Part shown: positions 1 to 64,000 of the stretch, piece after piece
Numbering within the stretch: the first letter of the stretch is position 1
How the letters are laid out: the number at the start of each line of letters is the position of its first letter
Assembly: GCA_039630415.1 (NCBI GenBank)
Contig: JBCNVB010000025.1
Coordinates: 75,419 to 139,418, forward strand
Origin: a bacterium
Lineage (GTDB): Bacteria > DRYD01
Length of the DNA: 64,000 nt
Direction of reading: 5' to 3'
The notes under the pieces: generated by a model
Seen by the model: only the letters and a program-made list of their open reading frames with translations
What the model was told of the DNA's origin: nothing
Databases searched by the model: none
Program-made: the position numbers and the translations under genes

Positions 1-2462
1 CTGAATATACCACTCAAAGAGTACATAAGTATATCAAAAGTTTTGAGAGGAATATCAATATTTAGACCATTAGCCTTTGAGTAAGCTATTAAAATATTTT
101 CATATGCATCCTGATAGTTTTTCATACTCAAATATACCTGTGAAAGCAATATATATGCCTCGATATCATCCGGATTGTAGTCTATTAAATTTTTCAATAT
201 CTTGATTAATTCTTCTGTCCTGTTTGATTCTAAGTACAAGTTTGAAAGTATTTTGTAGTATTGGTAATTCGAAGGATCTATTTGTAAAGCAGTTTTTATA
301 CTTTCTATCGCTTGCTCTATATTCCCCAACCTTCTATATATTTCTGATATCCTTTCGTAAAGGAAAGGATTATTGGAGTTTATGCTAACAAGTTCATATA
401 GTATGTTTAAAGCCATTTCATAACTTCCCATTTTATAATAAAGCTCGGCTTGCTTATACTTGTAATCAATCTTAAATCCTGCAATTTCTATTAGATCGTT
501 TATCAGGTTCATAGCATCTTCATATTGCTGCTCTTGATCGTATAATTCTAATAACTCTTCCATTAACTCTATTTTAGATTCAATTGGTAGATTTTTATCA
601 AGCTTTAAGATGTTTTCTATTGCTAATATTAGTGAGGTAGGGTTGTTGATAGATTTTGATGCTAAGTAAAGATCTTGATAGATACTTACATCGTTTGGGT
701 TTAGAGAAATTAGCCTATAGCAAATTTCTATTGCTTCTTTATATTTAGATGTACTTATGTAGAAAGAAAGAGCATCCTTCAAAACAGCTTCATCTTCAGT
801 AGCTTCTAACAACGCTGAATATATCTTAGCTAGTTGTAAACTTTTACCTGCCATCTTGTACGATTTTATCAACGGGTTTATTACAGATGAGTCATCATAC
901 ATCCTTAAGTAATGCTCTAAATTCTCTATTGCTAACTCGTAATTCCCCAATTCATAGTAAGCTAATCCAAGATACTTATATGATTTTGCTAAAATATGTT
1001 GATCCTTCTCCACTGATACAACTGGAGTCAAGTAATCCACTACTGTTTCTGGACTGTAATTCAAAGCAGACCTACAAGCCAACAGCAGATAATATCTATC
1101 CCCCGTTAGATCATATGCTCTATACAAACTAACATAACTGTTAACATAATCCTTCAAACAATACAATATCTCTCCTTCCAATGATAATATTTTGTCATTT
1201 TCTTCGTAGTTTCTCTTGTACATATTTATATACTCTAATGCTTTTGAGTAATCCTTAAGCTTATAATACGATTTAGCTAGAACATATAGAATACTCTTAC
1301 TCTTATGATGAGGAAGTATTATCTCCAAGATTTTGATAGTTTCCTCATAATTCTTCCTTTCGTATTCCTTTTGAGCCTTAGAAAGTAACTGTTCTATTTC
1401 CCTGACTGAAAAACTAGAACTAGGAGAATAGCTTTTTGGGGAATCTATACTCTGCTTACTATAACTATCTATAACTACCTTCTCTTTTATGTCATATAAC
1501 CTATCGGTATGATACAATATGTCTGGTAGATTTTTTTTGTATGATGAGATTTCAGAAATTACTTGGTTAACTTGATTAACATCGACATCACTGGGTTTGC
1601 TAGCCTGGTTAACACTAGTCTGGTTAGCATCTGAGTAATTATCTTCATACCCCTGATAAATAAACTTCTCTACTTCTTTTTTGAGCTCAGAGACACTACT
1701 GTACCTTTTGTTCTTATCTTTTTCAAGACATTTCATTATTATTTTCTCGATTTGAGGAGGAATAGAAGGATTATATTTAGAAGGTGGTACAGGAGGCTCA
1801 TTGAGTATTTTGTATATCATCCCTGCGGGGTTTAGATCAACCAAAGGTAAATTAGAAGTCAATAATTCATATAATATCGCTCCTAAAGCATAAATATCTG
1901 TTCTATGATCTACATCTATTCCTCTTGCCTGCTCAGGTGATAAATATCCCAAAGTACCCATTAACATACCAGGATTTGTTATACTGTGACTACCTACAGC
2001 AAAAGCTAAACCAAAATCAGTTATCTTTACAATTCCATTACTTGATATCATTATATTTTCTGGTTTTAGATCTCTGTGAACTATATTCTTGGAATGAGCA
2101 TATTCTATACCATCCAGAATCTGCAGAAATATATCCATTGAAGCATTGAAATCTTGATTGTACCCCTTTTCTATGTAACTTCTTAGTGACTCTCCATCTA
2201 TGTATTCCATTATTAGATAATACTGATTATTAGAAACTACCAAATCATAGATTTTCACAATATTAATATGATCAAGAGAAGCAGTTATTTTAGCTTCCCT
2301 TATAAACCTTTGTAGGAATTCTTGTTTCTTCACCAAGTCAGCTACCATTACTTTTATTGCTACTTCTCTTTCTAAAACACTGTCTTTGGCAAGGAATACT
2401 TTTCCCATTCCCCCTTGCCCTAATTTCTTTAAAACTTTATATCTACCAAGTAATACTTCCAT
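1..2462 (-). CDS. Hanks-type Ser/Thr protein kinase with C-terminal TPR-like repeat region (3' end runs off the window)
   Basis: Absent from the ORF track, presumably because it is edge-truncated. The reverse complement from ATG at 2462-2460 reads MEVLLGRYKVLKKLGQGGMGKVFLAKD..EVAIKVM (glycine loop plus VAIK lysine). Further on it reads AHSKNIVHRDLKPENIM (catalytic loop, about 2045-2100) and DFGLA. The distal part is helical and Y/L/A-rich, resembling TPR repeats. No stop-bounded minus-strand ORF is listed in 1-2470, consistent with one open frame. Confidence 0.85.
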   Translation of the reverse strand, partial: MEVLLGRYKVLKKLGQGGMGKVFLAKDSVLEREVAIKVMVADLVKKQEFLQRFIREAKITASLDHINIVKIYDLVVSNNQYYLIMEYIDGESLRSYIEKGYNQDFNASMDIFLQILDGIEYAHSKNIVHRDLKPENIMISSNGIVKITDFGLAFAVGSHSITNPGMLMGTLGYLSPEQARGIDVDHRTDIYALGAILYELLTSNLPLVDLNPAGMIYKILNEPPVPPSKYNPSIPPQIEKIIMKCLEKDKNKRYSSVSELKKEVEKFIYQGYEDNYSDANQTSVNQASKPSDVDVNQVNQVISEISSYKKNLPDILYHTDRLYDIKEKVVIDSYSKQSIDSPKSYSPSSSFSVREIEQLLSKAQKEYERKNYEETIKILEIILPHHKSKSILYVLAKSYYKLKDYSKALEYINMYKRNYEENDKILSLEGEILYCLKDYVNSYVSLYRAYDLTGDRYYLLLACRSALNYSPETVVDYLTPVVSVEKDQHILAKSYKYLGLAYYELGNYELAIENLEHYLRMYDDSSVINPLIKSYKMAGKSLQLAKIYSALLEATEDEAVLKDALSFYISTSKYKEAIEICYRLISLNPNDVSIYQDLYLASKSINNPTSLILAIENILKLDKNLPIESKIELMEELLELYDQEQQYEDAMNLINDLIEIAGFKIDYKYKQAELYYKMGSYEMALNILYELVSINSNNPFLYERISEIYRRLGNIEQAIESIKTALQIDPSNYQYYKILSNLYLESNRTEELIKILKNLIDYNPDDIEAYILLSQVYLSMKNYQDAYENILIAYSKANGLNIDIPLKTFDILMYSLSGIF

Positions 2463-2510
2463 AAGCTCTATATGAAAATTCTCAAAACCTATCTGAAAAA
2501 CCTTTTACGA

Positions 2511-3809
2511 TTATCTTATTTTCTGAATTAATTCAGTGATTGATGTTTTCAATAAACCAAGACTTTGCCTATTTATAACCCCAAAAAGCGATATTAGTGA
2601 CATAACTAAATATACGTAAGATACTTCCATCCTTATATCAGGCTTAATAAGTTGAGCAAAAAATGGTATAGCTAATAGAATTGCCTTAAAAATGGTAAAT
2701 CTAAAATCCATTAGAATAACCATAGCAAATAAGCTTTGTGCAGCCGTAAGAAATATTTCTTGCCTTTGTAATTCATCAAGAACCATTCCAGATGGTTCTT
2801 TACCATGATATATTAGAGAGATTAAGTATATCAGAGGTATAAATCCTACAAGTAAGGTCCACTGATTTATTTTTGAAGAAACAACAGTTGTAAATGAATC
2901 AGTAGCCATAAGTTTCCATGCAAAAATAATAACGACTATTATTTCTGGTGATTCTGAAGCTATGGGAGCAACCCACTGTACCATCAAAAATTTAGCTAGT
3001 TTGGGATCAAAACCTATTTTCTCAGCGATCGAAGCACCTATAATCAGTAAGCTTTCACCAAATGGCTCCGCAGAAGATAAAAACGTTATAGCAGCAAAAA
3101 TAAACATTACCGTTATTAGTAACTTTTTTTTGAACTCTGGTAAAGTAGAGATATAGTGAGCTGGTCCTTCTAACTCAGGCTCCCTCTTTCCCATCTTCGT
3201 CGCCATATACATATAAGCAGCAAATATACTAAACAATACCAGCGTGTCTATTATCTCTAACTTCTGCTTAAATGGTAGTGTAAAGCAATATAGCGTTGAT
3301 ATAAGTAAAAAAACTATTTCTAAAACATTATTTTTTTCCATTTGGACATATGCAGGTAACTCATTCTGTTTTCCTTCACGGTATCTTGATAGAAGATAAA
3401 CAAAGAGTATAAGTGGCCACACTATCCCCACAAGCATTCTATTTGCACCAGTCATGTTACTTATTGCATAGTGGGTATAATCTGGATTTTTTCCGGCAAC
3501 CCAAGTAAAATATATGTCTACAACATACTCCGGAATAACGTTTATTATTGCTATCAGAGCAAGAACCAAGTTTGGTGGAAGGTACTGCTGTGTGCTTTCT
3601 GCTGCCCAACTAACTAAAAAAGCACCTGCTATTATCGATATGCCCGTCATAAACGCAGATACTAATGCCAACTCTTCATAATTCCACTTCATTATACCCA
3701 ATAAACTACTAACCTTGATTATAATCCATGGAATGGGTATAATAAACATGGCTATTATCCAGTATAGATACTTCTTATTTGCTGAATGTTGATGGTGCTT
3801 TTCTTCCAT
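2511..3809 (-). CDS. Multi-pass membrane protein, Ca2+/cation antiporter (CaCA, Na_Ca_ex-like) family
   Basis: 432-aa polytopic protein. It has two alpha-repeat-like segments: NVIPEYVVD...AISNMTGANRMLVG and ASESPEIIVVI...VVSSKINQWTLLVG. These resemble the G(S/T)SxPE...GSNxxNxxxxxG signature of CaCA exchangers. Confidence 0.5.
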   Translation of the reverse strand: MEEKHHQHSANKKYLYWIIAMFIIPIPWIIIKVSSLLGIMKWNYEELALVSAFMTGISIIAGAFLVSWAAESTQQYLPPNLVLALIAIINVIPEYVVDIYFTWVAGKNPDYTHYAISNMTGANRMLVGIVWPLILFVYLLSRYREGKQNELPAYVQMEKNNVLEIVFLLISTLYCFTLPFKQKLEIIDTLVLFSIFAAYMYMATKMGKREPELEGPAHYISTLPEFKKKLLITVMFIFAAITFLSSAEPFGESLLIIGASIAEKIGFDPKLAKFLMVQWVAPIASESPEIIVVIIFAWKLMATDSFTTVVSSKINQWTLLVGFIPLIYLISLIYHGKEPSGMVLDELQRQEIFLTAAQSLFAMVILMDFRFTIFKAILLAIPFFAQLIKPDIRMEVSYVYLVMSLISLFGVINRQSLGLLKTSITELIQKIR

Positions 3810-3850
3810 ATGTACTTATCTAATTCTTTGCTAGTTTAATTTTACCTTCT

Positions 3851-4573
3851 CTAAAAGGATCTGTATACGTATTCTATTTTCTCTATTTTTAGACTATCTT
3901 TAAAGTTATCGGGAAAACCAGGAGGTAAATTTGAATCAACTAACCCGTCAAACGGATTAGTTAATGAATTAACATTCCCTTGCTGAATATTTGACAAGTT
4001 TATCGTTATCGCATGAGATGGATTATTAAAGTAATGAACAGGATCCTGACCAAAATCATCAGCAATTATTTGATACTCATAATCCCTTAAAAAAACTAGT
4101 ATTATAAACTTAAAAAAGTTAACATTCCCTATCAAGGTATCTGGTAGAACTATATTGAAACGTAACTCTTTGTTTGATGGTAATTGAGAATTGTTATCTA
4201 CAAGTATAGTTGACCATTCATCTGCAATTGGAGTATTTGCAGAAGGTGGATTGATTCTTCTAATCCTTCTAAATCCATTTTGAAAGTACATGATATACTG
4301 TGTCAGATCCAGGTTATTAGATAACAAATTATCATCGAACCTAAAGAAAATAGCTAAGTAAAATTTGTAATTATAGTTTTGCGAATTATACTGGTAATTA
4401 AAGCTATTTTGTCTATTTCCTTTTAGAAAAACTGATATAGATAGTAAATTTGTGTTTTGATTTGTAGGGGTGGATAAAGTTGGTGGGCTAGTAGCGCACC
4501 CAATTAATCCCTTAACCCAAAACACTATGAAAAATATTGCTAATACTCTTATTATTATTCTAGGAATTTTCAT
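3851..4573 (-). CDS. Hypothetical lipoprotein, last gene of the fliHIJ run
   Basis: N-terminal signal with lipobox LIGC (..VKGLIGCATSPP). Its start overlaps the fliJ stop by 14 nt. No recognisable domain. Confidence 0.4.
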   Translation of the reverse strand: MKIPRIIIRVLAIFFIVFWVKGLIGCATSPPTLSTPTNQNTNLLSISVFLKGNRQNSFNYQYNSQNYNYKFYLAIFFRFDDNLLSNNLDLTQYIMYFQNGFRRIRRINPPSANTPIADEWSTILVDNNSQLPSNKELRFNIVLPDTLIGNVNFFKFIILVFLRDYEYQIIADDFGQDPVHYFNNPSHAITINLSNIQQGNVNSLTNPFDGLVDSNLPPGFPDNFKDSLKIEKIEYVYRSF

Positions 4574-5024
4574 TAGCTTTGTTTCTTGAGAATTTTATAG
4601 TGGATAGCTCATCCATAAACTTACTTTCAGCTATTTTCTGCTCTTGCAGATATTTCTGATATTCTTTTTCCTTTAGTTTTTCAAAACTTTTTCTTTCATT
4701 CATCTTTTCCTGTAACTTTTGCTTTTCTATCTCTACTTGTAATTTTGCCTGTTCTACTACTATTTTTTGTAGCTCTATGTCTTTTTTTAACTTATCAAGA
4801 TATTTGTTGAAATTTAGGAAAAAATCAGGCTGTGTTACTTGCGTTAACTTAAGCTTATATTCTTCTTTTTTGTACTCTAATGTTTTTATGAGATCTTCCA
4901 ATTTCTTTTCTTCTTCTATTAGCTTTCTTTGAGCTTGAGCAAATATCTTTTTTTGCTCTTCCTCTTCCTCAATCTTCATTTGCAATATTTTTTCAAGCTT
5001 AAATTTAAAAGGCTTAAAATGCAT
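4560..5024 (-). CDS. fliJ: Flagellar export chaperone FliJ-like coiled-coil protein
   Basis: 154 aa, K/E-rich all-helical sequence. It lies immediately after fliI with a 1-nt overlap, the canonical fliH-fliI-fliJ order. Confidence 0.6.
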   Translation of the reverse strand: MHFKPFKFKLEKILQMKIEEEEEQKKIFAQAQRKLIEEEKKLEDLIKTLEYKKEEYKLKLTQVTQPDFFLNFNKYLDKLKKDIELQKIVVEQAKLQVEIEKQKLQEKMNERKSFEKLKEKEYQKYLQEQKIAESKFMDELSTIKFSRNKANENS

Positions 5025-6376
5025 TATCTTTTCAACCTCTTGGTTACTTTTTCATCATAATCACTAACTATCTCAAGCATTTTTTTAATAGTATCTTGCA
5101 AATTATCCGGTTCGAAAACTCCTTGCTTTAGGAAAGAGTTTACCTGATCTATTTTTTCTATTGCATAATCTATCCTTGGATCAGTTCCTTTTTTATACAT
5201 TCCCAAAGTTATTATATCTTCATTTTTCTTATACGTACTTAGTATCTCTCTGATTATACCTGCTGCTCTTTGATGCTCTTTAGTTGTTATTTCTACGAAC
5301 AATCTACTTACGGATTGCAAAACATCTATAGCTGGGTAGTGGTTCATATGAGCTAGTTGTCTGGATAAAACTATATGTCCGTCAAGAATACCTCTTGTAG
5401 TGTCAGCTATTGGTTCATTCATATCGTCACCTTCTACCAAAACTGTGTAGATTGCAGTTATACTACCTGTGGGTGAAGTTCCTGGCCTTTCCATTAGTTT
5501 CGGTAATAAAGCGAACACGGAAGGTGTGTATCCTTTAGTTGAAGGTGGTTCTCCTATAGCTAGACCTATTTCTCTTTGAGCCATAGCAAATCTTGTAACA
5601 GAGTCCATCATTAGCATCACGTCTTTACCCTTATCTCTGAAGTATTCAGCTATAGCTGTTGCAACATAGGCTGATTTTAGTCTTACTAGTGCTGGTGTAT
5701 CAGAGGTTGCAACAACTACAACTGCCCTTTTTAACCCTTCCTCGCCCAAATCCCTTTCTATAAAGTCTCTCAACTCTCTTCCTCTTTCTCCAATAAGACA
5801 TAAAACGGTTAAATCAGCTTCGGTAAATCTTGTTATCATTGAAAGTGTTGTACTTTTACCCACACCTGATCCTGCGAAAATTCCTACTCTTTGTCCTTTA
5901 CCCAGGGTAAGTAGTGAATCTATAGCTCTAACACCTATTGAAAGAGGGGTTTTTATTCTTGGTCTCAAGAAAGGATTTGGTGGATCATTGTATATTGGAT
6001 ATAATTCTTCATACTCTATTGGTCCTTTACCATCTATGGGATTCCCTAACCCGTCAAGTATTCGTCCAAGTATTTTAGGTCCTACTTTAACCATTAACTG
6101 TTTCCCAGTTGCTCTTACTTCGTTTCCAGGTGAAACACCTATTGTTGACCCTATTGGCATGAGTAAAACTCTATCTTCCTTAAATCCAACCACTTCTGCA
6201 ACTATGGGTTCTGCATATTCGCTAGGATATATATGGCAAATTTCTCCAACTTGGCATTGAGGACCATCGCTTTCTATTACCAAACCTATAACCTGCTTAA
6301 CTTTACCATATACCTTTATCAAATCTTTTGAAGAAACATTCCTTATTATGTTTTTATACTTTTCCAATTGAAGCAT
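5024..6376 (-). CDS. fliI: Flagellum-specific (type III secretion) ATPase FliI
   Basis: 450 aa. Walker A is GSGVGKST. F1-beta-like core segments include LLMDSVTRFAMAQREIGLA and SITAIYTVLVEGDDMNEP. Flanked by FliH- and FliJ-like genes. Confidence 0.9.
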   Translation of the reverse strand: MLQLEKYKNIIRNVSSKDLIKVYGKVKQVIGLVIESDGPQCQVGEICHIYPSEYAEPIVAEVVGFKEDRVLLMPIGSTIGVSPGNEVRATGKQLMVKVGPKILGRILDGLGNPIDGKGPIEYEELYPIYNDPPNPFLRPRIKTPLSIGVRAIDSLLTLGKGQRVGIFAGSGVGKSTTLSMITRFTEADLTVLCLIGERGRELRDFIERDLGEEGLKRAVVVVATSDTPALVRLKSAYVATAIAEYFRDKGKDVMLMMDSVTRFAMAQREIGLAIGEPPSTKGYTPSVFALLPKLMERPGTSPTGSITAIYTVLVEGDDMNEPIADTTRGILDGHIVLSRQLAHMNHYPAIDVLQSVSRLFVEITTKEHQRAAGIIREILSTYKKNEDIITLGMYKKGTDPRIDYAIEKIDQVNSFLKQGVFEPDNLQDTIKKMLEIVSDYDEKVTKRLKR

Positions 6377-6395
6377 AACTTCTTACCTCTCCCAT

Positions 6396-7394
6396 CTATT
6401 TAGTCCTAAGAATTATTTCTTTTAAAACTTCAAGTTTAGTAGATATTCTTGAGTCTATTTTACCGAAATTAGTTTCGATTATACACCCGCCCTTTCCTAT
6501 TCTTTCATCTGGCGCAACTGTCAAGTTTTCTACATCTTCAAGTAAATGTTTTATTTTTTCCCTATAGTTTCTTACCTCTTCTAATTCTTCAGGGTTAACC
6601 CATATAGTTATTGATTTACTCCTTTCAACTTTTGACAGTAGTTCAGAAAGATAAGATGTAACAATACTTGGTTCTTCTTGAATTTTTTTGTTTATTATTT
6701 TTTCAGCTACTTCAAAAACTAGGTCTATTATTTCTTTCTCAAATTCCTTTACTATGCTTTGTCTTATACTTGATATAGTTGATATTTGTTGTTCTAATTC
6801 TTGAATTTTTTGGATATATTTTTGTTCTATAGCTTTTTGGCCTTCGGATAAACCCTTTTGGTATCCTTCGTTATATGCATTGTTCATAATTTCTTGGGCT
6901 TTTTTGTTTGCTTCTTCAACTGCTTTTTGAACTATTGATTCTGCTTGTTTCTGAGCCTGTTCTAAAATTGTTTTCTTTTGATTTTCTATCTCTTTTATTT
7001 TTTGTTCTTGCTCATTTATTTTTTGTTGTAGTTCCTCATTAAGTTTCTGATATTTTTCTTTTTCCTGCTCCAATTCAAATTCTATGTTAGACTTTGTTAC
7101 AATGTTTACATCTTTTAGTTCTTCAACTATCTCATTTACTGGTGCAGCTATCTCTGTTCTTTTTATTATCTTCTTTGCTATCTTTTCTTCGGTAAGGTTT
7201 AGTGATATCAAATCTGTTCCAACATTTTCTGCCTTTATTATACTTCCTATAATTTTAGGCTTGAAATTTGCTTCATTGAGATTTGTTTGAATTTGATTTG
7301 TTTGAATTTGCTGGATATCTATTTGCCCCTGATTTTCTGGTATTTGTTGATTTTCTGGATAGTCTGATTTACCTGATTTTTTTATTATTCCCAT
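6396..7394 (-). CDS. fliH: Flagellar assembly protein FliH-like
   Basis: 332 aa with a long E/K/Q coiled coil followed by a FliH-type C-terminal domain (IIDLVFEVAEKII...SITIWVNPEELEEV). Located directly upstream of fliI. Confidence 0.65.
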   Translation of the reverse strand: MGIIKKSGKSDYPENQQIPENQGQIDIQQIQTNQIQTNLNEANFKPKIIGSIIKAENVGTDLISLNLTEEKIAKKIIKRTEIAAPVNEIVEELKDVNIVTKSNIEFELEQEKEKYQKLNEELQQKINEQEQKIKEIENQKKTILEQAQKQAESIVQKAVEEANKKAQEIMNNAYNEGYQKGLSEGQKAIEQKYIQKIQELEQQISTISSIRQSIVKEFEKEIIDLVFEVAEKIINKKIQEEPSIVTSYLSELLSKVERSKSITIWVNPEELEEVRNYREKIKHLLEDVENLTVAPDERIGKGGCIIETNFGKIDSRISTKLEVLKEIILRTK

Positions 7395-7435
7395 TTTAGT
7401 TAATATACCTCTTCTTTTTTTAATTTATAAATCCC

Positions 7436-10024
7436 CTACAAAAATACCTTGAAATAATTTCCCATAGGTATTTTTTTAGTTTGATCCGGTAAATTAATTG
7501 GAATTTGCATGTCTTTATGGTAAACTAAAATATTTTTATACGGTGTTTTGTAAAGAGCAACATAGTTCATCTTTGTTTTTATAATGTCATGAATCATCAT
7601 TATTTCCTCTTCATCTTCCACTTCGAATTCCATAATTTGATTTGTTTGGTTGCGGATTTTCTCTTCCACAATTTTATGGAATAGTTTTGTTTTAATCTGT
7701 TTATTTTTTTTATTTAATTCTTTAATTTGCGCTTGCATTTTTTGAATATAATTTATAATGTTTTTTTCTTCTTGTTTTGTTATGTCTTTTAGGTTAGCTA
7801 GGAGATTGGTTAATTCAGATAAGTATTGAGCTACTTTTTTAGAAGTTATTGCTTCTATTCTTTTAACTCCCATTTGGATAGATGAACATTCCTTTATTTT
7901 GAATATTCCTATTTTTGAAGTTTGATCAAGGTGTGTTCCTCCACATAGTTCATACGAAAAGTCACCTATTTTTACTGTTCTTACAGTATCAGGATATTTC
8001 TCAGCAAATAAAGCTATAGCTCCCTCTTCTAATGCAATTGATAAAGGCTTATATTCAACTAGGACTGGTAAGTTCTCATATATTTTTTCATTTACTAGTT
8101 CTTCTATTTGATCTATTTGTTCCGATGTTAAATTTTCAAAATGAGTGAAATCGAACCTCAGTTTATCCTGATCAACCAATGATCCTGCTTGATAAACATG
8201 ATGACCAATAATCTTTCTAAGAGCAGAATGTAATAAGTGAGTACAAGTATGATTTATTGCTAATTCTTTTCTTCTTTGTTGATTTACTTCCAACCAAGCT
8301 TCGTGGTTTACTTGAATAACTCCCTCCTTTAATTTACCAATGTGAAAAATAAATTCTTCTACATGTTTTTGAGTATCGTATACTTCAAAAACAAAATTTT
8401 GGTTATATATTATCCCTTTATCTCCAACTTGTCCTCCAGACTCTGGATAAAAAGGTGTTTCAGATAATATTAGTATTACTTCCTCCCCTGGTTTATCAAT
8501 GTATTCTACCATTTCTAGTCCATTACCAGTATTTTTCAATATACCTATTATCTTGGATTGATACACTAAATTATCATATCCTACAAATTTGGTTTCATAT
8601 TTTTGATTAACAGAGAATATCTTTATATCAGTTTCCTTCTGTCTAGATCTTTGCCTTTGTATTTCTAGCTCTTTATAAAATTCATCTAAATCTATTTGAA
8701 AGTTTTTACTTTTTGATATTTCGATCGTTAATTCAATGGGGAAACCTAATGTATCATAAAGATAAAAAGCATCCTTACCTGTTATCTTATTTATGTCTAT
8801 TTTTGATATATACTCCATACCACGATATACGTTTCTATTAAAGCTATTTTCCTCTATTTCGAGCATTTTTTGTACATAGTCCTTTCTTTGATTTATTTCT
8901 GGGTATACTTTTTCAAATATACTTGCTACGATTTCGGTTGTATTTTTCAAAAAGTTTTTTGATATACCTAAAAGTTTTGAATACAGTAGTCCTCTTCTTA
9001 TTAACTTTCTAAGGACATAACCTCTGCCTTCATTCGAAGGTACTACGCCGTCTGCTAATAAAAAGTTAGCTCCTCTAATATGATCGGCAACTATTCTCTC
9101 ATATATTTCCTTTTTTTGATTATATTCATTAGGGTCGTATTTTATTTTCATTTCACTATAAACCTTTTCTACATCTTTATCAATATTTTGACGAATATAT
9201 TGAATTAGGGGTAAAAACAAATCAGTTTCGTATTGATTATTTTTGTTTTGAAGTATTCTAGTAAGTCTTTCAAGTCCCATCCCTGTATCAATATTCTTTT
9301 GAGGAAGAGGAAACAATTTTCCATCAGAATCTTTGAAATATTCAGTAAATACAATATTCCATATTTCAATGAATCTTTCTTTTCTTTGACATTCTTCACA
9401 TTCAAAACCAGGCTTACATGAAGGTTGATTACACGGAAAGTTTTCATAGAATATTTCAGTAGAAGGTCCGCAAGGGCCAGTTATTCCAGCAGGTCCCCAA
9501 AAGTTATCCTCCAAACGTACTATTTTTTCAGAAGGTATAGACAAACTCAACCAAATCTTTTCAGCTTCATCATCTTGAGGATGACAACTATAATATAATT
9601 TAGCAGGATCTATTTTGTAAACTTCAGTAAGAAGCTCGTAGGCCCAATATATTGACTCTTTTTTAAAGTAATCACCAAAAGAGAAATTACCAAGCATTTC
9701 AAAAAAAGTATGATGCCTAAGAGTATAACCTACGTTTTCTATATCATCCATTCTGAAGCATTTTTGACAGGTGGTAATTCTTCTGTATTTAGGTTCGACT
9801 TTGCCGGAGAATTCTGCTTTGAAGGGTACCATGCCAGCAGCGACGAAGAGGAGAGAAGGGTCGTTTTCGGGGATAAGACTGAAGCTAGGCAGCACGCGGT
9901 GCCCCTTACTCTCAAAAAATTTTAAAAATTTTTCTCTTATTTCTTCGTGCGTTAAAAGGTATCCCACCCAAACACCTCCATTTTCGTATCCCATTTTTGT
10001 AATGTATGTTTCGGTAATAATCAA
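7436..10024 (-). CDS. alaS: Alanine--tRNA ligase
   Basis: Class II AlaRS motifs are present: EIREKFLKFFESKGH, FTNAGM-like FVAAGMVPFK, the editing-domain HTCTHLLH, and CGGTH. The longest ORF starts at 10024. A GTG at 9967, preceded by GGAGGTG 5 nt upstream, would give the usual N-terminus (M)GYLLTHEEIREKF and is the more likely start. Confidence 0.95.
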   Translation of the reverse strand: MIITETYITKMGYENGGVWVGYLLTHEEIREKFLKFFESKGHRVLPSFSLIPENDPSLLFVAAGMVPFKAEFSGKVEPKYRRITTCQKCFRMDDIENVGYTLRHHTFFEMLGNFSFGDYFKKESIYWAYELLTEVYKIDPAKLYYSCHPQDDEAEKIWLSLSIPSEKIVRLEDNFWGPAGITGPCGPSTEIFYENFPCNQPSCKPGFECEECQRKERFIEIWNIVFTEYFKDSDGKLFPLPQKNIDTGMGLERLTRILQNKNNQYETDLFLPLIQYIRQNIDKDVEKVYSEMKIKYDPNEYNQKKEIYERIVADHIRGANFLLADGVVPSNEGRGYVLRKLIRRGLLYSKLLGISKNFLKNTTEIVASIFEKVYPEINQRKDYVQKMLEIEENSFNRNVYRGMEYISKIDINKITGKDAFYLYDTLGFPIELTIEISKSKNFQIDLDEFYKELEIQRQRSRQKETDIKIFSVNQKYETKFVGYDNLVYQSKIIGILKNTGNGLEMVEYIDKPGEEVILILSETPFYPESGGQVGDKGIIYNQNFVFEVYDTQKHVEEFIFHIGKLKEGVIQVNHEAWLEVNQQRRKELAINHTCTHLLHSALRKIIGHHVYQAGSLVDQDKLRFDFTHFENLTSEQIDQIEELVNEKIYENLPVLVEYKPLSIALEEGAIALFAEKYPDTVRTVKIGDFSYELCGGTHLDQTSKIGIFKIKECSSIQMGVKRIEAITSKKVAQYLSELTNLLANLKDITKQEEKNIINYIQKMQAQIKELNKKNKQIKTKLFHKIVEEKIRNQTNQIMEFEVEDEEEIMMIHDIIKTKMNYVALYKTPYKNILVYHKDMQIPINLPDQTKKIPMGNYFKVFL

Positions 10025-10173
10025 TTCTTCAACCTAGATAGGTCAACCTTTAGAAGGTTTTTCAAAAAATTTAGCTTTTAAATTTTTTTTAAGTCAAAAA
10101 AATTAAAAATCGTGTTAGTAGTGCCTAATACTACTACTATTTTAATAAATATATCTTTATAGTAGTAGTATAA

Positions 10174-10500
10174 TTATCCACATTTGTGGAAAAATTACAC
10201 CAAGCTAGTATTTTCAAGGTATCAAAAGAAGGGGGGTATGTGGAAAAAGTGTGGAAAAGTTACTAAAGTATGTGGAAAAATTTTTGAGCTTTTAGAAGTT
10301 TTCCACATTTTTTCCACATATTTTTCCACATTTTTTGATTATTTTTCCACATTTTAGGGGAAATTTTTCCACATGTGGAAATTTTCACCCGAAAATGTGG
10401 AAAAATTACCAAAGGATGTGGAAAACTAAAAATTTTATCTTTACAGTATGTGGAAAACTTTTAAATTTATGTGGATAAATCTATAAATCTTTGTGGAAAA
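10174..10500. promoter_or_regulatory. Cluster of 16 DnaA-box-like 9-mers (candidate oriC DnaA-assembly region)
   Basis: TTATCCACA at 10174. TGTGGAAAA at 10185, 10239, 10250, 10271, 10396, 10417, 10449 and 10492. TTTTCCACA at 10299, 10310, 10322, 10343 and 10365. TGTGGAAAT at 10374. TGTGGATAA at 10470. Fifteen match TT(A/T)TCCACA exactly and one is off by 1 nt. Spacings are 11-12 or 21-22 bp. The palindrome TTCCACATGTGGAA lies at 10367-10380. Confidence 0.75.
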
Positions 10501-11020
10501 CTTGTTTACATTTTTTGTTACAAAATTATTAAAAATATTGCCAAAATATTGACAAATATTGACGAGTTGTAAATGTTAACATATGAAATGTAAAATTTCT
10601 AAAATTTTTGTTAAAAATTTTTAAGCATTGATATAAAAGCAAAAAAACAATATAAGTTTATTAAATTTTTGTTAAAAAAATTGAAAAAAAGTAAACAATT
10701 CATTCGATTTTTTAAACAATGTAACAAAGTTATTGAAAAATTTTTAAAAAAATATTAGAGAACGACGCGAAATTATTAAAATTGTAAAAAAAATATTAAC
10801 ATAAAAAATTTTTTACAAAATTAATTATTTTTTTACAAATTTTACTAAAAATTTACAAATTTAACATGAAAAAATGTTACAAAAAAATTAAAAAAATGTT
10901 AATAAAAAAGCAAAAATATTACCAAAATATGACAAATATTACCAAAATATGACAAAAATATGAACAAAATATGAAAAATGTAAAAAAATATCGAAAAATA
11001 TTAACAAATTAAAACCTGGT
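10501..11020. other. Extremely AT-rich non-coding tract with 10-nt periodic repeats (candidate DNA-unwinding element or bent DNA)
   Basis: About 520 nt with almost no G or C and no ORF. Repeated AAATATTG(C/A)C at 10533, 10544 and 10554. Repeated AAATATTACC/AAAATATGAC from 10914. Recurrent TGTTA(A/C)(A/C)AAAA and TTTACAAA words. Confidence 0.45.
10914..10953. repeat. Perfect 20-nt tandem duplication AAATATTACCAAAATATGAC x2
   Basis: 10914-10933 and 10934-10953 are identical. Degenerate copies continue to about 10975, and a related AAATATTGCCAAAATATTGAC lies at 10533-10553. Confidence 0.9.
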
Positions 11021-11024
11021 CCTA

Positions 11025-11846
11025 CTAAAACCTGATCCTAACAAGTTGATCCCGAAATATAAACAAACTAACAAAAATACAAATCAAAGACAAAACAAAA
11101 GAAGCAAAAATAGCACCCTGCATATCAAAACTATAAAAAGCCCTACCATAAACATACATCATTAGAGTATAAGTCGAAGTACCTGGCCCACCCTCAGTAA
11201 CTATAAAAATCTCAGCAAAAACTTTCAAAGCAGCCAAAACAGATAAAAAAAAACAAAAATAAAAAGTTCCCTTCAATAAAGGCAAATACACAAACCATAA
11301 CCTCTGCACAAAACTCATCCCATCTATAACAGAATTCTCTACAATCTCCCTTGATATAGAATAAAGACCAGACAAATATATCACTACATAATACCCCAAC
11401 CCCTTCCAAAAAGTAACCAAAAAAGCCACCAACATCGCAAAAAAATAATCCGACATAAAAGGTAATCTAAACCCCAAAAACAAACTCAAATAATCATTAA
11501 TTACTCCCTCATCATTAAACATTATCTTAAACACAAAACCTATACTAGCTATCGGAATTACAACAGGCAAGTAAAATAAACTTCTAAACAAACCCGCCCA
11601 AAAACTAGTCAAGTGATATATACCAAATGCAATCAAAAAAGAAAAAAACTGTAAAGGTATAACTACTAAAACATAAATAAATGAATTCTTCAACGATACC
11701 CAGAAAAGACTATCTAATAATACTCTACTCGCTATCTCAAAAAAATTCCCATCCTTAACCAACAAATAAATACTCATCAAAACCGAAAAAATATTGAACA
11801 TAAACCATAACACAATAAAAGGAAGTATTAAAACAAAATAGTTCAT
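11025..11846 (-). CDS. ABC transporter permease (MalF/UgpA-like, binding-protein-dependent type)
   Basis: 273 aa with about 6 TM segments. EAA-loop motif is SREIVENSVIDGMSFVQRLWFVYLPLLKG. Its start overlaps the leuD stop by 4 nt. Confidence 0.85.
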   Translation of the reverse strand: MNYFVLILPFIVLWFMFNIFSVLMSIYLLVKDGNFFEIASRVLLDSLFWVSLKNSFIYVLVVIPLQFFSFLIAFGIYHLTSFWAGLFRSLFYLPVVIPIASIGFVFKIMFNDEGVINDYLSLFLGFRLPFMSDYFFAMLVAFLVTFWKGLGYYVVIYLSGLYSISREIVENSVIDGMSFVQRLWFVYLPLLKGTFYFCFFLSVLAALKVFAEIFIVTEGGPGTSTYTLMMYVYGRAFYSFDMQGAIFASFVLSLICIFVSLFIFRDQLVRIRF

Positions 11847-12460
11847 AAATCTACATTTTCATTCAATACCGGAAAAAATAAAGGCCTATTTCTTTCATAT
11901 TCCTTGATCGAATCTTCAAATCTCAAAACAAGATCAATACTATCCCACCCCTTAATAAACCTTTCTTTTGCTTGAGGATCTATCCAAAAATCAAATCTCA
12001 ATCCATAGTCATCAAATATTGCTTGATTTGGTAGGTCTACAGTCAACCAGTATTCTTGCTTTTGTTTTGTATTTTCTATAATTTTAGTTACATATTCATG
12101 CTTCACAGTGCAAGGTAAAAGTAAATTTTCTATTGCATTGGAGTAAAAAATATCTGCAAAAGAAGGCGAAATAATCACCTTAAATCCGAATTCCTTAAGC
12201 CCCCATACTGCGTGTTCCCTAGAACTTCCACACCCAAAATTGGGACCAGTTACAAGTATCGACGCTCCCGGATACTTGTTAAGCTCAAAATCTGGATTTA
12301 TCGTACCATCTTTGAGATATCTCCATTCATAAAATACAAACTCTCCAAAACCAGTTCTCTCAACCCTTTTAAGAAATTGTTTGGGCATGATTTGATCAGT
12401 ATCTATGTCTGACCTATCTATGAAGCATACTTTGCCCCTGTGAATAGATATACCCTTCAT
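11843..12460 (-). CDS. leuD: 3-isopropylmalate (or homoaconitate) dehydratase small subunit
   Basis: 205 aa. Contains GPNFGCGSSREHAVW and FADIFYSNA motifs of the aconitase swivel domain. Adjacent to leuC. Confidence 0.85.
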   Translation of the reverse strand: MKGISIHRGKVCFIDRSDIDTDQIMPKQFLKRVERTGFGEFVFYEWRYLKDGTINPDFELNKYPGASILVTGPNFGCGSSREHAVWGLKEFGFKVIISPSFADIFYSNAIENLLLPCTVKHEYVTKIIENTKQKQEYWLTVDLPNQAIFDDYGLRFDFWIDPQAKERFIKGWDSIDLVLRFEDSIKEYERNRPLFFPVLNENVDL

Positions 12461-12474
12461 ATTTTAACACCTCT

Positions 12475-13872
12475 TTATAGTATTTCTCGTACATCAATAA
12501 ATCTACCAGCGATAGCTGCTGCGGCAGCCATGGCTGGACTAACTAAATGCGTTCTTCCTCCCTTACCTTGCCTGTTTTCAAAATTACGATTTGAAGTTGA
12601 AGCACATCTTTGACCATATCCCAAAACATCCGGATTCATACCTAAACACATTGAGCAACCAGATTCACGCCACTCAAACCCCGCTTCTTTAAAAATCTTA
12701 TCCAATCCCATTTTCTCAGCTTGTAGTTTAACCTGCGTAGAACCCGGTACAACCATTGCTCTAACCCTTGGATTCACTTTTTTACCCTTTACCACATTTG
12801 CAGCCTCTATTAAATCTTCTATCCTAGCATTCGTACATGAACCTATAAATACTACATCAACCTCTATATCTGTTATCTTGGTCCCTTCCTTTAAACCCAT
12901 ATACTCTAAAGCTCTTCTTGCTGTTTTTCTTTCGAACTCATCTTCTATTTCATCTAGGTAGGGTACTCTTCCGGAGATAGGTTGTACTTGAGAAGGATTT
13001 GTACCCCAAGTAATCATAGGCTCTACATTACTAACATCCATAACAAAAACTCTATCGTATTGAGCATCTGAATCGGTTTTTAATTTCTGCCAATAATCTA
13101 AAGCTTTTTCCCAGTCTTTACCTTTAGGTGCAAACTTTTTATTTTCCAAATAAGCGAAGGTTTTATCATCTGGCGAGATAATGCCTACTTTGGCACCTGC
13201 TTCTATGCTCATATTACAAATTGTTAGCCTTCCTTCAATTGATAAGTTACGAATATATTGACCTGTATACTCTACAGCGTATCCAACGCATCCTCCTACA
13301 CCGATTTTACCAATAAGTGCAAGTATTATATCTTTTGAATATACACCTTTTCCAGGAGTTCCCTCAAACCTAATTTCCATAGTTTTGAATTTTTTAGTAA
13401 GGATTGTTTGAGTGGAAAGTACTAGCTCTACTTCAGAAGTACCGATACCAAAAGCCATAGCTCCCAAAGCACCATGAGTGGAAGTATGAGAATCTCCACA
13501 AACTATAACCATTCCCGGCTGTGTAAGCCCCAACTCAGGACCAATAACATGAACTATCCCTTGGTAAGGTGAATCCAAATCGAAAAATAATATCCCCCAC
13601 TTTTTAGCATTTTCATATAGCTTGTTTATTTGTTTTTCCGCTATTAGATCTATTATTGGTCTATGTTTTGGAGTGGTTGGTACATTGTGATCAACTGTAG
13701 CTACTGTTAAGTCAGGTCTTCTAACTTTTCTATTAGCTAGCTCAATACCTTCAAAAGCTTGGGGAGACGTAACCTCATGGATATAGTGTAAATCTACGTA
13801 TAAGCCATACCATCCATCAAACTCATAAACTACATGATTTTCCCAGATTTTCTCTATGATGGTTTTGCCCAT
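12475..13872 (-). CDS. leuC: 3-isopropylmalate (or homoaconitate) dehydratase large subunit
   Basis: 465 aa. Aconitase-family Fe-S ligand context is present: [36 protein letters not shown]. Confidence 0.9.
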
Positions 13873-15026
13873 GTTACCCTCCTTACTATTTCTAACAATT
13901 CATTTTCTTTAATTTCCCCCTTTTGATCGGCTTCTTTTTTAAACTCCTCAAATACTTTATTTAATGTTTGTTCATCTAGATCAATACCTAATTCGAGAAG
14001 TTTAGCTTTTAGGCCATGTCTACCAGAATTTTTATTTAGTACTATAATACCACCTCTTTCTAACCCTATGTCTTTGGGATTTATTATTTCATAATTTAGT
14101 CGATTAGAGACGACACCATGTTGGTGTACACCTGATTGATGTCTAAAAGCGTTTAGTCCGACGATGGCTTTATTGGGTTGGATAGGTATTCCAGAGTACT
14201 TAGACACTAGTTGACTTACATGATATATTCTGGTTGTATCGATTTTGGTATATAGGTTAAGGAAGTCTTTTCTAACTTTGATAGCCATAATAACTTCTTC
14301 TAGAGCTGTATTACCGGCTCTTTCACCGATACCGTTAATACATCCTTCGACTTGCCTTGCGCCTGCTCTGATAGCTGCTAAACTATTTGCCACTGCTAAC
14401 CCTAAATCATCATGGCAATGAGTTGAAACTATATAGTCTCCCTCAACATTTTCCAGAATATATCTTATCAAATCGGCATACTCTTCTGGTATAGCATAAC
14501 CTACAGTATCTGGTATATTGATAACTTTAGCTCCACTTTTAACTGCTACCTGTAGGACTTTTATAAGAAATTCTCTATCTGACCTTGTAGCATCTTGTGC
14601 TGAAAATTCCACATTTGAGCAGAATTTTTTTGCATATTTGACCATTGACTCTGTAGCTTCCAGAACTTGTTCTCTAGTTTTTTTCATCATTGTCTCGAGA
14701 TGGATATCTGAAGTTGAGATGAATAAGTGTAGTCTTGGATTAGCTGCATGTTTAATAGCTTCCCAACCTATGTCTATGTCTTTTTGAACAGTTCTGCATA
14801 ATGTAGCTACGGTGGAATCTTTGATAATTGAGCTTATTGCTTTTACGTTTTCATATTCACCTTGTGATGATGCTGCAAAACCTGCTTCAATAACATCAAC
14901 TCTCATCCTTTCTAATTCTTTAGCAATCTCAATTTTTTGATCTAACTTGAGATTAACTCCTGGTGTTTGATCTCCATCCCTTAAGGTAGTATCGAAAATA
15001 TAAACTCTTTCCATCAGTTGTAACAC
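13854..15026 (-). CDS. 2-isopropylmalate / homocitrate / citramalate synthase family enzyme, short form
   Basis: 390 aa. DRE-TIM motifs are [35 protein letters not shown] and NGIGERAGN. It lacks the roughly 100-aa C-terminal LeuA regulatory domain, so substrate cannot be assigned from sequence. Confidence 0.75.
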
Positions 15027-15035
15027 CTCCTAATT

Positions 15036-16733
15036 TCACAACTTATTAGTAGATATTTCAAACTCTACAGGGTAAGATAGACCTGGTGTAATCAGGATGG
15101 TGATTGGTATTTCAACTGTTTGACCTGCATCTAATTCCAAACTAAAAATTTTTCTGTATAAACCACTTTCAGCCCTGTATATGTTATCATTATACATAAA
15201 AACTAAAGGAGTATAACCAGAAATAGAGGAGAAGTAGATATTTACTCTTTCTGGTTGTTGCTTTGAGTTATGTATTGTAAAAAACAACTTATACATTACA
15301 CAGTAATTTGAATAATTTTGATCAATTTTATTGGAAATAATTTCGTTATCGGGGATTTTAAAACTCATGAAATTTTTAGATGTATCAAAGGATATTTGTT
15401 TATGGATAATGGGTTTTGGATATTTACCGGTTGATCTTGGAGTACCATCCTTATCTAGAATATTGTCAGGAACGACTTTGTCAAAGCTAAAAATTTTAAT
15501 TTTAAGATCATTACTAGCTTTAAGGTACACGAATCCGGTGATTACTTGATTTGGATACATTTTTTCTATAACTAATCTGGCTTTTTGACCCGGATTTAGC
15601 AATAATCTTGACATATTCTTATTTTTTACGAAATCAAAAAATTCTAAAGATGCTTTTATACCACTTTCTACCTCATTTTGACTTTTGCTTAATTCTACAA
15701 AAAACTCAACCTCACTTTCAACTTCTTCACCGTTTTGTACTTCAATACAATAGTTAAGGTTATCTTTGAATAAATGATGAAACCAAACAAAATAACCGTT
15801 TTCTCCCAAAACATTCGATTCAAATATTATACCCTTATGAGTAATTTTCTCAGGATTGTTTGATATAACTAGGTAATCGAAATCTATTTCATTACGTACA
15901 TATTGTTTTAGAAATACTATATCGATAACTTCTTTAATGTCTTTGTAAGGAAATCTGGCACCTTCTGAGTAGATTATATATTTATTCCCCCTTGAGTAAT
16001 ACTTTATCTCGATATCTGTGTTTATTATGATGTTAGGTAAAATAAAGGATTGAAAAATATCTACCTTGTTTAATTTACTAGGATATTGTGAAAGGTATAT
16101 TTTGTTGCTTTTTACATAGAAAGTTGGAATTTTGATTGTTAAAAAAGAGATATCTTGTCCACCTTCGTAACTAATAGACAATGTTTGTTGGTATACAGGA
16201 TTTTCATGCTTTATGTATAAAAACCCGTCCTTATAACTGCAATAGTCTGGTATGGATAGTATGAAATCTTTGCCTGTTTTATTGTATACTCTTATTTTCT
16301 GTAGTTGGTTTACAGTTAATTCGATATGTGTTTTTTCAAAGAAAATTTCTGGTATGTAAGCAAGATTTGATAGAGTAATACGATAAGAATTAACTAACTG
16401 TTTTAAATCTGAGTAACCTAATTGATAAGCTGTTTGTTTATCAAAAGAAAAAAGTAAATCCTTGTTTATATAAACTTCATAATTACCACTGTAATCGTTG
16501 TATACTATCTTGTAATCTACGGGCATATCGGAAAAAATATTTTTGTTTAGCTTGTCCATTATCTTGGGATTGTCTTTGTTTTTTGGTAAATAAAACAATC
16601 TGTACTCTGTGTTATTAGTTTTGAGGTTATAGAATATTATTCCATCTTTTTGTTTTTTTACTATTTCAACCCCTGCAAGGCTATACTGAAGTAGTAGACA
16701 AGTAAAAATATATCCAAAAAGCCACTTTATCAC
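15036..16733 (-). CDS. Hypothetical secreted protein
   Basis: 565 aa with an N-terminal signal-like segment (MIKWLFGYIFTCLLLQYSLAG). The sequence is beta-rich. The C-terminal half is distantly similar to the ORF at 54449-55306. Confidence 0.5.
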   Translation of the reverse strand: MIKWLFGYIFTCLLLQYSLAGVEIVKKQKDGIIFYNLKTNNTEYRLFYLPKNKDNPKIMDKLNKNIFSDMPVDYKIVYNDYSGNYEVYINKDLLFSFDKQTAYQLGYSDLKQLVNSYRITLSNLAYIPEIFFEKTHIELTVNQLQKIRVYNKTGKDFILSIPDYCSYKDGFLYIKHENPVYQQTLSISYEGGQDISFLTIKIPTFYVKSNKIYLSQYPSKLNKVDIFQSFILPNIIINTDIEIKYYSRGNKYIIYSEGARFPYKDIKEVIDIVFLKQYVRNEIDFDYLVISNNPEKITHKGIIFESNVLGENGYFVWFHHLFKDNLNYCIEVQNGEEVESEVEFFVELSKSQNEVESGIKASLEFFDFVKNKNMSRLLLNPGQKARLVIEKMYPNQVITGFVYLKASNDLKIKIFSFDKVVPDNILDKDGTPRSTGKYPKPIIHKQISFDTSKNFMSFKIPDNEIISNKIDQNYSNYCVMYKLFFTIHNSKQQPERVNIYFSSISGYTPLVFMYNDNIYRAESGLYRKIFSLELDAGQTVEIPITILITPGLSYPVEFEISTNKL

Positions 16734-16759
16734 ATTATTAAGATTAAAATACCTGGTAT

Positions 16760-18661
16760 TTAAATCCTTCCGATAGAAACTCCCTTGTAGTAATGCTTTA
16801 TTATTTGTCTGTAAGATAGTTTAGTTCCTAGCTTGTTTGCACCGAATTGACACATTCCTACACCATGCCCAAATCCTCTACCATAAAACCTAATAATCCC
16901 GTCCTTTATTTCGACTTTTTCTATAAAGTTAGAGGGAAGCATGCTATAATACAAATCCTCTGAAAATAAATAGATAGAGTCATCTTTGTATGCTACGTAA
17001 GTTTCTAAATCAGTTTGAATGATCATCTTTTGTACTCTTTGGCTTGAATTCTTATAAACTTTTATTGACTTGAGGGAACCCTCATAAGGCAGTTGTAGAA
17101 GATACGGGATAGTTTTAGATAAAATTTTATTGGCCTTGTTTAGGGGAATCTCAATTATCCATGTAAAAAGCCGGGATTGTTTACAATTGGAATCATTCAG
17201 ATTTGTTTCGTAGTCCTTAACCTTTCTAAGATATGGGACATATGTATTCCATACGTCTTCAGAGTTAGCAGTTATTCCTCCACATGTGGAATGATAAACT
17301 GCATCTATTGGATTCCCCTTGTAAGTTATAATTTCTCCTTTCGTTGATAAAGTAGCTATAAAGCTTTTAAAAGTTTCTTTTTTTTCTCCTTCGAAATTTT
17401 GACAGTGGGGAAGATCACATAGATCAAAGTTGGTGTGTCTAGATAAGTTTTTTACTGCATAGGTTCTGGCTGCTAGGGCTTGGGCTTTCAAAGCTTCCAA
17501 CTCAAAATAATCCGGCATCTCACTAGTTACTACCGACATTATATAATCCTCTAACTCTACGTCAATTACATACTCTTCCCTCTTACTTTCTATCTTCTCA
17601 TACCTATATGACCAATAGTCCTCTATCCCACCTTGCCTATTGTATCTGATAAACAAAACAAAATTACTACTACCATATCTAAAACCAAATCTTTTAAAAC
17701 TTACATTATCTACTCTACTCAAGCTTACTTTTAAATAAACATTTCCCTTAGCCATTAATTTAGGATAAAGAACTCTACTTTCTACAACCTCTACCAACTC
17801 TGATAATAATTTTCTCATTTTTTTAGAAAATGAAAAATATCTTCTTGTTTTTGGATGAGTTATAATAAATTCGATAGGCATTACAAGTTCAAGATTGCTG
17901 AATTTAAATGACATAGAACTATGATGCATATCATCTAGAATGTGTCTAATAAGGTATGAGTTAAACTTGTATATTAGCTGATTAGATAAATTTTCTACGC
18001 AAAAAGTATTTTCTGCTAGGAAATATACATTACCAGCTTTAACTAAGAAAGGAGTTTTATTTGAAGTAAAACCTAAAACGTTATTACTATCGGTATAGTA
18101 TTCTACACAATACTTCCGTGATAATAAAATTTTAGTAAAATGCTTAAAACTAAAATAATTGTAATCTCTGTTTACAAAAACAATATCGTACAAGCCTAGC
18201 TGATATAGTAAATGGTTTTTGTGCTTTTGCCCTTTAGAATTATACATCAAACTTTGATAAGTAAAAAGTATCTTGCCTTTCTGAGAATACTCAATCATAT
18301 GCAAAATAGTACTAGCCGGTATATATCTTGCATCGTTAACTATAAGTAAATCTATGTCTTGATCAAGTAAATCAAGGGTGTAATCAGTTATGATTAAATA
18401 AGGAATTCTCTGTGAAGCTAGGAACTTTTCAAGAAAATAAAACTCCTTAACATATCTTCTTTGCAGATTCTCAAAAGTATGAATAGAAAAATATATACCC
18501 ACTATCTTCCTATCTTTTTTGAAATTCGCAAGCTCTCGAATGTACATATAATCAAAAACTTTCTGATTTATGAAATCCCAAAAATAGACTAGAAACAGCA
18601 AAATAAAAATCAAAACTCCTCTGACAATATTAACAATTAGTATCATTAAGAATTTGAACAT
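16760..18661 (-). CDS. SpoIID/LytB-domain protein with N-terminal TM anchor and unknown roughly 350-aa N-domain
   Basis: 633 aa. The C-terminal part has SpoIID-family motifs AQALAARTYAVKN, HSTCGGITANSEDVW and GRGFGHGVGMCQFGA. Confidence 0.8.
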   Translation of the reverse strand: MFKFLMILIVNIVRGVLIFILLFLVYFWDFINQKVFDYMYIRELANFKKDRKIVGIYFSIHTFENLQRRYVKEFYFLEKFLASQRIPYLIITDYTLDLLDQDIDLLIVNDARYIPASTILHMIEYSQKGKILFTYQSLMYNSKGQKHKNHLLYQLGLYDIVFVNRDYNYFSFKHFTKILLSRKYCVEYYTDSNNVLGFTSNKTPFLVKAGNVYFLAENTFCVENLSNQLIYKFNSYLIRHILDDMHHSSMSFKFSNLELVMPIEFIITHPKTRRYFSFSKKMRKLLSELVEVVESRVLYPKLMAKGNVYLKVSLSRVDNVSFKRFGFRYGSSNFVLFIRYNRQGGIEDYWSYRYEKIESKREEYVIDVELEDYIMSVVTSEMPDYFELEALKAQALAARTYAVKNLSRHTNFDLCDLPHCQNFEGEKKETFKSFIATLSTKGEIITYKGNPIDAVYHSTCGGITANSEDVWNTYVPYLRKVKDYETNLNDSNCKQSRLFTWIIEIPLNKANKILSKTIPYLLQLPYEGSLKSIKVYKNSSQRVQKMIIQTDLETYVAYKDDSIYLFSEDLYYSMLPSNFIEKVEIKDGIIRFYGRGFGHGVGMCQFGANKLGTKLSYRQIIKHYYKGVSIGRI

Positions 18662-18664
18662 AGA

Positions 18665-19063
18665 TTAGTTTTGAATTTTAGAATTGCTGTTCAAAATTAT
18701 TAACTGTCGAATAGATTTAATACAGGTTTGCAAGATGAGTCTTATAATATCTATGTCTACTTGTAGGCCGTAAGATAATACTTTTGCATATTTGATTTTG
18801 TCAATTAATTTTATAACCAGTTCTATCGAAAAGATCCCAATAATAAGGGAAAGATTAGCAAAATTGCCTGGAAGTTTAATTTGTTTTGTTTTAAGAGTGT
18901 ATAATTTGTAAAAGATTACATCGACTTCTGAAAGAATTTGAAAGAAATTTGCTATCTTTCGAAGAGTAGGTATATGGCTATCAAGTTTTTTGTATTGTAG
19001 TATTTGTATTAGGGTCTGGGTAGATTCATAGCAGAGTGTATATATTAATTTACCTGCAAACAT
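18665..19063 (-). CDS. Hypothetical protein
   Basis: 132-aa ORF tightly packed between prfB and the SpoIID-like gene (3-nt and 20-nt spacers). No recognisable motif. Confidence 0.35.
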   Translation of the reverse strand: MFAGKLIYTLCYESTQTLIQILQYKKLDSHIPTLRKIANFFQILSEVDVIFYKLYTLKTKQIKLPGNFANLSLIIGIFSIELVIKLIDKIKYAKVLSYGLQVDIDIIRLILQTCIKSIRQLIILNSNSKIQN

Positions 19064-19083
19064 TTTGGGTTTCTTACATTTTC

Positions 19084-20154
19084 TTAGGTTGCTTTTTGTT
19101 TGTTATGGTAGATTAGGTAGTCAAGGATGAGTTTGTCAAGGTTACCATCTAGTACTTCCTCTACTTTGTATATTTCAGTATTTGTACGTTGATCTTTGAT
19201 AAGTTTATAGGGGTGTAGGATGTAGTTTCTTATTTGGTTGCCCCATGCTGCTTGTTGTTTGGTTTTGAAGCTATCCACTTTTTGAGATAGTTTTTGTTTT
19301 TCTAAATCATATATTTTACTTTTGAGTATTTTTAGGGCTGTTTCTTTATTTTGATGTTGGCTTCTTTCATTGGAGCAAGTTACTACTATTCCAGTTGGTA
19401 TGTGTATTATTCTTACTGCTGATTCATTTTTATTGACGTGTTGTCCACCTGCTCCGCCTGCTTTGAAAGTCTCTATTCTCAGATCTTCTGGTTTTATCTC
19501 TACATTTATTGTATCATCTATTTTGGGAATGACTTCTACCAGTGCAAAGGAGGTATGTCTTTTGTTTTGAGCATTGAAAGGAGAATTCCTTACCAGTCTG
19601 TGAACCCCTTTTTCAGACTTGAGATATCCATAAGCAGATTTAATTATTATTTCACATGATTTTATACCTGCTTCTTGTCCGTAGGTTATGTCTGTTATGG
19701 TATAAGGTAGTTTATTTTTTTCTGCCCATTGTATGTACATTCTAAGTAGCATTTGGGCCCAGTCTTGAGCATCTGTCCCTCCAGCACCCGCCGTTATCGT
19801 TAGTATCGCATCATAATCATCATATTCTTCACTAAGCAGTAGATCAATCGATAGTTTTTCAAACTCCTTCAAAATATCAGAATATATTTTGTTTATCCCT
19901 TCTATATCTTCCGAACCAAAAGCTTTGTATAGATCTTCAAACTCATCAACTTCCTTCAATAATTTCTTATACCTTTCAATATATGTCTCTATTTTCTTCT
20001 TCTCTTTTAGCTTGGTAAAGTCTATTTCTTGACTGGTTTGTATTTTCTGTTCTATATTTTTTAGTTTATCTGAATATTTTTCAATCAGCGAGCTATACTC
20101 TAATAAGCTATTTTTTATGTTCTTTATCTCTTTTAGATCTATAATTGTCTTCAT
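19084..20154 (-). CDS. prfB: Peptide chain release factor 2
   Basis: 356 aa. Carries the SPF tripeptide (VRNSPFNAQ) and GGQ motif (GGAGGQHVNKNESAVRI). It is a single uninterrupted ORF with no +1 frameshift site. Confidence 0.92.
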   Translation of the reverse strand: MKTIIDLKEIKNIKNSLLEYSSLIEKYSDKLKNIEQKIQTSQEIDFTKLKEKKKIETYIERYKKLLKEVDEFEDLYKAFGSEDIEGINKIYSDILKEFEKLSIDLLLSEEYDDYDAILTITAGAGGTDAQDWAQMLLRMYIQWAEKNKLPYTITDITYGQEAGIKSCEIIIKSAYGYLKSEKGVHRLVRNSPFNAQNKRHTSFALVEVIPKIDDTINVEIKPEDLRIETFKAGGAGGQHVNKNESAVRIIHIPTGIVVTCSNERSQHQNKETALKILKSKIYDLEKQKLSQKVDSFKTKQQAAWGNQIRNYILHPYKLIKDQRTNTEIYKVEEVLDGNLDKLILDYLIYHNKQKAT

Positions 20155-20175
20155 TATCCCGGCAGCTAGCTTTGC

Positions 20176-20691
20176 CTAAAGTATTCCTTTGTTAAAGAAG
20201 GTATGTATTTGGTTGTTGTATAGATCTATCTTTATTTTATACGCTTTAGTAAGTTTATCCTTTTTTTTGGTGGATATGATATGTACATCATATCCTTGAA
20301 TAATTGCTCTTTTCAGATCAATCATAGCTTCCCTTTTTATTTTTATTTCAAAGTCAGGAGTATACAAATTCAAGTTACCTTCCGGATAGATAATCAAATC
20401 TGCCAAATCTACGTACCCTTGCTCTATATAAGTAAATCCATTTTCAAAGACTAGCTTCATAGAATTGAAAGTTATTTTGCGCTTTTCGTAAATTCCCTCT
20501 CTTACCGAAAAATATACATGCTTGTTAATTTGATAGTACAAGTTCTTGAATCTAAATTGATTTACCTTGTTTTGATCATTTTTGCAACCGCTCAAGAATA
20601 TACCAAGTGTGACAAATAACAAAACAAGTACAAATAAGTTATACTCTAATATTTTTCTGAGGATTCTTTTAAACTTCAACAACTTGATCAT
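20176..20691 (-). CDS. Hypothetical lipoprotein
   Basis: 171 aa. Signal plus lipobox (FLSGCKND). Overlaps the mfd stop by 23 nt. Confidence 0.45.
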   Translation of the reverse strand: MIKLLKFKRILRKILEYNLFVLVLLFVTLGIFLSGCKNDQNKVNQFRFKNLYYQINKHVYFSVREGIYEKRKITFNSMKLVFENGFTYIEQGYVDLADLIIYPEGNLNLYTPDFEIKIKREAMIDLKRAIIQGYDVHIISTKKKDKLTKAYKIKIDLYNNQIHTFFNKGIL

Positions 20692-23332
20692 TAATAATTT
20701 TGACCTTAATTTTACCCTTTCTACCTTTATTTTTGAGCTTGTATTCTATCAAGAGCAAAAGATTTTTTGCTGGCTTAGGTAGATTTTTGCCATAAACGTC
20801 ATATATGTATGATTTTATGATGTTAAATTCTTGTATATCTTTAACAGTTAGTAATTTTCTGTAGAGTTTGTTTTTGATGGGGCTATCTGGTAAGTATGTA
20901 GGTAAGTCACACTCTATATCCGGAAAATCTTCTTCATTATTTAGATAACTGTTTACCATTTTGAGAAATTGTATTAATCCTACCTGTTGTATATGCCCCG
21001 ATTGTTTTCTAGATAGAATTCCTCCAGGACCTCTTATATCCAGATCTTTTTGAATGATTTCTACGTTGGATAAGTCTGGCTTTTCGAATATAGATATTCT
21101 TTCGAAAGTATTGGTATTTGTGTATTTATGATCCATAAGAATGTAACAATAGGGATCTTTACTACCTCTACCAACTCTACCTCTTATCTGATAAATCTGA
21201 GAAATACCCAACTTTTGGGGATTATCTACTATAGCTACGTCAAATTCTGGAGTATCTATACCTGACTGGATTATAGTCGTGCAAAGAATTAATTCTAATT
21301 TACCCTTAATGAAGTCTATGAAAGCTTTCTGTATTTGCTTTGAAGAAAGTTTGGCATGTATTATTCCTGTTTTAGCATACTGACTAAGTTCATGCCAGAT
21401 TTCATATAGTTCCTCAATATCATTATTTACGTACATTACCTTAAGACCCAAATTAAGTGATTTTTCAAGTATTTTCTTTAGGATTAGTAACTTTTGGTTG
21501 TAATTTGTAAAAGTTAGGATTAGAGTTTTGGGTTTTTTATGAGTAGGGGGTGGAGTATTTATTGTTGATATATCAATTAGACCAGTTTTTACCATAAAGT
21601 ATGTTCTAGGTATAGGTGTTGCCGAAGAATACAAAAAGTGAGCTTTAGAAAAAACTTCTTTTAAAGTTTCTTTAAATACTACACCCATTAAATGTTCTTC
21701 ATCTATTACAACTAAAGCAACTCTTTGAGCCCAATCTCTATCTAATTTAGTAACGTCAAACGGAGTTGATATTACAAAATTAGCTTCTTCTATGTTACTT
21801 GATCCACTAATAGAGGTACGAAGAGCTATTTTAATGTTTGGTAGTCTCTTTTGCATGGACATAAAGTGTTGATAAGCTAAAATTGTAGTTGGAACAAAAA
21901 GGATAGCATTGTATCCATTGTAAACAGCTCTACCTATCGCCCTAATTAAAACCTCGGTTTTACCATATCCTGTATCCGCCAAAATTAATCTATTTGTAGG
22001 ATAACTGTTACTTAAATCGTCTAAAACTTCATTTATCACTCTTTGCTGATCCTCAGTTAGTATGTATTCAAAATTTGATTCTAGTACACTATCATATTCT
22101 GTTGGTAAAAGTTTATAACAACTGGTTGAGTATCTTTTAGCATTTATTCTTACTATCATATCTCCAACGTCTTTTACGTCTTGATAGATTTTCTCTATCT
22201 TTTTTTGCCAAGATTTGAAGGATGGAACTGAAAGAATCTTCTCTTTTATCCTTTGAGTTATCTTATCTGACGAAATATACTTATGAATGTTAACACTTTC
22301 TATACTGAAGTACATTTTGCGATTATTCTTGAATTGTACACATATAAACTCTTTTTCATCAAAGTGAGCGATTCTAATTTTTTGAGTTCCCAAGTAAATT
22401 CCTATTCCATAACCTTCTACTACTACTAAATCCCCTTCTCTGAAATCTTTTATCGCATCGAAAACATCTATGTGTATAACATCAACTCTTTCACTTCTTA
22501 AATTCCTTTCGGTTATGTATACTTTTTTATCTATTAAATCAACATATCCAAAAGGTATGGGTGAAGATGAGATTTCGTACTCTAAAAGTGAAAAGGTTTT
22601 TCGCTTCTTTCTTGAATAATCAAGTATCAATTTCAGATATTTTTGATATGTTTCCTGCTTTGGAAAAACAAATTTGTAGCCTTCCTCTATTAGTTTTATG
22701 GTTTCATAGATGTCGGCTATTTTCTTTACATGATTGGGTATACTGATTTGTTTTATATCCCACGTAAGATCAACTGTAAAGTCAAGCGATTTTAGTTTAC
22801 GATCAAGCACATTCTTTACTATTTCTTCCGGTTCATAAGTAAGAAATAGAATCTTTAAGTTTTGCAAAGCTATGGTTTGATTTTCATTACAGGCAAATAT
22901 TTTAATTGAATCCATTTTTCTTATAGTCAAGAAGCTATTAGGATCAAATATCCTGATTGATTCAACTATGTCATCTTCCAGCTCTATTCTTATTGCATTG
23001 TTTGAGAATATGTCTATGATATTACCTCTGATTTGATATCGGTTCTCTAACAAATCACCTTTTGAACTTTGATATCCCAGATTTTCCAGAATCTTAATGA
23101 GCTTACTAAGAGATATTTGCTGATCTTTCCTTATCAGAAAATAATTAACGTTAACCAGTTGTTTTATAAGGTTTGTCAAAAAAAAGTAATTGGTTATTCT
23201 TGTTTGTAGGGATTGATTTAATTCCTCTAATTCTTCTTCGGTAAAATCCTCATCTATTATCAAAACGGAGTAGTCATAATCTGAGTTATAATTCATTTGG
23301 AAATAGCTATTTTCCAGAAATACCTTTAACAA
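20669..23332 (-). CDS. mfd: Transcription-repair coupling factor (short Mfd)
   Basis: 887 aa. RNAP-interaction (CarD/TRCF) motif is FREGDLVVVEGYGIGIYLG. SF2 translocase motifs are ADTGYGKTEV, DEEH and QIRGRVGRG. Confidence 0.85.
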   Translation of the reverse strand: MLKVFLENSYFQMNYNSDYDYSVLIIDEDFTEEELEELNQSLQTRITNYFFLTNLIKQLVNVNYFLIRKDQQISLSKLIKILENLGYQSSKGDLLENRYQIRGNIIDIFSNNAIRIELEDDIVESIRIFDPNSFLTIRKMDSIKIFACNENQTIALQNLKILFLTYEPEEIVKNVLDRKLKSLDFTVDLTWDIKQISIPNHVKKIADIYETIKLIEEGYKFVFPKQETYQKYLKLILDYSRKKRKTFSLLEYEISSSPIPFGYVDLIDKKVYITERNLRSERVDVIHIDVFDAIKDFREGDLVVVEGYGIGIYLGTQKIRIAHFDEKEFICVQFKNNRKMYFSIESVNIHKYISSDKITQRIKEKILSVPSFKSWQKKIEKIYQDVKDVGDMIVRINAKRYSTSCYKLLPTEYDSVLESNFEYILTEDQQRVINEVLDDLSNSYPTNRLILADTGYGKTEVLIRAIGRAVYNGYNAILFVPTTILAYQHFMSMQKRLPNIKIALRTSISGSSNIEEANFVISTPFDVTKLDRDWAQRVALVVIDEEHLMGVVFKETLKEVFSKAHFLYSSATPIPRTYFMVKTGLIDISTINTPPPTHKKPKTLILTFTNYNQKLLILKKILEKSLNLGLKVMYVNNDIEELYEIWHELSQYAKTGIIHAKLSSKQIQKAFIDFIKGKLELILCTTIIQSGIDTPEFDVAIVDNPQKLGISQIYQIRGRVGRGSKDPYCYILMDHKYTNTNTFERISIFEKPDLSNVEIIQKDLDIRGPGGILSRKQSGHIQQVGLIQFLKMVNSYLNNEEDFPDIECDLPTYLPDSPIKNKLYRKLLTVKDIQEFNIIKSYIYDVYGKNLPKPAKNLLLLIEYKLKNKGRKGKIKVKIINDQVVEV

Positions 23333-24116
23333 GGTACTCTTCTAGAAAAGAAACTATCAGAATAAGTGGTAGGATAGATATAAATACACCGGCCATTATC
23401 ATACCCCAAGGAATCTCATAAATATCCGAACCACTTATAAGCGTTATACCAACCGTAAGAGTTCTTTTTATACTATCATTTGTTAAAGTTAAAGCAAATA
23501 TAAATTCATTCCAAAAACCTATAAACTGAAGAATCCATACACTAATAAAAGCTTGTCTTATCATGGGTAAAACAATTAGAAACATAATCTGAAAATCATT
23601 CATACCCTCAACTATACCGGCTTCTTCATAATCTCTACTTAAATTGCTAATAAACCTACTAAGAAGTATAAATGAAAACACAAACCCTAGTGAAGTATAA
23701 ACTACAATCAATCCAACCAGTGTATTAAATAACCCAACTTTGACTATTATTTCAAATATTGGGACTATAATGAGTACGCCCAAAACTAAGACGGTATTAA
23801 GTAAAAGTATCAAATTTTCAAGGAAACCTGAGAGAGGTATTTTTTTCCTCACAATTGAATAGGCTAAAATAAATCCCAGAAAGGAAGTAATCGTTGCTGA
23901 AATACCAGAAACAACTATACTGTTGTAAATATAGTGAAGAATATTAGGATCCTTGAGTATGTAAAGATAATTGTTTATTGTCCATTCACTAAACTTGCCT
24001 TGAGATATCATCTTGTTCGGAAGCAAAGAGTATAAAAATGTAACTACTATGGGAAATAGACTATATGCTATGGCCAACAAGATCAAAAAAGTATTAATTA
24101 TTCTTTCAAGTCTCAT
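23307..24116 (-). CDS. ABC transporter permease (MalG/UgpE-like)
   Basis: 269 aa with 6 TM segments. EAA loop is YEEAGIVEGMNDFQIMFLIVLPMIRQ. Its start abuts the gyrA-like stop (24117) and its end overlaps the mfd start. Confidence 0.85.
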   Translation of the reverse strand: MRLERIINTFLILLAIAYSLFPIVVTFLYSLLPNKMISQGKFSEWTINNYLYILKDPNILHYIYNSIVVSGISATITSFLGFILAYSIVRKKIPLSGFLENLILLLNTVLVLGVLIIVPIFEIIVKVGLFNTLVGLIVVYTSLGFVFSFILLSRFISNLSRDYEEAGIVEGMNDFQIMFLIVLPMIRQAFISVWILQFIGFWNEFIFALTLTNDSIKRTLTVGITLISGSDIYEIPWGMIMAGVFISILPLILIVSFLEEYLVKGISGK

Positions 24117-26468
24117 TTACAGTTCAATATCAGTTTCCCCTAGATAGTTAATAAACGTATAGTCTGGTTGTGCTTCTAGAGATCTAATTAGCAAGAAGTC
24201 ATTATCTTTAATTACCAGGTTTAGCTTAGATTTATCCTGACTGAATACTCCTATACTTCTAGTGAACCTCAGCTTTTCATTTTTAGATATTAATCTCATA
24301 TTTTCAGTTAAATTTTTACCCCGATTTATTTGAGGTATATCGGAGTTGGAAACAATTTTGTTATTATTTGTTGTAAGAATAAGTAATTGAGATTGATATA
24401 AATCAGGACTAGAAAAGGTAATACAGATGTTATCGTTTTGTTTTAAAGAAGCTAACTTTACACCTTTTGCAGGTTTTGATAATACAGGTATTTGTGAAGT
24501 ATTGGTTCTAAAAGCATACCCCATCTCAGTTAATGTGGTTATGGTTAAATCTTCTGAAAGGGGTATGATTTCAATAACTTCATCCCCTTCTTCTAATTTG
24601 ATGTAACTGCTTGTTCTACTGATCTCCAAAATCTCCTTAACACTTACTTTCTTTACCATGCCCTTTTGAGTTATAATCAATACATAGCTAGCTTTAGATA
24701 ATTTTTTGGCACTTATCAGTTTTATAGCTTTAGTATTTTCCTCTGACTTGAAAACTTTAGGTAAAAAGATTGAGGTATCTATTAACTTATTCAAGTCTAA
24801 AAGACTGTACTTACCGTTAGATAAGAATACGATTACTTTATTTTTTGAGCTTGATCTGTATATTGAAGTTACATAATTGTAGTTGCTTACGTTAGCAAAT
24901 ATTTTATCTTTTTTGGTATTGGCTTTGTAAGAGTATAAATAGCCGTTAGAAAAACCTACAAGTATTAATTCTTCTTCTTGTTGGGATTTTTCTATCTTTA
25001 TTTCTTTGAAAGTATCTTTTTCTGCTATGACTGTTTTTCTTTGTTTACCATATTTTTGTTTTATTTCGTTTAGCTCCTCTTTTACCACTTGGATTAACTT
25101 AGATTGATTGTCAAGTATTTCGGATAGCTCTTTTATTTTTTGCATTGTTTGGTTGTAGTCTTGAAGCAATTTATCCACTTCCAGTTTAGTTAGACGATGG
25201 AGTTGTAGGTTAAGAATGTATTCTGCTTGTTTGTGATTTACATGTAATTCACTTACTAAATTTAGCACAGCTTTTTTGTAGTCTTCACTATTTCTTACTA
25301 TTTTCACAAGTTTATCTATGTTTTTTATGGCTTTAATTAAACCCTTGGTCAAAAATGCCTTGTTGGATAACTTTTCGAGTATTGTTTTTGTTCGTCTTAT
25401 TACTACTTCTTTTCTATGCTCTACGTACTTTTTTAGAAGTTCCAAAATCGAGTATTGCTTGGGTATATGACCATCTACAGCTATGAATGCACAGTAAAAA
25501 GATGTTCTGTATGAAGTGAAGTTCTTTAGATAATTAACTATTTGCTCTTCGTTGTAAGGTGTTTTGAGTTCCAAAAGTATTCTTATATCGGTGTTTTTAC
25601 TTTGGTCTATTACATCAACTACATCATTTAATTTTTTATCTTTTATTGCTTCGGCTATTTCTTTTATGAGCTTTGATTTATTTACAGAATATGGAATTTC
25701 GTATATTACCAGATAATCTTTTTTTTGGATATTTTCGATACGGTATTTCCCTTCTACTTTGATTGTACCCTTGCCTGTAACATAAACTGATTTTATTATT
25801 TTAGAAGTATAAACTATTCCACCAGTTGGGAAATCAGGACCTTTTATAATATCCAAAATTTGCTTAATTGGTATGTTTGGATTTTCAAGTATAGCGATAC
25901 ATGCATCGATTACCTCGTTTAAATTGTGAGGTGGAATATTGGTTACCATTCCCACGGCTATTCCGGTTGACCCATTCACAAGTAGATTTGGAAAAGCAGA
26001 AGGTAGAACAATTGGCTCGGTTGTTGTATCATCAAAATTAGATCTAAAGTCTACTGTATTTAGCTCTATATCTTCTAGCATTAATTCTCCTATTTTTGTT
26101 AGTTTGGCTTCGGTGTATCTATAAGCTGCTGGCGGATCTCCATCTATTGACCCAAAATTACCTTGACCGTCTATTAAAGGATAGTTTAAAACAAAATCTT
26201 GAGCCATTCTTACCAAAGCTTCATATACCGGATTATCTCCATGAGGATGGTATTTGCCCAACACTTCTCCAACTATACTTGCACACTTTTTGTAGTTAGA
26301 ATTGGAGAAAAGTCCTAATTTATACATGGAGTACATTATCCTTCTTTGTACTGGTTTTAGACCATCTCTTACATCAGGTAGTGCTCTCGATAAAAGTACG
26401 CTTAGAGAGTAATCTATATAGCTATCTTTCAGCTCTTCAACAAAGTTGGCCTCTATTAGTTTTGTCAT
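24117..26468 (-). CDS. Type IIA topoisomerase subunit A (GyrA/ParC family)
   Basis: 783 aa. Contains [15 protein letters not shown] and the catalytic Tyr context [11 protein letters not shown] could not see a GyrA-box (QRRGGKG-like) at the start of the C-terminal domain, so gyrase versus topo IV is left open. Confidence 0.85.
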
Positions 26469-26527
26469 ACTACGTTTTTGTATAGTTTATTTGTACCTCA
26501 AGCTCTCCTGCTTTAAGCCTTCCTGCT

Positions 26528-27982
26528 TTAAGCCTTCCAAATAGATAAGTCGTATTTTTGAGTCTGATTTCTTGCTGGTGTTTTCAACCAAACTTGATTT
26601 TTCGTCATATTCCCAAACTTATAGTAAAGTGCACTTATTATGTTTTCATCCAAAACATTTTGATAAGTTTCTTTCCAATTTTGAAAATACTGTTGGATAA
26701 AATTGGTATGTACTTGACCTTCTTGGAATTCTTTAGATGAGATGATGGATAGGAGTAAGTTTTTATTGGTTTTGATGGGTAAAATGATAAGATTTTTCAG
26801 GGCATAGATCATATTTTGAATTGCTTCATGTCTAGTATTCCCTTTGGTGATAACTTTGCATATTAACGAGTCGTAGTAGGGTGATATTTCTGTTCCTGGT
26901 TCAATGAAAGTATCTATTCTGGCGTTTGGGGGAAACTCTACATACTTGATTTTGCCTGTTACTGGCATGAAATTATTTTCAGGATCTTCTGCCGTTATTC
27001 TGCACTCTATTGAATGACCATTGAAATTAACTTTTTCTGGAACTTTATGCCCCATTGCTATTAGGTATTGAAGTTCTACTAGATCTAGACCTGTAATCAT
27101 TTCAGTAACTGGATGTTCTACTTGAAGACGAGTATTTACCTCAAGGAAGTAGAATTTACCATCTTTGTAGATAAACTCAACGGTTCCTGCATTATAGTAG
27201 TTAACTTTTTTAGCGATTTTGATTGCTGCCTGAGCTATTTGATTTTGCATTTGTTCGTCTAATGCTGGGGCTTCTTCTATAAGTTTTTGATGCTTTCTCT
27301 GTATTGAGCATTCTCTAAGATTTAGATGAATTACATTTCCATAATGATCTCCGAAAATTTGGACTTCTATATGTCTAGGGTTTTCAAAGTATTTTTCGAT
27401 ATAGACTGAATCATCTTTAAAAGCTGCTAATGCTTCTCTTTTTGCTGCCTGAATTGAATCTATTAAATCTTTGGGGTTATAAACTACTCTAATTCCTTTA
27501 CCTCCCCCACCTTTGGCGGCTTTGATCATTATGGGATAACCAAGTTCTTGCGCATATTTATGAATTTCTTCTGGATTGTTTGTGGTTATATCCATTCCTG
27601 GTGGGATAGGAACTTGCACTTCTTGAGCTATTTTTCTTGCTAGTACTTTGTCTCCCAGAATTTCGATAGATTCTGGTGAAGGACCTATAAAGATAATGTT
27701 GTTATCTTTGCAGGCTTTTGCAAAAAGATAGTTTTCTGACAAAAATCCATATCCAGGATGTATCGCATCTGCTTTGGCTTTCTTAGCTGTTTCTACTATT
27801 TTGTCAATGTCAAGATAGCAGAGGGTGTCATGTAGGTTATAGCTTTCATGGGCTATGTGAGCATGTGGGTTATTTTTATCAACTTCCGAGTAAATTGAAA
27901 TCGTGTATACACCTAACTTTTTTAGAGTTCTAATTATTCTAACCGCTATTTCTCCTCTGTTAGCTATCAGAACTCTTTTCAT
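26528..27982 (-). CDS. accC: Biotin carboxylase (acetyl-CoA carboxylase subunit or related biotin-dependent carboxylase)
   Basis: 484 aa. N-terminus is MKRVLIANRGEIAVRIIRT. ATP-grasp motifs include GYPIMIKAAKGGGGKGIR, EVNTRLQVEHPVTE and IECRITAEDP. Confidence 0.9.
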   Translation of the reverse strand: MKRVLIANRGEIAVRIIRTLKKLGVYTISIYSEVDKNNPHAHIAHESYNLHDTLCYLDIDKIVETAKKAKADAIHPGYGFLSENYLFAKACKDNNIIFIGPSPESIEILGDKVLARKIAQEVQVPIPPGMDITTNNPEEIHKYAQELGYPIMIKAAKGGGGKGIRVVYNPKDLIDSIQAAKREALAAFKDDSVYIEKYFENPRHIEVQIFGDHYGNVIHLNLRECSIQRKHQKLIEEAPALDEQMQNQIAQAAIKIAKKVNYYNAGTVEFIYKDGKFYFLEVNTRLQVEHPVTEMITGLDLVELQYLIAMGHKVPEKVNFNGHSIECRITAEDPENNFMPVTGKIKYVEFPPNARIDTFIEPGTEISPYYDSLICKVITKGNTRHEAIQNMIYALKNLIILPIKTNKNLLLSIISSKEFQEGQVHTNFIQQYFQNWKETYQNVLDENIISALYYKFGNMTKNQVWLKTPARNQTQKYDLSIWKA

Positions 27983-28103
27983 AAGATTAACATGGATAGA
28001 AAAGCATTTGTTTATAATATATTCTAGTTTGGTTTAAGTTGATCCTTCTGGTTTATAGGAAGGGTGGGACGGGTTGAGAGTAGAATATAGAGGAAGGGAA
28101 TTA

Positions 28104-28191
28104 GGAGGGATGGCCGAGTGGTCGAAGGCGGCGGTCTTGAAAACCGCAGTGGGGTCAATCCCCACCGGGGGTTCGAATCCCTCTCCCTCCG
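28104..28191 (+). tRNA. tRNA-Ser (anticodon UGA), class II with long variable arm
   Basis: Manual cloverleaf. Acceptor stem GGAGGGA/TCCCTCC. Anticodon stem GCGGT/ACCGC with loop CTTGAAA, giving anticodon TGA. Variable arm GTGGGG-TCAAT-CCCCAC. T arm GGGGG-TTCGAAT-CCCTC. Discriminator G at 28191. No encoded CCA. Stems are strongly GC-rich. Confidence 0.93.
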
Positions 28192-28434
28192 TCCCTACCC
28201 CTTCCCCCTCTCCATCATACCTCTTACCGTCTCCATTATTAACTCAAAAAAAAACAAACTAATTATCAAAACAAACAGCAAAATCTTACCTAGATACACG
28301 CAAACCATACGAAAAGCAGTACGTAAAATACTCGGCAAAAACCTAAAAATCCATATAGAGGAAGAATAAATTTTGCCATCCAAAATAAAAAGTGGAAAAA
28401 TAAAAAAAGCCAACCAAAGTAAGGAGGCTGTCAA

Positions 28435-30171
28435 ATGTTAGAACAAAAAATAAAAGATGAGTTAGCGGAAACTCTTCTTAAAAAAGAATTAATAACTCGT
28501 AAGCAACTTGAAAAAGCTCAAAAAAAAGCAGAAGAAGAAAACAAAGAACTTGATAAAGTTCTCATAGAACTAGGCTACATAACCGAAAAAGAATTGTATC
28601 AAGCAATCGCAGAAGAAATCGGATATGAATTCGTCGATCTTTCAGAAATCGAACTAAAACCAGAACTATCACAGTTTCTACCCGACAACCTTGCTAAAAG
28701 ATATAACGCAGTGCCAATAAAATTCGACGGAGAAAAATTAGTCGTAGCAATGTTAGACCCCCTAGATACCAATGCAGTAGATGATATAATGCTAATGACT
28801 GGAATGGAAATAGAAACAGTAATGGCAACAGAATCTGATCTACGAAGAGCTATAAACAAAGTCTATGGTACAGCAGAAATAGCAGAAGCGGAAGATATAT
28901 CCTCCTCAATAGCAGAAATAAATATCGGAGAACTCGCTGGTCTAGAATTAGGTGAAGCAGAAGAAGAGGAAATATCAGTCGATAAACTAAAAGAAATGGT
29001 AGATGAAGCACCAATCGTAAAATTGGTCAACCAAATAATATTCCACGCCATATCAGATAAAGCCTCAGATATACACATAGAACCCTGGCCCAAAGAAGTA
29101 GTAGTTAGATACAGAATGGACGGTATACTACACGAAATAATGAGAATCCCTAAACACATACTCGCACCCATGGTTTCCAGAATAAAAATAATGTCTGCAC
29201 TTGACATAGCAGAAAGAAGAAAACCTCAAGACGGTAAAATACACCTCAAATACGAAGGAAGAGATTTTGACTTACGGGTATCAACCGTACCAACTGTTAA
29301 CGGAGAAAAAGTCGTAATGAGAATACTCGACAAAAGCTCAGTAATGCTGGGACTTGATAGACTAGGATTCATGCCAGATATAAGAGAAAAACTAGAATGG
29401 CTTATATCAAAGCCCTACGGCATGATCCTAGTAACAGGACCTACGGGATCAGGAAAATCAACTACTCTCTATGCATGTTTGAATAAGCTTAACCAAGGAA
29501 CAGTTAATATAAGCACGGTGGAAGATCCCGTAGAATACCAAATACAAGGTATAAATCAGGTTCAGGTTAATCCAAAAGCGGGAGTAACCTTTGCTGCTGC
29601 ACTAAGAGCATTCTTACGACAAGACCCAGACATAATAATGGTCGGAGAAATACGGGACCACGAAACAGCTCAAATAGCTGTAGAAGCAGCACTCACGGGA
29701 CACCTAGTACTATCAACTCTACACACTAACGACGCTCCTTCAGCAGCTACACGACTTATCGAAATGGGTATAGAACCATTCTTAGTAGCCTCCGCAGTAG
29801 TAGGTGTACTAGCACAAAGACTCGCTAGAACCATATGTAACGCATGTAAAGAACCCTATACACCACCAAAAGAAGCTTTAAAAGATCTAGGACTAGCATA
29901 TACCGAAGAAGAAATAGTATTCTACAAAGGAAGAGGATGTGAAGCTTGTAAAGGTACGGGATACAAAGGAAGAACAGGAATACATGAACTACTAATCATC
30001 TCAGACAAAGCTAGAGAAGTAATCCTAAGAAGAGGAAGTGCAAACGAAATCAAAAGAGCAGTGCTAGAAGAAGGTTTCAAAACCCTCCAAGATGATGCAA
30101 TAAGAAAAGTACTGGAAGGAATAATATCCGTAGAAGAAGCACTAAGAGTAGTATTTATGGGCAATGCATAA
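28435..30171 (+). CDS. pilB: Type IV pilus / type II secretion assembly ATPase (PilB/GspE family)
   Basis: 578 aa. SD AAGGAGG lies 8 nt upstream. It has an N-terminal T2SSE_N/MshEN-like domain, Walker A GPTGSGKST, the Asp box, Walker B IMVGEIRD, the His box TGHLVLSTLHTN, and a tetracysteine motif CNACK...CEACKGTGYKGR. Confidence 0.9.
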   Translation: MLEQKIKDELAETLLKKELITRKQLEKAQKKAEEENKELDKVLIELGYITEKELYQAIAEEIGYEFVDLSEIELKPELSQFLPDNLAKRYNAVPIKFDGEKLVVAMLDPLDTNAVDDIMLMTGMEIETVMATESDLRRAINKVYGTAEIAEAEDISSSIAEINIGELAGLELGEAEEEEISVDKLKEMVDEAPIVKLVNQIIFHAISDKASDIHIEPWPKEVVVRYRMDGILHEIMRIPKHILAPMVSRIKIMSALDIAERRKPQDGKIHLKYEGRDFDLRVSTVPTVNGEKVVMRILDKSSVMLGLDRLGFMPDIREKLEWLISKPYGMILVTGPTGSGKSTTLYACLNKLNQGTVNISTVEDPVEYQIQGINQVQVNPKAGVTFAAALRAFLRQDPDIIMVGEIRDHETAQIAVEAALTGHLVLSTLHTNDAPSAATRLIEMGIEPFLVASAVVGVLAQRLARTICNACKEPYTPPKEALKDLGLAYTEEEIVFYKGRGCEACKGTGYKGRTGIHELLIISDKAREVILRRGSANEIKRAVLEEGFKTLQDDAIRKVLEGIISVEEALRVVFMGNA

Positions 30172-30952
30172 TCAATGGACTAAATGTGATAAATGTAGAC
30201 AAATAATAAGCGCTGTAGATCTAGAAGAAAACCTCTGGGTCTGCCCCAAGTGTAATAACCACCAATACATAACAGCTACCCAAAGAATACAAATAACCTT
30301 CAATCATTATCAGGAATTATTCAAAGACATAAAACCGAAAGACTTCCTTAATTTTGAAGACTATGCGGAAAAACTTAAAAAAGATGCAGAAAAGTTAGGT
30401 ATAGAAGAAGCAATAGTAGTTGGACAAGCCTATTTGTTACCCGATCAACAGAATGAATACCCCATATGTTTTGGCATAATGGACTTTGGATTTAGAGGTG
30501 GATCAATGGGAAGCGTAGTGGGAGAAAAAATAGCTCTAATAGCGCAAGTAGCATACGAAAAACAACAACCCTTAATAATATTCTCAGCCTCAGGCGGAGC
30601 TAGAATGCAAGAAGGAATCATAGCACTTATGCAAATGGCTAAAACCGTAGCATCTATAAACAAACTTAAGCAAAAAAAAATACCATTCATAAACGTAGTA
30701 ACAAATCCTACTACGGGTGGAGTGGCTGCTAGCTTTGTCGGAATCGCAGACATAATTATCTCCGAACCAGAAGCAATTATTGGATTTGCTGGTCAAAGAG
30801 TAATAGAACAAACCATCAAGAAAAAACTACCTCCCAACTTTCAAACCGCAGAGTTTAACCTTTCTAACGGACTAATAGATCAAATCGTACATAGAAAGAA
30901 AATACCCTACTTTCTTCTGGAATTTATAAAAGCATTCTACTTTTGGTTATAA
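30164..30952 (+). CDS. accD: Acetyl-CoA carboxylase carboxyltransferase beta subunit
   Basis: 262 aa. N-terminal zinc ribbon is CDKCRQ...CPKCN. Carboxyltransferase motif is GGSMGSVVGEK...SGGARMQEG. Overlaps pilB by 8 nt. Confidence 0.9.
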   Translation: MHNQWTKCDKCRQIISAVDLEENLWVCPKCNNHQYITATQRIQITFNHYQELFKDIKPKDFLNFEDYAEKLKKDAEKLGIEEAIVVGQAYLLPDQQNEYPICFGIMDFGFRGGSMGSVVGEKIALIAQVAYEKQQPLIIFSASGGARMQEGIIALMQMAKTVASINKLKQKKIPFINVVTNPTTGGVAASFVGIADIIISEPEAIIGFAGQRVIEQTIKKKLPPNFQTAEFNLSNGLIDQIVHRKKIPYFLLEFIKAFYFWL

Positions 30953-30969
30953 AACGGAGACAAAACTAA

Positions 30970-31671
30970 GTGAAATACCAAAAAATACAAAAAATAATAC
31001 AAACAAGAAAGTTCATAATAATAGGTTCACCAGCAAGCAACAACTATCAAGTAGTACAAACTTTTATAGATCATGGGATAGACATAATTAAGCTGCATCT
31101 TAACATGACTCACCCCGTAAGCAATGTAACTTTATCAAGTTTAAAAGAAGAAGAGTCAAACATTTATCCTGTAATATCTCAAAATCCTCAAATCGTATGG
31201 GGAATAGTTCCGGGTAATCTGCTAACCAATCCCAAATCTTTTGAGGAAATTCCAAACGAAACTTTACAACGGTTATTCGATTTCGTAGATCTATTTTACT
31301 ACTCCTATACAGCTCACTATCTCAAAATTGATTTACCCAAGATGGTTGCAATAGACAGAGTATTACAAAGAGAGGAATTATCTATTTTGGAAAGAATGGG
31401 TTTTTGGGGAATAGAAACATCGATAGTTGATAAAAATAGTTACGGTTTACCTTTAACATTACAAGACATTATTAACTTGGAAAGAATAGTTAAAAATACA
31501 ACGATACCGATCTTTGTGCCAACCCAAAAGAAAATAACGCCTAAAGATGTGAGAATTTTGTATGATATAGGTGCAAAAGGAATAGTTTTAGGACAAATCT
31601 CCACTTCCCTAGAAATTGATACAGCAAGAAAAATAATAAGTGAATTCGTTGATCAAGTTCAAAAACTATGA
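30970..31671 (+). CDS. Hypothetical protein, possibly a TIM-barrel fold
   Basis: 233 aa with a GTG start. It shows alternating beta/alpha character and a C-terminal IPIFVPT...GAKGIVLG phosphate-binding-like segment. No firm family assignment. Confidence 0.4.
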   Translation: MKYQKIQKIIQTRKFIIIGSPASNNYQVVQTFIDHGIDIIKLHLNMTHPVSNVTLSSLKEEESNIYPVISQNPQIVWGIVPGNLLTNPKSFEEIPNETLQRLFDFVDLFYYSYTAHYLKIDLPKMVAIDRVLQREELSILERMGFWGIETSIVDKNSYGLPLTLQDIINLERIVKNTTIPIFVPTQKKITPKDVRILYDIGAKGIVLGQISTSLEIDTARKIISEFVDQVQKL

Positions 31672-32618
31672 TAGATATATCAGTAGTCATACCGGCTTAC
31701 AATGAGGAGAAGTACATTCTCAACTCTCTTAGATCACTTGTTAATCAATCTTTATCCTCCAAAATAAGATATGAAATAGTAGTTGTAGACAACAATAGTA
31801 CGGACAAAACTAAGGAAAGAGTGGAGGAGTTTATTCAGTATTTTAAGAACAAGAAGAAACTGGATAAGTCACTAAGTAATATAGACATAAGGATAATAGA
31901 AGAGAAAAAGCAAGGTGTTGCGTATGCAAGGCAAACAGGGTTTTCCCAATCAAGAGGCTGGATAATAGCTACTACCGATGCGGATTGCATTCTACCACCC
32001 TTATGGATAAGAACTATCTACAACATATTCAAACACAACTACGATTACTTGTCTTATCAACTTATAAGCGGCTTACCACGAAAAATAAGAAAAGAGATAA
32101 TAAAGTCATTCAAAATGCCAATCGTTGGTGCAACAGGATTAATAAAATTTTATGATGACGATACATATGAATTGCAGGTAATAAATAGATTGATTCCCGT
32201 TTTTCTTGGAATAGGGAATTTTTTTTGGTTTTCACCAGCCCTCCATGGCTCCAATTTCGCTATCCTCAAAGAATACTTCATAAAAGTTGGAGGATTCAAC
32301 ACTAATCTCAAAACCGGTGAAGACCTCGATCTGGGAGTAAGAATATCCAAATACGGAAGAATAGTGTTTCTTCCCGCAGTAGCTTACTCCTCTTCCAGAA
32401 GATTTAGAAAAAATCTGCTAAAAGCAGTATTAATATACACGTTTGCAAATTTCCTTTCCCATAGACTGTTCGGTAAACCTATAGTCAATGAATTGGATAC
32501 AGCCAGAGGAGAAAGAGAAATATTCTATCAACCTCTCAACCTAAACCAAGAATTCCAAAAAATAAAAAACAAACTTAAAGAAATAATTCAGGATATAAAA
32601 AGCAAACTGGATATATAA
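31668..32618 (+). CDS. Family 2 glycosyltransferase
   Basis: 316 aa. Contains ISVVIPAYNEEKYI, a TDAD (DxD-like) motif and a GEDLDLG motif. Overlaps the upstream gene by 4 nt. Confidence 0.8.
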   Translation: MIDISVVIPAYNEEKYILNSLRSLVNQSLSSKIRYEIVVVDNNSTDKTKERVEEFIQYFKNKKKLDKSLSNIDIRIIEEKKQGVAYARQTGFSQSRGWIIATTDADCILPPLWIRTIYNIFKHNYDYLSYQLISGLPRKIRKEIIKSFKMPIVGATGLIKFYDDDTYELQVINRLIPVFLGIGNFFWFSPALHGSNFAILKEYFIKVGGFNTNLKTGEDLDLGVRISKYGRIVFLPAVAYSSSRRFRKNLLKAVLIYTFANFLSHRLFGKPIVNELDTARGEREIFYQPLNLNQEFQKIKNKLKEIIQDIKSKLDI

Positions 32619-32638
32619 GTATTTTAAGGAGGTGTAAG

Positions 32639-35266
32639 ATGAGTAGAACCAGAGAATTCATAAACCAAATGCTAGGTTATAAGTACATAGATCTCAAGAA
32701 AGTACCTAATATTCAAACATTTCCATTCTCAATTAGAATCCTTCTTGAAAACATTCTGAGAAATTATGATAACTTTAAAGTCAATGATGAACATGTTGAC
32801 TTAATAATGAACTACAACTCAAAAGATGTTCCCGATAAGGAAATACCATTTTGTCCAAATAGGATACTAGCTCAAGATTTTACGGGAGTACCTTTGATAG
32901 TTGATCTGGCTTCTTTAAGATATGCTGTTACAAAGTACAACAAACCAGCTTCAAGTGTAAATCCCATAATTCCCATAGACTTGGTCATAGATCATTCTGT
33001 AGTAGTAGAGAGTTATGGTACTTCATTTGCGTTGTATAGAAATGTTGAGCTAGAGTATGAGCAAAACAGAGAGAGGTACGAGTTTTTAAAATGGGCACAA
33101 AAGAGTTTTAAAAAATTAAGGCTTATACCCCCATCAACAGGTATCTGCCATCAGATAAATCTGGAGTATCTTTCTAGAGTAGTTTGGGAACAGGATGGGA
33201 TGATATTCCCGGATACAGTTATAGGTACGGACTCACATACTCCGATGGTAAATGGTATAGGTGTGGTGGGATGGGGAGTTGGAGGTATTGAAGCTGAGGC
33301 TGTAGCTCTCGGACAACCACTATATTTTACCTTACCAAAAGTAATAGGTCTAAAGTTGAAAGGTAGTTTACCTGAAGGGGTAAATGCTACAGACCTAGTC
33401 CTAACAATAACTGAACTACTTAGAAAATATGGTGTGGTTGGAAAGTTCGTTGAAGTATTTGGTGAAGGATTAGATTGTTTAACGGTACCTGACAGAGCTA
33501 CAATCTCTAACATGTCTCCCGAATTCGGCTCCACCATAACATACTTCCCAATTGATCAGAAGACTATAGAGTACCTAAAACTAACTAATCGACCACCAGA
33601 ATTAATAAAGCTAGTTGAAACATACGCAAAAGAAAATTTACTATGGAGAGAAGATGAGGATAAAATAGTTTACACCGATGTAATAGAGTTGGACTTAAAT
33701 AAAGTTACAACTTCATTGGCTGGTCCCAAAAGACCCCAAGACAGAATACCACTATCAAACCTCAAAAAAGTTTTCGTAGATAGCTCTGCAAGTGTTTTGA
33801 CAAAAGTTAAGGTGAATATAGGTCAGGAAGAGATAGAACTTAAGGATGGGGATGTTGTAATAGCTGCAATAACTAGCTGTACCAATACATCTAATCCATT
33901 TGTTATGTTAGCAGCAGGGCTATTAGCTAAGAAAGCTGTTCAACGAGGTTTGAGGGTTAAAAGGCATGTTAAAACTACTTTAGCACCGGGATCTAAGGTA
34001 GTAACCCGTTATCTTGAAAAAGCAGGACTATTACCTTATTTAGAAGCTCTGGGATTTTTCGTATCTGGCTATGGCTGTACTACTTGTATAGGTAACTCAG
34101 GAAGCTTGCATCCTGAAATTTCCAAAGCAATAACCCAAAATAATTTGGTAGTATCAGCAGTTCTTTCTGGTAACAGGAATTTTGAAGCCAGGATACATCC
34201 TCTGGTAAAAATGAACTTTTTAGCTTCTCCTCCAATGGTTGTAGCCTTTGCTATAGCTGGGACCGTAAACATAGACTTACAAACTGAACCTATAGGTTAT
34301 GACCCATTGGGACAACCAGTCTACCTTAAAGATATAACCCCTACTAACGAAGAAATATATGAACTTATTGAGCAAGTTGTTAAATCGGAATATTTTAGCG
34401 AAATTTACCAAGATATTCTTGAGGGCGACCAAGAATGGAAAAGATTACCTGAGTATGAAAGCGATCTTTATCCATTTGATCCCAAATCCACTTACATTAG
34501 GTTGGCTCCATTCTTTGAGGATGAATTTATGAATTCTAAACCAGAAGATATAAAGGGAGCAAGATTACTGTTGTTACTCGGAGATAGTGTAACGACAGAT
34601 CACATATCTCCTGCTGGAAGTATAAAAGTTGACTCACCAGCTGGGAAATATCTAATCCAGCAGGGTGTGGAAAGTAAAGATTTCAACTCATATGGTTCTA
34701 GAAGAGGAAATCATGAAGTAATGATTAGAGGAACATTTGCAAATGTTAGAATAAGAAATTACCTGGTGGATAAAGAAGGTGGGTATACGATAAAAGATGG
34801 TGAAATAAAGACAGTGTATGATGCATGTATGGAGTACAAAAAAGAAAACGCTCCTTTAATAGTAGTAGCGGGCAAAGAGTATGGATCTGGATCTTCTAGA
34901 GACTGGGCAGCTAAGGGTACTAGATTACTGGGAATAAAGGCCATCATAGCTCAAAGCTTTGAAAGAATCCATAGAAGTAATTTAGTTGGAATGGGTGTGC
35001 TCCCATTAGAATTCGTCTCATCTGAAGACTATAACTTCTTCCTAGAAGCAAAGCAACAACTACCATACTACTCGTTCAGTATCCTAGGAATTTCCGAAAA
35101 TCTTTACCCCAAAAAGAAGCTTAAGGTTCAAATATTCGATAGTCAAGGCAAGACCGTAAAAGAATTTGATGTTGTAATGAGGCTGGATTCTCAAGTTGAA
35201 ATAGAGTACTACAAAAACGGAGGCATCTTACAATATGTTTTGAAAGAAAAATTTTTGAGGGATTAA
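32639..35266 (+). CDS. acnA: Aconitate hydratase A
   Basis: 875 aa. Contains GTDSHTPMVNGIGVVGWGVGGIEAEA, the Fe-S Cys contexts ITSCTNTSNP and GCTTCIGNSG, and GKEYGSGSSRDWAAKG. Confidence 0.93.
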   Translation: MSRTREFINQMLGYKYIDLKKVPNIQTFPFSIRILLENILRNYDNFKVNDEHVDLIMNYNSKDVPDKEIPFCPNRILAQDFTGVPLIVDLASLRYAVTKYNKPASSVNPIIPIDLVIDHSVVVESYGTSFALYRNVELEYEQNRERYEFLKWAQKSFKKLRLIPPSTGICHQINLEYLSRVVWEQDGMIFPDTVIGTDSHTPMVNGIGVVGWGVGGIEAEAVALGQPLYFTLPKVIGLKLKGSLPEGVNATDLVLTITELLRKYGVVGKFVEVFGEGLDCLTVPDRATISNMSPEFGSTITYFPIDQKTIEYLKLTNRPPELIKLVETYAKENLLWREDEDKIVYTDVIELDLNKVTTSLAGPKRPQDRIPLSNLKKVFVDSSASVLTKVKVNIGQEEIELKDGDVVIAAITSCTNTSNPFVMLAAGLLAKKAVQRGLRVKRHVKTTLAPGSKVVTRYLEKAGLLPYLEALGFFVSGYGCTTCIGNSGSLHPEISKAITQNNLVVSAVLSGNRNFEARIHPLVKMNFLASPPMVVAFAIAGTVNIDLQTEPIGYDPLGQPVYLKDITPTNEEIYELIEQVVKSEYFSEIYQDILEGDQEWKRLPEYESDLYPFDPKSTYIRLAPFFEDEFMNSKPEDIKGARLLLLLGDSVTTDHISPAGSIKVDSPAGKYLIQQGVESKDFNSYGSRRGNHEVMIRGTFANVRIRNYLVDKEGGYTIKDGEIKTVYDACMEYKKENAPLIVVAGKEYGSGSSRDWAAKGTRLLGIKAIIAQSFERIHRSNLVGMGVLPLEFVSSEDYNFFLEAKQQLPYYSFSILGISENLYPKKKLKVQIFDSQGKTVKEFDVVMRLDSQVEIEYYKNGGILQYVLKEKFLRD

Positions 35267-35324
35267 AAGCTGCACCTGCCGGAAAGGGTGCTATATAAAT
35301 ACTTCTGGCAAATACCAAACAATT

Positions 35325-35588
35325 ATGGAAGAAAAAATAGATAAAGACCTAGTCGACCAAATGAATAAGGAAGAAAATCAGTTGATAAGGGTAATAATAC
35401 AAACGTATGACGGATGCAAAGAAGAAGAGGATAGAAAAATGGTAAAATCAGTTGGTGGAGAGTATTTGTTTGATTTACCAATAATAGGAGGTTTTGCAGC
35501 GAAATTACCCAAAACAGGTATAAAGTTACTGGCGTTAAATAAGAGGGTGAAGAAAATATTTTACGATAAACCAATAAGTTTGAAATAG
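35325..35588 (+). CDS. Small stand-alone protein resembling a subtilisin propeptide (inhibitor I9-like fold)
   Basis: 87 aa. The pattern IRVIIQTYDG...GGEYLFDLPIIGGFAAKLPKTGIKLLALNKRVKKIFYDKPISL matches the beta-alpha-beta-beta-alpha-beta propeptide signature (..GFaa.L....i..L.....V..i..D..v). Its stop abuts the ATG of the next gene. A weak or absent SD lowers confidence. Confidence 0.45.
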   Translation: MEEKIDKDLVDQMNKEENQLIRVIIQTYDGCKEEEDRKMVKSVGGEYLFDLPIIGGFAAKLPKTGIKLLALNKRVKKIFYDKPISLK

Positions 35589-36707
35589 ATGAAGGTAGGG
35601 ATAGTATCGAATAGTCCTGGAGAGGTTTTAGGTTGGGCAGTTCCTGCTTCCTCAATTCTCAAAAAACTTGGATTCACTATAGATTTATACCTAACACCCT
35701 GCATGTTTGCTACCAACAAAGAATACGAAGTAGCTCTGCAACACGGCCACTTTGACAAAATCTATAAACCCAAACAAACACTTTTCGAAATCTTGCTACC
35801 TCAAAAAAGATACGATCTCTTTTTCCACATGGGAGGCGATATATGGTATTCTACCAAGTTCAAAACTTCCAAACTGTATTCATACGGCTGGGGAACAAAA
35901 AGGTTAGATAAATTTTTCTGTTTATACCTTGTTCCAAATCAATACTACTACAGAAAACTAACTGAACGTGGTATACCATCAAGTAAAATAGTAAAAATAA
36001 AAGATCTTGCCTTTGAGAAGCTCAAAAGGAAGCAGTATGATCCGAACTCCAAGTTGATAGGATTTATGTTGGGTAGTAGAGAAGTCGAATTCTGGAATTT
36101 ACTAGAAATTTACCTTCAAACAATTGCTTTAATGCCCAAGGACTATGAATACATATTTTTTGTTTCCCCTTTTATTTATCAAGATGATAGTTTTGAACAA
36201 AAACTTCAAGGCATAATGAAAATGTATGAGGGTTATCGAGTGAAGTTTTTGGTAAACGAAGTTGAAAAGTATGAAGTTATGTCGAAATTGAGATTAATGG
36301 TAACTATTCCTGGTACTAAAACGAATGAAGCTGGTTTTTTGGGTATTCCTCAGTTGGTGATACTACCTTTGCAAAAACCTGAGCATATTCCGGTATGGGG
36401 TATAGTGGGTTGGCTAGATTTTCTTGGAAGTTTTGGAAAAAAAATAAAAAGCTATTTTGTAATCAAATACGCTGAAAAAAATCTACTAAACAAAAAAAGG
36501 TACATAGCTATGCCAAATATGGTTTCAAACTCTGAAATTGTTCCCGAAATGATCGATAAAATAACTCCTGAAAAACTTTGTCAAGTCTTACTTAGTATGG
36601 TAGAAAATAGTGAATTGTTAAGTAGAATATCTAATGATCTAGTAAGAGTTTATGATGAGTGGGAATATGAAGCTATCTCTTTTCATGATTTTGTACGTAG
36701 GATATGA
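35589..36707 (+). CDS. Glycosyltransferase distantly resembling lipid-A-disaccharide synthase (LpxB/GT19-like)
   Basis: 372 aa. N-terminal VSNSPGEVLGW corresponds to the AGExSGD segment of LpxB. Mid-region YSYGWGTKRL...YLVPNQYYYRKL corresponds to SPxxWAWR...PFE..Y. This is a by-eye comparison only. Confidence 0.4.
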   Translation: MKVGIVSNSPGEVLGWAVPASSILKKLGFTIDLYLTPCMFATNKEYEVALQHGHFDKIYKPKQTLFEILLPQKRYDLFFHMGGDIWYSTKFKTSKLYSYGWGTKRLDKFFCLYLVPNQYYYRKLTERGIPSSKIVKIKDLAFEKLKRKQYDPNSKLIGFMLGSREVEFWNLLEIYLQTIALMPKDYEYIFFVSPFIYQDDSFEQKLQGIMKMYEGYRVKFLVNEVEKYEVMSKLRLMVTIPGTKTNEAGFLGIPQLVILPLQKPEHIPVWGIVGWLDFLGSFGKKIKSYFVIKYAEKNLLNKKRYIAMPNMVSNSEIVPEMIDKITPEKLCQVLLSMVENSELLSRISNDLVRVYDEWEYEAISFHDFVRRI

Positions 36708-36741
36708 TTTTGAGGAAATTATGTAAAAAGAGGAGGGGAAT

Positions 36742-37167
36742 ATGATAAGGGGCGTTGCTTTTATATGTGTTGGTAATTCTGCAAGAAGTCAAATAGCAGA
36801 AGCAATAGCAAAGAAAATAGCTAAAGAAAAAGGATTAAATATTAAGGTTTACTCTGCAGGGATACAACCTTCTGGATTTATTAATTCTATGGCAATAAGA
36901 ATTTTAGAAGAGGATAATATTCCGATAGAGGATCAGTATTCAAAAGGTATGGATCAAATTCCCATAAATGACATAGATTTAGTTATCTTTGTATGTGAAG
37001 AAAGTTATTGTCCTTCGACAGATGAAGTTTTCAAAGGTAAGAAAATACTGCATTGGTATTTACCTGATCCATTTTCTTACGAACAATTCTACTTTATAAG
37101 GGAAAGTCTAAAGTCAAGGATAAATGATCTGTTTGAAAGACTAGATGCAAAGGATATCCAAATCTGA
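36742..37167 (+). CDS. Low-molecular-weight phosphatase family protein (ArsC-type arsenate reductase or protein-tyrosine phosphatase)
   Basis: 141 aa. P-loop is FICVGNSARSQIAE (CX5R-S). A conserved Asp lies near the C-terminus (YLPDPF). Confidence 0.75.
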   Translation: MIRGVAFICVGNSARSQIAEAIAKKIAKEKGLNIKVYSAGIQPSGFINSMAIRILEEDNIPIEDQYSKGMDQIPINDIDLVIFVCEESYCPSTDEVFKGKKILHWYLPDPFSYEQFYFIRESLKSRINDLFERLDAKDIQI

Positions 37168-37266
37168 AGAACCAAATTATTAGAGGGGTATCGTTATTGC
37201 AAGATAAAATTTGCTAAATCAGCAAAATTAATGGGGTTACCTCTGCAAGGAGGAGGTGACGCCGTA

Positions 37267-40200
37267 ATGAATTCAAAAGGTTTATCATTATTGGAACTGA
37301 TAGTGGGTGTATTGATAATAACGTTGATGTTTGCTATATCAGTACAGCTGTTTTATACTTTTATCAGCATCCAATATTTGATAGATTCAAGGATACATCA
37401 ACATATAGAACAGTGTTTTTTGAATTGAAGAAAGCGATAAAAGAAGCGAATGAGGTGAAGAATATATACAATTTAGCAACTGTAAGTGCGATATACTTGC
37501 AGGTAAGAAATAGAATATATGGTTATAGGTTAAGAAGGGACTTACCTATATTACAAAGAAGGTTAGAGAAATCGGTAGATGGTGGATATGCATGGTATTT
37601 TATACCCAATACGGAAAATATAGAGGACATAAGATTTATTGCCTCTATTCCATATTCACAATCGAAAGCTGTATTTGTGAATATCAAAATGGGATATTCA
37701 AAAGCAAGATTTACAAATACTCATAATTTTGTAGCTTTACTGAGATCTAAGTATTATTCTGAGTCTTCTCAAAATTATGCTATTGCAGCTACAATACGTA
37801 CAGTAATCCAGGACGGTAATAACCGCTATTTCAGAGATCATCTGCAGGTTATTTTCTCACGTAATCTAGATAATCTTCCCAATCCTATAGTTTATTCTTT
37901 ATTTCGTGTTGTTCCTGATTATAATGTATTTTACAAAACAATAGATTCATTTATCAATTCATACAATCTGATTTTTACTATTAGTCCTTACAATCCTCCC
38001 TCAGGTTATGATACATATATGAATATAGCAAAAATAACAAGGCAAAGTATTTATTCTCCGATGAGTTATGAAATGGTTACGTCTATGTCAAGTTATGATC
38101 CTACTTATCATTTAGGGAGAAGTCCTTATTTAAATGCTGAAGAGGAAGCAGATGCCATCAAAGCTATAGTAGTTGGTAATTACATATACACTGTGTATTC
38201 GACAATGGAAATAATATATACCCCCTCGGCAAATTCTTCAAGTAGTACGCATCATTATTCTATATATTTAGCATATAAGAAGCATATTCCAAATTACTGG
38301 AATACGAATATCTCTACTCCTTGGGTGAAGAGAAAGATATTTAGTATAGCTGTTCCAGAATATACAGGTAACCTGCCAATACCGATTATGAGATCAGTAA
38401 GAATGGTATATGGTCAAGTGGGGAGTAACAGATTCCATGTGACATTTATTTTGGAAAGATTAATCGGGGCTGGAACTGCGGTTTCTAGAAGGGATATATA
38501 CTATTTAGCTAGTCCAGATGGAGTAAACTGGAGTGTGGTAAACATAGATGATAGTTTGGGGCAAGATAATATATACCCTTTAGATGTAATACCTCTGTTT
38601 GGTGATTTAAATGGGACTACAAACAAGCTACATATGGTTTACATAAATGCGACTAATCCGAGTGATTTAATGAATAGCTCACTTGAGCTGGCTTATACTT
38701 CTACGTCAAACGGTGTGGCATTTGTTGCACCTCAAATATGGAACACATGGTCTCAGAATCCGCCACTTTATAGAAATTTCATTGCTACCTCGATTCAAAT
38801 GAGGGGCTATGCGGATATGGAGGCTTTTATACATAACGGACAGATACATGTGGTTATAGTTAATAGACATGTTCAGTTTGTATTACATATTGCGGGGACG
38901 AATATTATTAGGACGATTTATGCAAATCTAGTGTACCTGGTTAAAGGGAATTTTAATCAATCAGCAATATTTAATGCTTATCTTCATCCACAGTATGGCT
39001 TACCAGGACCAGCAAAGTTTTTCAAAAGTGTAGCCTTGTGTGTGCTAGATCAACAAAATACGACGTATGTTCATATTTTCATGGCTGATGTAGATAGAGG
39101 CTTGTATTACATACGGGATACTGCTAACGGTATAATAGTTTCTGATTTGAATAGCCCTAGCTACGGAGGAATAACTATAATGCATTCGGATAGATATATA
39201 GGCAGCCTAGATTGTGCCTTTAAGAATGAATATATACATGTGTCCTACATAATGACAAATCCACCACTTATAGATTCTAATGGTAATCGTTATTTTGAGA
39301 TGTATAACCCAAATAACCTAATTAAACTTGGCTATACTAGAATAAGAACTAGTAATCAAGTATTTGTAGATTTGGAGATTAGTAGTTATTTTGCTAATAC
39401 GAATGGAAGTATACATGGTGATGGTGTAAGAATGCAAGATTTCCTTCGTCTTGGTTCAGTTTATCTTAATACTCTTAGGCAGTGCTTAGTTTTAACTGAT
39501 TATCTTCACATTATTGCAATAAAAAGAGCATTTTACACTTATAATGGAGCACCTGTACATGTAGGCCATCCTTTTGTAGAAGTGATACATATAAATCCTT
39601 TCTCTGAACCCCTGAATACTATGGGATCTTTTGATGCTAAAAATATTCATCCTGTGGATTCCAACAGACTTTTACACATTAACGGTTGTGATGCAAATGC
39701 TGTAACATATGTTGATACATATAGGGGTAATATAAAGGTAATACTCCCCAATCGTTCAGAAACACAGGTTATACCATATTCTACTGGTGTAGAAGCTAGT
39801 GACATAAAGGTAGTAAATGAATACATATACGTAGCATATGCAGAGGCAGTAAGAGGAAGAGGGGATGTTGTGAGGTTAGCAATAAGTAGGGATAAAGGTG
39901 AAAGTTGGTCTATACTAGACTTCAATGCTCCACGGTTTGGAATGGTACTACCGTCGCGTCAAGAAATTAGAGAAATAGCAATGGAGGTGAAAGAAAACCT
40001 AATTAACATAGTGTATTCTTCGGCTGATTCACTTTCATATACCTACCTAATAAAGAGAGTAAAACATGGTCCGGGTCAATCATTTAGTGAGGCTTATATA
40101 CCAGTTACAAATTTCGAAGCAGAACGTATAAAAACTCAACTGGATAATCAAAACAGATTGCATATTTTGGGGCGCTCAGAATACCGTATTCATGGATTTT

Positions 40201-40517
40201 TCTACGTAATTTTTGATAACAATACTAACACATTTGTTGATAATGGTTTAGGAGGTTTAACGTTAACATCTTTACCACAATATTCACAAATGTTTAGTAG
40301 AATTGGACCTGAAGCGGATATATTTGTAGAACCAAATGGAGATGTTGTGATAGTAGCAGAAACATGGAATCCACATAATAGGACGGAGGTGTATTTGTTC
40401 AAAAGGAGTCAGGGTATGTGGTTACCTCCAGTAAGAGTACCTTTTGGACCCGTGCAATTCCAACCAGGATTAGTTGAAGGAATGAATGTAAGGGCATTAA
40501 AGATAAACAGATTCTAG
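37267..40517 (+). pseudogene. Giant type IV pilin-like protein, paralog A, interrupted by a 1-nt frameshift near 37340
   Basis: SD GGAGGAGGTG sits 8 nt before ATG 37267. The leader is MNSKG|LSLLELIVGVLIITLMFAIS, in the frame of ORF 37231-37428. Homology to paralogs B and C continues in the frame of ORF 37413-40517, already from about 37338 (ISTAVLYFYQHPIFDRFKDTSTYRTVFFEL against C ISSTAVLYFYQHPTLDKFKQVSAYRTVFFEL). Adding one base restores a roughly 1083-aa protein. Confidence 0.65.
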
Positions 40518-40552
40518 AGTATTCTCGAAAGTAAGATATATAAGATGAACTC

Positions 40553-41341
40553 ATGTTAAGTATATCCATAATATTGCCAGTTTTTAATGCACAAAATTTC
40601 ATACAACACACTCTAGAACAAATAGTATCTCTTTTACGAAGTAAATCTGATGTCGACAAGGTGCAAATAATATTGGTCAATGATGGAAGCCAAGATCAAA
40701 CGCTACATGTTATGAATGAATTTATTCAGAAAAATTTTTATGACTCCAAGTTTTCATTCAATATGATATCCTACTCTAAGAATAGAAACATAGGATATGC
40801 ATTACGAAGAGGAATACAAATAGCTAAAAACGATATCATATTTATGGTTGATTGTGATTTGCCTTTTGGAATTGAGGTGATTTCAGATTCACTTCAGTTT
40901 ATAAAGGATTATGACCTTATATCTGTTGATAGAACTAAGAGAAAGGATTCCTATATAGTTCCATTGCATAGAGCTATTCTTCATGTAGGCCTTATTAAAG
41001 TGATAAAATTAATGTTTGGGAATGCGGTTGAGGGACTGGATGATTTTGTAGTTGGATTCAAGGTTATAAAAAAACATCTACTTGAAAAAATACAGGATTA
41101 TCTGTCTTCTGATACTTCTTTGTTTCATTTTGAAATTCTGCTCTTTACCAAATTAATCAATAGCTATGAAAAAAAGTACAAAATGTTTTTTTTATACCCT
41201 AAATACAACCCAAAAGCAAATCATTACTCAACCTTCACTCCTTTAAGAATTGTACGATACGTATTCAAGGTACTTATTGAATTGATTAAAATAAGGCTCA
41301 AGTTAGCAAAAATTATGAGAGAATACAACAAAAAACTATGA
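40553..41341 (+). CDS. Family 2 glycosyltransferase (polyprenyl-phosphate sugar synthase-like)
   Basis: 262 aa. Contains ISIILPVFNAQNFI, VNDGSQD and MVDCDLPF (DxD) motifs. Confidence 0.75.
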   Translation: MLSISIILPVFNAQNFIQHTLEQIVSLLRSKSDVDKVQIILVNDGSQDQTLHVMNEFIQKNFYDSKFSFNMISYSKNRNIGYALRRGIQIAKNDIIFMVDCDLPFGIEVISDSLQFIKDYDLISVDRTKRKDSYIVPLHRAILHVGLIKVIKLMFGNAVEGLDDFVVGFKVIKKHLLEKIQDYLSSDTSLFHFEILLFTKLINSYEKKYKMFFLYPKYNPKANHYSTFTPLRIVRYVFKVLIELIKIRLKLAKIMREYNKKL

Positions 41342-42627
41342 GTAAAGAAATACAATTAGAGTTTGAGGAGATTGACATAGATGGAAGTTCTATTTCGTAC
41401 CATAATTCTAGGTTAATAAAGTGCTTTGGAGTTTTACCAACTGAAAAAGCTATTGTTAAGCCAATAAAAAAGCAAAGAAACTTTATAGAGTGTATTCCAT
41501 TAGAAATAATATCCAAATCAGCGTATAGAGTAGATTATATCGAAGACCATTTCCTATCTTGCTCTCCGTGGCAAATAGCAAAATATGAATACCAAATAGA
41601 TATGAAAAGGAGTATACTAAGAAAAATTTTTGGTTTCGATATTGAACTTTTGCCTTGTTCAAAGATTACTGGATACAGGACAAAAATGGAGTATTGCATA
41701 TACTTGGATGGAATTGCTTATTTAGGGCTTTACAGAAGAGGAACTCATAAAGCTAAGTGGAAACTCGAAAAAGGATGCGTTTTAGCTCCTTCAAACCTTA
41801 ACTCTTTTGCTTTGGATATAATCTCTAGAATGAATGATTTATCAAACTATACCAAACTTTCTTCTATCAAAGGAATAGCAGTTAGACAAAGCTATTCATC
41901 TATGCAAAGTATTAATTTAATTTGCTCAATATTTGTATCAGAATATATTGATCCATCAAGTCTTAGGATACTATATCAAAACTTACAGGATTTAGTAGAT
42001 TTTGACAAGGGTATATTCTTGTTTTATTCAAATCCTAAAACTCCAGCTTACACGTTTGATGAATGCTTGTTTCATATGGGTTTAGATAGGCTTGAACAAA
42101 AGATACATGAATTAAAGATTGTTTATGGCCCCAAATGTTTCTTTCAAAATAACGTGGAAATGTTTGAGAAAGTGATATTAGATATGATGGAGTTTGTTAA
42201 TGGACAAAGTTTGGTAGATTTATATTGTGGAGTGGGTGTTATAGGATTAGCACTATCAAAAAAAGCAGAAAAAGTTTTAGGTGTGGAAATAGTTCAAGAA
42301 GCCGCAGAATTTGCAAAATTGAACTCGCAAATAAATCAAATACACAACTTCAATATCGTTAATATTCCTGTTGAAAATATTGATGAATCCTACCTTAAGC
42401 CTATAGTAGTTGTAGATCCTCCGAGAAATGGTTTACACCCAAGGGTTATAAAAGCTCTTTTGAAGTATAAACCGGAAAGGATAATATATCTTTCTTGTAA
42501 TCCTGTAACACAAGCTAGAGACTATAAAATCCTCAAGGATTATTATGATCTGGAATTTTTCAGAGGCTATGATTTTTATCCCAATACACCTCATGTAGAA
42601 AGTTTATTGGTACTCAAGGGAAATTAA
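41338..42627 (+). CDS. SAM-dependent RNA (uracil-5)-methyltransferase, TrmA/RlmD family
   Basis: 429 aa. Contains VDLYCGVGVIGLALS (SAM motif I), VVVDPPRNGL and IIYLSCNPVTQARD (catalytic Cys context). I did not see the N-terminal 4-Cys Fe-S cluster of RlmD. Confidence 0.8.
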   Translation: MSKEIQLEFEEIDIDGSSISYHNSRLIKCFGVLPTEKAIVKPIKKQRNFIECIPLEIISKSAYRVDYIEDHFLSCSPWQIAKYEYQIDMKRSILRKIFGFDIELLPCSKITGYRTKMEYCIYLDGIAYLGLYRRGTHKAKWKLEKGCVLAPSNLNSFALDIISRMNDLSNYTKLSSIKGIAVRQSYSSMQSINLICSIFVSEYIDPSSLRILYQNLQDLVDFDKGIFLFYSNPKTPAYTFDECLFHMGLDRLEQKIHELKIVYGPKCFFQNNVEMFEKVILDMMEFVNGQSLVDLYCGVGVIGLALSKKAEKVLGVEIVQEAAEFAKLNSQINQIHNFNIVNIPVENIDESYLKPIVVVDPPRNGLHPRVIKALLKYKPERIIYLSCNPVTQARDYKILKDYYDLEFFRGYDFYPNTPHVESLLVLKGN

Positions 42628-42702
42628 GACTGGAAAGACTAAATTAATAGGGGGATCCAAGCTATCAAATCATTGAAAATATCCCTAAGAGAGGTGTTAA
42701 GC

Positions 42703-45700
42703 TTGTTAGGTAAAGTATTATCACGAAAGGGTATATCATTATTGGAATTGATAGTAGGGGTAGTTATACTAGGATTGGTATTTTCAATATCATCCACGAC
42801 AGTTTTTTATCTATATCAACATCCTATGCTGGATAGATTTAAACACACCTCGGCATATAGAACAGTATTTTTTGAGTTAAGCAAGATGGTAAAGGAAGCA
42901 AATGAAGTGAAAAACATATACAATACGTCAGCGGTAAGTGCAATATACCTGCAAGTAAGAAATAACTTATATGCTTATAGGATAAGAAGAAATGTGCCGA
43001 TAGTACAAAGGAGATTGGAAAAATCTACGGATGGAGGTCATAGTTGGTTTATATTGTCAAATACTGCAGGAATTGAGGATATAGTGTTTAGAGCAACAAC
43101 TCCTTATCAAAATGCGAAAGTGGTATTGGTATCAATCAAAATGAATAGTGTATCCAAAAAGCTGTTAACGAATCATGAATTTGCTGTTTTGTTAAGGAAA
43201 AAGCATTCATATCAAGCCGGAGGAGGTAGTGGTGGAGGAGGTGGTGGCGGTGGTGGGGGTGGAAGTACAGACCCAATAACAGGACAGTATATTTTCTCTG
43301 GAATGATGAGAAGATTAACAACTACTTCATCAGGTAACTGGATTGTAAGCTACGGTATACAATTGGTAACAGGAAGTAGTTCAACTTCTTTTGGTTTACC
43401 ATCAACTATTTATTCTTACTCTATTTCTCAACTAATCCATGCTAATGATCCATTTCCATACTCAAACATAGATACCTTTATAAATACGGCTAATAATACA
43501 CAGAATATAGCTTTTCCAATTCTTTCTGTTCCTGATAATATAAGACCTATGTCGTATACACCAAGAACTATGTATAGATTTACAAGGCCTAGTAATAGTA
43601 GTCAGGTGACGGGTCAGGTAGTGAGTAATATTCAGGAATTTTTCCCTTCATATGGTAGTGCAAGGTTATCGGATATGAGTCCGAACCAGGATCCTGATAC
43701 ATTTGAGTTAATAGTAGTTGGTAATTATTTGTATACGGTATATGCTGTAAAGGAAATAGTATATGATCCTCAACCTTCTACGAGCTATACTAGATACTCA
43801 AATTCTATTTATTTTGCATATCGGAGAAATGTACCTAATTATTGGCAAACGAATACAAGAGTGTCATGGGTAAAGAGGAGGATATTTTCCATAGTAAGCA
43901 CTGAAAGTACAAGTACACCACTGACAACTGTAAATTACAACATTATCTCTGTAAGGATGGTGTATGGGCAAGTAGGAACAAATAGATTCCATGTAACCTT
44001 TATTCTCGATACTAACAACACTAATCCCAATCCGCAAACAAGAGATATATACTATTTGGGAAGCCCAGATGGAATAAATTGGACATCAAGAAGTATAGAT
44101 GATCAATTTGCAAGTGATAATATATATCCTCTTGCGGTGGTACCTTTAGTAGGGAATATAGGTGGTAATCCGGATACTCTACATTTGGTGTATACTTTGA
44201 GTAATCTTAGTAACCCTCAGCAAGCATCAATTGGTTATACATCTACAAGTAATACCATCAACTATAGAACACCAGAGTTATGGAATGATAGTACTTCGAT
44301 TGGTTTGCGACCTTTATACAGGGGAACTAGCAGTCTACCATTTTATATAAACAATTTTATAGATATGGAAGCGGTAATATTCAACAATGAGATACATATA
44401 GCAATAGGTTGTGAATCAATAACAGTTCCTTCAAACCCTTCAATAAGAGCAAACCTGGTATACATGGTAAAGAGTAATGTTAATAGTGGTGCAGTATACA
44501 ATAACTACTACAATCTTGATGCTGTTAGGTTTAGGAGTGTAACTATTTCACTAGGTAGATTCGTAGGTATTGATTTTGTAAATATATTCGCTGCTGGCTT
44601 AAATAGAGGTCTACATTACATCAGAGCTGATATAAATTCAATAAGAAGTATGGATCTAAATGTCCAACAAGGTTTTGTACTACCTGATTTCAATACTACA
44701 TATGTATGTAGTTTAGATTCAGTATATGCTGGTGGATATTTACATGTTTCTTTCATAAGTACACCATCTGGTAATGTCCAGTCAGGTACCTTTAATCCAG
44801 GAATACAATTATCACTAGATTACATTAGAATATCACATCCTAACCAACCTTATCAAAGGATAGCAGGTAATACCATCAGTGCTAATTTAACAGCGAACAA
44901 TAATAGTGTTGATAACCAAGCTTTACCTTCAGTGTATCTATCATATGCATTAAGGCAGGCAATAGCTGTATCAAATTATCTCCATATACTGTTTATAAAT
45001 CAATCAATTGGTGAAGTACTATATATAAATCCTATGAATGCTAGTTTACCTTCCAGTATGTCTTTTGATACAATAGCTGTTCATCCAGTAGATAGGTCCC
45101 TTAGAATAAATACTTTAAGTTTTGATAATTCAGTTATTAGTTATAGTTGTTATAATGGTAGTGGTCCGCCTTCTGCACTTGATACTCGTATAGGTACTCT
45201 CAAAGTAATATTAGCTAATCGAGATATTACTGAAGCGGATGGTAATAGGAATGTTAGTACAATGTTTGTAAATTCTGATGGTTCTAGAACTTGCGGATAC
45301 TATAATGATGTGCAGGTAGTGGGTAATGCGATATACGTAGCATATTCAGAGCTATTGAGTCCATCGATGTTAAGGTTAAAGATGGCAGTGAGTAGGGATA
45401 ATGGACAAACATGGCAAACATCGGTAGTAAATAACTCTGATAGTGGATGGCACATAGATTTAAAAGTTAGAGGATCTATAATAAATATAACTCACTCGGA
45501 TAGTTACGGTAGGCTGATGGTAACTAAAAGGGTAGGAAATAATTGGGTTAATTTTCAACCCCCAAATCAAACGAATAATGTTTTGAATAGAGCATTTTTA
45601 GATAATCAAAATAGATTACATATACTTAGCTTTTCTTCGGTGTACTTCGCTCGTACTGTTACTCATTCAAATCTTGTGTTTAGCCCACCTATAGCTTATT

Positions 45701-46017
45701 ACAGAGTCTTTGATAATAATACAAATACTTTCCTAACAAATACAGGATTGGTAGGAGATGATCTAATGTCAGTACCTATACATTCACAAATGTTTAGTTC
45801 GATAGGAACGTATGGAGACATATTTGTTCAACCGGATGGGACTGTTTTAATACTGACGAATGCCACTCCAGCAGGAGAAACATATGCTTCTGTGTATTTG
45901 CTTGTAAGGGATAGTAGCGGAGTATGGAGACAACCTATACCTATTAATTTCGGGATTGGAAGTTCTACCTCATTCCTACGATATGAAACACTTCATCTGA
46001 GAATTAATAGGTTTTAG
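42703..46017 (+). CDS. Giant type IV pilin-like protein, paralog B (prepilin leader, pilin-like domain, poly-Gly linker, Asp-box/propeller-like module)
   Basis: The ORF is open from 42673. TTG at 42703, 6 nt after GAGGTG, gives the leader (M)LGKVLSRKG|ISLLELIVGVVILGLVFSI, colinear with the ATG-initiated leader of paralog C. Asp-box-like STDGGHSW lies at 43024-43047 and SRDNGQTW at 45391-45414. The Gly linker is at 43219-43266. Confidence 0.75.
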   Translation: MLGKVLSRKGISLLELIVGVVILGLVFSISSTTVFYLYQHPMLDRFKHTSAYRTVFFELSKMVKEANEVKNIYNTSAVSAIYLQVRNNLYAYRIRRNVPIVQRRLEKSTDGGHSWFILSNTAGIEDIVFRATTPYQNAKVVLVSIKMNSVSKKLLTNHEFAVLLRKKHSYQAGGGSGGGGGGGGGGGSTDPITGQYIFSGMMRRLTTTSSGNWIVSYGIQLVTGSSSTSFGLPSTIYSYSISQLIHANDPFPYSNIDTFINTANNTQNIAFPILSVPDNIRPMSYTPRTMYRFTRPSNSSQVTGQVVSNIQEFFPSYGSARLSDMSPNQDPDTFELIVVGNYLYTVYAVKEIVYDPQPSTSYTRYSNSIYFAYRRNVPNYWQTNTRVSWVKRRIFSIVSTESTSTPLTTVNYNIISVRMVYGQVGTNRFHVTFILDTNNTNPNPQTRDIYYLGSPDGINWTSRSIDDQFASDNIYPLAVVPLVGNIGGNPDTLHLVYTLSNLSNPQQASIGYTSTSNTINYRTPELWNDSTSIGLRPLYRGTSSLPFYINNFIDMEAVIFNNEIHIAIGCESITVPSNPSIRANLVYMVKSNVNSGAVYNNYYNLDAVRFRSVTISLGRFVGIDFVNIFAAGLNRGLHYIRADINSIRSMDLNVQQGFVLPDFNTTYVCSLDSVYAGGYLHVSFISTPSGNVQSGTFNPGIQLSLDYIRISHPNQPYQRIAGNTISANLTANNNSVDNQALPSVYLSYALRQAIAVSNYLHILFINQSIGEVLYINPMNASLPSSMSFDTIAVHPVDRSLRINTLSFDNSVISYSCYNGSGPPSALDTRIGTLKVILANRDITEADGNRNVSTMFVNSDGSRTCGYYNDVQVVGNAIYVAYSELLSPSMLRLKMAVSRDNGQTWQTSVVNNSDSGWHIDLKVRGSIINITHSDSYGRLMVTKRVGNNWVNFQPPNQTNNVLNRAFLDNQNRLHILSFSSVYFARTVTHSNLVFSPPIAYYRVFDNNTNTFLTNTGLVGDDLMSVPIHSQMFSSIGTYGDIFVQPDGTVLILTNATPAGETYASVYLLVRDSSGVWRQPIPINFGIGSSTSFLRYETLHLRINRF
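43219..43266 (+). repeat. (GGN)n glycine-codon tract encoding GGGSGGGGGGGGGGGS
   Basis: The sequence ggaggaggtagtggtggaggaggtggtggcggtggtgggggtggaagt is a G-rich island in an AT-rich gene. It sits at the junction between the conserved N-module and the large C-module of paralog B. Confidence 0.85.
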
Positions 46018-46100
46018 TAGTTATCTATTAGGGAAATTAGAATCTGAAAAGCTAAAATTAATTTGGAGAATCTAGTTTATCTTGAAAAGGGGGGTTAATA

Positions 46101-49100
46101 ATGCTAGATAAAGTAAAATTACAAAAGGGAATATCGTTATTGGAGTTGATAGTAGGTGTAGTTATATTGTTATTGATATTTTGGATATCGTCCACAGCAG
46201 TTCTATATTTTTATCAGCATCCTACACTAGATAAATTCAAACAAGTATCTGCATATAGGACAGTATTTTTTGAGTTAAACAAGGTGATAAAGGAAGCCAA
46301 TGAGGTGAAAAATATCTACAATACATCAGTAGTGAGTGCAATATACTTACAAGTAAGGAACGACTTATATGCTTATAGGATAAGAAGAAATGTGCCGATA
46401 GTACAAAGGAGATTGGAAAAATCTACGGATGGGGGGCATAGTTGGTTTATATTGTCAAATCCTGCAGGAATTGAGGATATAGTGTTTAGAGCAACAACTC
46501 CTTCTCAAGATGCGAAAGTGGTATTGGTATCAATCAGAATGAATAGTGTATCCAAAAAGTTGTCAACAAATCATGAATTTGCTGTTTTGTTAAGGAAAAA
46601 GCATTCATATCTAGCTGGAGGAAGCGGAAATAATGACCCATTAATAGGCGAGTATATTTTATCTGGAATGGCTAGAACATCTTATCCTTATTTTTATCAT
46701 TCTAACCCTAGAGCTATTGATTACAATATACAATTAGTAACAGGAAATAGTTTAAATTCTTTTGGTATGCCAAGAACTATCTATTTTTACTATCATCCTT
46801 ACGATAATGATCCTCCACAAAACCATTTTCCACACTCAAACATAGATACCTTCGTAAACATGGCTGATAATACATATAATCTTGTTTTCCCCATCCTTCA
46901 TTTTAATACTAATTCGCGTAATAATTTTTTTTCTCGAGGAGCTACAACAGATGAACCAAAAGTTATGTGTAGATTTATGAAGTCTAGTAATAATTCTCAA
47001 ATAAATAGTTACATGGCTAGTAATATCCGGGAGTTTTCACCTTCATATGATTTAGGATCAGTATCTGCTGAACTGATTGTAGTTGGTAATTATTTATATA
47101 CAGTGTATGCTGTAACGGAGGTTGTGTATGATCCTCAAGCTGGAGCACCAGGTGCTACTAGGTACTCACATTCAATATATTTTGCTTATAGAAAAAATGT
47201 ACCTAATTATTGGCAAACGAATACAAGAGTGTCATGGGTAAAAAGAAAAATATTCTCCATAAATGAACCTTCACATATTTCACATATAGGAGATAGGCAA
47301 TACAGTATTAGTTCAGTAAGGATGGTATATGGGCAAGTAGGATCAAATAGATTTCATGTAACATTTATTCTGGATAGTCATGTCTTTACTTTAGGCCATG
47401 ATAACGATACTAATCGAATTCTACATACAGATATATACTATCTAGGAAGTCCAGACGGTATAAATTGGACTGGGAGAAGTATAGATGATCAATTTGGAAA
47501 TGATAACATATATCCGCATAGGGTAGTACCTTTGATAGGAAATATAGGTGGTAACTCGGACACTCTACATATAGTGTATGCTTTCGGAAATCCTTATACA
47601 TCAATCGGTTATACATCTACGAGTAACACTATCAACTATAGACCACCGCAAGTATTGAATTACGGTAGTTTATACCCTTTATACAAGGGAGGTGTCAGTG
47701 TACCATTTTACATAGTTGATTTTTCTGATATGGAAGCTGTAATATACAATAATGCGATACATATAGTGATAGGTTGTAGATCACTACTAACGGTTCCCCT
47801 ACACTTTTCAATAGCAAATTTAGTATACATGGTAAAAAATAACGTTAACACTAGTGCAATATACAATGACTACTTCAATTCTAGGGCTGAAATTTTTAAA
47901 AGTGTAACTATTTCAGTAGGTAGATTTGCAGGCACTGATTTTGTAAACATATTTGCTGCTGGATATAGAGATGGATTACATTATATTAGAGCTGACATAA
48001 ATTCAATAATAGGCATGGACTTGTATTCACAAGGTTTTGAACTAAACGAATTTCGAGATCTTTTTATATCAAGTTTGGATTCAGTATATGCTGACGGTTA
48101 TTTACATGTTTCTTTTCTAATAGGTTATTGGGATACGAGATTTCACCAACCTCCACCTAGTGAGTTAGCTCTAGACTACATAAGAATATCACATCCATAT
48201 CAACCTTACCAAAGAATAGCAAATCGAAATATCAGTTTGAATTTAACATTAAGCAATAATACTGTTGATTACCAACCTTTGGATTTAGGAACTGTATCTA
48301 GTCCATTTATGCAAGCAATAGCAGTGTCAAATTATCTCCATATATTGTTTATAGATGATTTAATTGGTGAGGTTATGTATATACATCCTAGAAGTACTAA
48401 TCTGCCTTCTACGAATTCTTTTGATACTATTGCTGTTCATCCAGCTGATAAACCCATTAGAATAAATACTCTAAGTTCTGATAGCGGAGTTATTAGTTAT
48501 AGTTGTTATAATCCTTATATTCCTTATAGTCATCTTAATAATTATGATTTTATATATGCTTCACTGAATCCTTATGCAGGTACTCTTAAAGTAATTCTGC
48601 CTAATCACGACATTACTGAAGTCGACGGTAATAGAAATGTAAGTACAACGTTTATGGATTCGGAAGGTGCTAGAACCTGTGGATACTACAATGATATACA
48701 AGTAGTAAATAACGCAATATATGTAGCATACTCTGAATTGGTCATAACTCCATCAAAGAGGTTAAGGTTAAAAATGGCAGTGAGTGAGGATAATGGACAA
48801 ACTTGGAAAACTTCAGTAATAAATAACTCCGATAGTGCTTGGTTCATAGATTTGAAAATCAAAGGAAGTATAGTAAACATAACACACTCAGATAGTCAAG
48901 GTAGATTAATAGTAACCAAGAGGATGGGTAATAGTTGGGTTAATTTTCAGCCTCCAAATCAGACGGTTAACGTTTTGAATAGAACATTCTTGGATAATCA
49001 AAATAGATTACATATACTTAGTTTTTCTTCTATGTACTTTGCTCATAGTACTGCTTATAATAATAGGTATAGCCCGCCTGCTACTTATTACAGAATTTTT

Positions 49101-49418
49101 GATAATAACACAAATACTTTCCTAACAAGTACTGGTTTGGTAGGAGATAATTTGATATCTGTACCTATATATTCGCAAACGTTTAGTACGATAGGGACGT
49201 TTGGAGACATATTTGTCCAGCCAGATGGAACTGTTTTGATATTAACAAATGCTGTTCAATGGAGTCAGCCGTGGGGGCTAGATTATCCTTCTGTATATTT
49301 ATTTATAAGAGATAGTAACGGAGTTTGGAGACAGCCTATACCTATTAATTTCGGATTTAGGTATAATAACACGTTTTTACGAACGGAAGCAATTTACCTA
49401 AGGATAAATGGATTATAA
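46101..49418 (+). CDS. Giant type IV pilin-like protein, paralog C
   Basis: 1105 aa. SD GGGGGG lies about 7 nt upstream. Leader is MLDKVKLQKG|ISLLELIVGVVILLLIFWI. STDGGHSW is in the N-module and SEDNGQTW lies at 48783-48806. It is colinear with paralog B over its whole length. Confidence 0.8.
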   Translation: MLDKVKLQKGISLLELIVGVVILLLIFWISSTAVLYFYQHPTLDKFKQVSAYRTVFFELNKVIKEANEVKNIYNTSVVSAIYLQVRNDLYAYRIRRNVPIVQRRLEKSTDGGHSWFILSNPAGIEDIVFRATTPSQDAKVVLVSIRMNSVSKKLSTNHEFAVLLRKKHSYLAGGSGNNDPLIGEYILSGMARTSYPYFYHSNPRAIDYNIQLVTGNSLNSFGMPRTIYFYYHPYDNDPPQNHFPHSNIDTFVNMADNTYNLVFPILHFNTNSRNNFFSRGATTDEPKVMCRFMKSSNNSQINSYMASNIREFSPSYDLGSVSAELIVVGNYLYTVYAVTEVVYDPQAGAPGATRYSHSIYFAYRKNVPNYWQTNTRVSWVKRKIFSINEPSHISHIGDRQYSISSVRMVYGQVGSNRFHVTFILDSHVFTLGHDNDTNRILHTDIYYLGSPDGINWTGRSIDDQFGNDNIYPHRVVPLIGNIGGNSDTLHIVYAFGNPYTSIGYTSTSNTINYRPPQVLNYGSLYPLYKGGVSVPFYIVDFSDMEAVIYNNAIHIVIGCRSLLTVPLHFSIANLVYMVKNNVNTSAIYNDYFNSRAEIFKSVTISVGRFAGTDFVNIFAAGYRDGLHYIRADINSIIGMDLYSQGFELNEFRDLFISSLDSVYADGYLHVSFLIGYWDTRFHQPPPSELALDYIRISHPYQPYQRIANRNISLNLTLSNNTVDYQPLDLGTVSSPFMQAIAVSNYLHILFIDDLIGEVMYIHPRSTNLPSTNSFDTIAVHPADKPIRINTLSSDSGVISYSCYNPYIPYSHLNNYDFIYASLNPYAGTLKVILPNHDITEVDGNRNVSTTFMDSEGARTCGYYNDIQVVNNAIYVAYSELVITPSKRLRLKMAVSEDNGQTWKTSVINNSDSAWFIDLKIKGSIVNITHSDSQGRLIVTKRMGNSWVNFQPPNQTVNVLNRTFLDNQNRLHILSFSSMYFAHSTAYNNRYSPPATYYRIFDNNTNTFLTSTGLVGDNLISVPIYSQTFSTIGTFGDIFVQPDGTVLILTNAVQWSQPWGLDYPSVYLFIRDSNGVWRQPIPINFGFRYNNTFLRTEAIYLRINGL

Positions 49419-50915
49419 TATGTTGTTTATAAAGTTTGCTTTAGATGAGGGTATTTCGCTCTGAATTTTGTTGTTTTTTATCGATCCACAGCCAATAACT
49501 ATAGAGTTAAATTTTACTGCTATAAAAGGTTGGTTGGATTTTATGTTTACTTCCCTAAAAAATTGTCTGTCTATTTCCTGCCTGGATATGAATTTCTTGA
49601 GCAAGTCTATGTTAAAATCTAACTCTACATAGTTTTGATTAATGTATCTATTCATTACAGATAAAAAAGTACTGGTTGGTTTATAGATTTTTAAAGGTTT
49701 AAAGTATCTTAAAGCTTTTAAACCAAAGTACTCAACTGTTAAAGGACCTTTTTTCTTTACAATTATTTCCTTTAAACTTGTTACATATATGTCTGTGATT
49801 TCATTTTCTTGCTTGCATTTGTAGAACCATACGAGATTTTTGATTATACTTTCAGGAATTCCATAAGAACTTAAGTGTTCGTATACCATTGAGTAATCGA
49901 TTATTTTGATATTTTTGCCTTGAAAAGTTACACCTTGATCTATTGGTACCAGTTCTACTTCTGAGTTAATTGGGTGTTTGTTTATACCTGGTTCAGAATT
50001 ATTTGTAAGATTGAGTTTAGCAATAAACATTCCTGTCATGTTATAAGGATATACTCTTATGGTTTTTTGTAAATCTTGTGAAAATTTGAATTGTTTATAT
50101 TCAACAATTCCAGGTTTTATGTTATGCAGGTTTGGTGTAGTTATGGGTATAATTTGGGCTAGATTTTGTTCTAGTATAGAGTTTATGATATATTCATTTT
50201 CAAGGGGATTAAAGGTACATGTTGAGTAAACTATTTCAGTGTTTTGATTAGCTATTTGCAAAGCTCTAGATAAAAGTTTGTATTGAACATCTTTAATATG
50301 ATTAACAAATGAGTAATGTTTTTGGACATTATAGTTTTGATAATCATTAAGATTTGATTCAGCGGAGCAGGGAACATCTGCTAAAATGAAATCGATTTGT
50401 TTGTTTATAATCTTTGGGAAAAATGCAGCATTACATTGCGTTACAATTACGTTTAGTGTACCCATTCTTTGGATATTGTGAACTAAGGCTTTTATCCTAT
50501 CATGTCCTATATCGTTGGCAATAACGATTGAATTTGGGAACATTGTTGCTAGTAGTGTGGTTTTGCCACCGGGTGAGGCACACATGTCCACAATTAGCGC
50601 CGGTTTTCTAGTGTTATTGAAGCTTGTTACTACTAAACCTGAGGATATGTCCTGAACATAAAGGTAACCAAAAAGATGCTCTGGCTTTTTAGTTAAACTT
50701 CCTTTCTTAACTACAAAGTAATCTTGATTATCGTTTAACTTGATTTTCTCTATTTCTAAGTCTGGGTATCTAGTTAAGCAGTTTATTACTGTTTCTGTAT
50801 CGGCTTTTATTAGGTTTATCCTAAAGTAAGTTGGCTTGGGAGAGATTAGATGATTCCAAAACTCTTCTTTGTCAGAAACAAAATCGTACTCTTTTAAAAT
50901 TTCCTTAAAGCTCAC
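49413..50915 (-). CDS. RNA cytosine-C5 methyltransferase, RsmB/RsmF (NOL1/NOP2/Sun) family
   Basis: 500 aa. Contains DMCASPGGKTT (SAM motif), ILADVPCSAES (motif IV Cys) and VYSTCTFNPLENE (motif VI Cys). Its stop overlaps the stop of paralog C within TTATAA. Confidence 0.8.
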   Translation of the reverse strand: MSFKEILKEYDFVSDKEEFWNHLISPKPTYFRINLIKADTETVINCLTRYPDLEIEKIKLNDNQDYFVVKKGSLTKKPEHLFGYLYVQDISSGLVVTSFNNTRKPALIVDMCASPGGKTTLLATMFPNSIVIANDIGHDRIKALVHNIQRMGTLNVIVTQCNAAFFPKIINKQIDFILADVPCSAESNLNDYQNYNVQKHYSFVNHIKDVQYKLLSRALQIANQNTEIVYSTCTFNPLENEYIINSILEQNLAQIIPITTPNLHNIKPGIVEYKQFKFSQDLQKTIRVYPYNMTGMFIAKLNLTNNSEPGINKHPINSEVELVPIDQGVTFQGKNIKIIDYSMVYEHLSSYGIPESIIKNLVWFYKCKQENEITDIYVTSLKEIIVKKKGPLTVEYFGLKALRYFKPLKIYKPTSTFLSVMNRYINQNYVELDFNIDLLKKFISRQEIDRQFFREVNIKSNQPFIAVKFNSIVIGCGSIKNNKIQSEIPSSKANFINNIL

Positions 50916-51007
50916 TATAAAAACTATTCAACCTCTATAACTGAATACCTCTAAGCATAGATATTTTATCAAAGGATATGGTGAATTTTACATAGAAATA
51001 TATTTTA

Positions 51008-51868
51008 ATGGACCTGGGGTACTTGTGGTACAAAATATATATTCCTTATGTTGAAAATAAACTTTTAGGATATTCTTTATTTTTACTGGCATTTATTTCA
51101 GTGGTTTTGAACATATATGTTGCTTTGGTTAGAAGTGGCAAGCTGACAAGCATTTATATTAGGAAGATTCCTGCTTTAAATTCGATAGAAGAAGCGGTTG
51201 GTAGATGTACGGAAATGGGAAAACCCGTTTTGTATATACCCGGTATACAGGATATAGATAATATCCAGACTTTAGCTTCGCTGTCTTTGCTTAGTTATGT
51301 CTCACAAAGATGTGCTGAATATGAAACTGATTTTATCATGCCTGTAAGTAGATCGGTTGTAATGACGGTGGCTCAGGAAATAGTCAAAGAGTCGTATCTG
51401 AGAGCTGGAAGGAGTGACCTTTACAAGAGTGATATGGTGTTTTACCTTACGGATGATCAATTTGGATACGCTGCAGGTGTTGATGGAATAATTAGTAGAG
51501 AAAAACCTGGTGCTGTGTTCCTTATAGGTGCATTTTATGCCGAATCTTTAATACTTGCTGAAACAGGGTTTTCAGTTGGAGCGATTCAGATAGCTGGAAC
51601 CGCTATGATAACCCAACTACCATTCTTCATAGCTGCTTGTGATTATGTGTTAATTGGTGAAGAACTATTTGCAGCTTCAGCTTACCTATCCAGAGATATG
51701 ATAGATAAAATAACTCTACGAACTCAAGACATATCAAAAGCATTGGTAATGATAGCTATAGTCATAGGATCTACCATAAATAGTATCTATATTCTAAACC
51801 CAGGTATAGCGAAGATACCAATAATCAATATAATACACAAAATATCAAGTACAATGTTGCTAAGGTAA
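51008..51868 (+). CDS. Membrane protein of unknown function (first of a 3-gene module)
   Basis: 286 aa with an N-terminal TM, a soluble central region and C-terminal TMs. The spacer to the next gene is 6 nt. Confidence 0.5.
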   Translation: MDLGYLWYKIYIPYVENKLLGYSLFLLAFISVVLNIYVALVRSGKLTSIYIRKIPALNSIEEAVGRCTEMGKPVLYIPGIQDIDNIQTLASLSLLSYVSQRCAEYETDFIMPVSRSVVMTVAQEIVKESYLRAGRSDLYKSDMVFYLTDDQFGYAAGVDGIISREKPGAVFLIGAFYAESLILAETGFSVGAIQIAGTAMITQLPFFIAACDYVLIGEELFAASAYLSRDMIDKITLRTQDISKALVMIAIVIGSTINSIYILNPGIAKIPIINIIHKISSTMLLR

Positions 51869-51874
51869 AATCGA

Positions 51875-52600
51875 ATGAAAAGGGAAATACCTTTACTAAT
51901 AACGGCGATAACAGGATTAATCATAATAATCAACTATTTTCTACCTGAAATAACTGGAGGTGTTACCCAAGTAGTAAGGACCTGGAATATAATTATATCA
52001 TCTTTTGCGATAATCTTGGGTATCCTTAATTTAGTTATTGTTAGTCTTAGAAAAACACTAGAGCCTATAACTCATTTGGACGATAGAATAGCTAATATAG
52101 TTTTGATACTATCACTAATTGCAACTATCATAGTGGGTATGATTTATGGTGTCAATTCTCAAACAGAAACTTCGCTAAGGTTTATAACTGATAATAGATA
52201 TGCATTACCAATTATAAGCATAGAGTTGTCAAGTTTTGACAATAATCCTTTCACTAGCGTGATATTTTATAGTATATACAACCCACTAAGTGCTGCAATG
52301 TTTTCATTATTGGCATTTTTCATAGCTTCCGCTTCTTATAGAGCATTTAGAGCTAGAAACTTAGAGGCTACTTTACTCCTTTTTGCAGCATCTATCGTTA
52401 TACTTGGAAGAGTACCAGTTGGAGACTTAATTTTTGGACTAGTTGGATTAAAAATATCACCAATTTCAGAGTACATAACTGCAGTTATAAACGCAGCTGG
52501 GCAAAGAGCTATAATGATAGCTGTAGGAATAGGTACCATAATAATATCTCTCAAGTTGCTGTTTGGAATAGAAAGATCACACCTGGGTAAAGGTGAGTAA
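51875..52600 (+). CDS. Polytopic membrane protein of unknown function (second of module)
   Basis: 241 aa with at least 6 predicted TM helices and a conserved-looking ASASYRAFRARNLEA segment. Both flanking spacers are 6 nt. Confidence 0.5.
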   Translation: MKREIPLLITAITGLIIIINYFLPEITGGVTQVVRTWNIIISSFAIILGILNLVIVSLRKTLEPITHLDDRIANIVLILSLIATIIVGMIYGVNSQTETSLRFITDNRYALPIISIELSSFDNNPFTSVIFYSIYNPLSAAMFSLLAFFIASASYRAFRARNLEATLLLFAASIVILGRVPVGDLIFGLVGLKISPISEYITAVINAAGQRAIMIAVGIGTIIISLKLLFGIERSHLGKGE

Positions 52601-52606
52601 AAACGT

Positions 52607-53467
52607 ATGATAATAATACAGCTTCTAAAGAGAATAACAAGAAGAACGATATTTTTGATAGTGGGAATCTTTATCAGTTTGGGGATAATATTTTCAGATG
52701 TTGAATGGGTTAAGAGGGTTAATTTGGAGATATTAAGAAGAACGATAACTCCGGCTTCTAAGCAGGCATATGATTTTATAGAGTCATTACCTGCTGGTAC
52801 CACGGTTTTAGTATCTGCGGATTATGGACCTTCAACGAGAGTAGAAGCTGATCCTATTCTTGAGAATTTTTTGAAACAGTGTTTTAGGAAGGACATAAAT
52901 GTAATAGCTATTTCGTTATGGCCTGACGGTGCGCCAATCGTAGCTACCAAAACTAGGCAAATAGCTAAGATGTATAACAAGCAAGAAGATGTGGACTTTG
53001 TTATTGGTGGGTATGTGGTGGGTGGCGGAGTTGCAATAGAGAAGATGGGTGTGGATTTAAAAAGTGCAATACCTTTGATAGCTGATAATCCAGCTCCTTT
53101 CTTAAAGGACATAAAAACAGCTAATGATCTAGGGCTTGTATTTGCAATAGCGGCTGGAGATACTTTGGTATTCTATATCAGAATACTTAAAAGTAGATAT
53201 GGGGCTAATGTTTCTGGGGGATGTACTGCAGTTATGGCTGCAGAAATGTACCCCTATATACTCAGTGGACAATTAATAGGATTATTTGGAGGGCTAAAAG
53301 GCGCAGCAGACTACGAAATATTAGTTTCCAATCCAGAACCTGATCAAGTCAGCGAAGCAGTAAAATATATGCTAACTCAGTCTCTTATACACTCACTCAT
53401 AATCATTTTCATCATTATAGCTAATATCGTTTTTCTCTATGATAGAATGAAAATTAAATCTAAATGA
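52607..53467 (+). CDS. Bitopic membrane protein of unknown function (third of module)
   Basis: 286 aa with N- and C-terminal TM helices flanking a roughly 220-aa alpha/beta-looking domain. Confidence 0.5.
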   Translation: MIIIQLLKRITRRTIFLIVGIFISLGIIFSDVEWVKRVNLEILRRTITPASKQAYDFIESLPAGTTVLVSADYGPSTRVEADPILENFLKQCFRKDINVIAISLWPDGAPIVATKTRQIAKMYNKQEDVDFVIGGYVVGGGVAIEKMGVDLKSAIPLIADNPAPFLKDIKTANDLGLVFAIAAGDTLVFYIRILKSRYGANVSGGCTAVMAAEMYPYILSGQLIGLFGGLKGAADYEILVSNPEPDQVSEAVKYMLTQSLIHSLIIIFIIIANIVFLYDRMKIKSK

Positions 53468-53480
53468 TACATAGATCCAA

Positions 53481-54449
53481 ATGATAGTTAGTTCCAGAAT
53501 AATTGATCAAGTTTTGTATTATTTAAATAACCTTTCTTCTGCTACTTTTGCATTTATAGGACAATCAAAGAAGCTAAAATTATCGATCATTGAGAAGGTA
53601 TCAGCAAGCATGAATCAAAAGTTGGAAAAGTACTATCTTATTGAAGATGACACGATTCCAATTGATATGATCAGATATGTTCTAAATCTAGTCAAGCTAA
53701 AAAGTACTGATCCAAGATTGGTTGTGATAGATTTAGATAACATAAACATATATTCAATGAATGCTATGTTAAAAACTCTTGAAGAGCCACCTAATGGAGT
53801 TTACTTTTTTCTTCTGAAGAAAGATACGAATATTATTCCTACGATTTTATCGAGATCTATAAAAATCCATCTTAATGTTGAAAAAAGTGGCATTATTGAA
53901 TATTTGATCAAGAGTTACAATTATACTCTTAACTGGGCTGAGTTTGTAACTATGTTTACAAATGGAGATTTTGATCTAATTAGCTATTTTAGTGAAAATT
54001 TTTGGGACTCAAGGAATAAGAGTGTAGCCAAGAATTTTGGCAAAATATTCCAGCTTTTAATAGATCAAAATTTAGAGGTGGTTTTTGATGAGGAATTCTG
54101 GGTCAAAAATTTTTCTACTTTTAGTTCATACAGGATTCTTCTTTGTATAACTAAAGCTTTCTTTAGAGATATATTGTTTTTGAAGTACTATAAGCAGTTG
54201 CATGATCAGGATTTACTAAAGAATATTGAAAAAAATCTCATTTTTACTAAGGTGTTTGATATGGAATACATTTTGGAGAAAACTCATAGGAGGATTAATT
54301 GCAAAATCACACCAAGCAGTATATTCAATCTTTTCGATAGGTTTAACAGGATAAATAGTAACTCAATTTTTAAGAGAATAAACAAAAGAATTTTGTACTT
54401 TGGTTTTGGTTATTTGGTTTATAACTATCTTAGAGGTGGTGAGGATTAA
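53481..54449 (+). CDS. holB: DNA polymerase III delta-prime subunit-like clamp-loader protein
   Basis: 322 aa. Contains VVIDLDNINIYSMNAMLKTLEEPP and the sensor motif IIPTILSRS. There is no intact Walker A, as is typical for delta-prime. Confidence 0.7.
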   Translation: MIVSSRIIDQVLYYLNNLSSATFAFIGQSKKLKLSIIEKVSASMNQKLEKYYLIEDDTIPIDMIRYVLNLVKLKSTDPRLVVIDLDNINIYSMNAMLKTLEEPPNGVYFFLLKKDTNIIPTILSRSIKIHLNVEKSGIIEYLIKSYNYTLNWAEFVTMFTNGDFDLISYFSENFWDSRNKSVAKNFGKIFQLLIDQNLEVVFDEEFWVKNFSTFSSYRILLCITKAFFRDILFLKYYKQLHDQDLLKNIEKNLIFTKVFDMEYILEKTHRRINCKITPSSIFNLFDRFNRINSNSIFKRINKRILYFGFGYLVYNYLRGGED

Positions 54450-55306
54450 TGTTTATGTTTGTACTTTGGGTATTATTTTTATGCGTAAGTGTATTGCAGG
54501 TGAGGGCTCAGATAGATGAGCCTGTACTTCTATTTTTTTCAAATTCTCCGGAGTATGTAAAAAGCAATGGGTATTTAATAAGTGGAACTATTTCACAATT
54601 CACACCAACAATGATATATTTTTATCATTTAAATGATTCCAATCAGGATAAGAAAATGTACTTGAGGTTTAAGGGTAACTGTGAAGCTTTTGTTAGTTTA
54701 ACTTTCTCATCTTCAAAGGAAAACTATTTCAGAGTTGGTAATGATGTTGGTTTAGGAATACTTAAAAATAGTCCTCAAAAAATAGTAGTACAGGATCAGT
54801 ATATATTTGAGGTTGATTTTTACTCTCAAAATTTGCTCTCAGGGTTTGTATGGGTTTTTAGTAATGGAAGGATTGATTTTGAATCTTGGGTACATGAACC
54901 CAATTATCGCCATATTCTGCCTCAGGATAACAAACATGTTAAGGGAATATTCGGTATGGGAAGAATAGTAACTTACCTTCCAACTGATATGAACTACATG
55001 GTTGTTGGAGATATACCTCTTTCAGGAATAGAGTCTAACATGTTACTAAAGGGTACGTACAAAGTTTTTTATCATTTTGTGGTCAATAGACAAGTTAGCG
55101 GTATAGTTTTTTCCGCTCGAGGGGGGCCTTCCATACCTATGTTTCACCTAAAGTCAAAACAGGGTGATTTTATATATACTTCTGGAGGAGTTCATAAGCC
55201 TTACGATGAAAAACCTGTTTTTAACAATCAGGTATTTATAACGGAGTTTATATGCCAACCTCTGGGAGCATGTTATTATCCTGTATACTACAGAGTGATA
55301 GAGTAG
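54449..55306 (+). CDS. Hypothetical secreted protein
   Basis: 285 aa with signal-like MFMFVLWVLFLCVSVLQVRA. The sequence is beta-rich and distantly colinear with the C-terminal half of ORF 15036-16733. Confidence 0.45.
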   Translation: MFMFVLWVLFLCVSVLQVRAQIDEPVLLFFSNSPEYVKSNGYLISGTISQFTPTMIYFYHLNDSNQDKKMYLRFKGNCEAFVSLTFSSSKENYFRVGNDVGLGILKNSPQKIVVQDQYIFEVDFYSQNLLSGFVWVFSNGRIDFESWVHEPNYRHILPQDNKHVKGIFGMGRIVTYLPTDMNYMVVGDIPLSGIESNMLLKGTYKVFYHFVVNRQVSGIVFSARGGPSIPMFHLKSKQGDFIYTSGGVHKPYDEKPVFNNQVFITEFICQPLGACYYPVYYRVIE

Positions 55307-55308
55307 AA

Positions 55309-55803
55309 TTAATTAGTATTGTTTTGTTCAATATCTGATTGCTGAGGAATAGGTGGTACAAAAGAATTAGTAAGTCCAAAAACGGATAGAAGTAAGCTAG
55401 TTGAAGTTTGATATCTTTTACCTTTATAGTACCACACAACAGTTATCTTAATTTCTATTACGTTTGGTACAGTGGTTGTTTGAATGGGGCTGAGAATTAC
55501 ATCATAATTTCTTGATCTGGCTATTGTAAGATTATTGAGTTCAATTTTACCTCTAAGCATTTCTTGTGCTTGATCTGAATATGAGAAAGTATTATTTGAT
55601 GGATTATAAGTTATATACATTTCGGTGTTATTCAGTATTTCATTTGAAGCAAAAATAAGGATATTGTTGACGTCTATGTAGTATTGATTTATGTCACTTA
55701 CTTTAGTTCCCCAATAAACAATTGAGTAGAGTGATATAATCAAAGCGAATGCTATTGAAAAAGAAATCATTACTTCAACTAGGGTTAATCCTTTTTTGGA
55801 CAT
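55309..55803 (-). CDS. Type IV pilin / pseudopilin-like protein
   Basis: 164 aa. N-terminus MSKKG|LTLVEVMISFSIAFALIISL fits the prepilin N-methylation pattern, with Gly at -1, Glu at +5 and a following hydrophobic helix. Confidence 0.75.
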   Translation of the reverse strand: MSKKGLTLVEVMISFSIAFALIISLYSIVYWGTKVSDINQYYIDVNNILIFASNEILNNTEMYITYNPSNNTFSYSDQAQEMLRGKIELNNLTIARSRNYDVILSPIQTTTVPNVIEIKITVVWYYKGKRYQTSTSLLLSVFGLTNSFVPPIPQQSDIEQNNTN

Positions 55804-55904
55804 ACTCTAGTTTTTATTTTGCTGTTTTGGGTAAAGTTTCCTTTTGCTAGAATAAAGGTTAGGAAAGTTTTGTAGAGAATAAGAAAAGTAAGAGGTGTGA
55901 AACG

Positions 55905-56672
55905 ATGGCGGGGCATTCCAAGTGGCATAACATTAGACATAGAAAAGAAAGAATGGATAAAATTAGGGGTAAGTTATTTTCTAAAGTTAGTAGAGAGATA
56001 ATGGTAGCTGCAAGAGAGGGAGGACCTGATCCTTCTACTAATTCAAAACTTAGAATAGCTATAAAGAGAGCCAAAGCTACTGGTTTCCCCTCAGAAAACA
56101 TAGAAAAAATACTTCTTAAAGCTCAAGGTAAATTAGAAGGAGAGGAATTACACGAAATAATATATGAAGGATATGGTCCTTATGGTGTTGCCATAATGCT
56201 TGAAATAATTACCGATAATAGAAACAGAACGGCCTCAGAAATAAGAAGGATTTTCCAAAAACATAACGGTAATTTAGCTGAAAGTGGAAGTGTATCCTGG
56301 ATATTTAAGCGTAAAGGAGTTTTTAACTTTTCCAATTTATCAAACCCAAATGATCTTGAAAATAAACTCCTATCGGAGTTAATAGACTACATAGAAGATA
56401 TTAAAATACAAGATAACGAACTAGAGCTAATAGTTGCGCCGGAAAACTTCGAAATAGTAAAAGACCACCTTGATTCAATGAGTTTAACTCCCTCAAGCGC
56501 AGATATAACCTACTTACCTGAAAATACAGTAACAATAGACGATGTAGATAAAGCAGTAAATATACTAAAACTAGCTGAAGCTTTAGAAGACCACGATGAC
56601 GTACAAAAAGTACACCTTAACTTTTTCATACCTCAGGAAATCCTTAATAAAGCACTTGAGCTAAATAAGTAA
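55905..56672 (+). CDS. yebC: YebC/PmpR family DNA-binding regulator
   Basis: 255 aa. N-terminus is MAGHSKWHNIRHRK, with the family-typical GGPDPSTNSKLR. Confidence 0.9.
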   Translation: MAGHSKWHNIRHRKERMDKIRGKLFSKVSREIMVAAREGGPDPSTNSKLRIAIKRAKATGFPSENIEKILLKAQGKLEGEELHEIIYEGYGPYGVAIMLEIITDNRNRTASEIRRIFQKHNGNLAESGSVSWIFKRKGVFNFSNLSNPNDLENKLLSELIDYIEDIKIQDNELELIVAPENFEIVKDHLDSMSLTPSSADITYLPENTVTIDDVDKAVNILKLAEALEDHDDVQKVHLNFFIPQEILNKALELNK

Positions 56673-56707
56673 ATAAAAAGTATAAAAAGCTTGGAGGAGG
56701 ATGAAGT

Positions 56708-57595
56708 ATGTCAATATCAATGGAATTAGTAAAACAATTGAGAGAGGAAACAGGAGCAGGGATAAGTGATTGTAAGAATGCTCTAATAGAGTCTAATGGA
56801 GATATAGAAAAAGCAAGGAAAATACTTTTAGCCAAGGGGTCTGCTAAAGCAGCCAAAAAAGTAGATAGAGTAACAAAGGAAGGGGTAATAGCTGTACAAA
56901 ATAACGGTAAAATAGCTGTAATATTGGAGCTTGCATGTGAAACCGATTTCGTAGCAAGAAATCAAAAATTTATAGAGCTGTCCAAAAATATTGCCTCTTC
57001 CATACTCGAAAAATTTAGTGCTAGTGAAACTCCATCCATTGAAGAATTACTTAAAACTGAATATCAGGATTCTAAAGACCTTCAAACCTTCCTTAATGAA
57101 AATATCTCTATATTTGGAGAGAACATAAAGCTAACTAGATTTGAAAAATTTACAACACAAAGCGAAAACCAATATATTTTTGATTACTTACATTTCAATA
57201 ATAGAGTAGGTGTACTAGCTTTAGTAGAATTTGAAAAACCAATAAGTGAGAATGAACAGATAAAAAGGGAGTTTGGTACCAAAACTGTTTTCCAAATTGC
57301 TTCTATGAAACCAATCTATATAGATCTAAACAGTATACCAAAAGAAGAGATGGAAGAGCAAAAGAAAATAGCTTTCCAACAGGCATTGAGTGAGGGTAAA
57401 CCAGAGCATATAGCACAAAAAATAGCTGAAGGAAAGGCAGCTAAAATATTCGAAGAAAGTGTTTTACTAGAACAACAATTCTATGATGATTCTCTAAAGC
57501 TGCCCAAATTCAAGGATTACCTAAAACATATTTCACAAACTATAAAGGAAAATATAACCATAAAGAAAATGGTTAGATTTGAGATATCGAAATGA
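56708..57595 (+). CDS. tsf: Translation elongation factor Ts
   Basis: 295 aa. The UBA-like N-terminus is ELVKQLREETGAGISDCKNAL, with the ETDFVARN motif. Confidence 0.92.
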   Translation: MSISMELVKQLREETGAGISDCKNALIESNGDIEKARKILLAKGSAKAAKKVDRVTKEGVIAVQNNGKIAVILELACETDFVARNQKFIELSKNIASSILEKFSASETPSIEELLKTEYQDSKDLQTFLNENISIFGENIKLTRFEKFTTQSENQYIFDYLHFNNRVGVLALVEFEKPISENEQIKREFGTKTVFQIASMKPIYIDLNSIPKEEMEEQKKIAFQQALSEGKPEHIAQKIAEGKAAKIFEESVLLEQQFYDDSLKLPKFKDYLKHISQTIKENITIKKMVRFEISK

Positions 57596-58290
57596 GGTAC
57601 AGTAGAGTATTGTTAAAATTAAGTGGAGAGATGTTTGGTGGTGAGGCACGCAAAGGACTAGATTTTGACATAATAACCAAGTATGCGCAAGAAATAAAAA
57701 GTGTTCAAGAGCAAGGAGTACAATTTACAGTAGTGGTTGGTGGGGGGAATTTTGTAAGGGGTAGAGAGTTAAAAGGTATAGCGCGTGCTACAGCAGATTA
57801 TATGGGAATGCTAGCTACTGTTATAAACGCTTTAGCTTTCCAAGAAATACTAGAAGGAATAGGTGTACAAACAAGAGTAATGACCTCTTTGGAAATAAAG
57901 TCAGTTGCTGAACCTTTCATAAGAAGAAGGGCTATAAGGCACCTAGAAAAAGGAAGGGTGGTTATAATAGCTGGTGGAACAGGGAACCCATTCTTCTCAA
58001 CTGATACCGCAGCTGCACTAAAAGCAATAGAACTAGACTGCAATATTCTTCTAAAAGCTACTAAAGTAGATGGAGTATACTGTAGTGACCCCAATATTAA
58101 TCCAAATGCACTAAAATATACTCAACTTTCATACAAGGAAGTTCTAGAAAAAAATCTTGGCTTTATGGATAGTACCGCAATATCACTTTGTATGGAGCAC
58201 AGAATGCCAATAGCGGTATTTAGTATCAAGGATTATGGAAACATAACTAAAATTATATCTGGTCAAAATATAGGAACTATAATATGTTAA
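57592..58290 (+). CDS. pyrH: UMP kinase
   Basis: 232 aa. Contains VLLKLSGEMFGG, VVGGGNFVRG, GGTGNPFFSTDTAAAL and ATKVDGVY. Confidence 0.92.
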   Translation: MRYSRVLLKLSGEMFGGEARKGLDFDIITKYAQEIKSVQEQGVQFTVVVGGGNFVRGRELKGIARATADYMGMLATVINALAFQEILEGIGVQTRVMTSLEIKSVAEPFIRRRAIRHLEKGRVVIIAGGTGNPFFSTDTAAALKAIELDCNILLKATKVDGVYCSDPNINPNALKYTQLSYKEVLEKNLGFMDSTAISLCMEHRMPIAVFSIKDYGNITKIISGQNIGTIIC

Positions 58291-58310
58291 CTGAAAAGGG
58301 GGTAAAATAG

Positions 58311-58736
58311 ATGCCAACTATAAACCAACTTATAAGGAAAGGAAGGCAAAAAGTAAAGAAAAAATCAAAGGTACCTGCTCTGCACTATTATTATAACTCT
58401 CTACAAGGTAGAGTTTATTGGGATTCTAAAGGATCACCTCAAAAGAGAGGAGTGTGTATTCAAGTAAAAACTATAACTCCTAAAAAACCGAATTCAGCTT
58501 TAAGAAAAGTTACTAAAGTCAGACTAAGTAATGGAATGGAGGTAACTGCTTACATACCTGGTGAAGGACACAATCTACAAGAGCACTCGGTAGTTCTCAT
58601 AAGAGGTGGAAGAGTAAAGGATTTACCGGGAATAAGATATAAGGTTGTAAGAGGAAAGCTTGATGCCGCTGGAGTAGAAAAGAGAAAACAAAGTAGATCA
58701 AAGTACGGCGCACGTAACCCTAACAAGAAGAAGTAA
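58311..58736 (+). CDS. rpsL: 30S ribosomal protein S12 carrying a roughly 15-residue insertion
   Basis: 141 aa. Contains [31 protein letters not shown] and [22 protein letters not shown]. An extra segment [15 protein letters not shown] lies between PAL and PQKRGVC. Confidence 0.93.
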
Positions 58737-58761
58737 TACCTATACTACAAATAAACTTAAT

Positions 58762-59649
58762 ATGTTCAAGTATATCGAAACCGTAGTAACTTCATTAGCA
58801 AAAGAGATATACGATAATATAAGCAAAAACTGGGGAATGTTTTTTGCAGCAACGACTATCGTATCTTTTTCCTTCTTCGTACTTCAACTAATCATCCTTG
58901 TATACTACAACATGGAAAATATAAAACAAAAAATGTTTACTCAAATAACTATACACGTATACCTTAAAAGAGATGCCAAAATTGACGAAATATCAAAGCT
59001 AATGTATATCTTGGAGTCTAATGATAAAATTTTGAATGCTACGTTGGTATCAAAAGAGGAGCTAATAAAAAGAATAGAACAGGAGACGAAGATAAGGTAT
59101 TCTGATTTACCTATAGGAAACGTAATATACATAAAGGTAAAAAAACCCGAGTATGTTGACTTAATATCTCAAGAAGTAAAAAAACATAAAGTAGTGAAGG
59201 ATGTGGTATATTGGCAAGAGTATGCAAAAAACGTTGCAAACTTGTTTGAGATAGTAAAAAAAATACTTTTTACTGTAATGGCTATAATATGCTTGGGTGT
59301 GATACTAATAATTAACAACACGGTAAAGATGTCAATTTTGTCTAGAAAAAATGAGATAAGGATAATGAATTTAGTTGGAGCGTCGGGATGGTTTATAAAA
59401 ACTCCTCTCTTTGCGGAGATATTTATCGTTTTGGTAATATCTGCCTTCATTTCACACTACTTCTTAAGACTAGGTTATGGATATATTTTTGATAAGTTCA
59501 ATTCTCAATTTTCTTTCTTTAGCTTATTGCCAGTGGATTATCTTATACATATAAGAAACGTGGTATTGGCAATCGGTTTAGTGGTTTCATTTATATTTGT
59601 AACAAATGCAATAGAAAAATATCTTAAAAAATTATCCGAAGATGAGTAG
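58762..59649 (+). CDS. ftsX: Cell-division ABC-transporter permease-like protein FtsX
   Basis: 295 aa with a TM1, periplasmic domain, three-TM architecture. The FtsX motif is [23 protein letters not shown]. No ftsE lies adjacent. Confidence 0.8.
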
Positions 59650-60775
59650 AGTTATAATTACTACATTGATCTTTGTTTGCTTTTTATTTTCAGGTGTGAG
59701 TTTAGTAAACTCTGACGATAAAGTTGATAATCTCAAGCAACAAATATTTTATCTCAAGCAGAGGATAAAAGAGAAAAAGAAGAGACTATACTACCAAAGC
59801 TTAGCTAAGAAAGAGATAGAAAGGCAACTTTCAAAAACTTGGCAAGAATTAACTGAAATAGAGTACAATATTTTGGTTACTCAAAAGAGGCAAAAACAGA
59901 TCCAACAAAAAATTAAAAGTATTTCTTCGCAAATGGATAGTATAAGAGCTAGAATAATTACAATCAATACTTATCTAGAAAACAAGGTGATAAAATTTAT
60001 GAAATATGATGCTGATTTTTTTTACTTAATATTTACAACAAAATCTCAGGACCTAATCTTGGATTGTTTGTACATAATAAAAGAATCAATTAAGACAGAT
60101 ATAACCCTGATAAATATGCTTAACAATCAAAATAAAGAGATTGCCAAGAAAAATAAAGAGCTAATAGAGTTAAATAAAGAATTAAAACAGATAAGTAGAA
60201 GGTTGGAAGAGCAAAAAAAATACCACAGTTCAATTTTGAAAAAAAGGCAACAATTACTAGGTAAATATAAAAGAGAAATAGAAAAGACAAAGCAAGATAT
60301 TGAGTACTATGAAAGTATCCAGAAGGAAAAGTATGAAGAATTGCAGAGATATATAGCAAGAAACATGAGCAGGAGTTTAGTTTATAGGGGTGGAAAATTC
60401 TTGTGGCCTACTACTTCTTCAGTTATAACCTCATACTTTGGCTATAGAGTACACCCCATATGGGGTACTACGAGATTTCATTCGGGTATAGACATAGGAG
60501 CACCATATGGAGCACCTATATATGCGGCAGCCGATGGAATAGTAATTTTTGCTGGATGGTACTATGGATATGGATACACTGTAGTAATAGATCATGGAAG
60601 CGGAATATCTACTTTATATGCTCATTGCTCATCTATACTGGTTTCGAAGGGTCAGACTGTTTATAAGGGGCAGGTTATAGCTAGGGTGGGGTCTACCGGT
60701 AACTCCACGGGGCCACATTTGCATTTCGAAGTCCACATAAATGGTAACCCTGTTAATCCACTTAACTATTTGTAA
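59642..60775 (+). CDS. Coiled-coil M23 metallopeptidase (EnvC-like murein hydrolase or activator)
   Basis: 377 aa with a signal, a long coiled coil, then an M23 domain with [20 protein letters not shown] and [15 protein letters not shown]. Overlaps ftsX by 8 nt, matching the known FtsX-EnvC pairing. Confidence 0.85.
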
Positions 60776-60777
60776 AC

Positions 60778-63180
60778 ATGAATATAACGCCATTATTTAA
60801 ACAGTACTTGCAGTTAAAACAAAAAGCTAAAGATGCAATATTGCTTTTTAGAGTAGGAGATTTTTATGAAACTTATTTTGAAGATGCTAAAATATTTTCG
60901 GAGGTAAATTCTGTTGTTTTGACTAAGAGAACGTTACCTGATGGTAGAACCGTACCGATGGCTGGAGTACCCTTTCATGCAGTTGATAACTACATAAAAA
61001 ATCTTCTAACTGCTGGTTACAAAATAGCTATAGCAGAACAGCTAGAGGAACCTTCAAATAAAGGAAATATTGTTAAAAGGGATATAGTTGAAATTATTAC
61101 ACCGGGTACTATAACGTCGTATAACTATCTGGATGAAAAGAGTTTTAATTTCCTAACTGCTATACACTATGCTAACCGAGTATTCCATGTTTTATCAGCC
61201 GATATTAGCGTATTAGAGGGTTTTGTTTCTATTGTAGAACCAAGTAGACTGATTAATGTTATATCTTATTTTAATCCTTCAGAAGTGCTTATATCTTCAG
61301 ATTTTCCGGAGTTGTATAAAAATCAGTTGATTAACTATAGATGTAGCGTGATTCAAAATCGTAAGTATTCTTATGAAGAATTAGTTAGGTACATAATTGA
61401 TAATAACTCTTTATTTTTACTGGAAAGGAATCAGATGTTTGATGTATTTTCGTTGCTTCTTAGTTATCTTGAGAAAAATATAATTTTGAAACCAGAAAGT
61501 TCTATTAAGTTCAGGTTACGAAAATTTGATGACGATGTGATATTCCTTGATGCTGCTACTATAAAAAATTTGGATTTAGTTGGTAAGAACAGTTTAGCGG
61601 AAATACTTGGTAATACTTCGACTGTGTTTGGTAGTAGAAAATTCAAAGTTTTTATAACTCAACCTTTAAAGAATAGGCAGAAAATACACCAAAGATTAGA
61701 AGCTGTTGAGTATTTTTACAATAATACTGATCTAATTCTTGATCTAAGAACTATTCTCAAAAAGTTACCAGATATCGAAAGAATATTATCCAAGTTTTCT
61801 ATTTACAGGTATAGCTTAAATGATTTGATTTCTTGCAAAAGATTTTTTGAAGTTCTTGAGGAATTAGTTCAAAAGATATCTATGATCAAGAATACTCCTG
61901 AGCTGATTAAAAATATTTTACAGAGTATACAGGATAGTTTTAGTTCACTTACTGAATTAAGACAAATGTTGTTAAATTGTATAGACGATCAAATAAGAGA
62001 ATTTCAGCATGTAGATCTCGTAATAAAGGAAGGATTTAATCATACTATGGATGAGTTTATTTATATTTTGAAAAATAATGATAAATGGTTAAGGGATTAT
62101 GAGGATGAGTTGAGACGAAGGACGGGTATAAAATCCCTAAAGATTTCGTATAATCAGGTGTTTGGTTACTACATAGAGGTTACCAAGGCTAATGCGAAGT
62201 TAGTGCCAAGCTATTTTGAAAGGAAGCAAACTCTTGTAAACGCGGAAAGATATGTAACTCCAGAGATAAAAGAATTTGAAGCAAATTTAGAAAAAGCTGT
62301 TTCTACAATAAATCAGCTCCAACAGGAACTGCTCAGATACATAGTATCAAGTATAAATGAGAATAGAATACACATAATCAATCTAGTGGAAAATATTTCT
62401 TTGCTAGATATAATTTTAGCCTTATCGTATGCAGCAGTTATTAATAATTACGTCAAACCTGAAATAGTTGAAGAAAAAGTTATATATATGAAGGAAGCAA
62501 GGCATCCAGTATACGAAAAATTCTTTGAATTTTTTGTACCTAATGATGTTAATATTACGCCGGAGAAGTTTTTTATAATCTTAACTGGTCCGAACATGGG
62601 TGGTAAATCCACTTACATAAAGACGGTAGCTATTAATACACTAATGGCTCATATAGGTAGTTTTATACCCTGTAGTTATGCAAAAATAGGTTTGATAGAT
62701 GGTTTATACACTAGAATAGGTTCTTCAGATGAGATAATAAGGAACAAGAGTACATTTATGGTGGAAATGTTAGAAGCAGCATATATACTTGATAATTGTA
62801 CTGAAAACAGTTTAATTGTAATGGATGAGATAGGTAGAGGGACCAGTACTTATGATGGTATGGCAATTGCCTGGGCTATATGTGAATACCTATCAACTAA
62901 AGTAAAATGTAGATCGATTCTAGCTACACATTTTCATCAATTAGCAAATTTAGAAAAGGTTAATTCCAACATAGCTAATTATCATGTTAAAGTTTTGGAA
63001 GCAGATGATAGAGTCGAGTTTACCTACAAAGTAGTTAAAGGAGCAGCGGAAAAGAGTTACGGAATATTTGTAGCTAAAATAGCCGGGGTTAAACCTGAAG
63101 TAATTAAAATAGCTGACCAAGTACTCCGAAATTTTGAAAAAATCACAGGAATTAAGAAAGTACAAACAAAGTTTATTTGA
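60778..63180 (+). CDS. mutS: DNA mismatch repair protein MutS
   Basis: 800 aa. Mismatch-binding N-terminus is TPLFKQYLQLKQKAKDAILLFRVGDFYETYFEDA. Walker A is GPNMGGKST, and the sequence STFMVEMLE...DEIGRGTSTYDG is present. Confidence 0.93.
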   Translation: MNITPLFKQYLQLKQKAKDAILLFRVGDFYETYFEDAKIFSEVNSVVLTKRTLPDGRTVPMAGVPFHAVDNYIKNLLTAGYKIAIAEQLEEPSNKGNIVKRDIVEIITPGTITSYNYLDEKSFNFLTAIHYANRVFHVLSADISVLEGFVSIVEPSRLINVISYFNPSEVLISSDFPELYKNQLINYRCSVIQNRKYSYEELVRYIIDNNSLFLLERNQMFDVFSLLLSYLEKNIILKPESSIKFRLRKFDDDVIFLDAATIKNLDLVGKNSLAEILGNTSTVFGSRKFKVFITQPLKNRQKIHQRLEAVEYFYNNTDLILDLRTILKKLPDIERILSKFSIYRYSLNDLISCKRFFEVLEELVQKISMIKNTPELIKNILQSIQDSFSSLTELRQMLLNCIDDQIREFQHVDLVIKEGFNHTMDEFIYILKNNDKWLRDYEDELRRRTGIKSLKISYNQVFGYYIEVTKANAKLVPSYFERKQTLVNAERYVTPEIKEFEANLEKAVSTINQLQQELLRYIVSSINENRIHIINLVENISLLDIILALSYAAVINNYVKPEIVEEKVIYMKEARHPVYEKFFEFFVPNDVNITPEKFFIILTGPNMGGKSTYIKTVAINTLMAHIGSFIPCSYAKIGLIDGLYTRIGSSDEIIRNKSTFMVEMLEAAYILDNCTENSLIVMDEIGRGTSTYDGMAIAWAICEYLSTKVKCRSILATHFHQLANLEKVNSNIANYHVKVLEADDRVEFTYKVVKGAAEKSYGIFVAKIAGVKPEVIKIADQVLRNFEKITGIKKVQTKFI

Positions 63181-63218
63181 ACAAAATAGTTAAAAAAATT
63201 TGGCAATAGAGGTGAACT

Positions 63219-63464
63219 ATGGTTAAGAAAGAGCCAGTAAGAATAATAGCTATAACTGATGACTACAGAGTAGAAGGATATATGTATATCATACCTGGTG
63301 GAAGAATTGTGGATGAACTAAATAAAACAAATCAATTCCTCCCTCTTACGGATTGCATTATATGTGACAAAAATACTTCTCTAGAAATAGAAAAAGTTAA
63401 ATTTATGGCATTGAATAAGGATAAGATTAGTATCTTATTTCCTGCTGATGAGGTTTTAAGCTAA
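63219..63464 (+). CDS. Hypothetical small protein
   Basis: 81-aa ORF with SD-like GAGGTG 6 nt upstream. No recognisable motif. Confidence 0.4.
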   Translation: MVKKEPVRIIAITDDYRVEGYMYIIPGGRIVDELNKTNQFLPLTDCIICDKNTSLEIEKVKFMALNKDKISILFPADEVLS

Positions 63465-63487
63465 TTTAGTTTAAGGGTTGATAACAA

Positions 63488-64000
63488 ATGTTGAGAATTT
63501 TAATTATTGTTTTGTACACTTGTATATCGGTGATTATTATTTGGATGGTGTATCAAAAGTCTATCATTAATATATCTTACGTATATGCACTAATACAGTC
63601 AAACTGGGTGGTTTTAGTTGTTTCGATTTTCTTGTGCTTTATATCTTTTTTACTAAAAGTTATTAGATGGTACATGCTGTTGGGGCTTAGTTATTCAGGA
63701 TTAAATTTCTTATATTTGTTAAATTTAAGTGCCACAGGTTCTTTATTAAACTCTGTGGGTTTAAGTTTGTTAATCAGTGATGGTATAAAAAGTGGGGTTC
63801 TGGTTTTATCAACTATGAAGGATATTGGTTTAGCTAATTCGAATAAATGGTATTTGCTTTTTAGTCCCTACCTTGATAGATTTATAGGTTTTGTAGCTGC
63901 AATAGCTATTTTTTCGATATTTTTCCTTAAGAATATAATTTTACTGGTTTTGGGATTATTGATTTTGGGAGTATGTTTAATTTATACTAGAAATGAGTAT
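63488..64000 (+). CDS. Polytopic membrane protein, possibly of the flippase-like / LPG-synthase-TM family (5' part, continues beyond the window)
   Basis: Absent from the ORF track because it is edge-truncated. ATG at 63488 opens a stop-free frame to 64000 (171 codons) encoding successive hydrophobic helices with LLKVIRWYMLL after TM2. The family call is tentative. Confidence 0.45.
   Translation, partial: MLRILIIVLYTCISVIIIWMVYQKSIINISYVYALIQSNWVVLVVSIFLCFISFLLKVIRWYMLLGLSYSGLNFLYLLNLSATGSLLNSVGLSLLISDGIKSGVLVLSTMKDIGLANSNKWYLLFSPYLDRFIGFVAAIAIFSIFFLKNIILLVLGLLILGVCLIYTRNEY

Follow-up and report, generated by a model that had tools for sequence, protein, structure and literature searches.

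A conserved DnaA-box array with a DnaA-trio module upstream of alaS is a candidate chromosomal replication origin in a Calescibacterium-related bacterium

The 64-kb stretch of DNA analyzed here (the window) carries ordinary chromosomal genes, among them fliHIJ, alaS, leuC, leuD, a leuA-like gene, a release factor gene, mfd, gyrA, accC and accD, as well as aconitase, tsf, pyrH, rpsL, mutS, and pilB-like and holB-like genes. Three successive plus-strand ORFs without a Pfam match are also present (37413-40517, 42673-46017 and 46101-49418, encoding 1034, 1114 and 1105 aa, respectively). The longest non-coding stretch in the window is a gap of 1057 bp with a GC content of 22%, located at positions 9968-11024; the second-longest spans 452 bp and contains a tRNA-Ser. 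Part of the gap is occupied by an array of DnaA boxes (10174-10500), which is the subject of this study. On one side lies alaS (PF01411; 7436-9967, minus strand), which is transcribed away from the array and whose likely start codon, the GTG at 9967, is preceded by GGAGGTG. On the other side lies an ABC permease gene (BPD_transp_1; 11025-11846, minus strand), the last gene of an operon running toward the array. The gene gyrA is located 14 kb from the array. Searching the intergenic region against Rfam yielded no match, and no terminator-like site was found in this region.

Between the array and the permease gene lies an AT-rich tract of 524 bp (10501-11024), which has a GC content of 15.6% and is strand-asymmetric. 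The original prediction, based on the sequence of the window, had placed the array in the only long non-coding island, next to an AT-rich tract and flanked by alaS and an ABC permease gene rather than by dnaA or dnaN, and the lengths, composition and Pfam assignments given above agree with this description. The tract is composed of motifs of the TTTGTAA and TTTAACA type (alaS-sense strand) at spacings of 9, 11 or 20 bp, and all relatives have a corresponding tract, 360-930 bp in length. Hexamers resembling a -35 box (TTAACA, TTTACA and TTGTCA) recur on its minus strand between 10545 and 10984. Promoter-like matches numbered 15 in the region 9900-11100, compared with 8.3 ± 3.0 in shuffled sequences, and eight of the ten on the minus strand lie within the AT-rich tract and are directed toward the boxes and alaS; the promoter-like excess in the tract is only about 2 sd above the shuffles. 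At the edge of the tract, a direct repeat (TAAAACCTGGTCCTA / TAAAACCTGATCCTA, 11010-11040, 16 bp from start to start) spans the stop codon of the permease gene.

The array itself consists of 16 DnaA boxes. Fifteen are exact matches to TTWTCCACA, starting at 10174, 10185, 10239, 10250, 10271, 10299, 10310, 10322, 10343, 10365, 10396, 10417, 10449, 10470 and 10492, and only two other exact matches occur elsewhere in the 64 kb (35821 and 46826). The expectation from shuffled windows is 1.89 ± 1.37 matches per 64 kb, and none of 100 shuffles reached 17. The 16th site, at 10374 on the minus strand, is a box with one mismatch (ATTTCCACA), which is a perfect box in all relatives that were aligned. 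Every coordinate of the original prediction, which listed 15 exact boxes and one 1-nt variant, was thus reproduced. A cluster of DnaA boxes in non-coding DNA at a density far above chance, here 15 exact boxes and one variant in 327 bp, is expected for an oriC.

As had been proposed, the boxes form three orientation blocks. Block 1 contains four minus-strand boxes (starts at 10185, 10239, 10250 and 10271; 10185-10279), which read TTTTCCACA toward alaS and toward the DnaA-trios described below. Block 2 contains five plus-strand boxes (starts at 10299 to 10365; 10299-10373) pointing away from alaS, and is positioned tail-to-tail with block 1 and head-to-head with block 3. The latter, with six minus-strand boxes (starts at 10374 to 10492; 10374-10500), is a mirror image of block 2 and abuts the long AT-rich tract. 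Together, blocks 2 and 3 constitute a dyad: an inverted repeat with 55-nt arms that are 82% complementary and a centre at 10373/10374. The one box outside the blocks is the plus-strand consensus box TTATCCACA at 10174-10182, which lies between the R1-like box at 10185 and the trios and, being inverted, forms a convergent pair with the former.

From box to box, the intervals are 11, 54, 11, 21, 28, 11, 12, 21, 22, 9, 22, 21, 32, 21 and 22 bp. The claim that all spacings are 11-12 or 21-22 bp was slightly overstated, as this applies to 11 of the 15 intervals, but the helical phasing that had been deduced from it holds for boxes of the same orientation: none of the 12 distances between same-orientation neighbours deviates by more than about 0.12 turn from a multiple of 10.7 bp. 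The intervals of 9 and 28 bp coincide with orientation switches, and those of 32 and 54 bp correspond to three and five helical turns, respectively. The 54-bp interval harbours the sole long box-free gap in the array, and within it the motif TTGAAAATACT is found on the alaS-sense strand (10207-10217, minus strand; AGTATTTTCAA on the plus strand). Its AATACT core is invariant in six genomes and the surrounding spacer is variable; the motif may be the site of an accessory (bending) protein.

Inspection of the alaS-proximal end of the array revealed a module that had been missed in the original prediction. Read on the plus strand, it consists of ACTACTACTAT at 10130, an 18-nt AT-only stretch, ATAGTAGTAGTAT at 10159, AA, the consensus box TTATCCACA (10174-10182), TT and TGTGGAAAA (10185-10193). 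In the alaS-sense direction, the invariant module reads TTTTCCACA-AA-TGTGGATAA-TT-ATA CTA CTA CTA T. The plus strand at 10160-10171 (5'-TAG TAG TAG TAT-3', that is, 3'-TAT GAT GAT GAT-5') contains three perfect DnaA-trios and one degenerate NAN trio, with the box duplex located 3' of them on this strand. The distance between the first trio (10169-10171) and the perfect box at 10185-10193, which has the orientation of R1 or box#6 toward the unwinding side, is exactly 13 bp, and this spacing is the same in all relatives. The trio columns TATACTACTACT are also invariant among all relatives aligned. In the window, TAGTAGTAG occurs seven times, against an expectation of 0.75, and two of the seven copies are in the module.

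The trios are part of a larger repeat. An inverted trio copy (ACTACTACTAT in plus-strand reading; 10130-10140, minus strand) forms with the segment 10159-10171 an inverted repeat with 13-bp arms, which in relatives are invariant while the loop is variable. As a DNA hairpin, this repeat has a predicted free energy of -8.3 kcal/mol (z -4.0). A third, partial trio copy (GTTAGTAGTG; 10114-10123, plus strand) is conserved as CACTAC on the alaS-sense strand. The AT-only core of 18 bp (10141-10158) adjoins the trios and is a candidate for the first-melting part of a DUE; a wider candidate DUE would extend over about 10060-10173. In line with this, the 40-mer at 10140-10179 is the least stable of the intergenic region, with a nearest-neighbour dG of -37.3, compared with a mean of -47.1 (sd 3.0) for the window, which is about 3 sd lower in stability. 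AT-rich, easily melted DNA adjoining the boxes, another property expected of an oriC, is therefore present as a sequence property at 10140-10179, and also in the 524-bp tract.

The origins of Bacillus subtilis, Clostridioides difficile and Helicobacter pylori share a basal unwinding system, in which DnaA boxes are followed by DnaA-trios and then by an AT-rich DUE. Published rules for finding this system (Pelliciari et al. 2021, PMC8287927) require a box with at most two mismatches and, after a spacer of 0-16 bp (mode 13), three or more consecutive NAN trios whose consensus is 3'-GAT-5', read on the strand that has its 3' side toward the box. The module at 10160-10193 agrees with these rules in its box, its spacer and its trios. 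It resembles the basal unwinding system in having a high-affinity box oriented toward the DUE, 13 bp to the first trio, 3'-GAT-5' trios and an AT-rich stretch immediately after them; the top-strand trios of the array (CTACTACTAT) are nearly those of C. difficile (CTACTACTATTACTACTAT). There are also clear differences. The co-oriented box pair found beside the trios in B. subtilis is absent, since the box at 10174-10182 is inverted relative to that at 10185-10193: of the stretch separating the upstream box from the trios, 9 bp form a perfect inverted box and not a co-oriented weaker one. In B. subtilis, box reversal inactivates incC and is lethal, which counts against reading the locus as an oriC; the class, however, accepts single-box modules besides co-oriented pairs. 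The GC-rich spacer of 4-5 bp between proximal box and trios, which is frequent but not universal in the basal unwinding system, is absent as well, its place being taken by AA on the plus strand (TT in the alaS-sense direction), and this also counts against an oriC. In addition, there are only four in-frame trios, these belong to one arm of an inverted repeat with invariant 13-bp arms, and the locus is not beside dnaA. One related locus, L020, bears on the role of the two boxes: its trio-proximal inverted box is mutated (TGGGGATAA, 8620-8628), but no change has affected the trios or the correctly oriented upstream box, which is compatible with the latter being the box that matters.

The module and the AT-rich tract lie at opposite ends of the array, and the side on which unwinding would occur has to be considered. 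If the locus is an origin, the DNA might be opened in the 15.6%-GC tract at 10501-11024, in which case the trio palindrome would have another function, for instance that of an operator of the alaS promoter. No other easily melted region comes close to the tract in size, relatives have conserved it, and its motifs have a 10/20-bp periodicity. Furthermore, E. coli AlaRS binds a palindrome at its own promoter, a precedent for the alaS-operator function. However, the boxes of block 3 face away from the tract, opposite to the arrangement of R1 and DUE in E. coli, no trios adjoin the box at 10492, and both the published spacing and polarity and the single least stable 40-mer are found on the trio side. 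We consider unwinding in the tract unlikely. In view of this orientation and of the absence of trios next to block 3, we assign primary unwinding to the alaS side.

Next, we consider the conservation of the locus. The closest AlaS relatives are 64-71% identical and come from hot-spring MAGs, two of which are named Candidatus Calescibacterium sp. Six related loci (L002, L003, L004, L006, L009 and L020) have 15-17 exact boxes each, directly upstream of alaS, and the order, orientation and spacings of the boxes are identical across the related lineages carrying the array. An alignment of six genomes showed divergence in the spacers but none in the boxes, the phylogenetic footprint expected when selection acts on the sites and their geometry. 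A metagenome scan with AlaS added L019 and L020, which are near-duplicates of L006, as well as distant relatives without boxes. Altogether, the more distant relatives (L007, L008, L017 and L021-L027; AlaS 57-59% identical) have kept alaS but have no boxes there. In relatives, the genes running toward the array are, in order, a permease gene, mfd, a small ORF, the release factor gene, a second small ORF and another permease gene, and those running away from it are alaS-fliHIJ.

Some observations on assembly and gene order at this locus are worth recording. Three independent assemblies (L001, L005 and L019) break within the box array or the AT tract, where their contigs end. Exact-protein look-ups with products of the window gave no match for alaS (TTG start) and, for leuC, only a 3.7-kb Logan contig, which ends inside the AT tract. 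The element is thus an assembly hazard, so that the origins of this lineage will often be absent from MAGs. In the window, the segment 11843-18661, with leuD, leuC, a leuA-like gene, an unknown gene of 565 aa and a gene for a SpoIID-domain protein, is inserted in the operon, which is contiguous in all relatives. The 565-aa and SpoIID-domain genes lie on the opposite strand past the gene-orientation switch in L002, L003 and L009; in L004, the SpoIID-domain gene is on the alaS strand, downstream of alaS-fliHIJ.

The constant position of the array raises the possibility that it is a DnaA-controlled promoter, coupling transcription of alaS (and fliHIJ) to the DnaA level and having no role in replication. 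In all lineages with the array, alaS follows directly downstream of it, and promoter-like sites are present between the trio module and alaS, such as TTGACT-18-TAAATT (10068-10097, minus strand), a consensus match that may serve alaS. This explanation is nevertheless very improbable. Known DnaA-regulated promoters have one to a few boxes, not 16 phased over 327 bp, and a promoter would leave the trios, the AT tract and the flip in strand bias described below unexplained. Moreover, the distant relatives listed above keep alaS without boxes.

Replication leaves a strand bias whose polarity switches at the origin. In the window, the total GC skew runs from negative to positive with a flat minimum at about 23-30 kb, and gene orientation diverges at 28 kb; the array is 13-20 kb away from this minimum. 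The window skew shows no flip at the array, which counts against an oriC at this position. Measures based on synonymous sites narrow the switch down no further than to about 4.5-37 kb, and the switch points obtained from GC3, four-fold-site GC and keto skews conflict with one another. We set the synonymous skews of the window aside because they are confounded by gene-specific use of A/C-ending or G/T-ending codons. Since the GC-skew minimum and the divergence of gene orientation are both within 13-20 kb of the array, an Ori-Finder-type rule would pick the array.

The codon use responsible for this confounding is extreme in some genes. The permease gene at 11025-11846 and its orthologues in L002, L003, L006 and L009 have extreme G/T-ending codons, opposite to their neighbours; on the coding strand, the four-fold sites of the permease gene are G21:C0. 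Conversely, blocks of genes with strongly A/C-ending codons were found at alaS-fliHI (4560-9967), pilB-accD (28435-32618) and yebC/tsf/pyrH/rpsL (55905-58736) of the window. The alaS-fliHI genes of L009 (9965-14854) are extremely A/C-ending too, with four-fold sites of C112:G20 in alaS. This codon use probably reflects translational selection in well-expressed genes, and such blocks distort any skew-based origin call in these genomes.

Relatives give a clearer signal, because the genes to the left and to the right of the array are oriented alike. In L002/L003, genes of either orientation to the left of the array have a synonymous-site keto skew (plus strand) of -0.13 to -0.31, with the exception of two ABC permease genes, whose skew is opposite in every lineage; to the right of the array, the skew is +0.16 to +0.38 in seven of eight genes, the exception being fliJ (-0.07). 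In L006, the operon genes on the left are negative, except for pilB and the array-proximal permease gene; on the right, seven minus-strand genes are positive like their plus-strand neighbours, and alaS is about 0. Genes on both strands are thus informative left of the array in L002/L003 and right of it in L006. On each side, the strand running away from the array is enriched in G+T, which is the polarity of an origin. Hence, in L002/L003 and L006 the array is the exact point at which the strand bias of synonymous sites changes sign, and it does so with the polarity of an origin.

In L009, there is no flip at the array, and alaS, fliH and fliI have strongly "lagging-type" codons, which counts against an oriC. 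We tentatively attribute this anomaly of alaS, fliH and fliI to selection for A/C-ending codons. A homologue search and look-up allowed the L009 lineage to be extended by about 6.6 kb. In the extension, plus-strand genes are near -0.1 and minus-strand genes are +0.36 and +0.40; the replication component derived from these values is about +0.14 at 12-19 kb right of the array, versus about -0.2 on the left. The switch in the L009 lineage therefore lies within about 10-12 kb of the array. As origin polarity is found at 12-19 kb to the right, we regard the missing flip at the array as a local anomaly.

Transcription around the array had been a concern in the original prediction, which regarded flanking genes on the same strand as atypical for an origin. 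This arrangement proved to be no obstacle, as only a 6-kb operon runs toward the array in relatives. Should the array be the origin, genes would be transcribed head-on to one fork over about 17 kb in the window and over 6 kb in relatives, and this counts against the origin reading.

We also searched for origin indicator genes and for other sites at which replication might start. The comparison of clusters and genes covered 64 kb of this genome and about 22 kb per relative. Neither Pfam annotation of all large ORFs nor tblastn searches with the DnaA and DnaN proteins of E. coli detected dnaA or dnaN in the window or in 30 loci, and neither gene was found within 10 kb of the array in relatives; parAB and gidAB are absent from the window. 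The array is therefore not adjacent to dnaA/dnaN or other indicator genes, an adjacency that is common but not universal for oriC, and this counts against the origin reading. A literature search for an alaS-linked oriC returned nothing relevant. The gene-orientation switch of the window (27983-28434, with the tRNA-Ser) was considered as an origin and rejected: it contains no exact box and one box with one mismatch. In relatives, the gap at the gene-orientation switch measures 105-131 bp (L002/L003 and L009) or 407 bp (L006) and contains no boxes, and a gap so small and boxless is not an alternative origin. No other non-coding stretch able to hold an origin was found within 10 kb of the array in relatives.

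The main rival of the origin reading is that the array is a cluster titrating or regulating DnaA, comparable to E. coli datA or the DnaA-box clusters of B. subtilis, which would lie near the true origin and time initiation by sequestering or inactivating DnaA. Like those loci, it has dense high-affinity boxes away from dnaA. Sixteen such boxes exceed what an origin needs, no dnaA/dnaN is nearby, the GC-skew minimum of the window is 13-20 kb off, and L009 has no flip right at the array. On the other hand, datA and the B. subtilis clusters have no DnaA-trios and DUE and no switch in replication polarity, whereas both are present here, the switch in relatives. An invariant trio module at a spacing of 13 bp next to the least stable duplex looks like an unwinding device, for which titration has no need; in L002/L003 and L006, the array is precisely where the strand bias flips; and the relatives offer no other origin-sized non-coding stretch within 10 kb. 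A titration locus is expected to lack unwinding features and a polarity switch, but trios, an unstable duplex and a polarity flip in relatives were all found. This rival keeps a place because the window's own skew fails to pin the switch to the array, and we judge it improbable.

Known origins provide further points of comparison for the origin reading. E. coli oriC is located between gidA/mnmG and mioC and is not adjacent to dnaA, and its R1 box is oriented toward the DUE. As in E. coli, a DUE would be followed by an array in R1 orientation and then by an array in the opposite orientation, corresponding to blocks 1 and 2. The box-free gap with a conserved motif after the DUE-proximal box occupies the position that IHF has in E. 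coli, a likeness to be treated as a lead only. In contrast to the boxes of E. coli oriC, which are mostly of low affinity, those of the array are of consensus strength. The third, mirrored block, the 0.5-kb AT tract and the trios at canonical spacing also set the array apart from E. coli oriC, as does the lack of GATC and 13-mer repeats. The origin of Thermus thermophilus has 13 consensus boxes between dnaA and dnaN. With an origin of this type the array shares many perfect boxes of the TTATCCACA type and a thermophilic host, and differs from it in its alaS location, its mirrored blocks and its palindromic trio module.

On balance, the array is probably the chromosomal oriC of this Calescibacterium-related bacterium, with unwinding on the alaS side; that it is an oriC, leaving the side of unwinding out of account, can be said with somewhat greater confidence. 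The conserved array, the invariant trios, the least stable duplex and the strand-bias flip in relatives thus lend support to the candidate oriC away from dnaA/dnaN put forward in the original prediction. From these features, we infer DnaA binding, the site of unwinding and firing as an origin. According to the mechanism we propose, DnaA would occupy the 16 high-affinity, helically phased boxes in their three oppositely oriented blocks, of which block 1 (boxes 10185-10271) would point it toward the short unwinding module. A DnaA oligomer would extend from the box at 10185-10193 across 13 bp onto the single-stranded DnaA-trios (10160-10171, plus strand) and would then open the adjoining AT-only core at 10141-10158. 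Helicase loaded at the opened core would give rise to bidirectional replication.

That an origin should lie at a distance from dnaA is in itself no surprise, and the proposed mechanism agrees with known systems. The details in which the locus varies are the convergent arrangement of two consensus boxes, trios that form a palindrome, the lack of a GC spacer and a long AT tract with periodic motifs. More tentatively, the trio palindrome and the convergent consensus boxes could represent a distinct variant of the basal unwinding system, in which both strands, or an extruded hairpin, would display the same trio sequence and DnaA or the helicase loader would engage both strands symmetrically; the periodic AT tract of 0.4-0.9 kb would then be a second, undescribed accessory origin element of the phylum. 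This is a speculative possibility, and we do not expect it to be the probable one.

We found no description of an origin for Calescibacterota, and the one Calescamantes genome paper examined for these terms mentions neither oriC nor dnaA. The array provides a concrete candidate origin for this uncultivated hot-spring phylum. It anchors the assignment of replichores and the estimation of growth rates from metagenomic coverage in these genomes, and it explains the assembly breaks at this locus in L001, L005 and L019. As the probable oriC, it extends the unwinding module of box plus trios to another deep lineage, and its inverted proximal box, lack of a GC spacer and palindromic trios test which parts of that module are truly required.

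Follow-up and report, generated by a model that had tools for sequence, protein, structure and literature searches.

Putative giant type IV pilin-like proteins of modular design with predicted Asp-box beta-propellers in a hot-spring bacterium of the phylum Calescibacteriota

Genes A, B and C and their surroundings

Within a 64-kb window (the whole 64,000-nucleotide stretch of DNA analysed) from an uncultivated hot-spring bacterium of the phylum Calescibacteriota, three neighbouring genes, A, B and C, encode proteins of about 1,100 residues. Their layout comprises a putative class III signal peptide, an N-terminal module (N-module) of about 160 residues, a variable region of about 150 residues, which in B and C includes a Gly-rich linker, and about 780 residues of predicted propellers. 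The features are as follows.

28435–30171, + strand: PilB/GspE-type type IV filament assembly ATPase; MshEN (c-di-GMP-binding) N-domain; T2SSE, 476 bits
35589–37167, + strand: conserved upstream neighbours, a glycosyltransferase distantly related to LpxB (35589–36707) and a low-molecular-weight phosphotyrosine phosphatase (LMW-PTP; 36742–37167)
37267–37340, + strand: A, 5′ fragment; ATG start, leader MNSKG, then LSLLELIVGVLIITLMFAIS; PS00409 match
37340–37341, + strand: A, frameshift site between tca and gta; 1 nt missing relative to B and C
37341–40517, + strand: A, main frame; remaining N-module, variable region, propeller module
40553–42627, + strand: between A and B, a GT2 glycosyltransferase (40553–41341) and an RNA uracil-5-methyltransferase-like gene (41338–42627)
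42703–46017, + strand: B, intact, 1104 aa, TTG start; leader MLGKVLSRKG, then ISLLELIVG..., N-module, poly-Gly linker, variable region, two predicted propellers
42943–43180, + strand: B tract near-identical to C, N-module residues ~81–160; DNA identity 92–98% vs 55–85% elsewhere
43219–43266, + strand: B Gly/Ser linker joining the N-module to the rest, GGGSGGGGGGGGGGGS
46101–49418, + strand: C, intact, 1105 aa; the protein used for modelling
46101–46616, + strand: C residues 1–172; leader MLDKVKLQKG, hydrophobic helix ISLLELIVGVVILLLIFWISSTAVLYFY, conserved module
46617–47054, + strand: C residues 173–318; GGSGNN linker and the family's most variable region, pLDDT 20–30
47055–48230, + strand: C residues ~319–710, predicted first propeller; about six four-stranded blades, pLDDT mostly 75–90, all beta-hairpins
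48231–49370, + strand: C residues ~711–1090, predicted second propeller in the AlphaFold model; the HMM matches to BNR_2 proteins lie here
55309–55803, − strand: small pilin-like gene, 164 aa, MSKKGLTLVEVMISFSIAFALIIS...

B and C are identical to the deposited ABDH21_05995 and ABDH21_06000. They share 65% identity by BLASTP and 70% in a MAFFT alignment, at the low end of the two-thirds to three-quarters judged by eye in the first-pass annotation, and each is 37% identical to A, which is indeed clearly the more distant paralogue.

Gene A had been read as a single open reading frame from 37267 to 40517, but this span of 3,251 nt is not a multiple of 3 and the leader lies in another frame. The 5′ fragment, preceded by an AGGAGG ribosome-binding site, encodes the class III signal peptide and the beginning of the hydrophobic helix; its leader, MNSKGLSLLELIVGVLIITLMFAIS, is out of frame with the remainder of A. 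A single-base insertion following position 37340 gives back ...MFAISSTAVLYFYQHP..., which is colinear with B and C; the sequence regained across the site is ISSTAVLYFYQHP. No slippery heptamer occurs at the site, and the frameshift reflects either recent inactivation by mutation or an error in the assembly. The mechanical open reading frame begins at 37413 (GTG), and the deposited annotation (P0006, 1030 aa) uses an internal start, which from this length we place at about 37425, and lacks the pilin leader. Being frameshifted, A as assembled is no pilin; the earlier view of three paralogues with one architecture holds for the intact B and C and for A as a true paralogue, but not for A's severed leader.

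A sits at the conserved site, after the LpxB-like and LMW-PTP genes. This order is kept at homologue loci L001, L002, L008 and L009 and, by ORF sizes, at L004; L007 instead has Fur, an AAA-ATPase-like gene and Mfd. A GT2 gene also follows the homologue at L001, not at L002 or L008.

Between B and C, dN/dS is 0.31, which indicates purifying selection (dN/dS about 0.3); over roughly residues 180–300 it rises to 0.66–0.68, with many indels. With this ratio, and with homologues at 31–42% identity that retain the full architecture, these are real, constrained genes. In the near-identical N-module tract, pS is 0.09, probably the trace of gene conversion. A single gene, as in relatives, has probably given rise to the three present copies, with A holding the conserved site, now cut by the frameshift, and B and C forming a younger tandem pair whose cargo diverged while gene conversion held part of the pilin-like module nearly identical, as expected if both must fit one filament. 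The poly-Gly linker of B and the GGSGNN linker of C are both present as described earlier, and Tandem Repeats Finder reports 43219–43247 within the former.

The pilin-type N-terminus

Several lines of evidence bear on the N-terminus. First, A, B and C match PROSITE PS00409, the prokaryotic methylation-site pattern, exactly (KGLSLLELIVGVLIITLMFAI, KGISLLELIVGVVILGLVFSI and KGISLLELIVGVVILLLIFWI), as the first-pass annotation had noted, and so do homologues P0003 and P0004. In members of the family, a short, basic leader with Gly as its last residue precedes (I/L)-(S/T)-x-x-E and a hydrophobic stretch of about 25 residues; its sequence marks this start as a class III (prepilin) signal peptide. 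Second, Gly(−1) and Glu(+5) do not vary among the nine homologues compared, which are 29–59% identical to C except for B at 85%. Third, an N-terminal profile retrieves solved pilins, with Geobacter PilA-N at E values of 1e-4 and 5e-4 and, more weakly, PpdD, PilA, MshA and PilE1. The Pfam N_methyl model matches eight of the nine members (best E 5e-4), but with scores of 16–19 bits that always fall under the gathering score of 21.2; a search against NCBIfam is negative.

The N-module of about 160 residues is conserved, as claimed. Its description as a pilin-sized domain fares less well: AlphaFold models it at a pLDDT of 20–30, too low to show a pilin fold, and beyond the helix the profile search finds likeness only in one Asp-box. 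That single Asp-box, STDGGHSW at residues 108–115 of C (46422–46445), had been overlooked.

The module also occurs apart from propellers. P0015, a protein of 1404 aa from another genome, has only the N-module in common with the family (E 2e-13) and carries DUF2341 and LamG in place of the propellers; a pilC-like gene lies about 4 kb downstream. As in other modular pilins, the N-module is thus re-used with different cargo.

The propeller module

In the AlphaFold model of C, residues 318–1105 (mean pLDDT 67) form about 12 four-stranded units, and Foldseek searches of the PDB return beta-propellers as all top matches, with E values around 1e-6 and TM-scores up to 0.57; among them are sialidases, fucose lectins, GH74 enzymes, sortilin and double WD40 propellers, and no close relative. 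On this model, the roughly 780 C-terminal residues are predicted to form a pair of Asp-box-type beta-propellers, each with about six blades, in line with the fold proposed earlier. The first two blades of the second propeller (~709–862) are poorly modelled; its last four have a pLDDT of 65–90.

The Asp-boxes quoted in the first-pass annotation (SRDKGESW, SRDNGQTW, SEDNGQTW) and the motif SPDG(I/V)NW are all present, with two full boxes per protein against an expectation of 0.01–0.05 in shuffled sequences. In C, the conserved short box SPDGINW lies in the first propeller (47448–47468) and SEDNGQTW in the last four blades of the second (48783–48806); A has SVDGGYAW, SRDKGESW and the short box SPDGVNW. 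In HMM searches, the Asp-box blade of the profile aligns with about 75 BNR_2/Asp-box proteins, each matched in 2–9 stretches and with E values down to 4e-15, bearing out the BNR/Asp-box assignment.

All ten strings quoted earlier as inner-strand motifs occur in B. A loose regular expression for the motif gives 6–10 matches against 3–4 ± 2 in shuffles, and self-comparison of the sequence finds no significant internal repeat, so the roughly dozen-fold periodicity first read from the letters rests on the structure model. Many blades share a His in their first strand (FHVTF, LHIVY, IHIVI, LHVSF, LHILF, LHILS). The label sialidase-like applies to the Asp-box propeller fold but goes no further, as the FRIP motif of sialidases is absent and BNR/sialidase chains in a PDB sequence search are insignificant (E ~1 and 2.7). 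Nor does the PilY1 propeller family in Pfam match at E ≤ 0.1.

This module resembles the Asp-box propellers of GH33 sialidases, tandem-propeller GH74 enzymes, Vps10/sortilin and BNR_2 proteins in its S-x-D-x-G-x-(T/S)-W boxes and short S-x-D-x-x-x-W boxes, in its BNR_2 HMM matches and in the Foldseek matches to sialidases, GH74 and sortilin. Within that superfamily there are precedents both for a small number of Asp-boxes scattered across many blades and for tandem propellers formed from one continuous stretch (Quistgaard & Thirup 2009, PMC2716378). The differences are the lack of FRIP, the insignificant PDB sequence matches and a best TM-score of only about 0.5 for one modelled propeller; a prepilin N-terminus is found in none of the families compared, and the first-strand His of the blades is a feature of the present family.

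Filament display and its alternatives

We consider it reasonably probable (about 0.6) that these genes define a family of giant type IV pilin-like proteins of modular build, in which a pilin-type start is fused to two Asp-box beta-propellers. The pilin reading draws on the PS00409 matches, the invariance of Gly(−1) and Glu(+5), the pilin-retrieving profile, the modularity seen in P0015, and the PilB-type ATPase and small pilin in the window. We infer PilD processing and filament display from sequence. Prepilin peptidase would cut behind the Gly, perhaps also methylating the exposed N-terminus, and the hydrophobic helix would anchor the protein in the inner membrane; PilB-type ATPase machinery would then incorporate it in low numbers into a type IV filament, most likely at the tip given the bulk of the protein, with the propellers held off the cell as the working module. 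A candidate motor is the ATPase at 28435–30171, which scores above the cutoffs for PilB (TIGR02538, 686 bits vs 676) and NF053729 (39 vs 38), and also for GspE (TIGR02533). The proteins are probably adhesins displayed on pili, their working module most likely binding, in an adhesin- or lectin-like manner, glycans or surfaces of hot-spring streamer biofilms; a glycosidase role is less likely. The family is tiny, with about eight cluster representatives among 1.8 billion, and its sequences so far come only from hot-spring metagenome-assembled genomes (MAGs) and metagenomes; organism-labelled members are all from such MAGs, Calescibacterium where named. Calescibacterium lives in streamer communities at 82–84 °C, where attachment by type IV filaments is prominent (PMC11696919).

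Against filament display, neither a prepilin peptidase nor a PilC platform nor a secretin turned up in the window, and no locus with homologues holds a pilus operon. The N_methyl, NCBIfam and N-module modelling results weigh on the same side, as does the retained Glu5, in which the family departs from the tip pseudopilin GspK; in a diderm, the secretin would need to let through a subunit of about 120 kDa; and the glycosyltransferase and LMW-PTP neighbours hint at envelope polysaccharide biology, not pili.

These neighbours suit an account in which the proteins are membrane-anchored envelope proteins, their pilin-like N-terminus no more than an inner-membrane anchor, PilD-cleaved or not, and their propellers, periplasmic or on the surface, bind or trim envelope or extracellular polysaccharide made by the neighbouring gene products, much like the sugar-binding proteins of archaea that carry class III signal peptides. 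Besides the conserved LpxB-like and LMW-PTP genes and the GT2 gene downstream in two lineages, the missing pilus operons and the still putative pilin fold of the N-module speak for it, and characterised Asp-box propellers are mostly carbohydrate-active (PMC2716378). However, the neighbourhood is not universal and, given L007, may be just inherited gene order; a mere anchor would not readily account for the invariance of Gly(−1) and Glu(+5) among distant homologues; and the N-module carries other cargo in P0015 and is held near-identical in B and C by apparent gene conversion. We regard this account as unlikely.

The ATPase, above cutoff for both PilB and GspE, and the short leaders would also fit another type IV filament machine, such as a type II secretion-like pseudopilus or a further non-pilus filament, with the big module as a GspK-like tip cap or cargo contact and not an adhesin on a long pilus. 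Yet GspD-, GspF-, GspI- and GspJ-like genes are absent nearby, and a cargo of about 900 aa far exceeds any pseudopilin insert. The tip pseudopilin GspK lacks Glu5, whereas this family retains it. Large tip pseudopilins such as GspK do exist (PMC8179133), but we hold this arrangement to be improbable.

That the proteins are ordinary secreted or periplasmic Asp-box glycosidases, with a Sec-type signal or anchor mimicking a prepilin signal by chance, would fit the sub-threshold N_methyl scores, the lack of an NCBIfam match and a fold common in glycosidases, but is very hard to credit against a 21-residue pattern matched exactly in five family proteins, Gly(−1) and Glu(+5) invariant in nine of nine, retrieval of solved pilins at E 1e-4 and the missing FRIP motif.

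As modular pilins, A, B and C would have precedents. The statement that no characterised pilin of such architecture was known to its author overlooked a survey of more than 1,200 modular type IV pilins in 264 architectures, one of which is N_methyl plus five BNR repeats (Raynaud et al. 2021, PMC8179133), and the claim of novelty has to be read against this catalogue. In Streptococcus sanguinis, PilB joins a pilin to vWA and PilC joins one to a lectin (PMC8179133). A, B and C share with modular pilins a class III signal peptide with a small module, a short linker and a bulky module that is not pilus-specific. They differ in the size of their cargo, which at about 900 residues, comprising the propeller pair and a further region, is several times that of vWA or lectin modules; in belonging to a family that has no model in Pfam or NCBIfam and whose organism-labelled members are all from a thermophilic candidate phylum; and in an N-module whose pilin fold is putative. 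The combination would be an undescribed, unusually large example of a known design.

Propellers are also found at type IVa pilus tips in the PilY1/PilC adhesins, proteins of about 1,000–1,200 aa with a C-terminal beta-propeller that act in adhesion (PMC8179133). PilY1, however, has a Sec signal and no pilin part and docks on minor pilins, whereas here propellers of Asp-box type are fused to a pilin-type N-terminus. GspK, CofB and Thermus ComZ do combine a pilin-type N-terminus with large extra domains and are thought to be tip-located (PMC8179133); those domains are an alpha-domain, beta-repeat/beta-sandwich or beta-solenoid, not propellers, and no sequence relation to A, B or C is detectable.

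Gene integrity and the pilin-like N-terminal module

Three large genes in the region, all on one strand, encode the paralogous giant pilin-like proteins A, B and C:

37267–40517, same strand as B and C: A, 3,251 nt, frameshifted
42703–46017, forward strand: B, TTG start, 1,104 aa, intact, identical to deposited ABDH21_05995
46101–49418, forward strand: C, 1,105 aa, intact, identical to deposited ABDH21_06000

The two deposited proteins are encoded on a 151,672-bp contig belonging to an unclassified MAG. The first-pass annotation had presented all three genes as intact, which overstates the case for A. Its span is not a multiple of 3, with the leader MNSKGLSLLELIVGVLIITLMFAIS in one frame and the sequence from ...STAVLYFYQHPIFDRFK... 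onward in another, and the addition of one base after 37340 makes A colinear with B and C. The deposited form of A (P0006, 1,030 aa) begins at an internal start codon and is without the pilin leader. We read the shift as a putative 1-nt deletion or assembly error rather than recoding, because no slippery site occurs there: at ~37340, where conservation picks up in the other frame, there is no slippery heptamer, and the sole U-rich heptamer, T TTT TTG near 37414–37420, lies ~75 nt downstream, where a shift would skip conserved residues. By BLASTP, B and C are 65% identical, and A is 37% identical to each of them. The overall dN/dS of 0.31 between B and C shows purifying selection, so that both are real genes.

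Type IV pilins start with a class III signal peptide, a short hydrophilic leader ending in Gly followed by some 20 hydrophobic residues, Glu occupying position +5. The present proteins start in the same way, with PROSITE pattern PS00409 matched exactly by B, C, the 5′ fragment of A and two family homologues, P0003 and P0004. We aligned nine N-modules, as we call the conserved N-terminal part of ~160 residues: those of A, B and C, of five members from other hot-spring assemblies and of P0015, a protein with unrelated cargo. They are 29–59% identical to that of C, except for B at 85%, and two residues are invariant in all nine, Gly(−1), which precedes the predicted cleavage site, and Glu(+5). 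Pfam N_methyl matches eight of the nine at 16–19 bits, under its gathering score of 21.2 in every case, and NCBIfam gave no match. Through the leader and helix, the N-module profile reaches solved pilins, with Geobacter PilA-N at E values of 1e-4 and 5e-4 and weaker matches to PpdD, PilA, MshA and PilE1.

The pilin fold consists of an N-terminal helix of ~50 residues packed on a four- to five-stranded antiparallel sheet. AlphaFold places a helix at residues 13–39 of the N-module, then four short strands, at a pLDDT of only 20–30. Residues ~45–170 are well conserved and include a canonical Asp-box, overlooked in the first pass, which reads STDGGHSW in B and C and SVDGGYAW in A. In a profile search of PDB sequences, this Asp-box matched those of GH74 enzymes (E = 0.009), and nothing else beyond the helix was matched. 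Single Asp-boxes do occur outside propellers (PMC2716378).

P0015 (1,404 aa) has its N-terminal part alone in common with the family (E = 2e-13), followed by DUF2341 and LamG domains and no propellers:

L006 (locus of P0015, GCA_053996615.1), 10001–14215: P0015, in a different, higher-GC genome, with a pilC-like gene ~4 kb downstream

Judged by its occurrence with this other cargo, the N-module does behave as an independent module, with a putative pilin fold.

The C-terminal propeller module and known enzyme or adhesin families

The C-terminal ~780 residues of each protein form the propeller module. A profile built from six family members was searched against 1.84 billion representative proteins; besides the family itself, ~75 proteins match the Asp-box blade region in 2–9 stretches each, with E values down to 4e-15. 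We scanned seven of these, all of them Asp-box proteins of the BNR_2/BNR type and some with additional matches to Sortilin-Vps10 or PSII_BNR. On single proteins, matches to Pfam BNR and Sortilin-Vps10 are sub-threshold. Each propeller module of A, B and C carries one full Asp-box, against a chance expectation of 0.01–0.05 per whole protein, and each conserves SPDG(I/V)NW, an exact fit to the published short Asp-box consensus S-x-D-x-x-x-W.

Full-length AlphaFold modelling with six sequences gave a mean pLDDT of 48, with the N-terminal third unusable. Modelling of residues 318–1105 with nine sequences gave a mean of 67, with values of 75–90 over 318–677 and 65–90 over 863–1087, and a poor stretch at 709–862. 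The DSSP string of this second model, from which alone the count was taken, contains approximately twelve four-stranded β-meanders, which fits two propellers of about six blades each. With both models, Foldseek matched only β-propellers in the PDB (E ~1e-6), including sialidases, fucose lectins, GH74, sortilin, PL24 lyases and double WD40 propellers, the best TM scores being ~0.5–0.57, to single six-bladed targets. The models thus support a propeller fold, with a close structural relative absent. Together, the Asp-boxes, the BNR_2 matches and the modelled propeller fold place the module in the Asp-box (BNR) β-propeller superfamily. The architecture proposed in the first pass, a class III start followed by the N-module and Asp-box propellers, is borne out by PS00409, by the HMM searches and by AlphaFold and Foldseek.

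The same annotation had described a periodic, inner-strand-like motif. The periodicity is recovered in the modelled meanders and not at the level of sequence: self-alignment of the profile detected no significant internal repeat, its sole hints being the Asp-boxes, including that of the N-module, and a loose pattern for the motif occurs only slightly more often than in shuffled sequences. Blade periodicity in this family is therefore, as modelled, structural, with no sequence repeat. Many blades have a His in their first strand, a recurrence that is conserved throughout the family. Invariant residues in the module are R407, D444, D462, H490, D543, R630, D660, H747, E757, D775, D865, D965, H971 and D1036.

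We compared the module with three known families. First, GH33 exo-sialidases are marked by a FRIP motif and arginine triad, a catalytic Tyr-Glu pair and Asp, and a six-bladed propeller. A true sialidase is rejected: [FY]RIP is absent from A, B, C, P0003 and P0004, the PDB sequence match is insignificant (E = 2.7) and the structural TM score is only ~0.5. Second, GH74 enzymes consist of two seven-bladed Asp-box propellers, with two catalytic Asp residues in a cleft and Asp-boxes in most blades. The tandem layout and module size are alike, but the present family has two Asp-box-type motifs only, its sequence match runs through single Asp-boxes only, and the Foldseek match to 6p2k (E = 2e-6) has a TM score of just 0.24. 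Third, although a propeller at a pilus tip, as proposed here, resembles PilY1 in outline, the present family is no member of the PilY1/PilC adhesins, with no match to Pfam PF05567 or IPR008707 at E ≤ 0.1 in A, B or C.

Distribution, gene neighbourhood and evolution

The family is very small, with six clusters among 5.8 billion proteins and approximately eight representatives in an exhaustive HMMER search of the 1.84 billion representatives. An N-module profile search for more members added two fragments only, and a scan of metagenome contigs added none. Wherever a member carries an organism label, its source is a hot-spring MAG, named Candidatus Calescibacterium sp. in two cases; the other members are Logan and JGI metagenome sequences without such a label. 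A GC content of ~33%, flagellar fliH/I/J and one diderm-type envelope gene in the window fit the phylum Calescibacteriota (PMC4791363; PMC11696919).

Relatives have a single copy, whose site is occupied here by A. At four loci (L001, L002, L008 and L009), as judged by Pfam, the homologue follows a gene for a glycosyltransferase distantly like LpxB and a low-molecular-weight phosphotyrosine phosphatase (LMW-PTP) gene, and ORF sizes point to this order at L004. The most divergent member, at L007, sits elsewhere, without this order, for which reason we regard the conserved arrangement as inherited, not as a functional operon, and draw no function from the neighbours. At L004, from Candidatus Calescibacterium SKYB82, the position of B is taken by an unrelated, Asn/Ser-rich protein of 840 aa (15379–17901) whose C-terminal part looks autotransporter-like by eye.

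In a neighbour-joining tree, A groups with B and C, on a long branch, indicating that the three copies represent an expansion within the present lineage. Approximately 70 nt upstream of B and of C still resemble the LMW-PTP 3′ end and the spacer upstream of A, as seen on comparing 42610–42650 and 46025–46065 with 37135–37190, so that the duplicated unit behind B and C carried that tail; the motif that B and C share upstream is a relic of this gene end. A σ54 or σ70 promoter is rejected: a scan for consensus sites upstream of the genes returned fewer sites than in shuffled sequences.

Over a tract of ~240 nt in the N-module (B 42943–43180, C ~46341–46580), B and C share 92–98% DNA identity, compared with 55–85% elsewhere, and their synonymous difference falls to a pS of 0.09, compared with ~0.45. 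In the variable region that follows the N-module, dN/dS between B and C is 0.66–0.68. The tract is probably the product of gene conversion, homogenizing the pilin-like adaptor while the variable region and propellers diverge, which would make the pair a neat case of cargo divergence combined with conversion of the adaptor module.

Filament assembly, proposed role and other features of the window

Two genes in the window bear on type IV filaments:

28435–30171, forward strand: PilB/GspE-type ATPase, TIGR02538 at 686 bits against a cutoff of 676
55309–55803, reverse strand: pilin-like gene, 164 aa, with a canonical prepilin start, MSKKGLTLVEVMISFSIAFALIIS

The ATPase has an MshEN c-di-GMP-binding N-terminal domain. 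In relatives, the same conserved gene block at L001 and L008 includes a GGDEF/EAL gene, which is absent from the window. The domain and this gene hint that filament assembly may be under c-di-GMP control. The 164-aa product could be a true pilin or pseudopilin of this organism; its gene is isolated, with a holB-like region on one side and a yebC-like gene on the other. Type IV filament assembly draws on a PilB-type ATPase, a PilC platform and, in diderms, a secretin. No prepilin peptidase (Peptidase_A24), PilC, PilM–Q or secretin was seen in the 64-kb window.

Our preferred reading, at a probability of roughly 60%, is that the family comprises modular type IV pilin-like subunits that are cleaved by PilD and assembled by PilB into a filament, probably at its tip. 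In this scheme, PilD would cleave the proteins, the hydrophobic helix would serve as an anchor, and a PilB-driven machine would build the cleaved proteins into a filament as rare subunits, probably located at the tip, that display a double Asp-box propeller. Rarity and tip location are proposed because of the bulk of the proteins. For the propellers, we favour binding over catalysis, as there is no glycosidase signature and the most variable parts lie where ligand contact would be expected.

The main rival, a membrane-anchored envelope protein for which the pilin-like start would serve only as an anchor, appears unlikely: the polysaccharide-type neighbour genes speak for it, but the Gly and Glu are invariant and the N-module is re-used on P0015. 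We give less credence still to a bolder extension of the filament reading, in which these would be the largest pilins known, one polypeptide doing the job of PilY1 and the minor pilins by taking a double propeller of its own to the tip of a filament that can retract, with B and C as a cargo-diversified set sharing one homogenized pilin adaptor. If the propellers were catalytic, this would be a pilus-displayed glycoside hydrolase, a 'fishing-rod' enzyme with which cells would forage for polysaccharides in streamer biofilms at 80 °C.

Modular pilins are defined by an N-terminal pilin motif joined to at least one module that is not specific to pilus biology (PMC8179133). The present family fits this definition, with an Asp-box propeller module detected by HMM and structure and with the N-module joined to other cargo in P0015. 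The novelty implied in the first pass does not extend to the concept, as grafted-module pilins are an established class, with S. sanguinis PilB and PilC as studied examples, and a survey of more than 1,200 modular pilins in 264 architectures includes one N_methyl plus 5× BNR protein (PMC8179133). What sets the present family apart is that no Pfam or NCBIfam model covers it, that its cargo is unusually large (two propellers, ~900 residues in all), compared with an 860-residue protein as the most extreme multi-domain example highlighted in the survey (PMC8179133), and that all members of known organism belong to a thermophilic candidate phylum. Neither pili of Calescibacteria nor a pilin–BNR protein was the subject of any paper in our literature search.

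Should these proteins be incorporated into filaments, a diderm type IV filament machine would handle subunits of ~120 kDa, stretching the size range of modular pilins, and the family would offer a first handle on the attachment of the uncultivated, deep-branching Calescibacteriota in hot-spring streamer communities. With its propeller fused directly to a pilin, such a protein would represent a single-piece counterpart of the PilY1/minor-pilin tip complex. Defining a family model would improve the annotation of such genomes.

Elsewhere in the window, the DnaA-box-like sequence TTTTCCACA occurs in thirteen exact copies, in both orientations, at 10185–10500, where about one would be expected in the whole window. 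The copies lie within a gene-free gap of 1 kb (10025–11024; 26% GC) between alaS and an ABC permease gene, and the cluster is probably the chromosomal replication origin. The minimum of the cumulative GC skew is nearer 22–24 kb, and the genes change orientation at about 28 kb. The window also encodes two distinct aconitase-family systems:

12475–13872 and 11843–12460, reverse strand: split aconitase large- and small-subunit pair, adjoining a homocitrate/isopropylmalate synthase-like gene
32639–35266, forward strand: full-length aconitase
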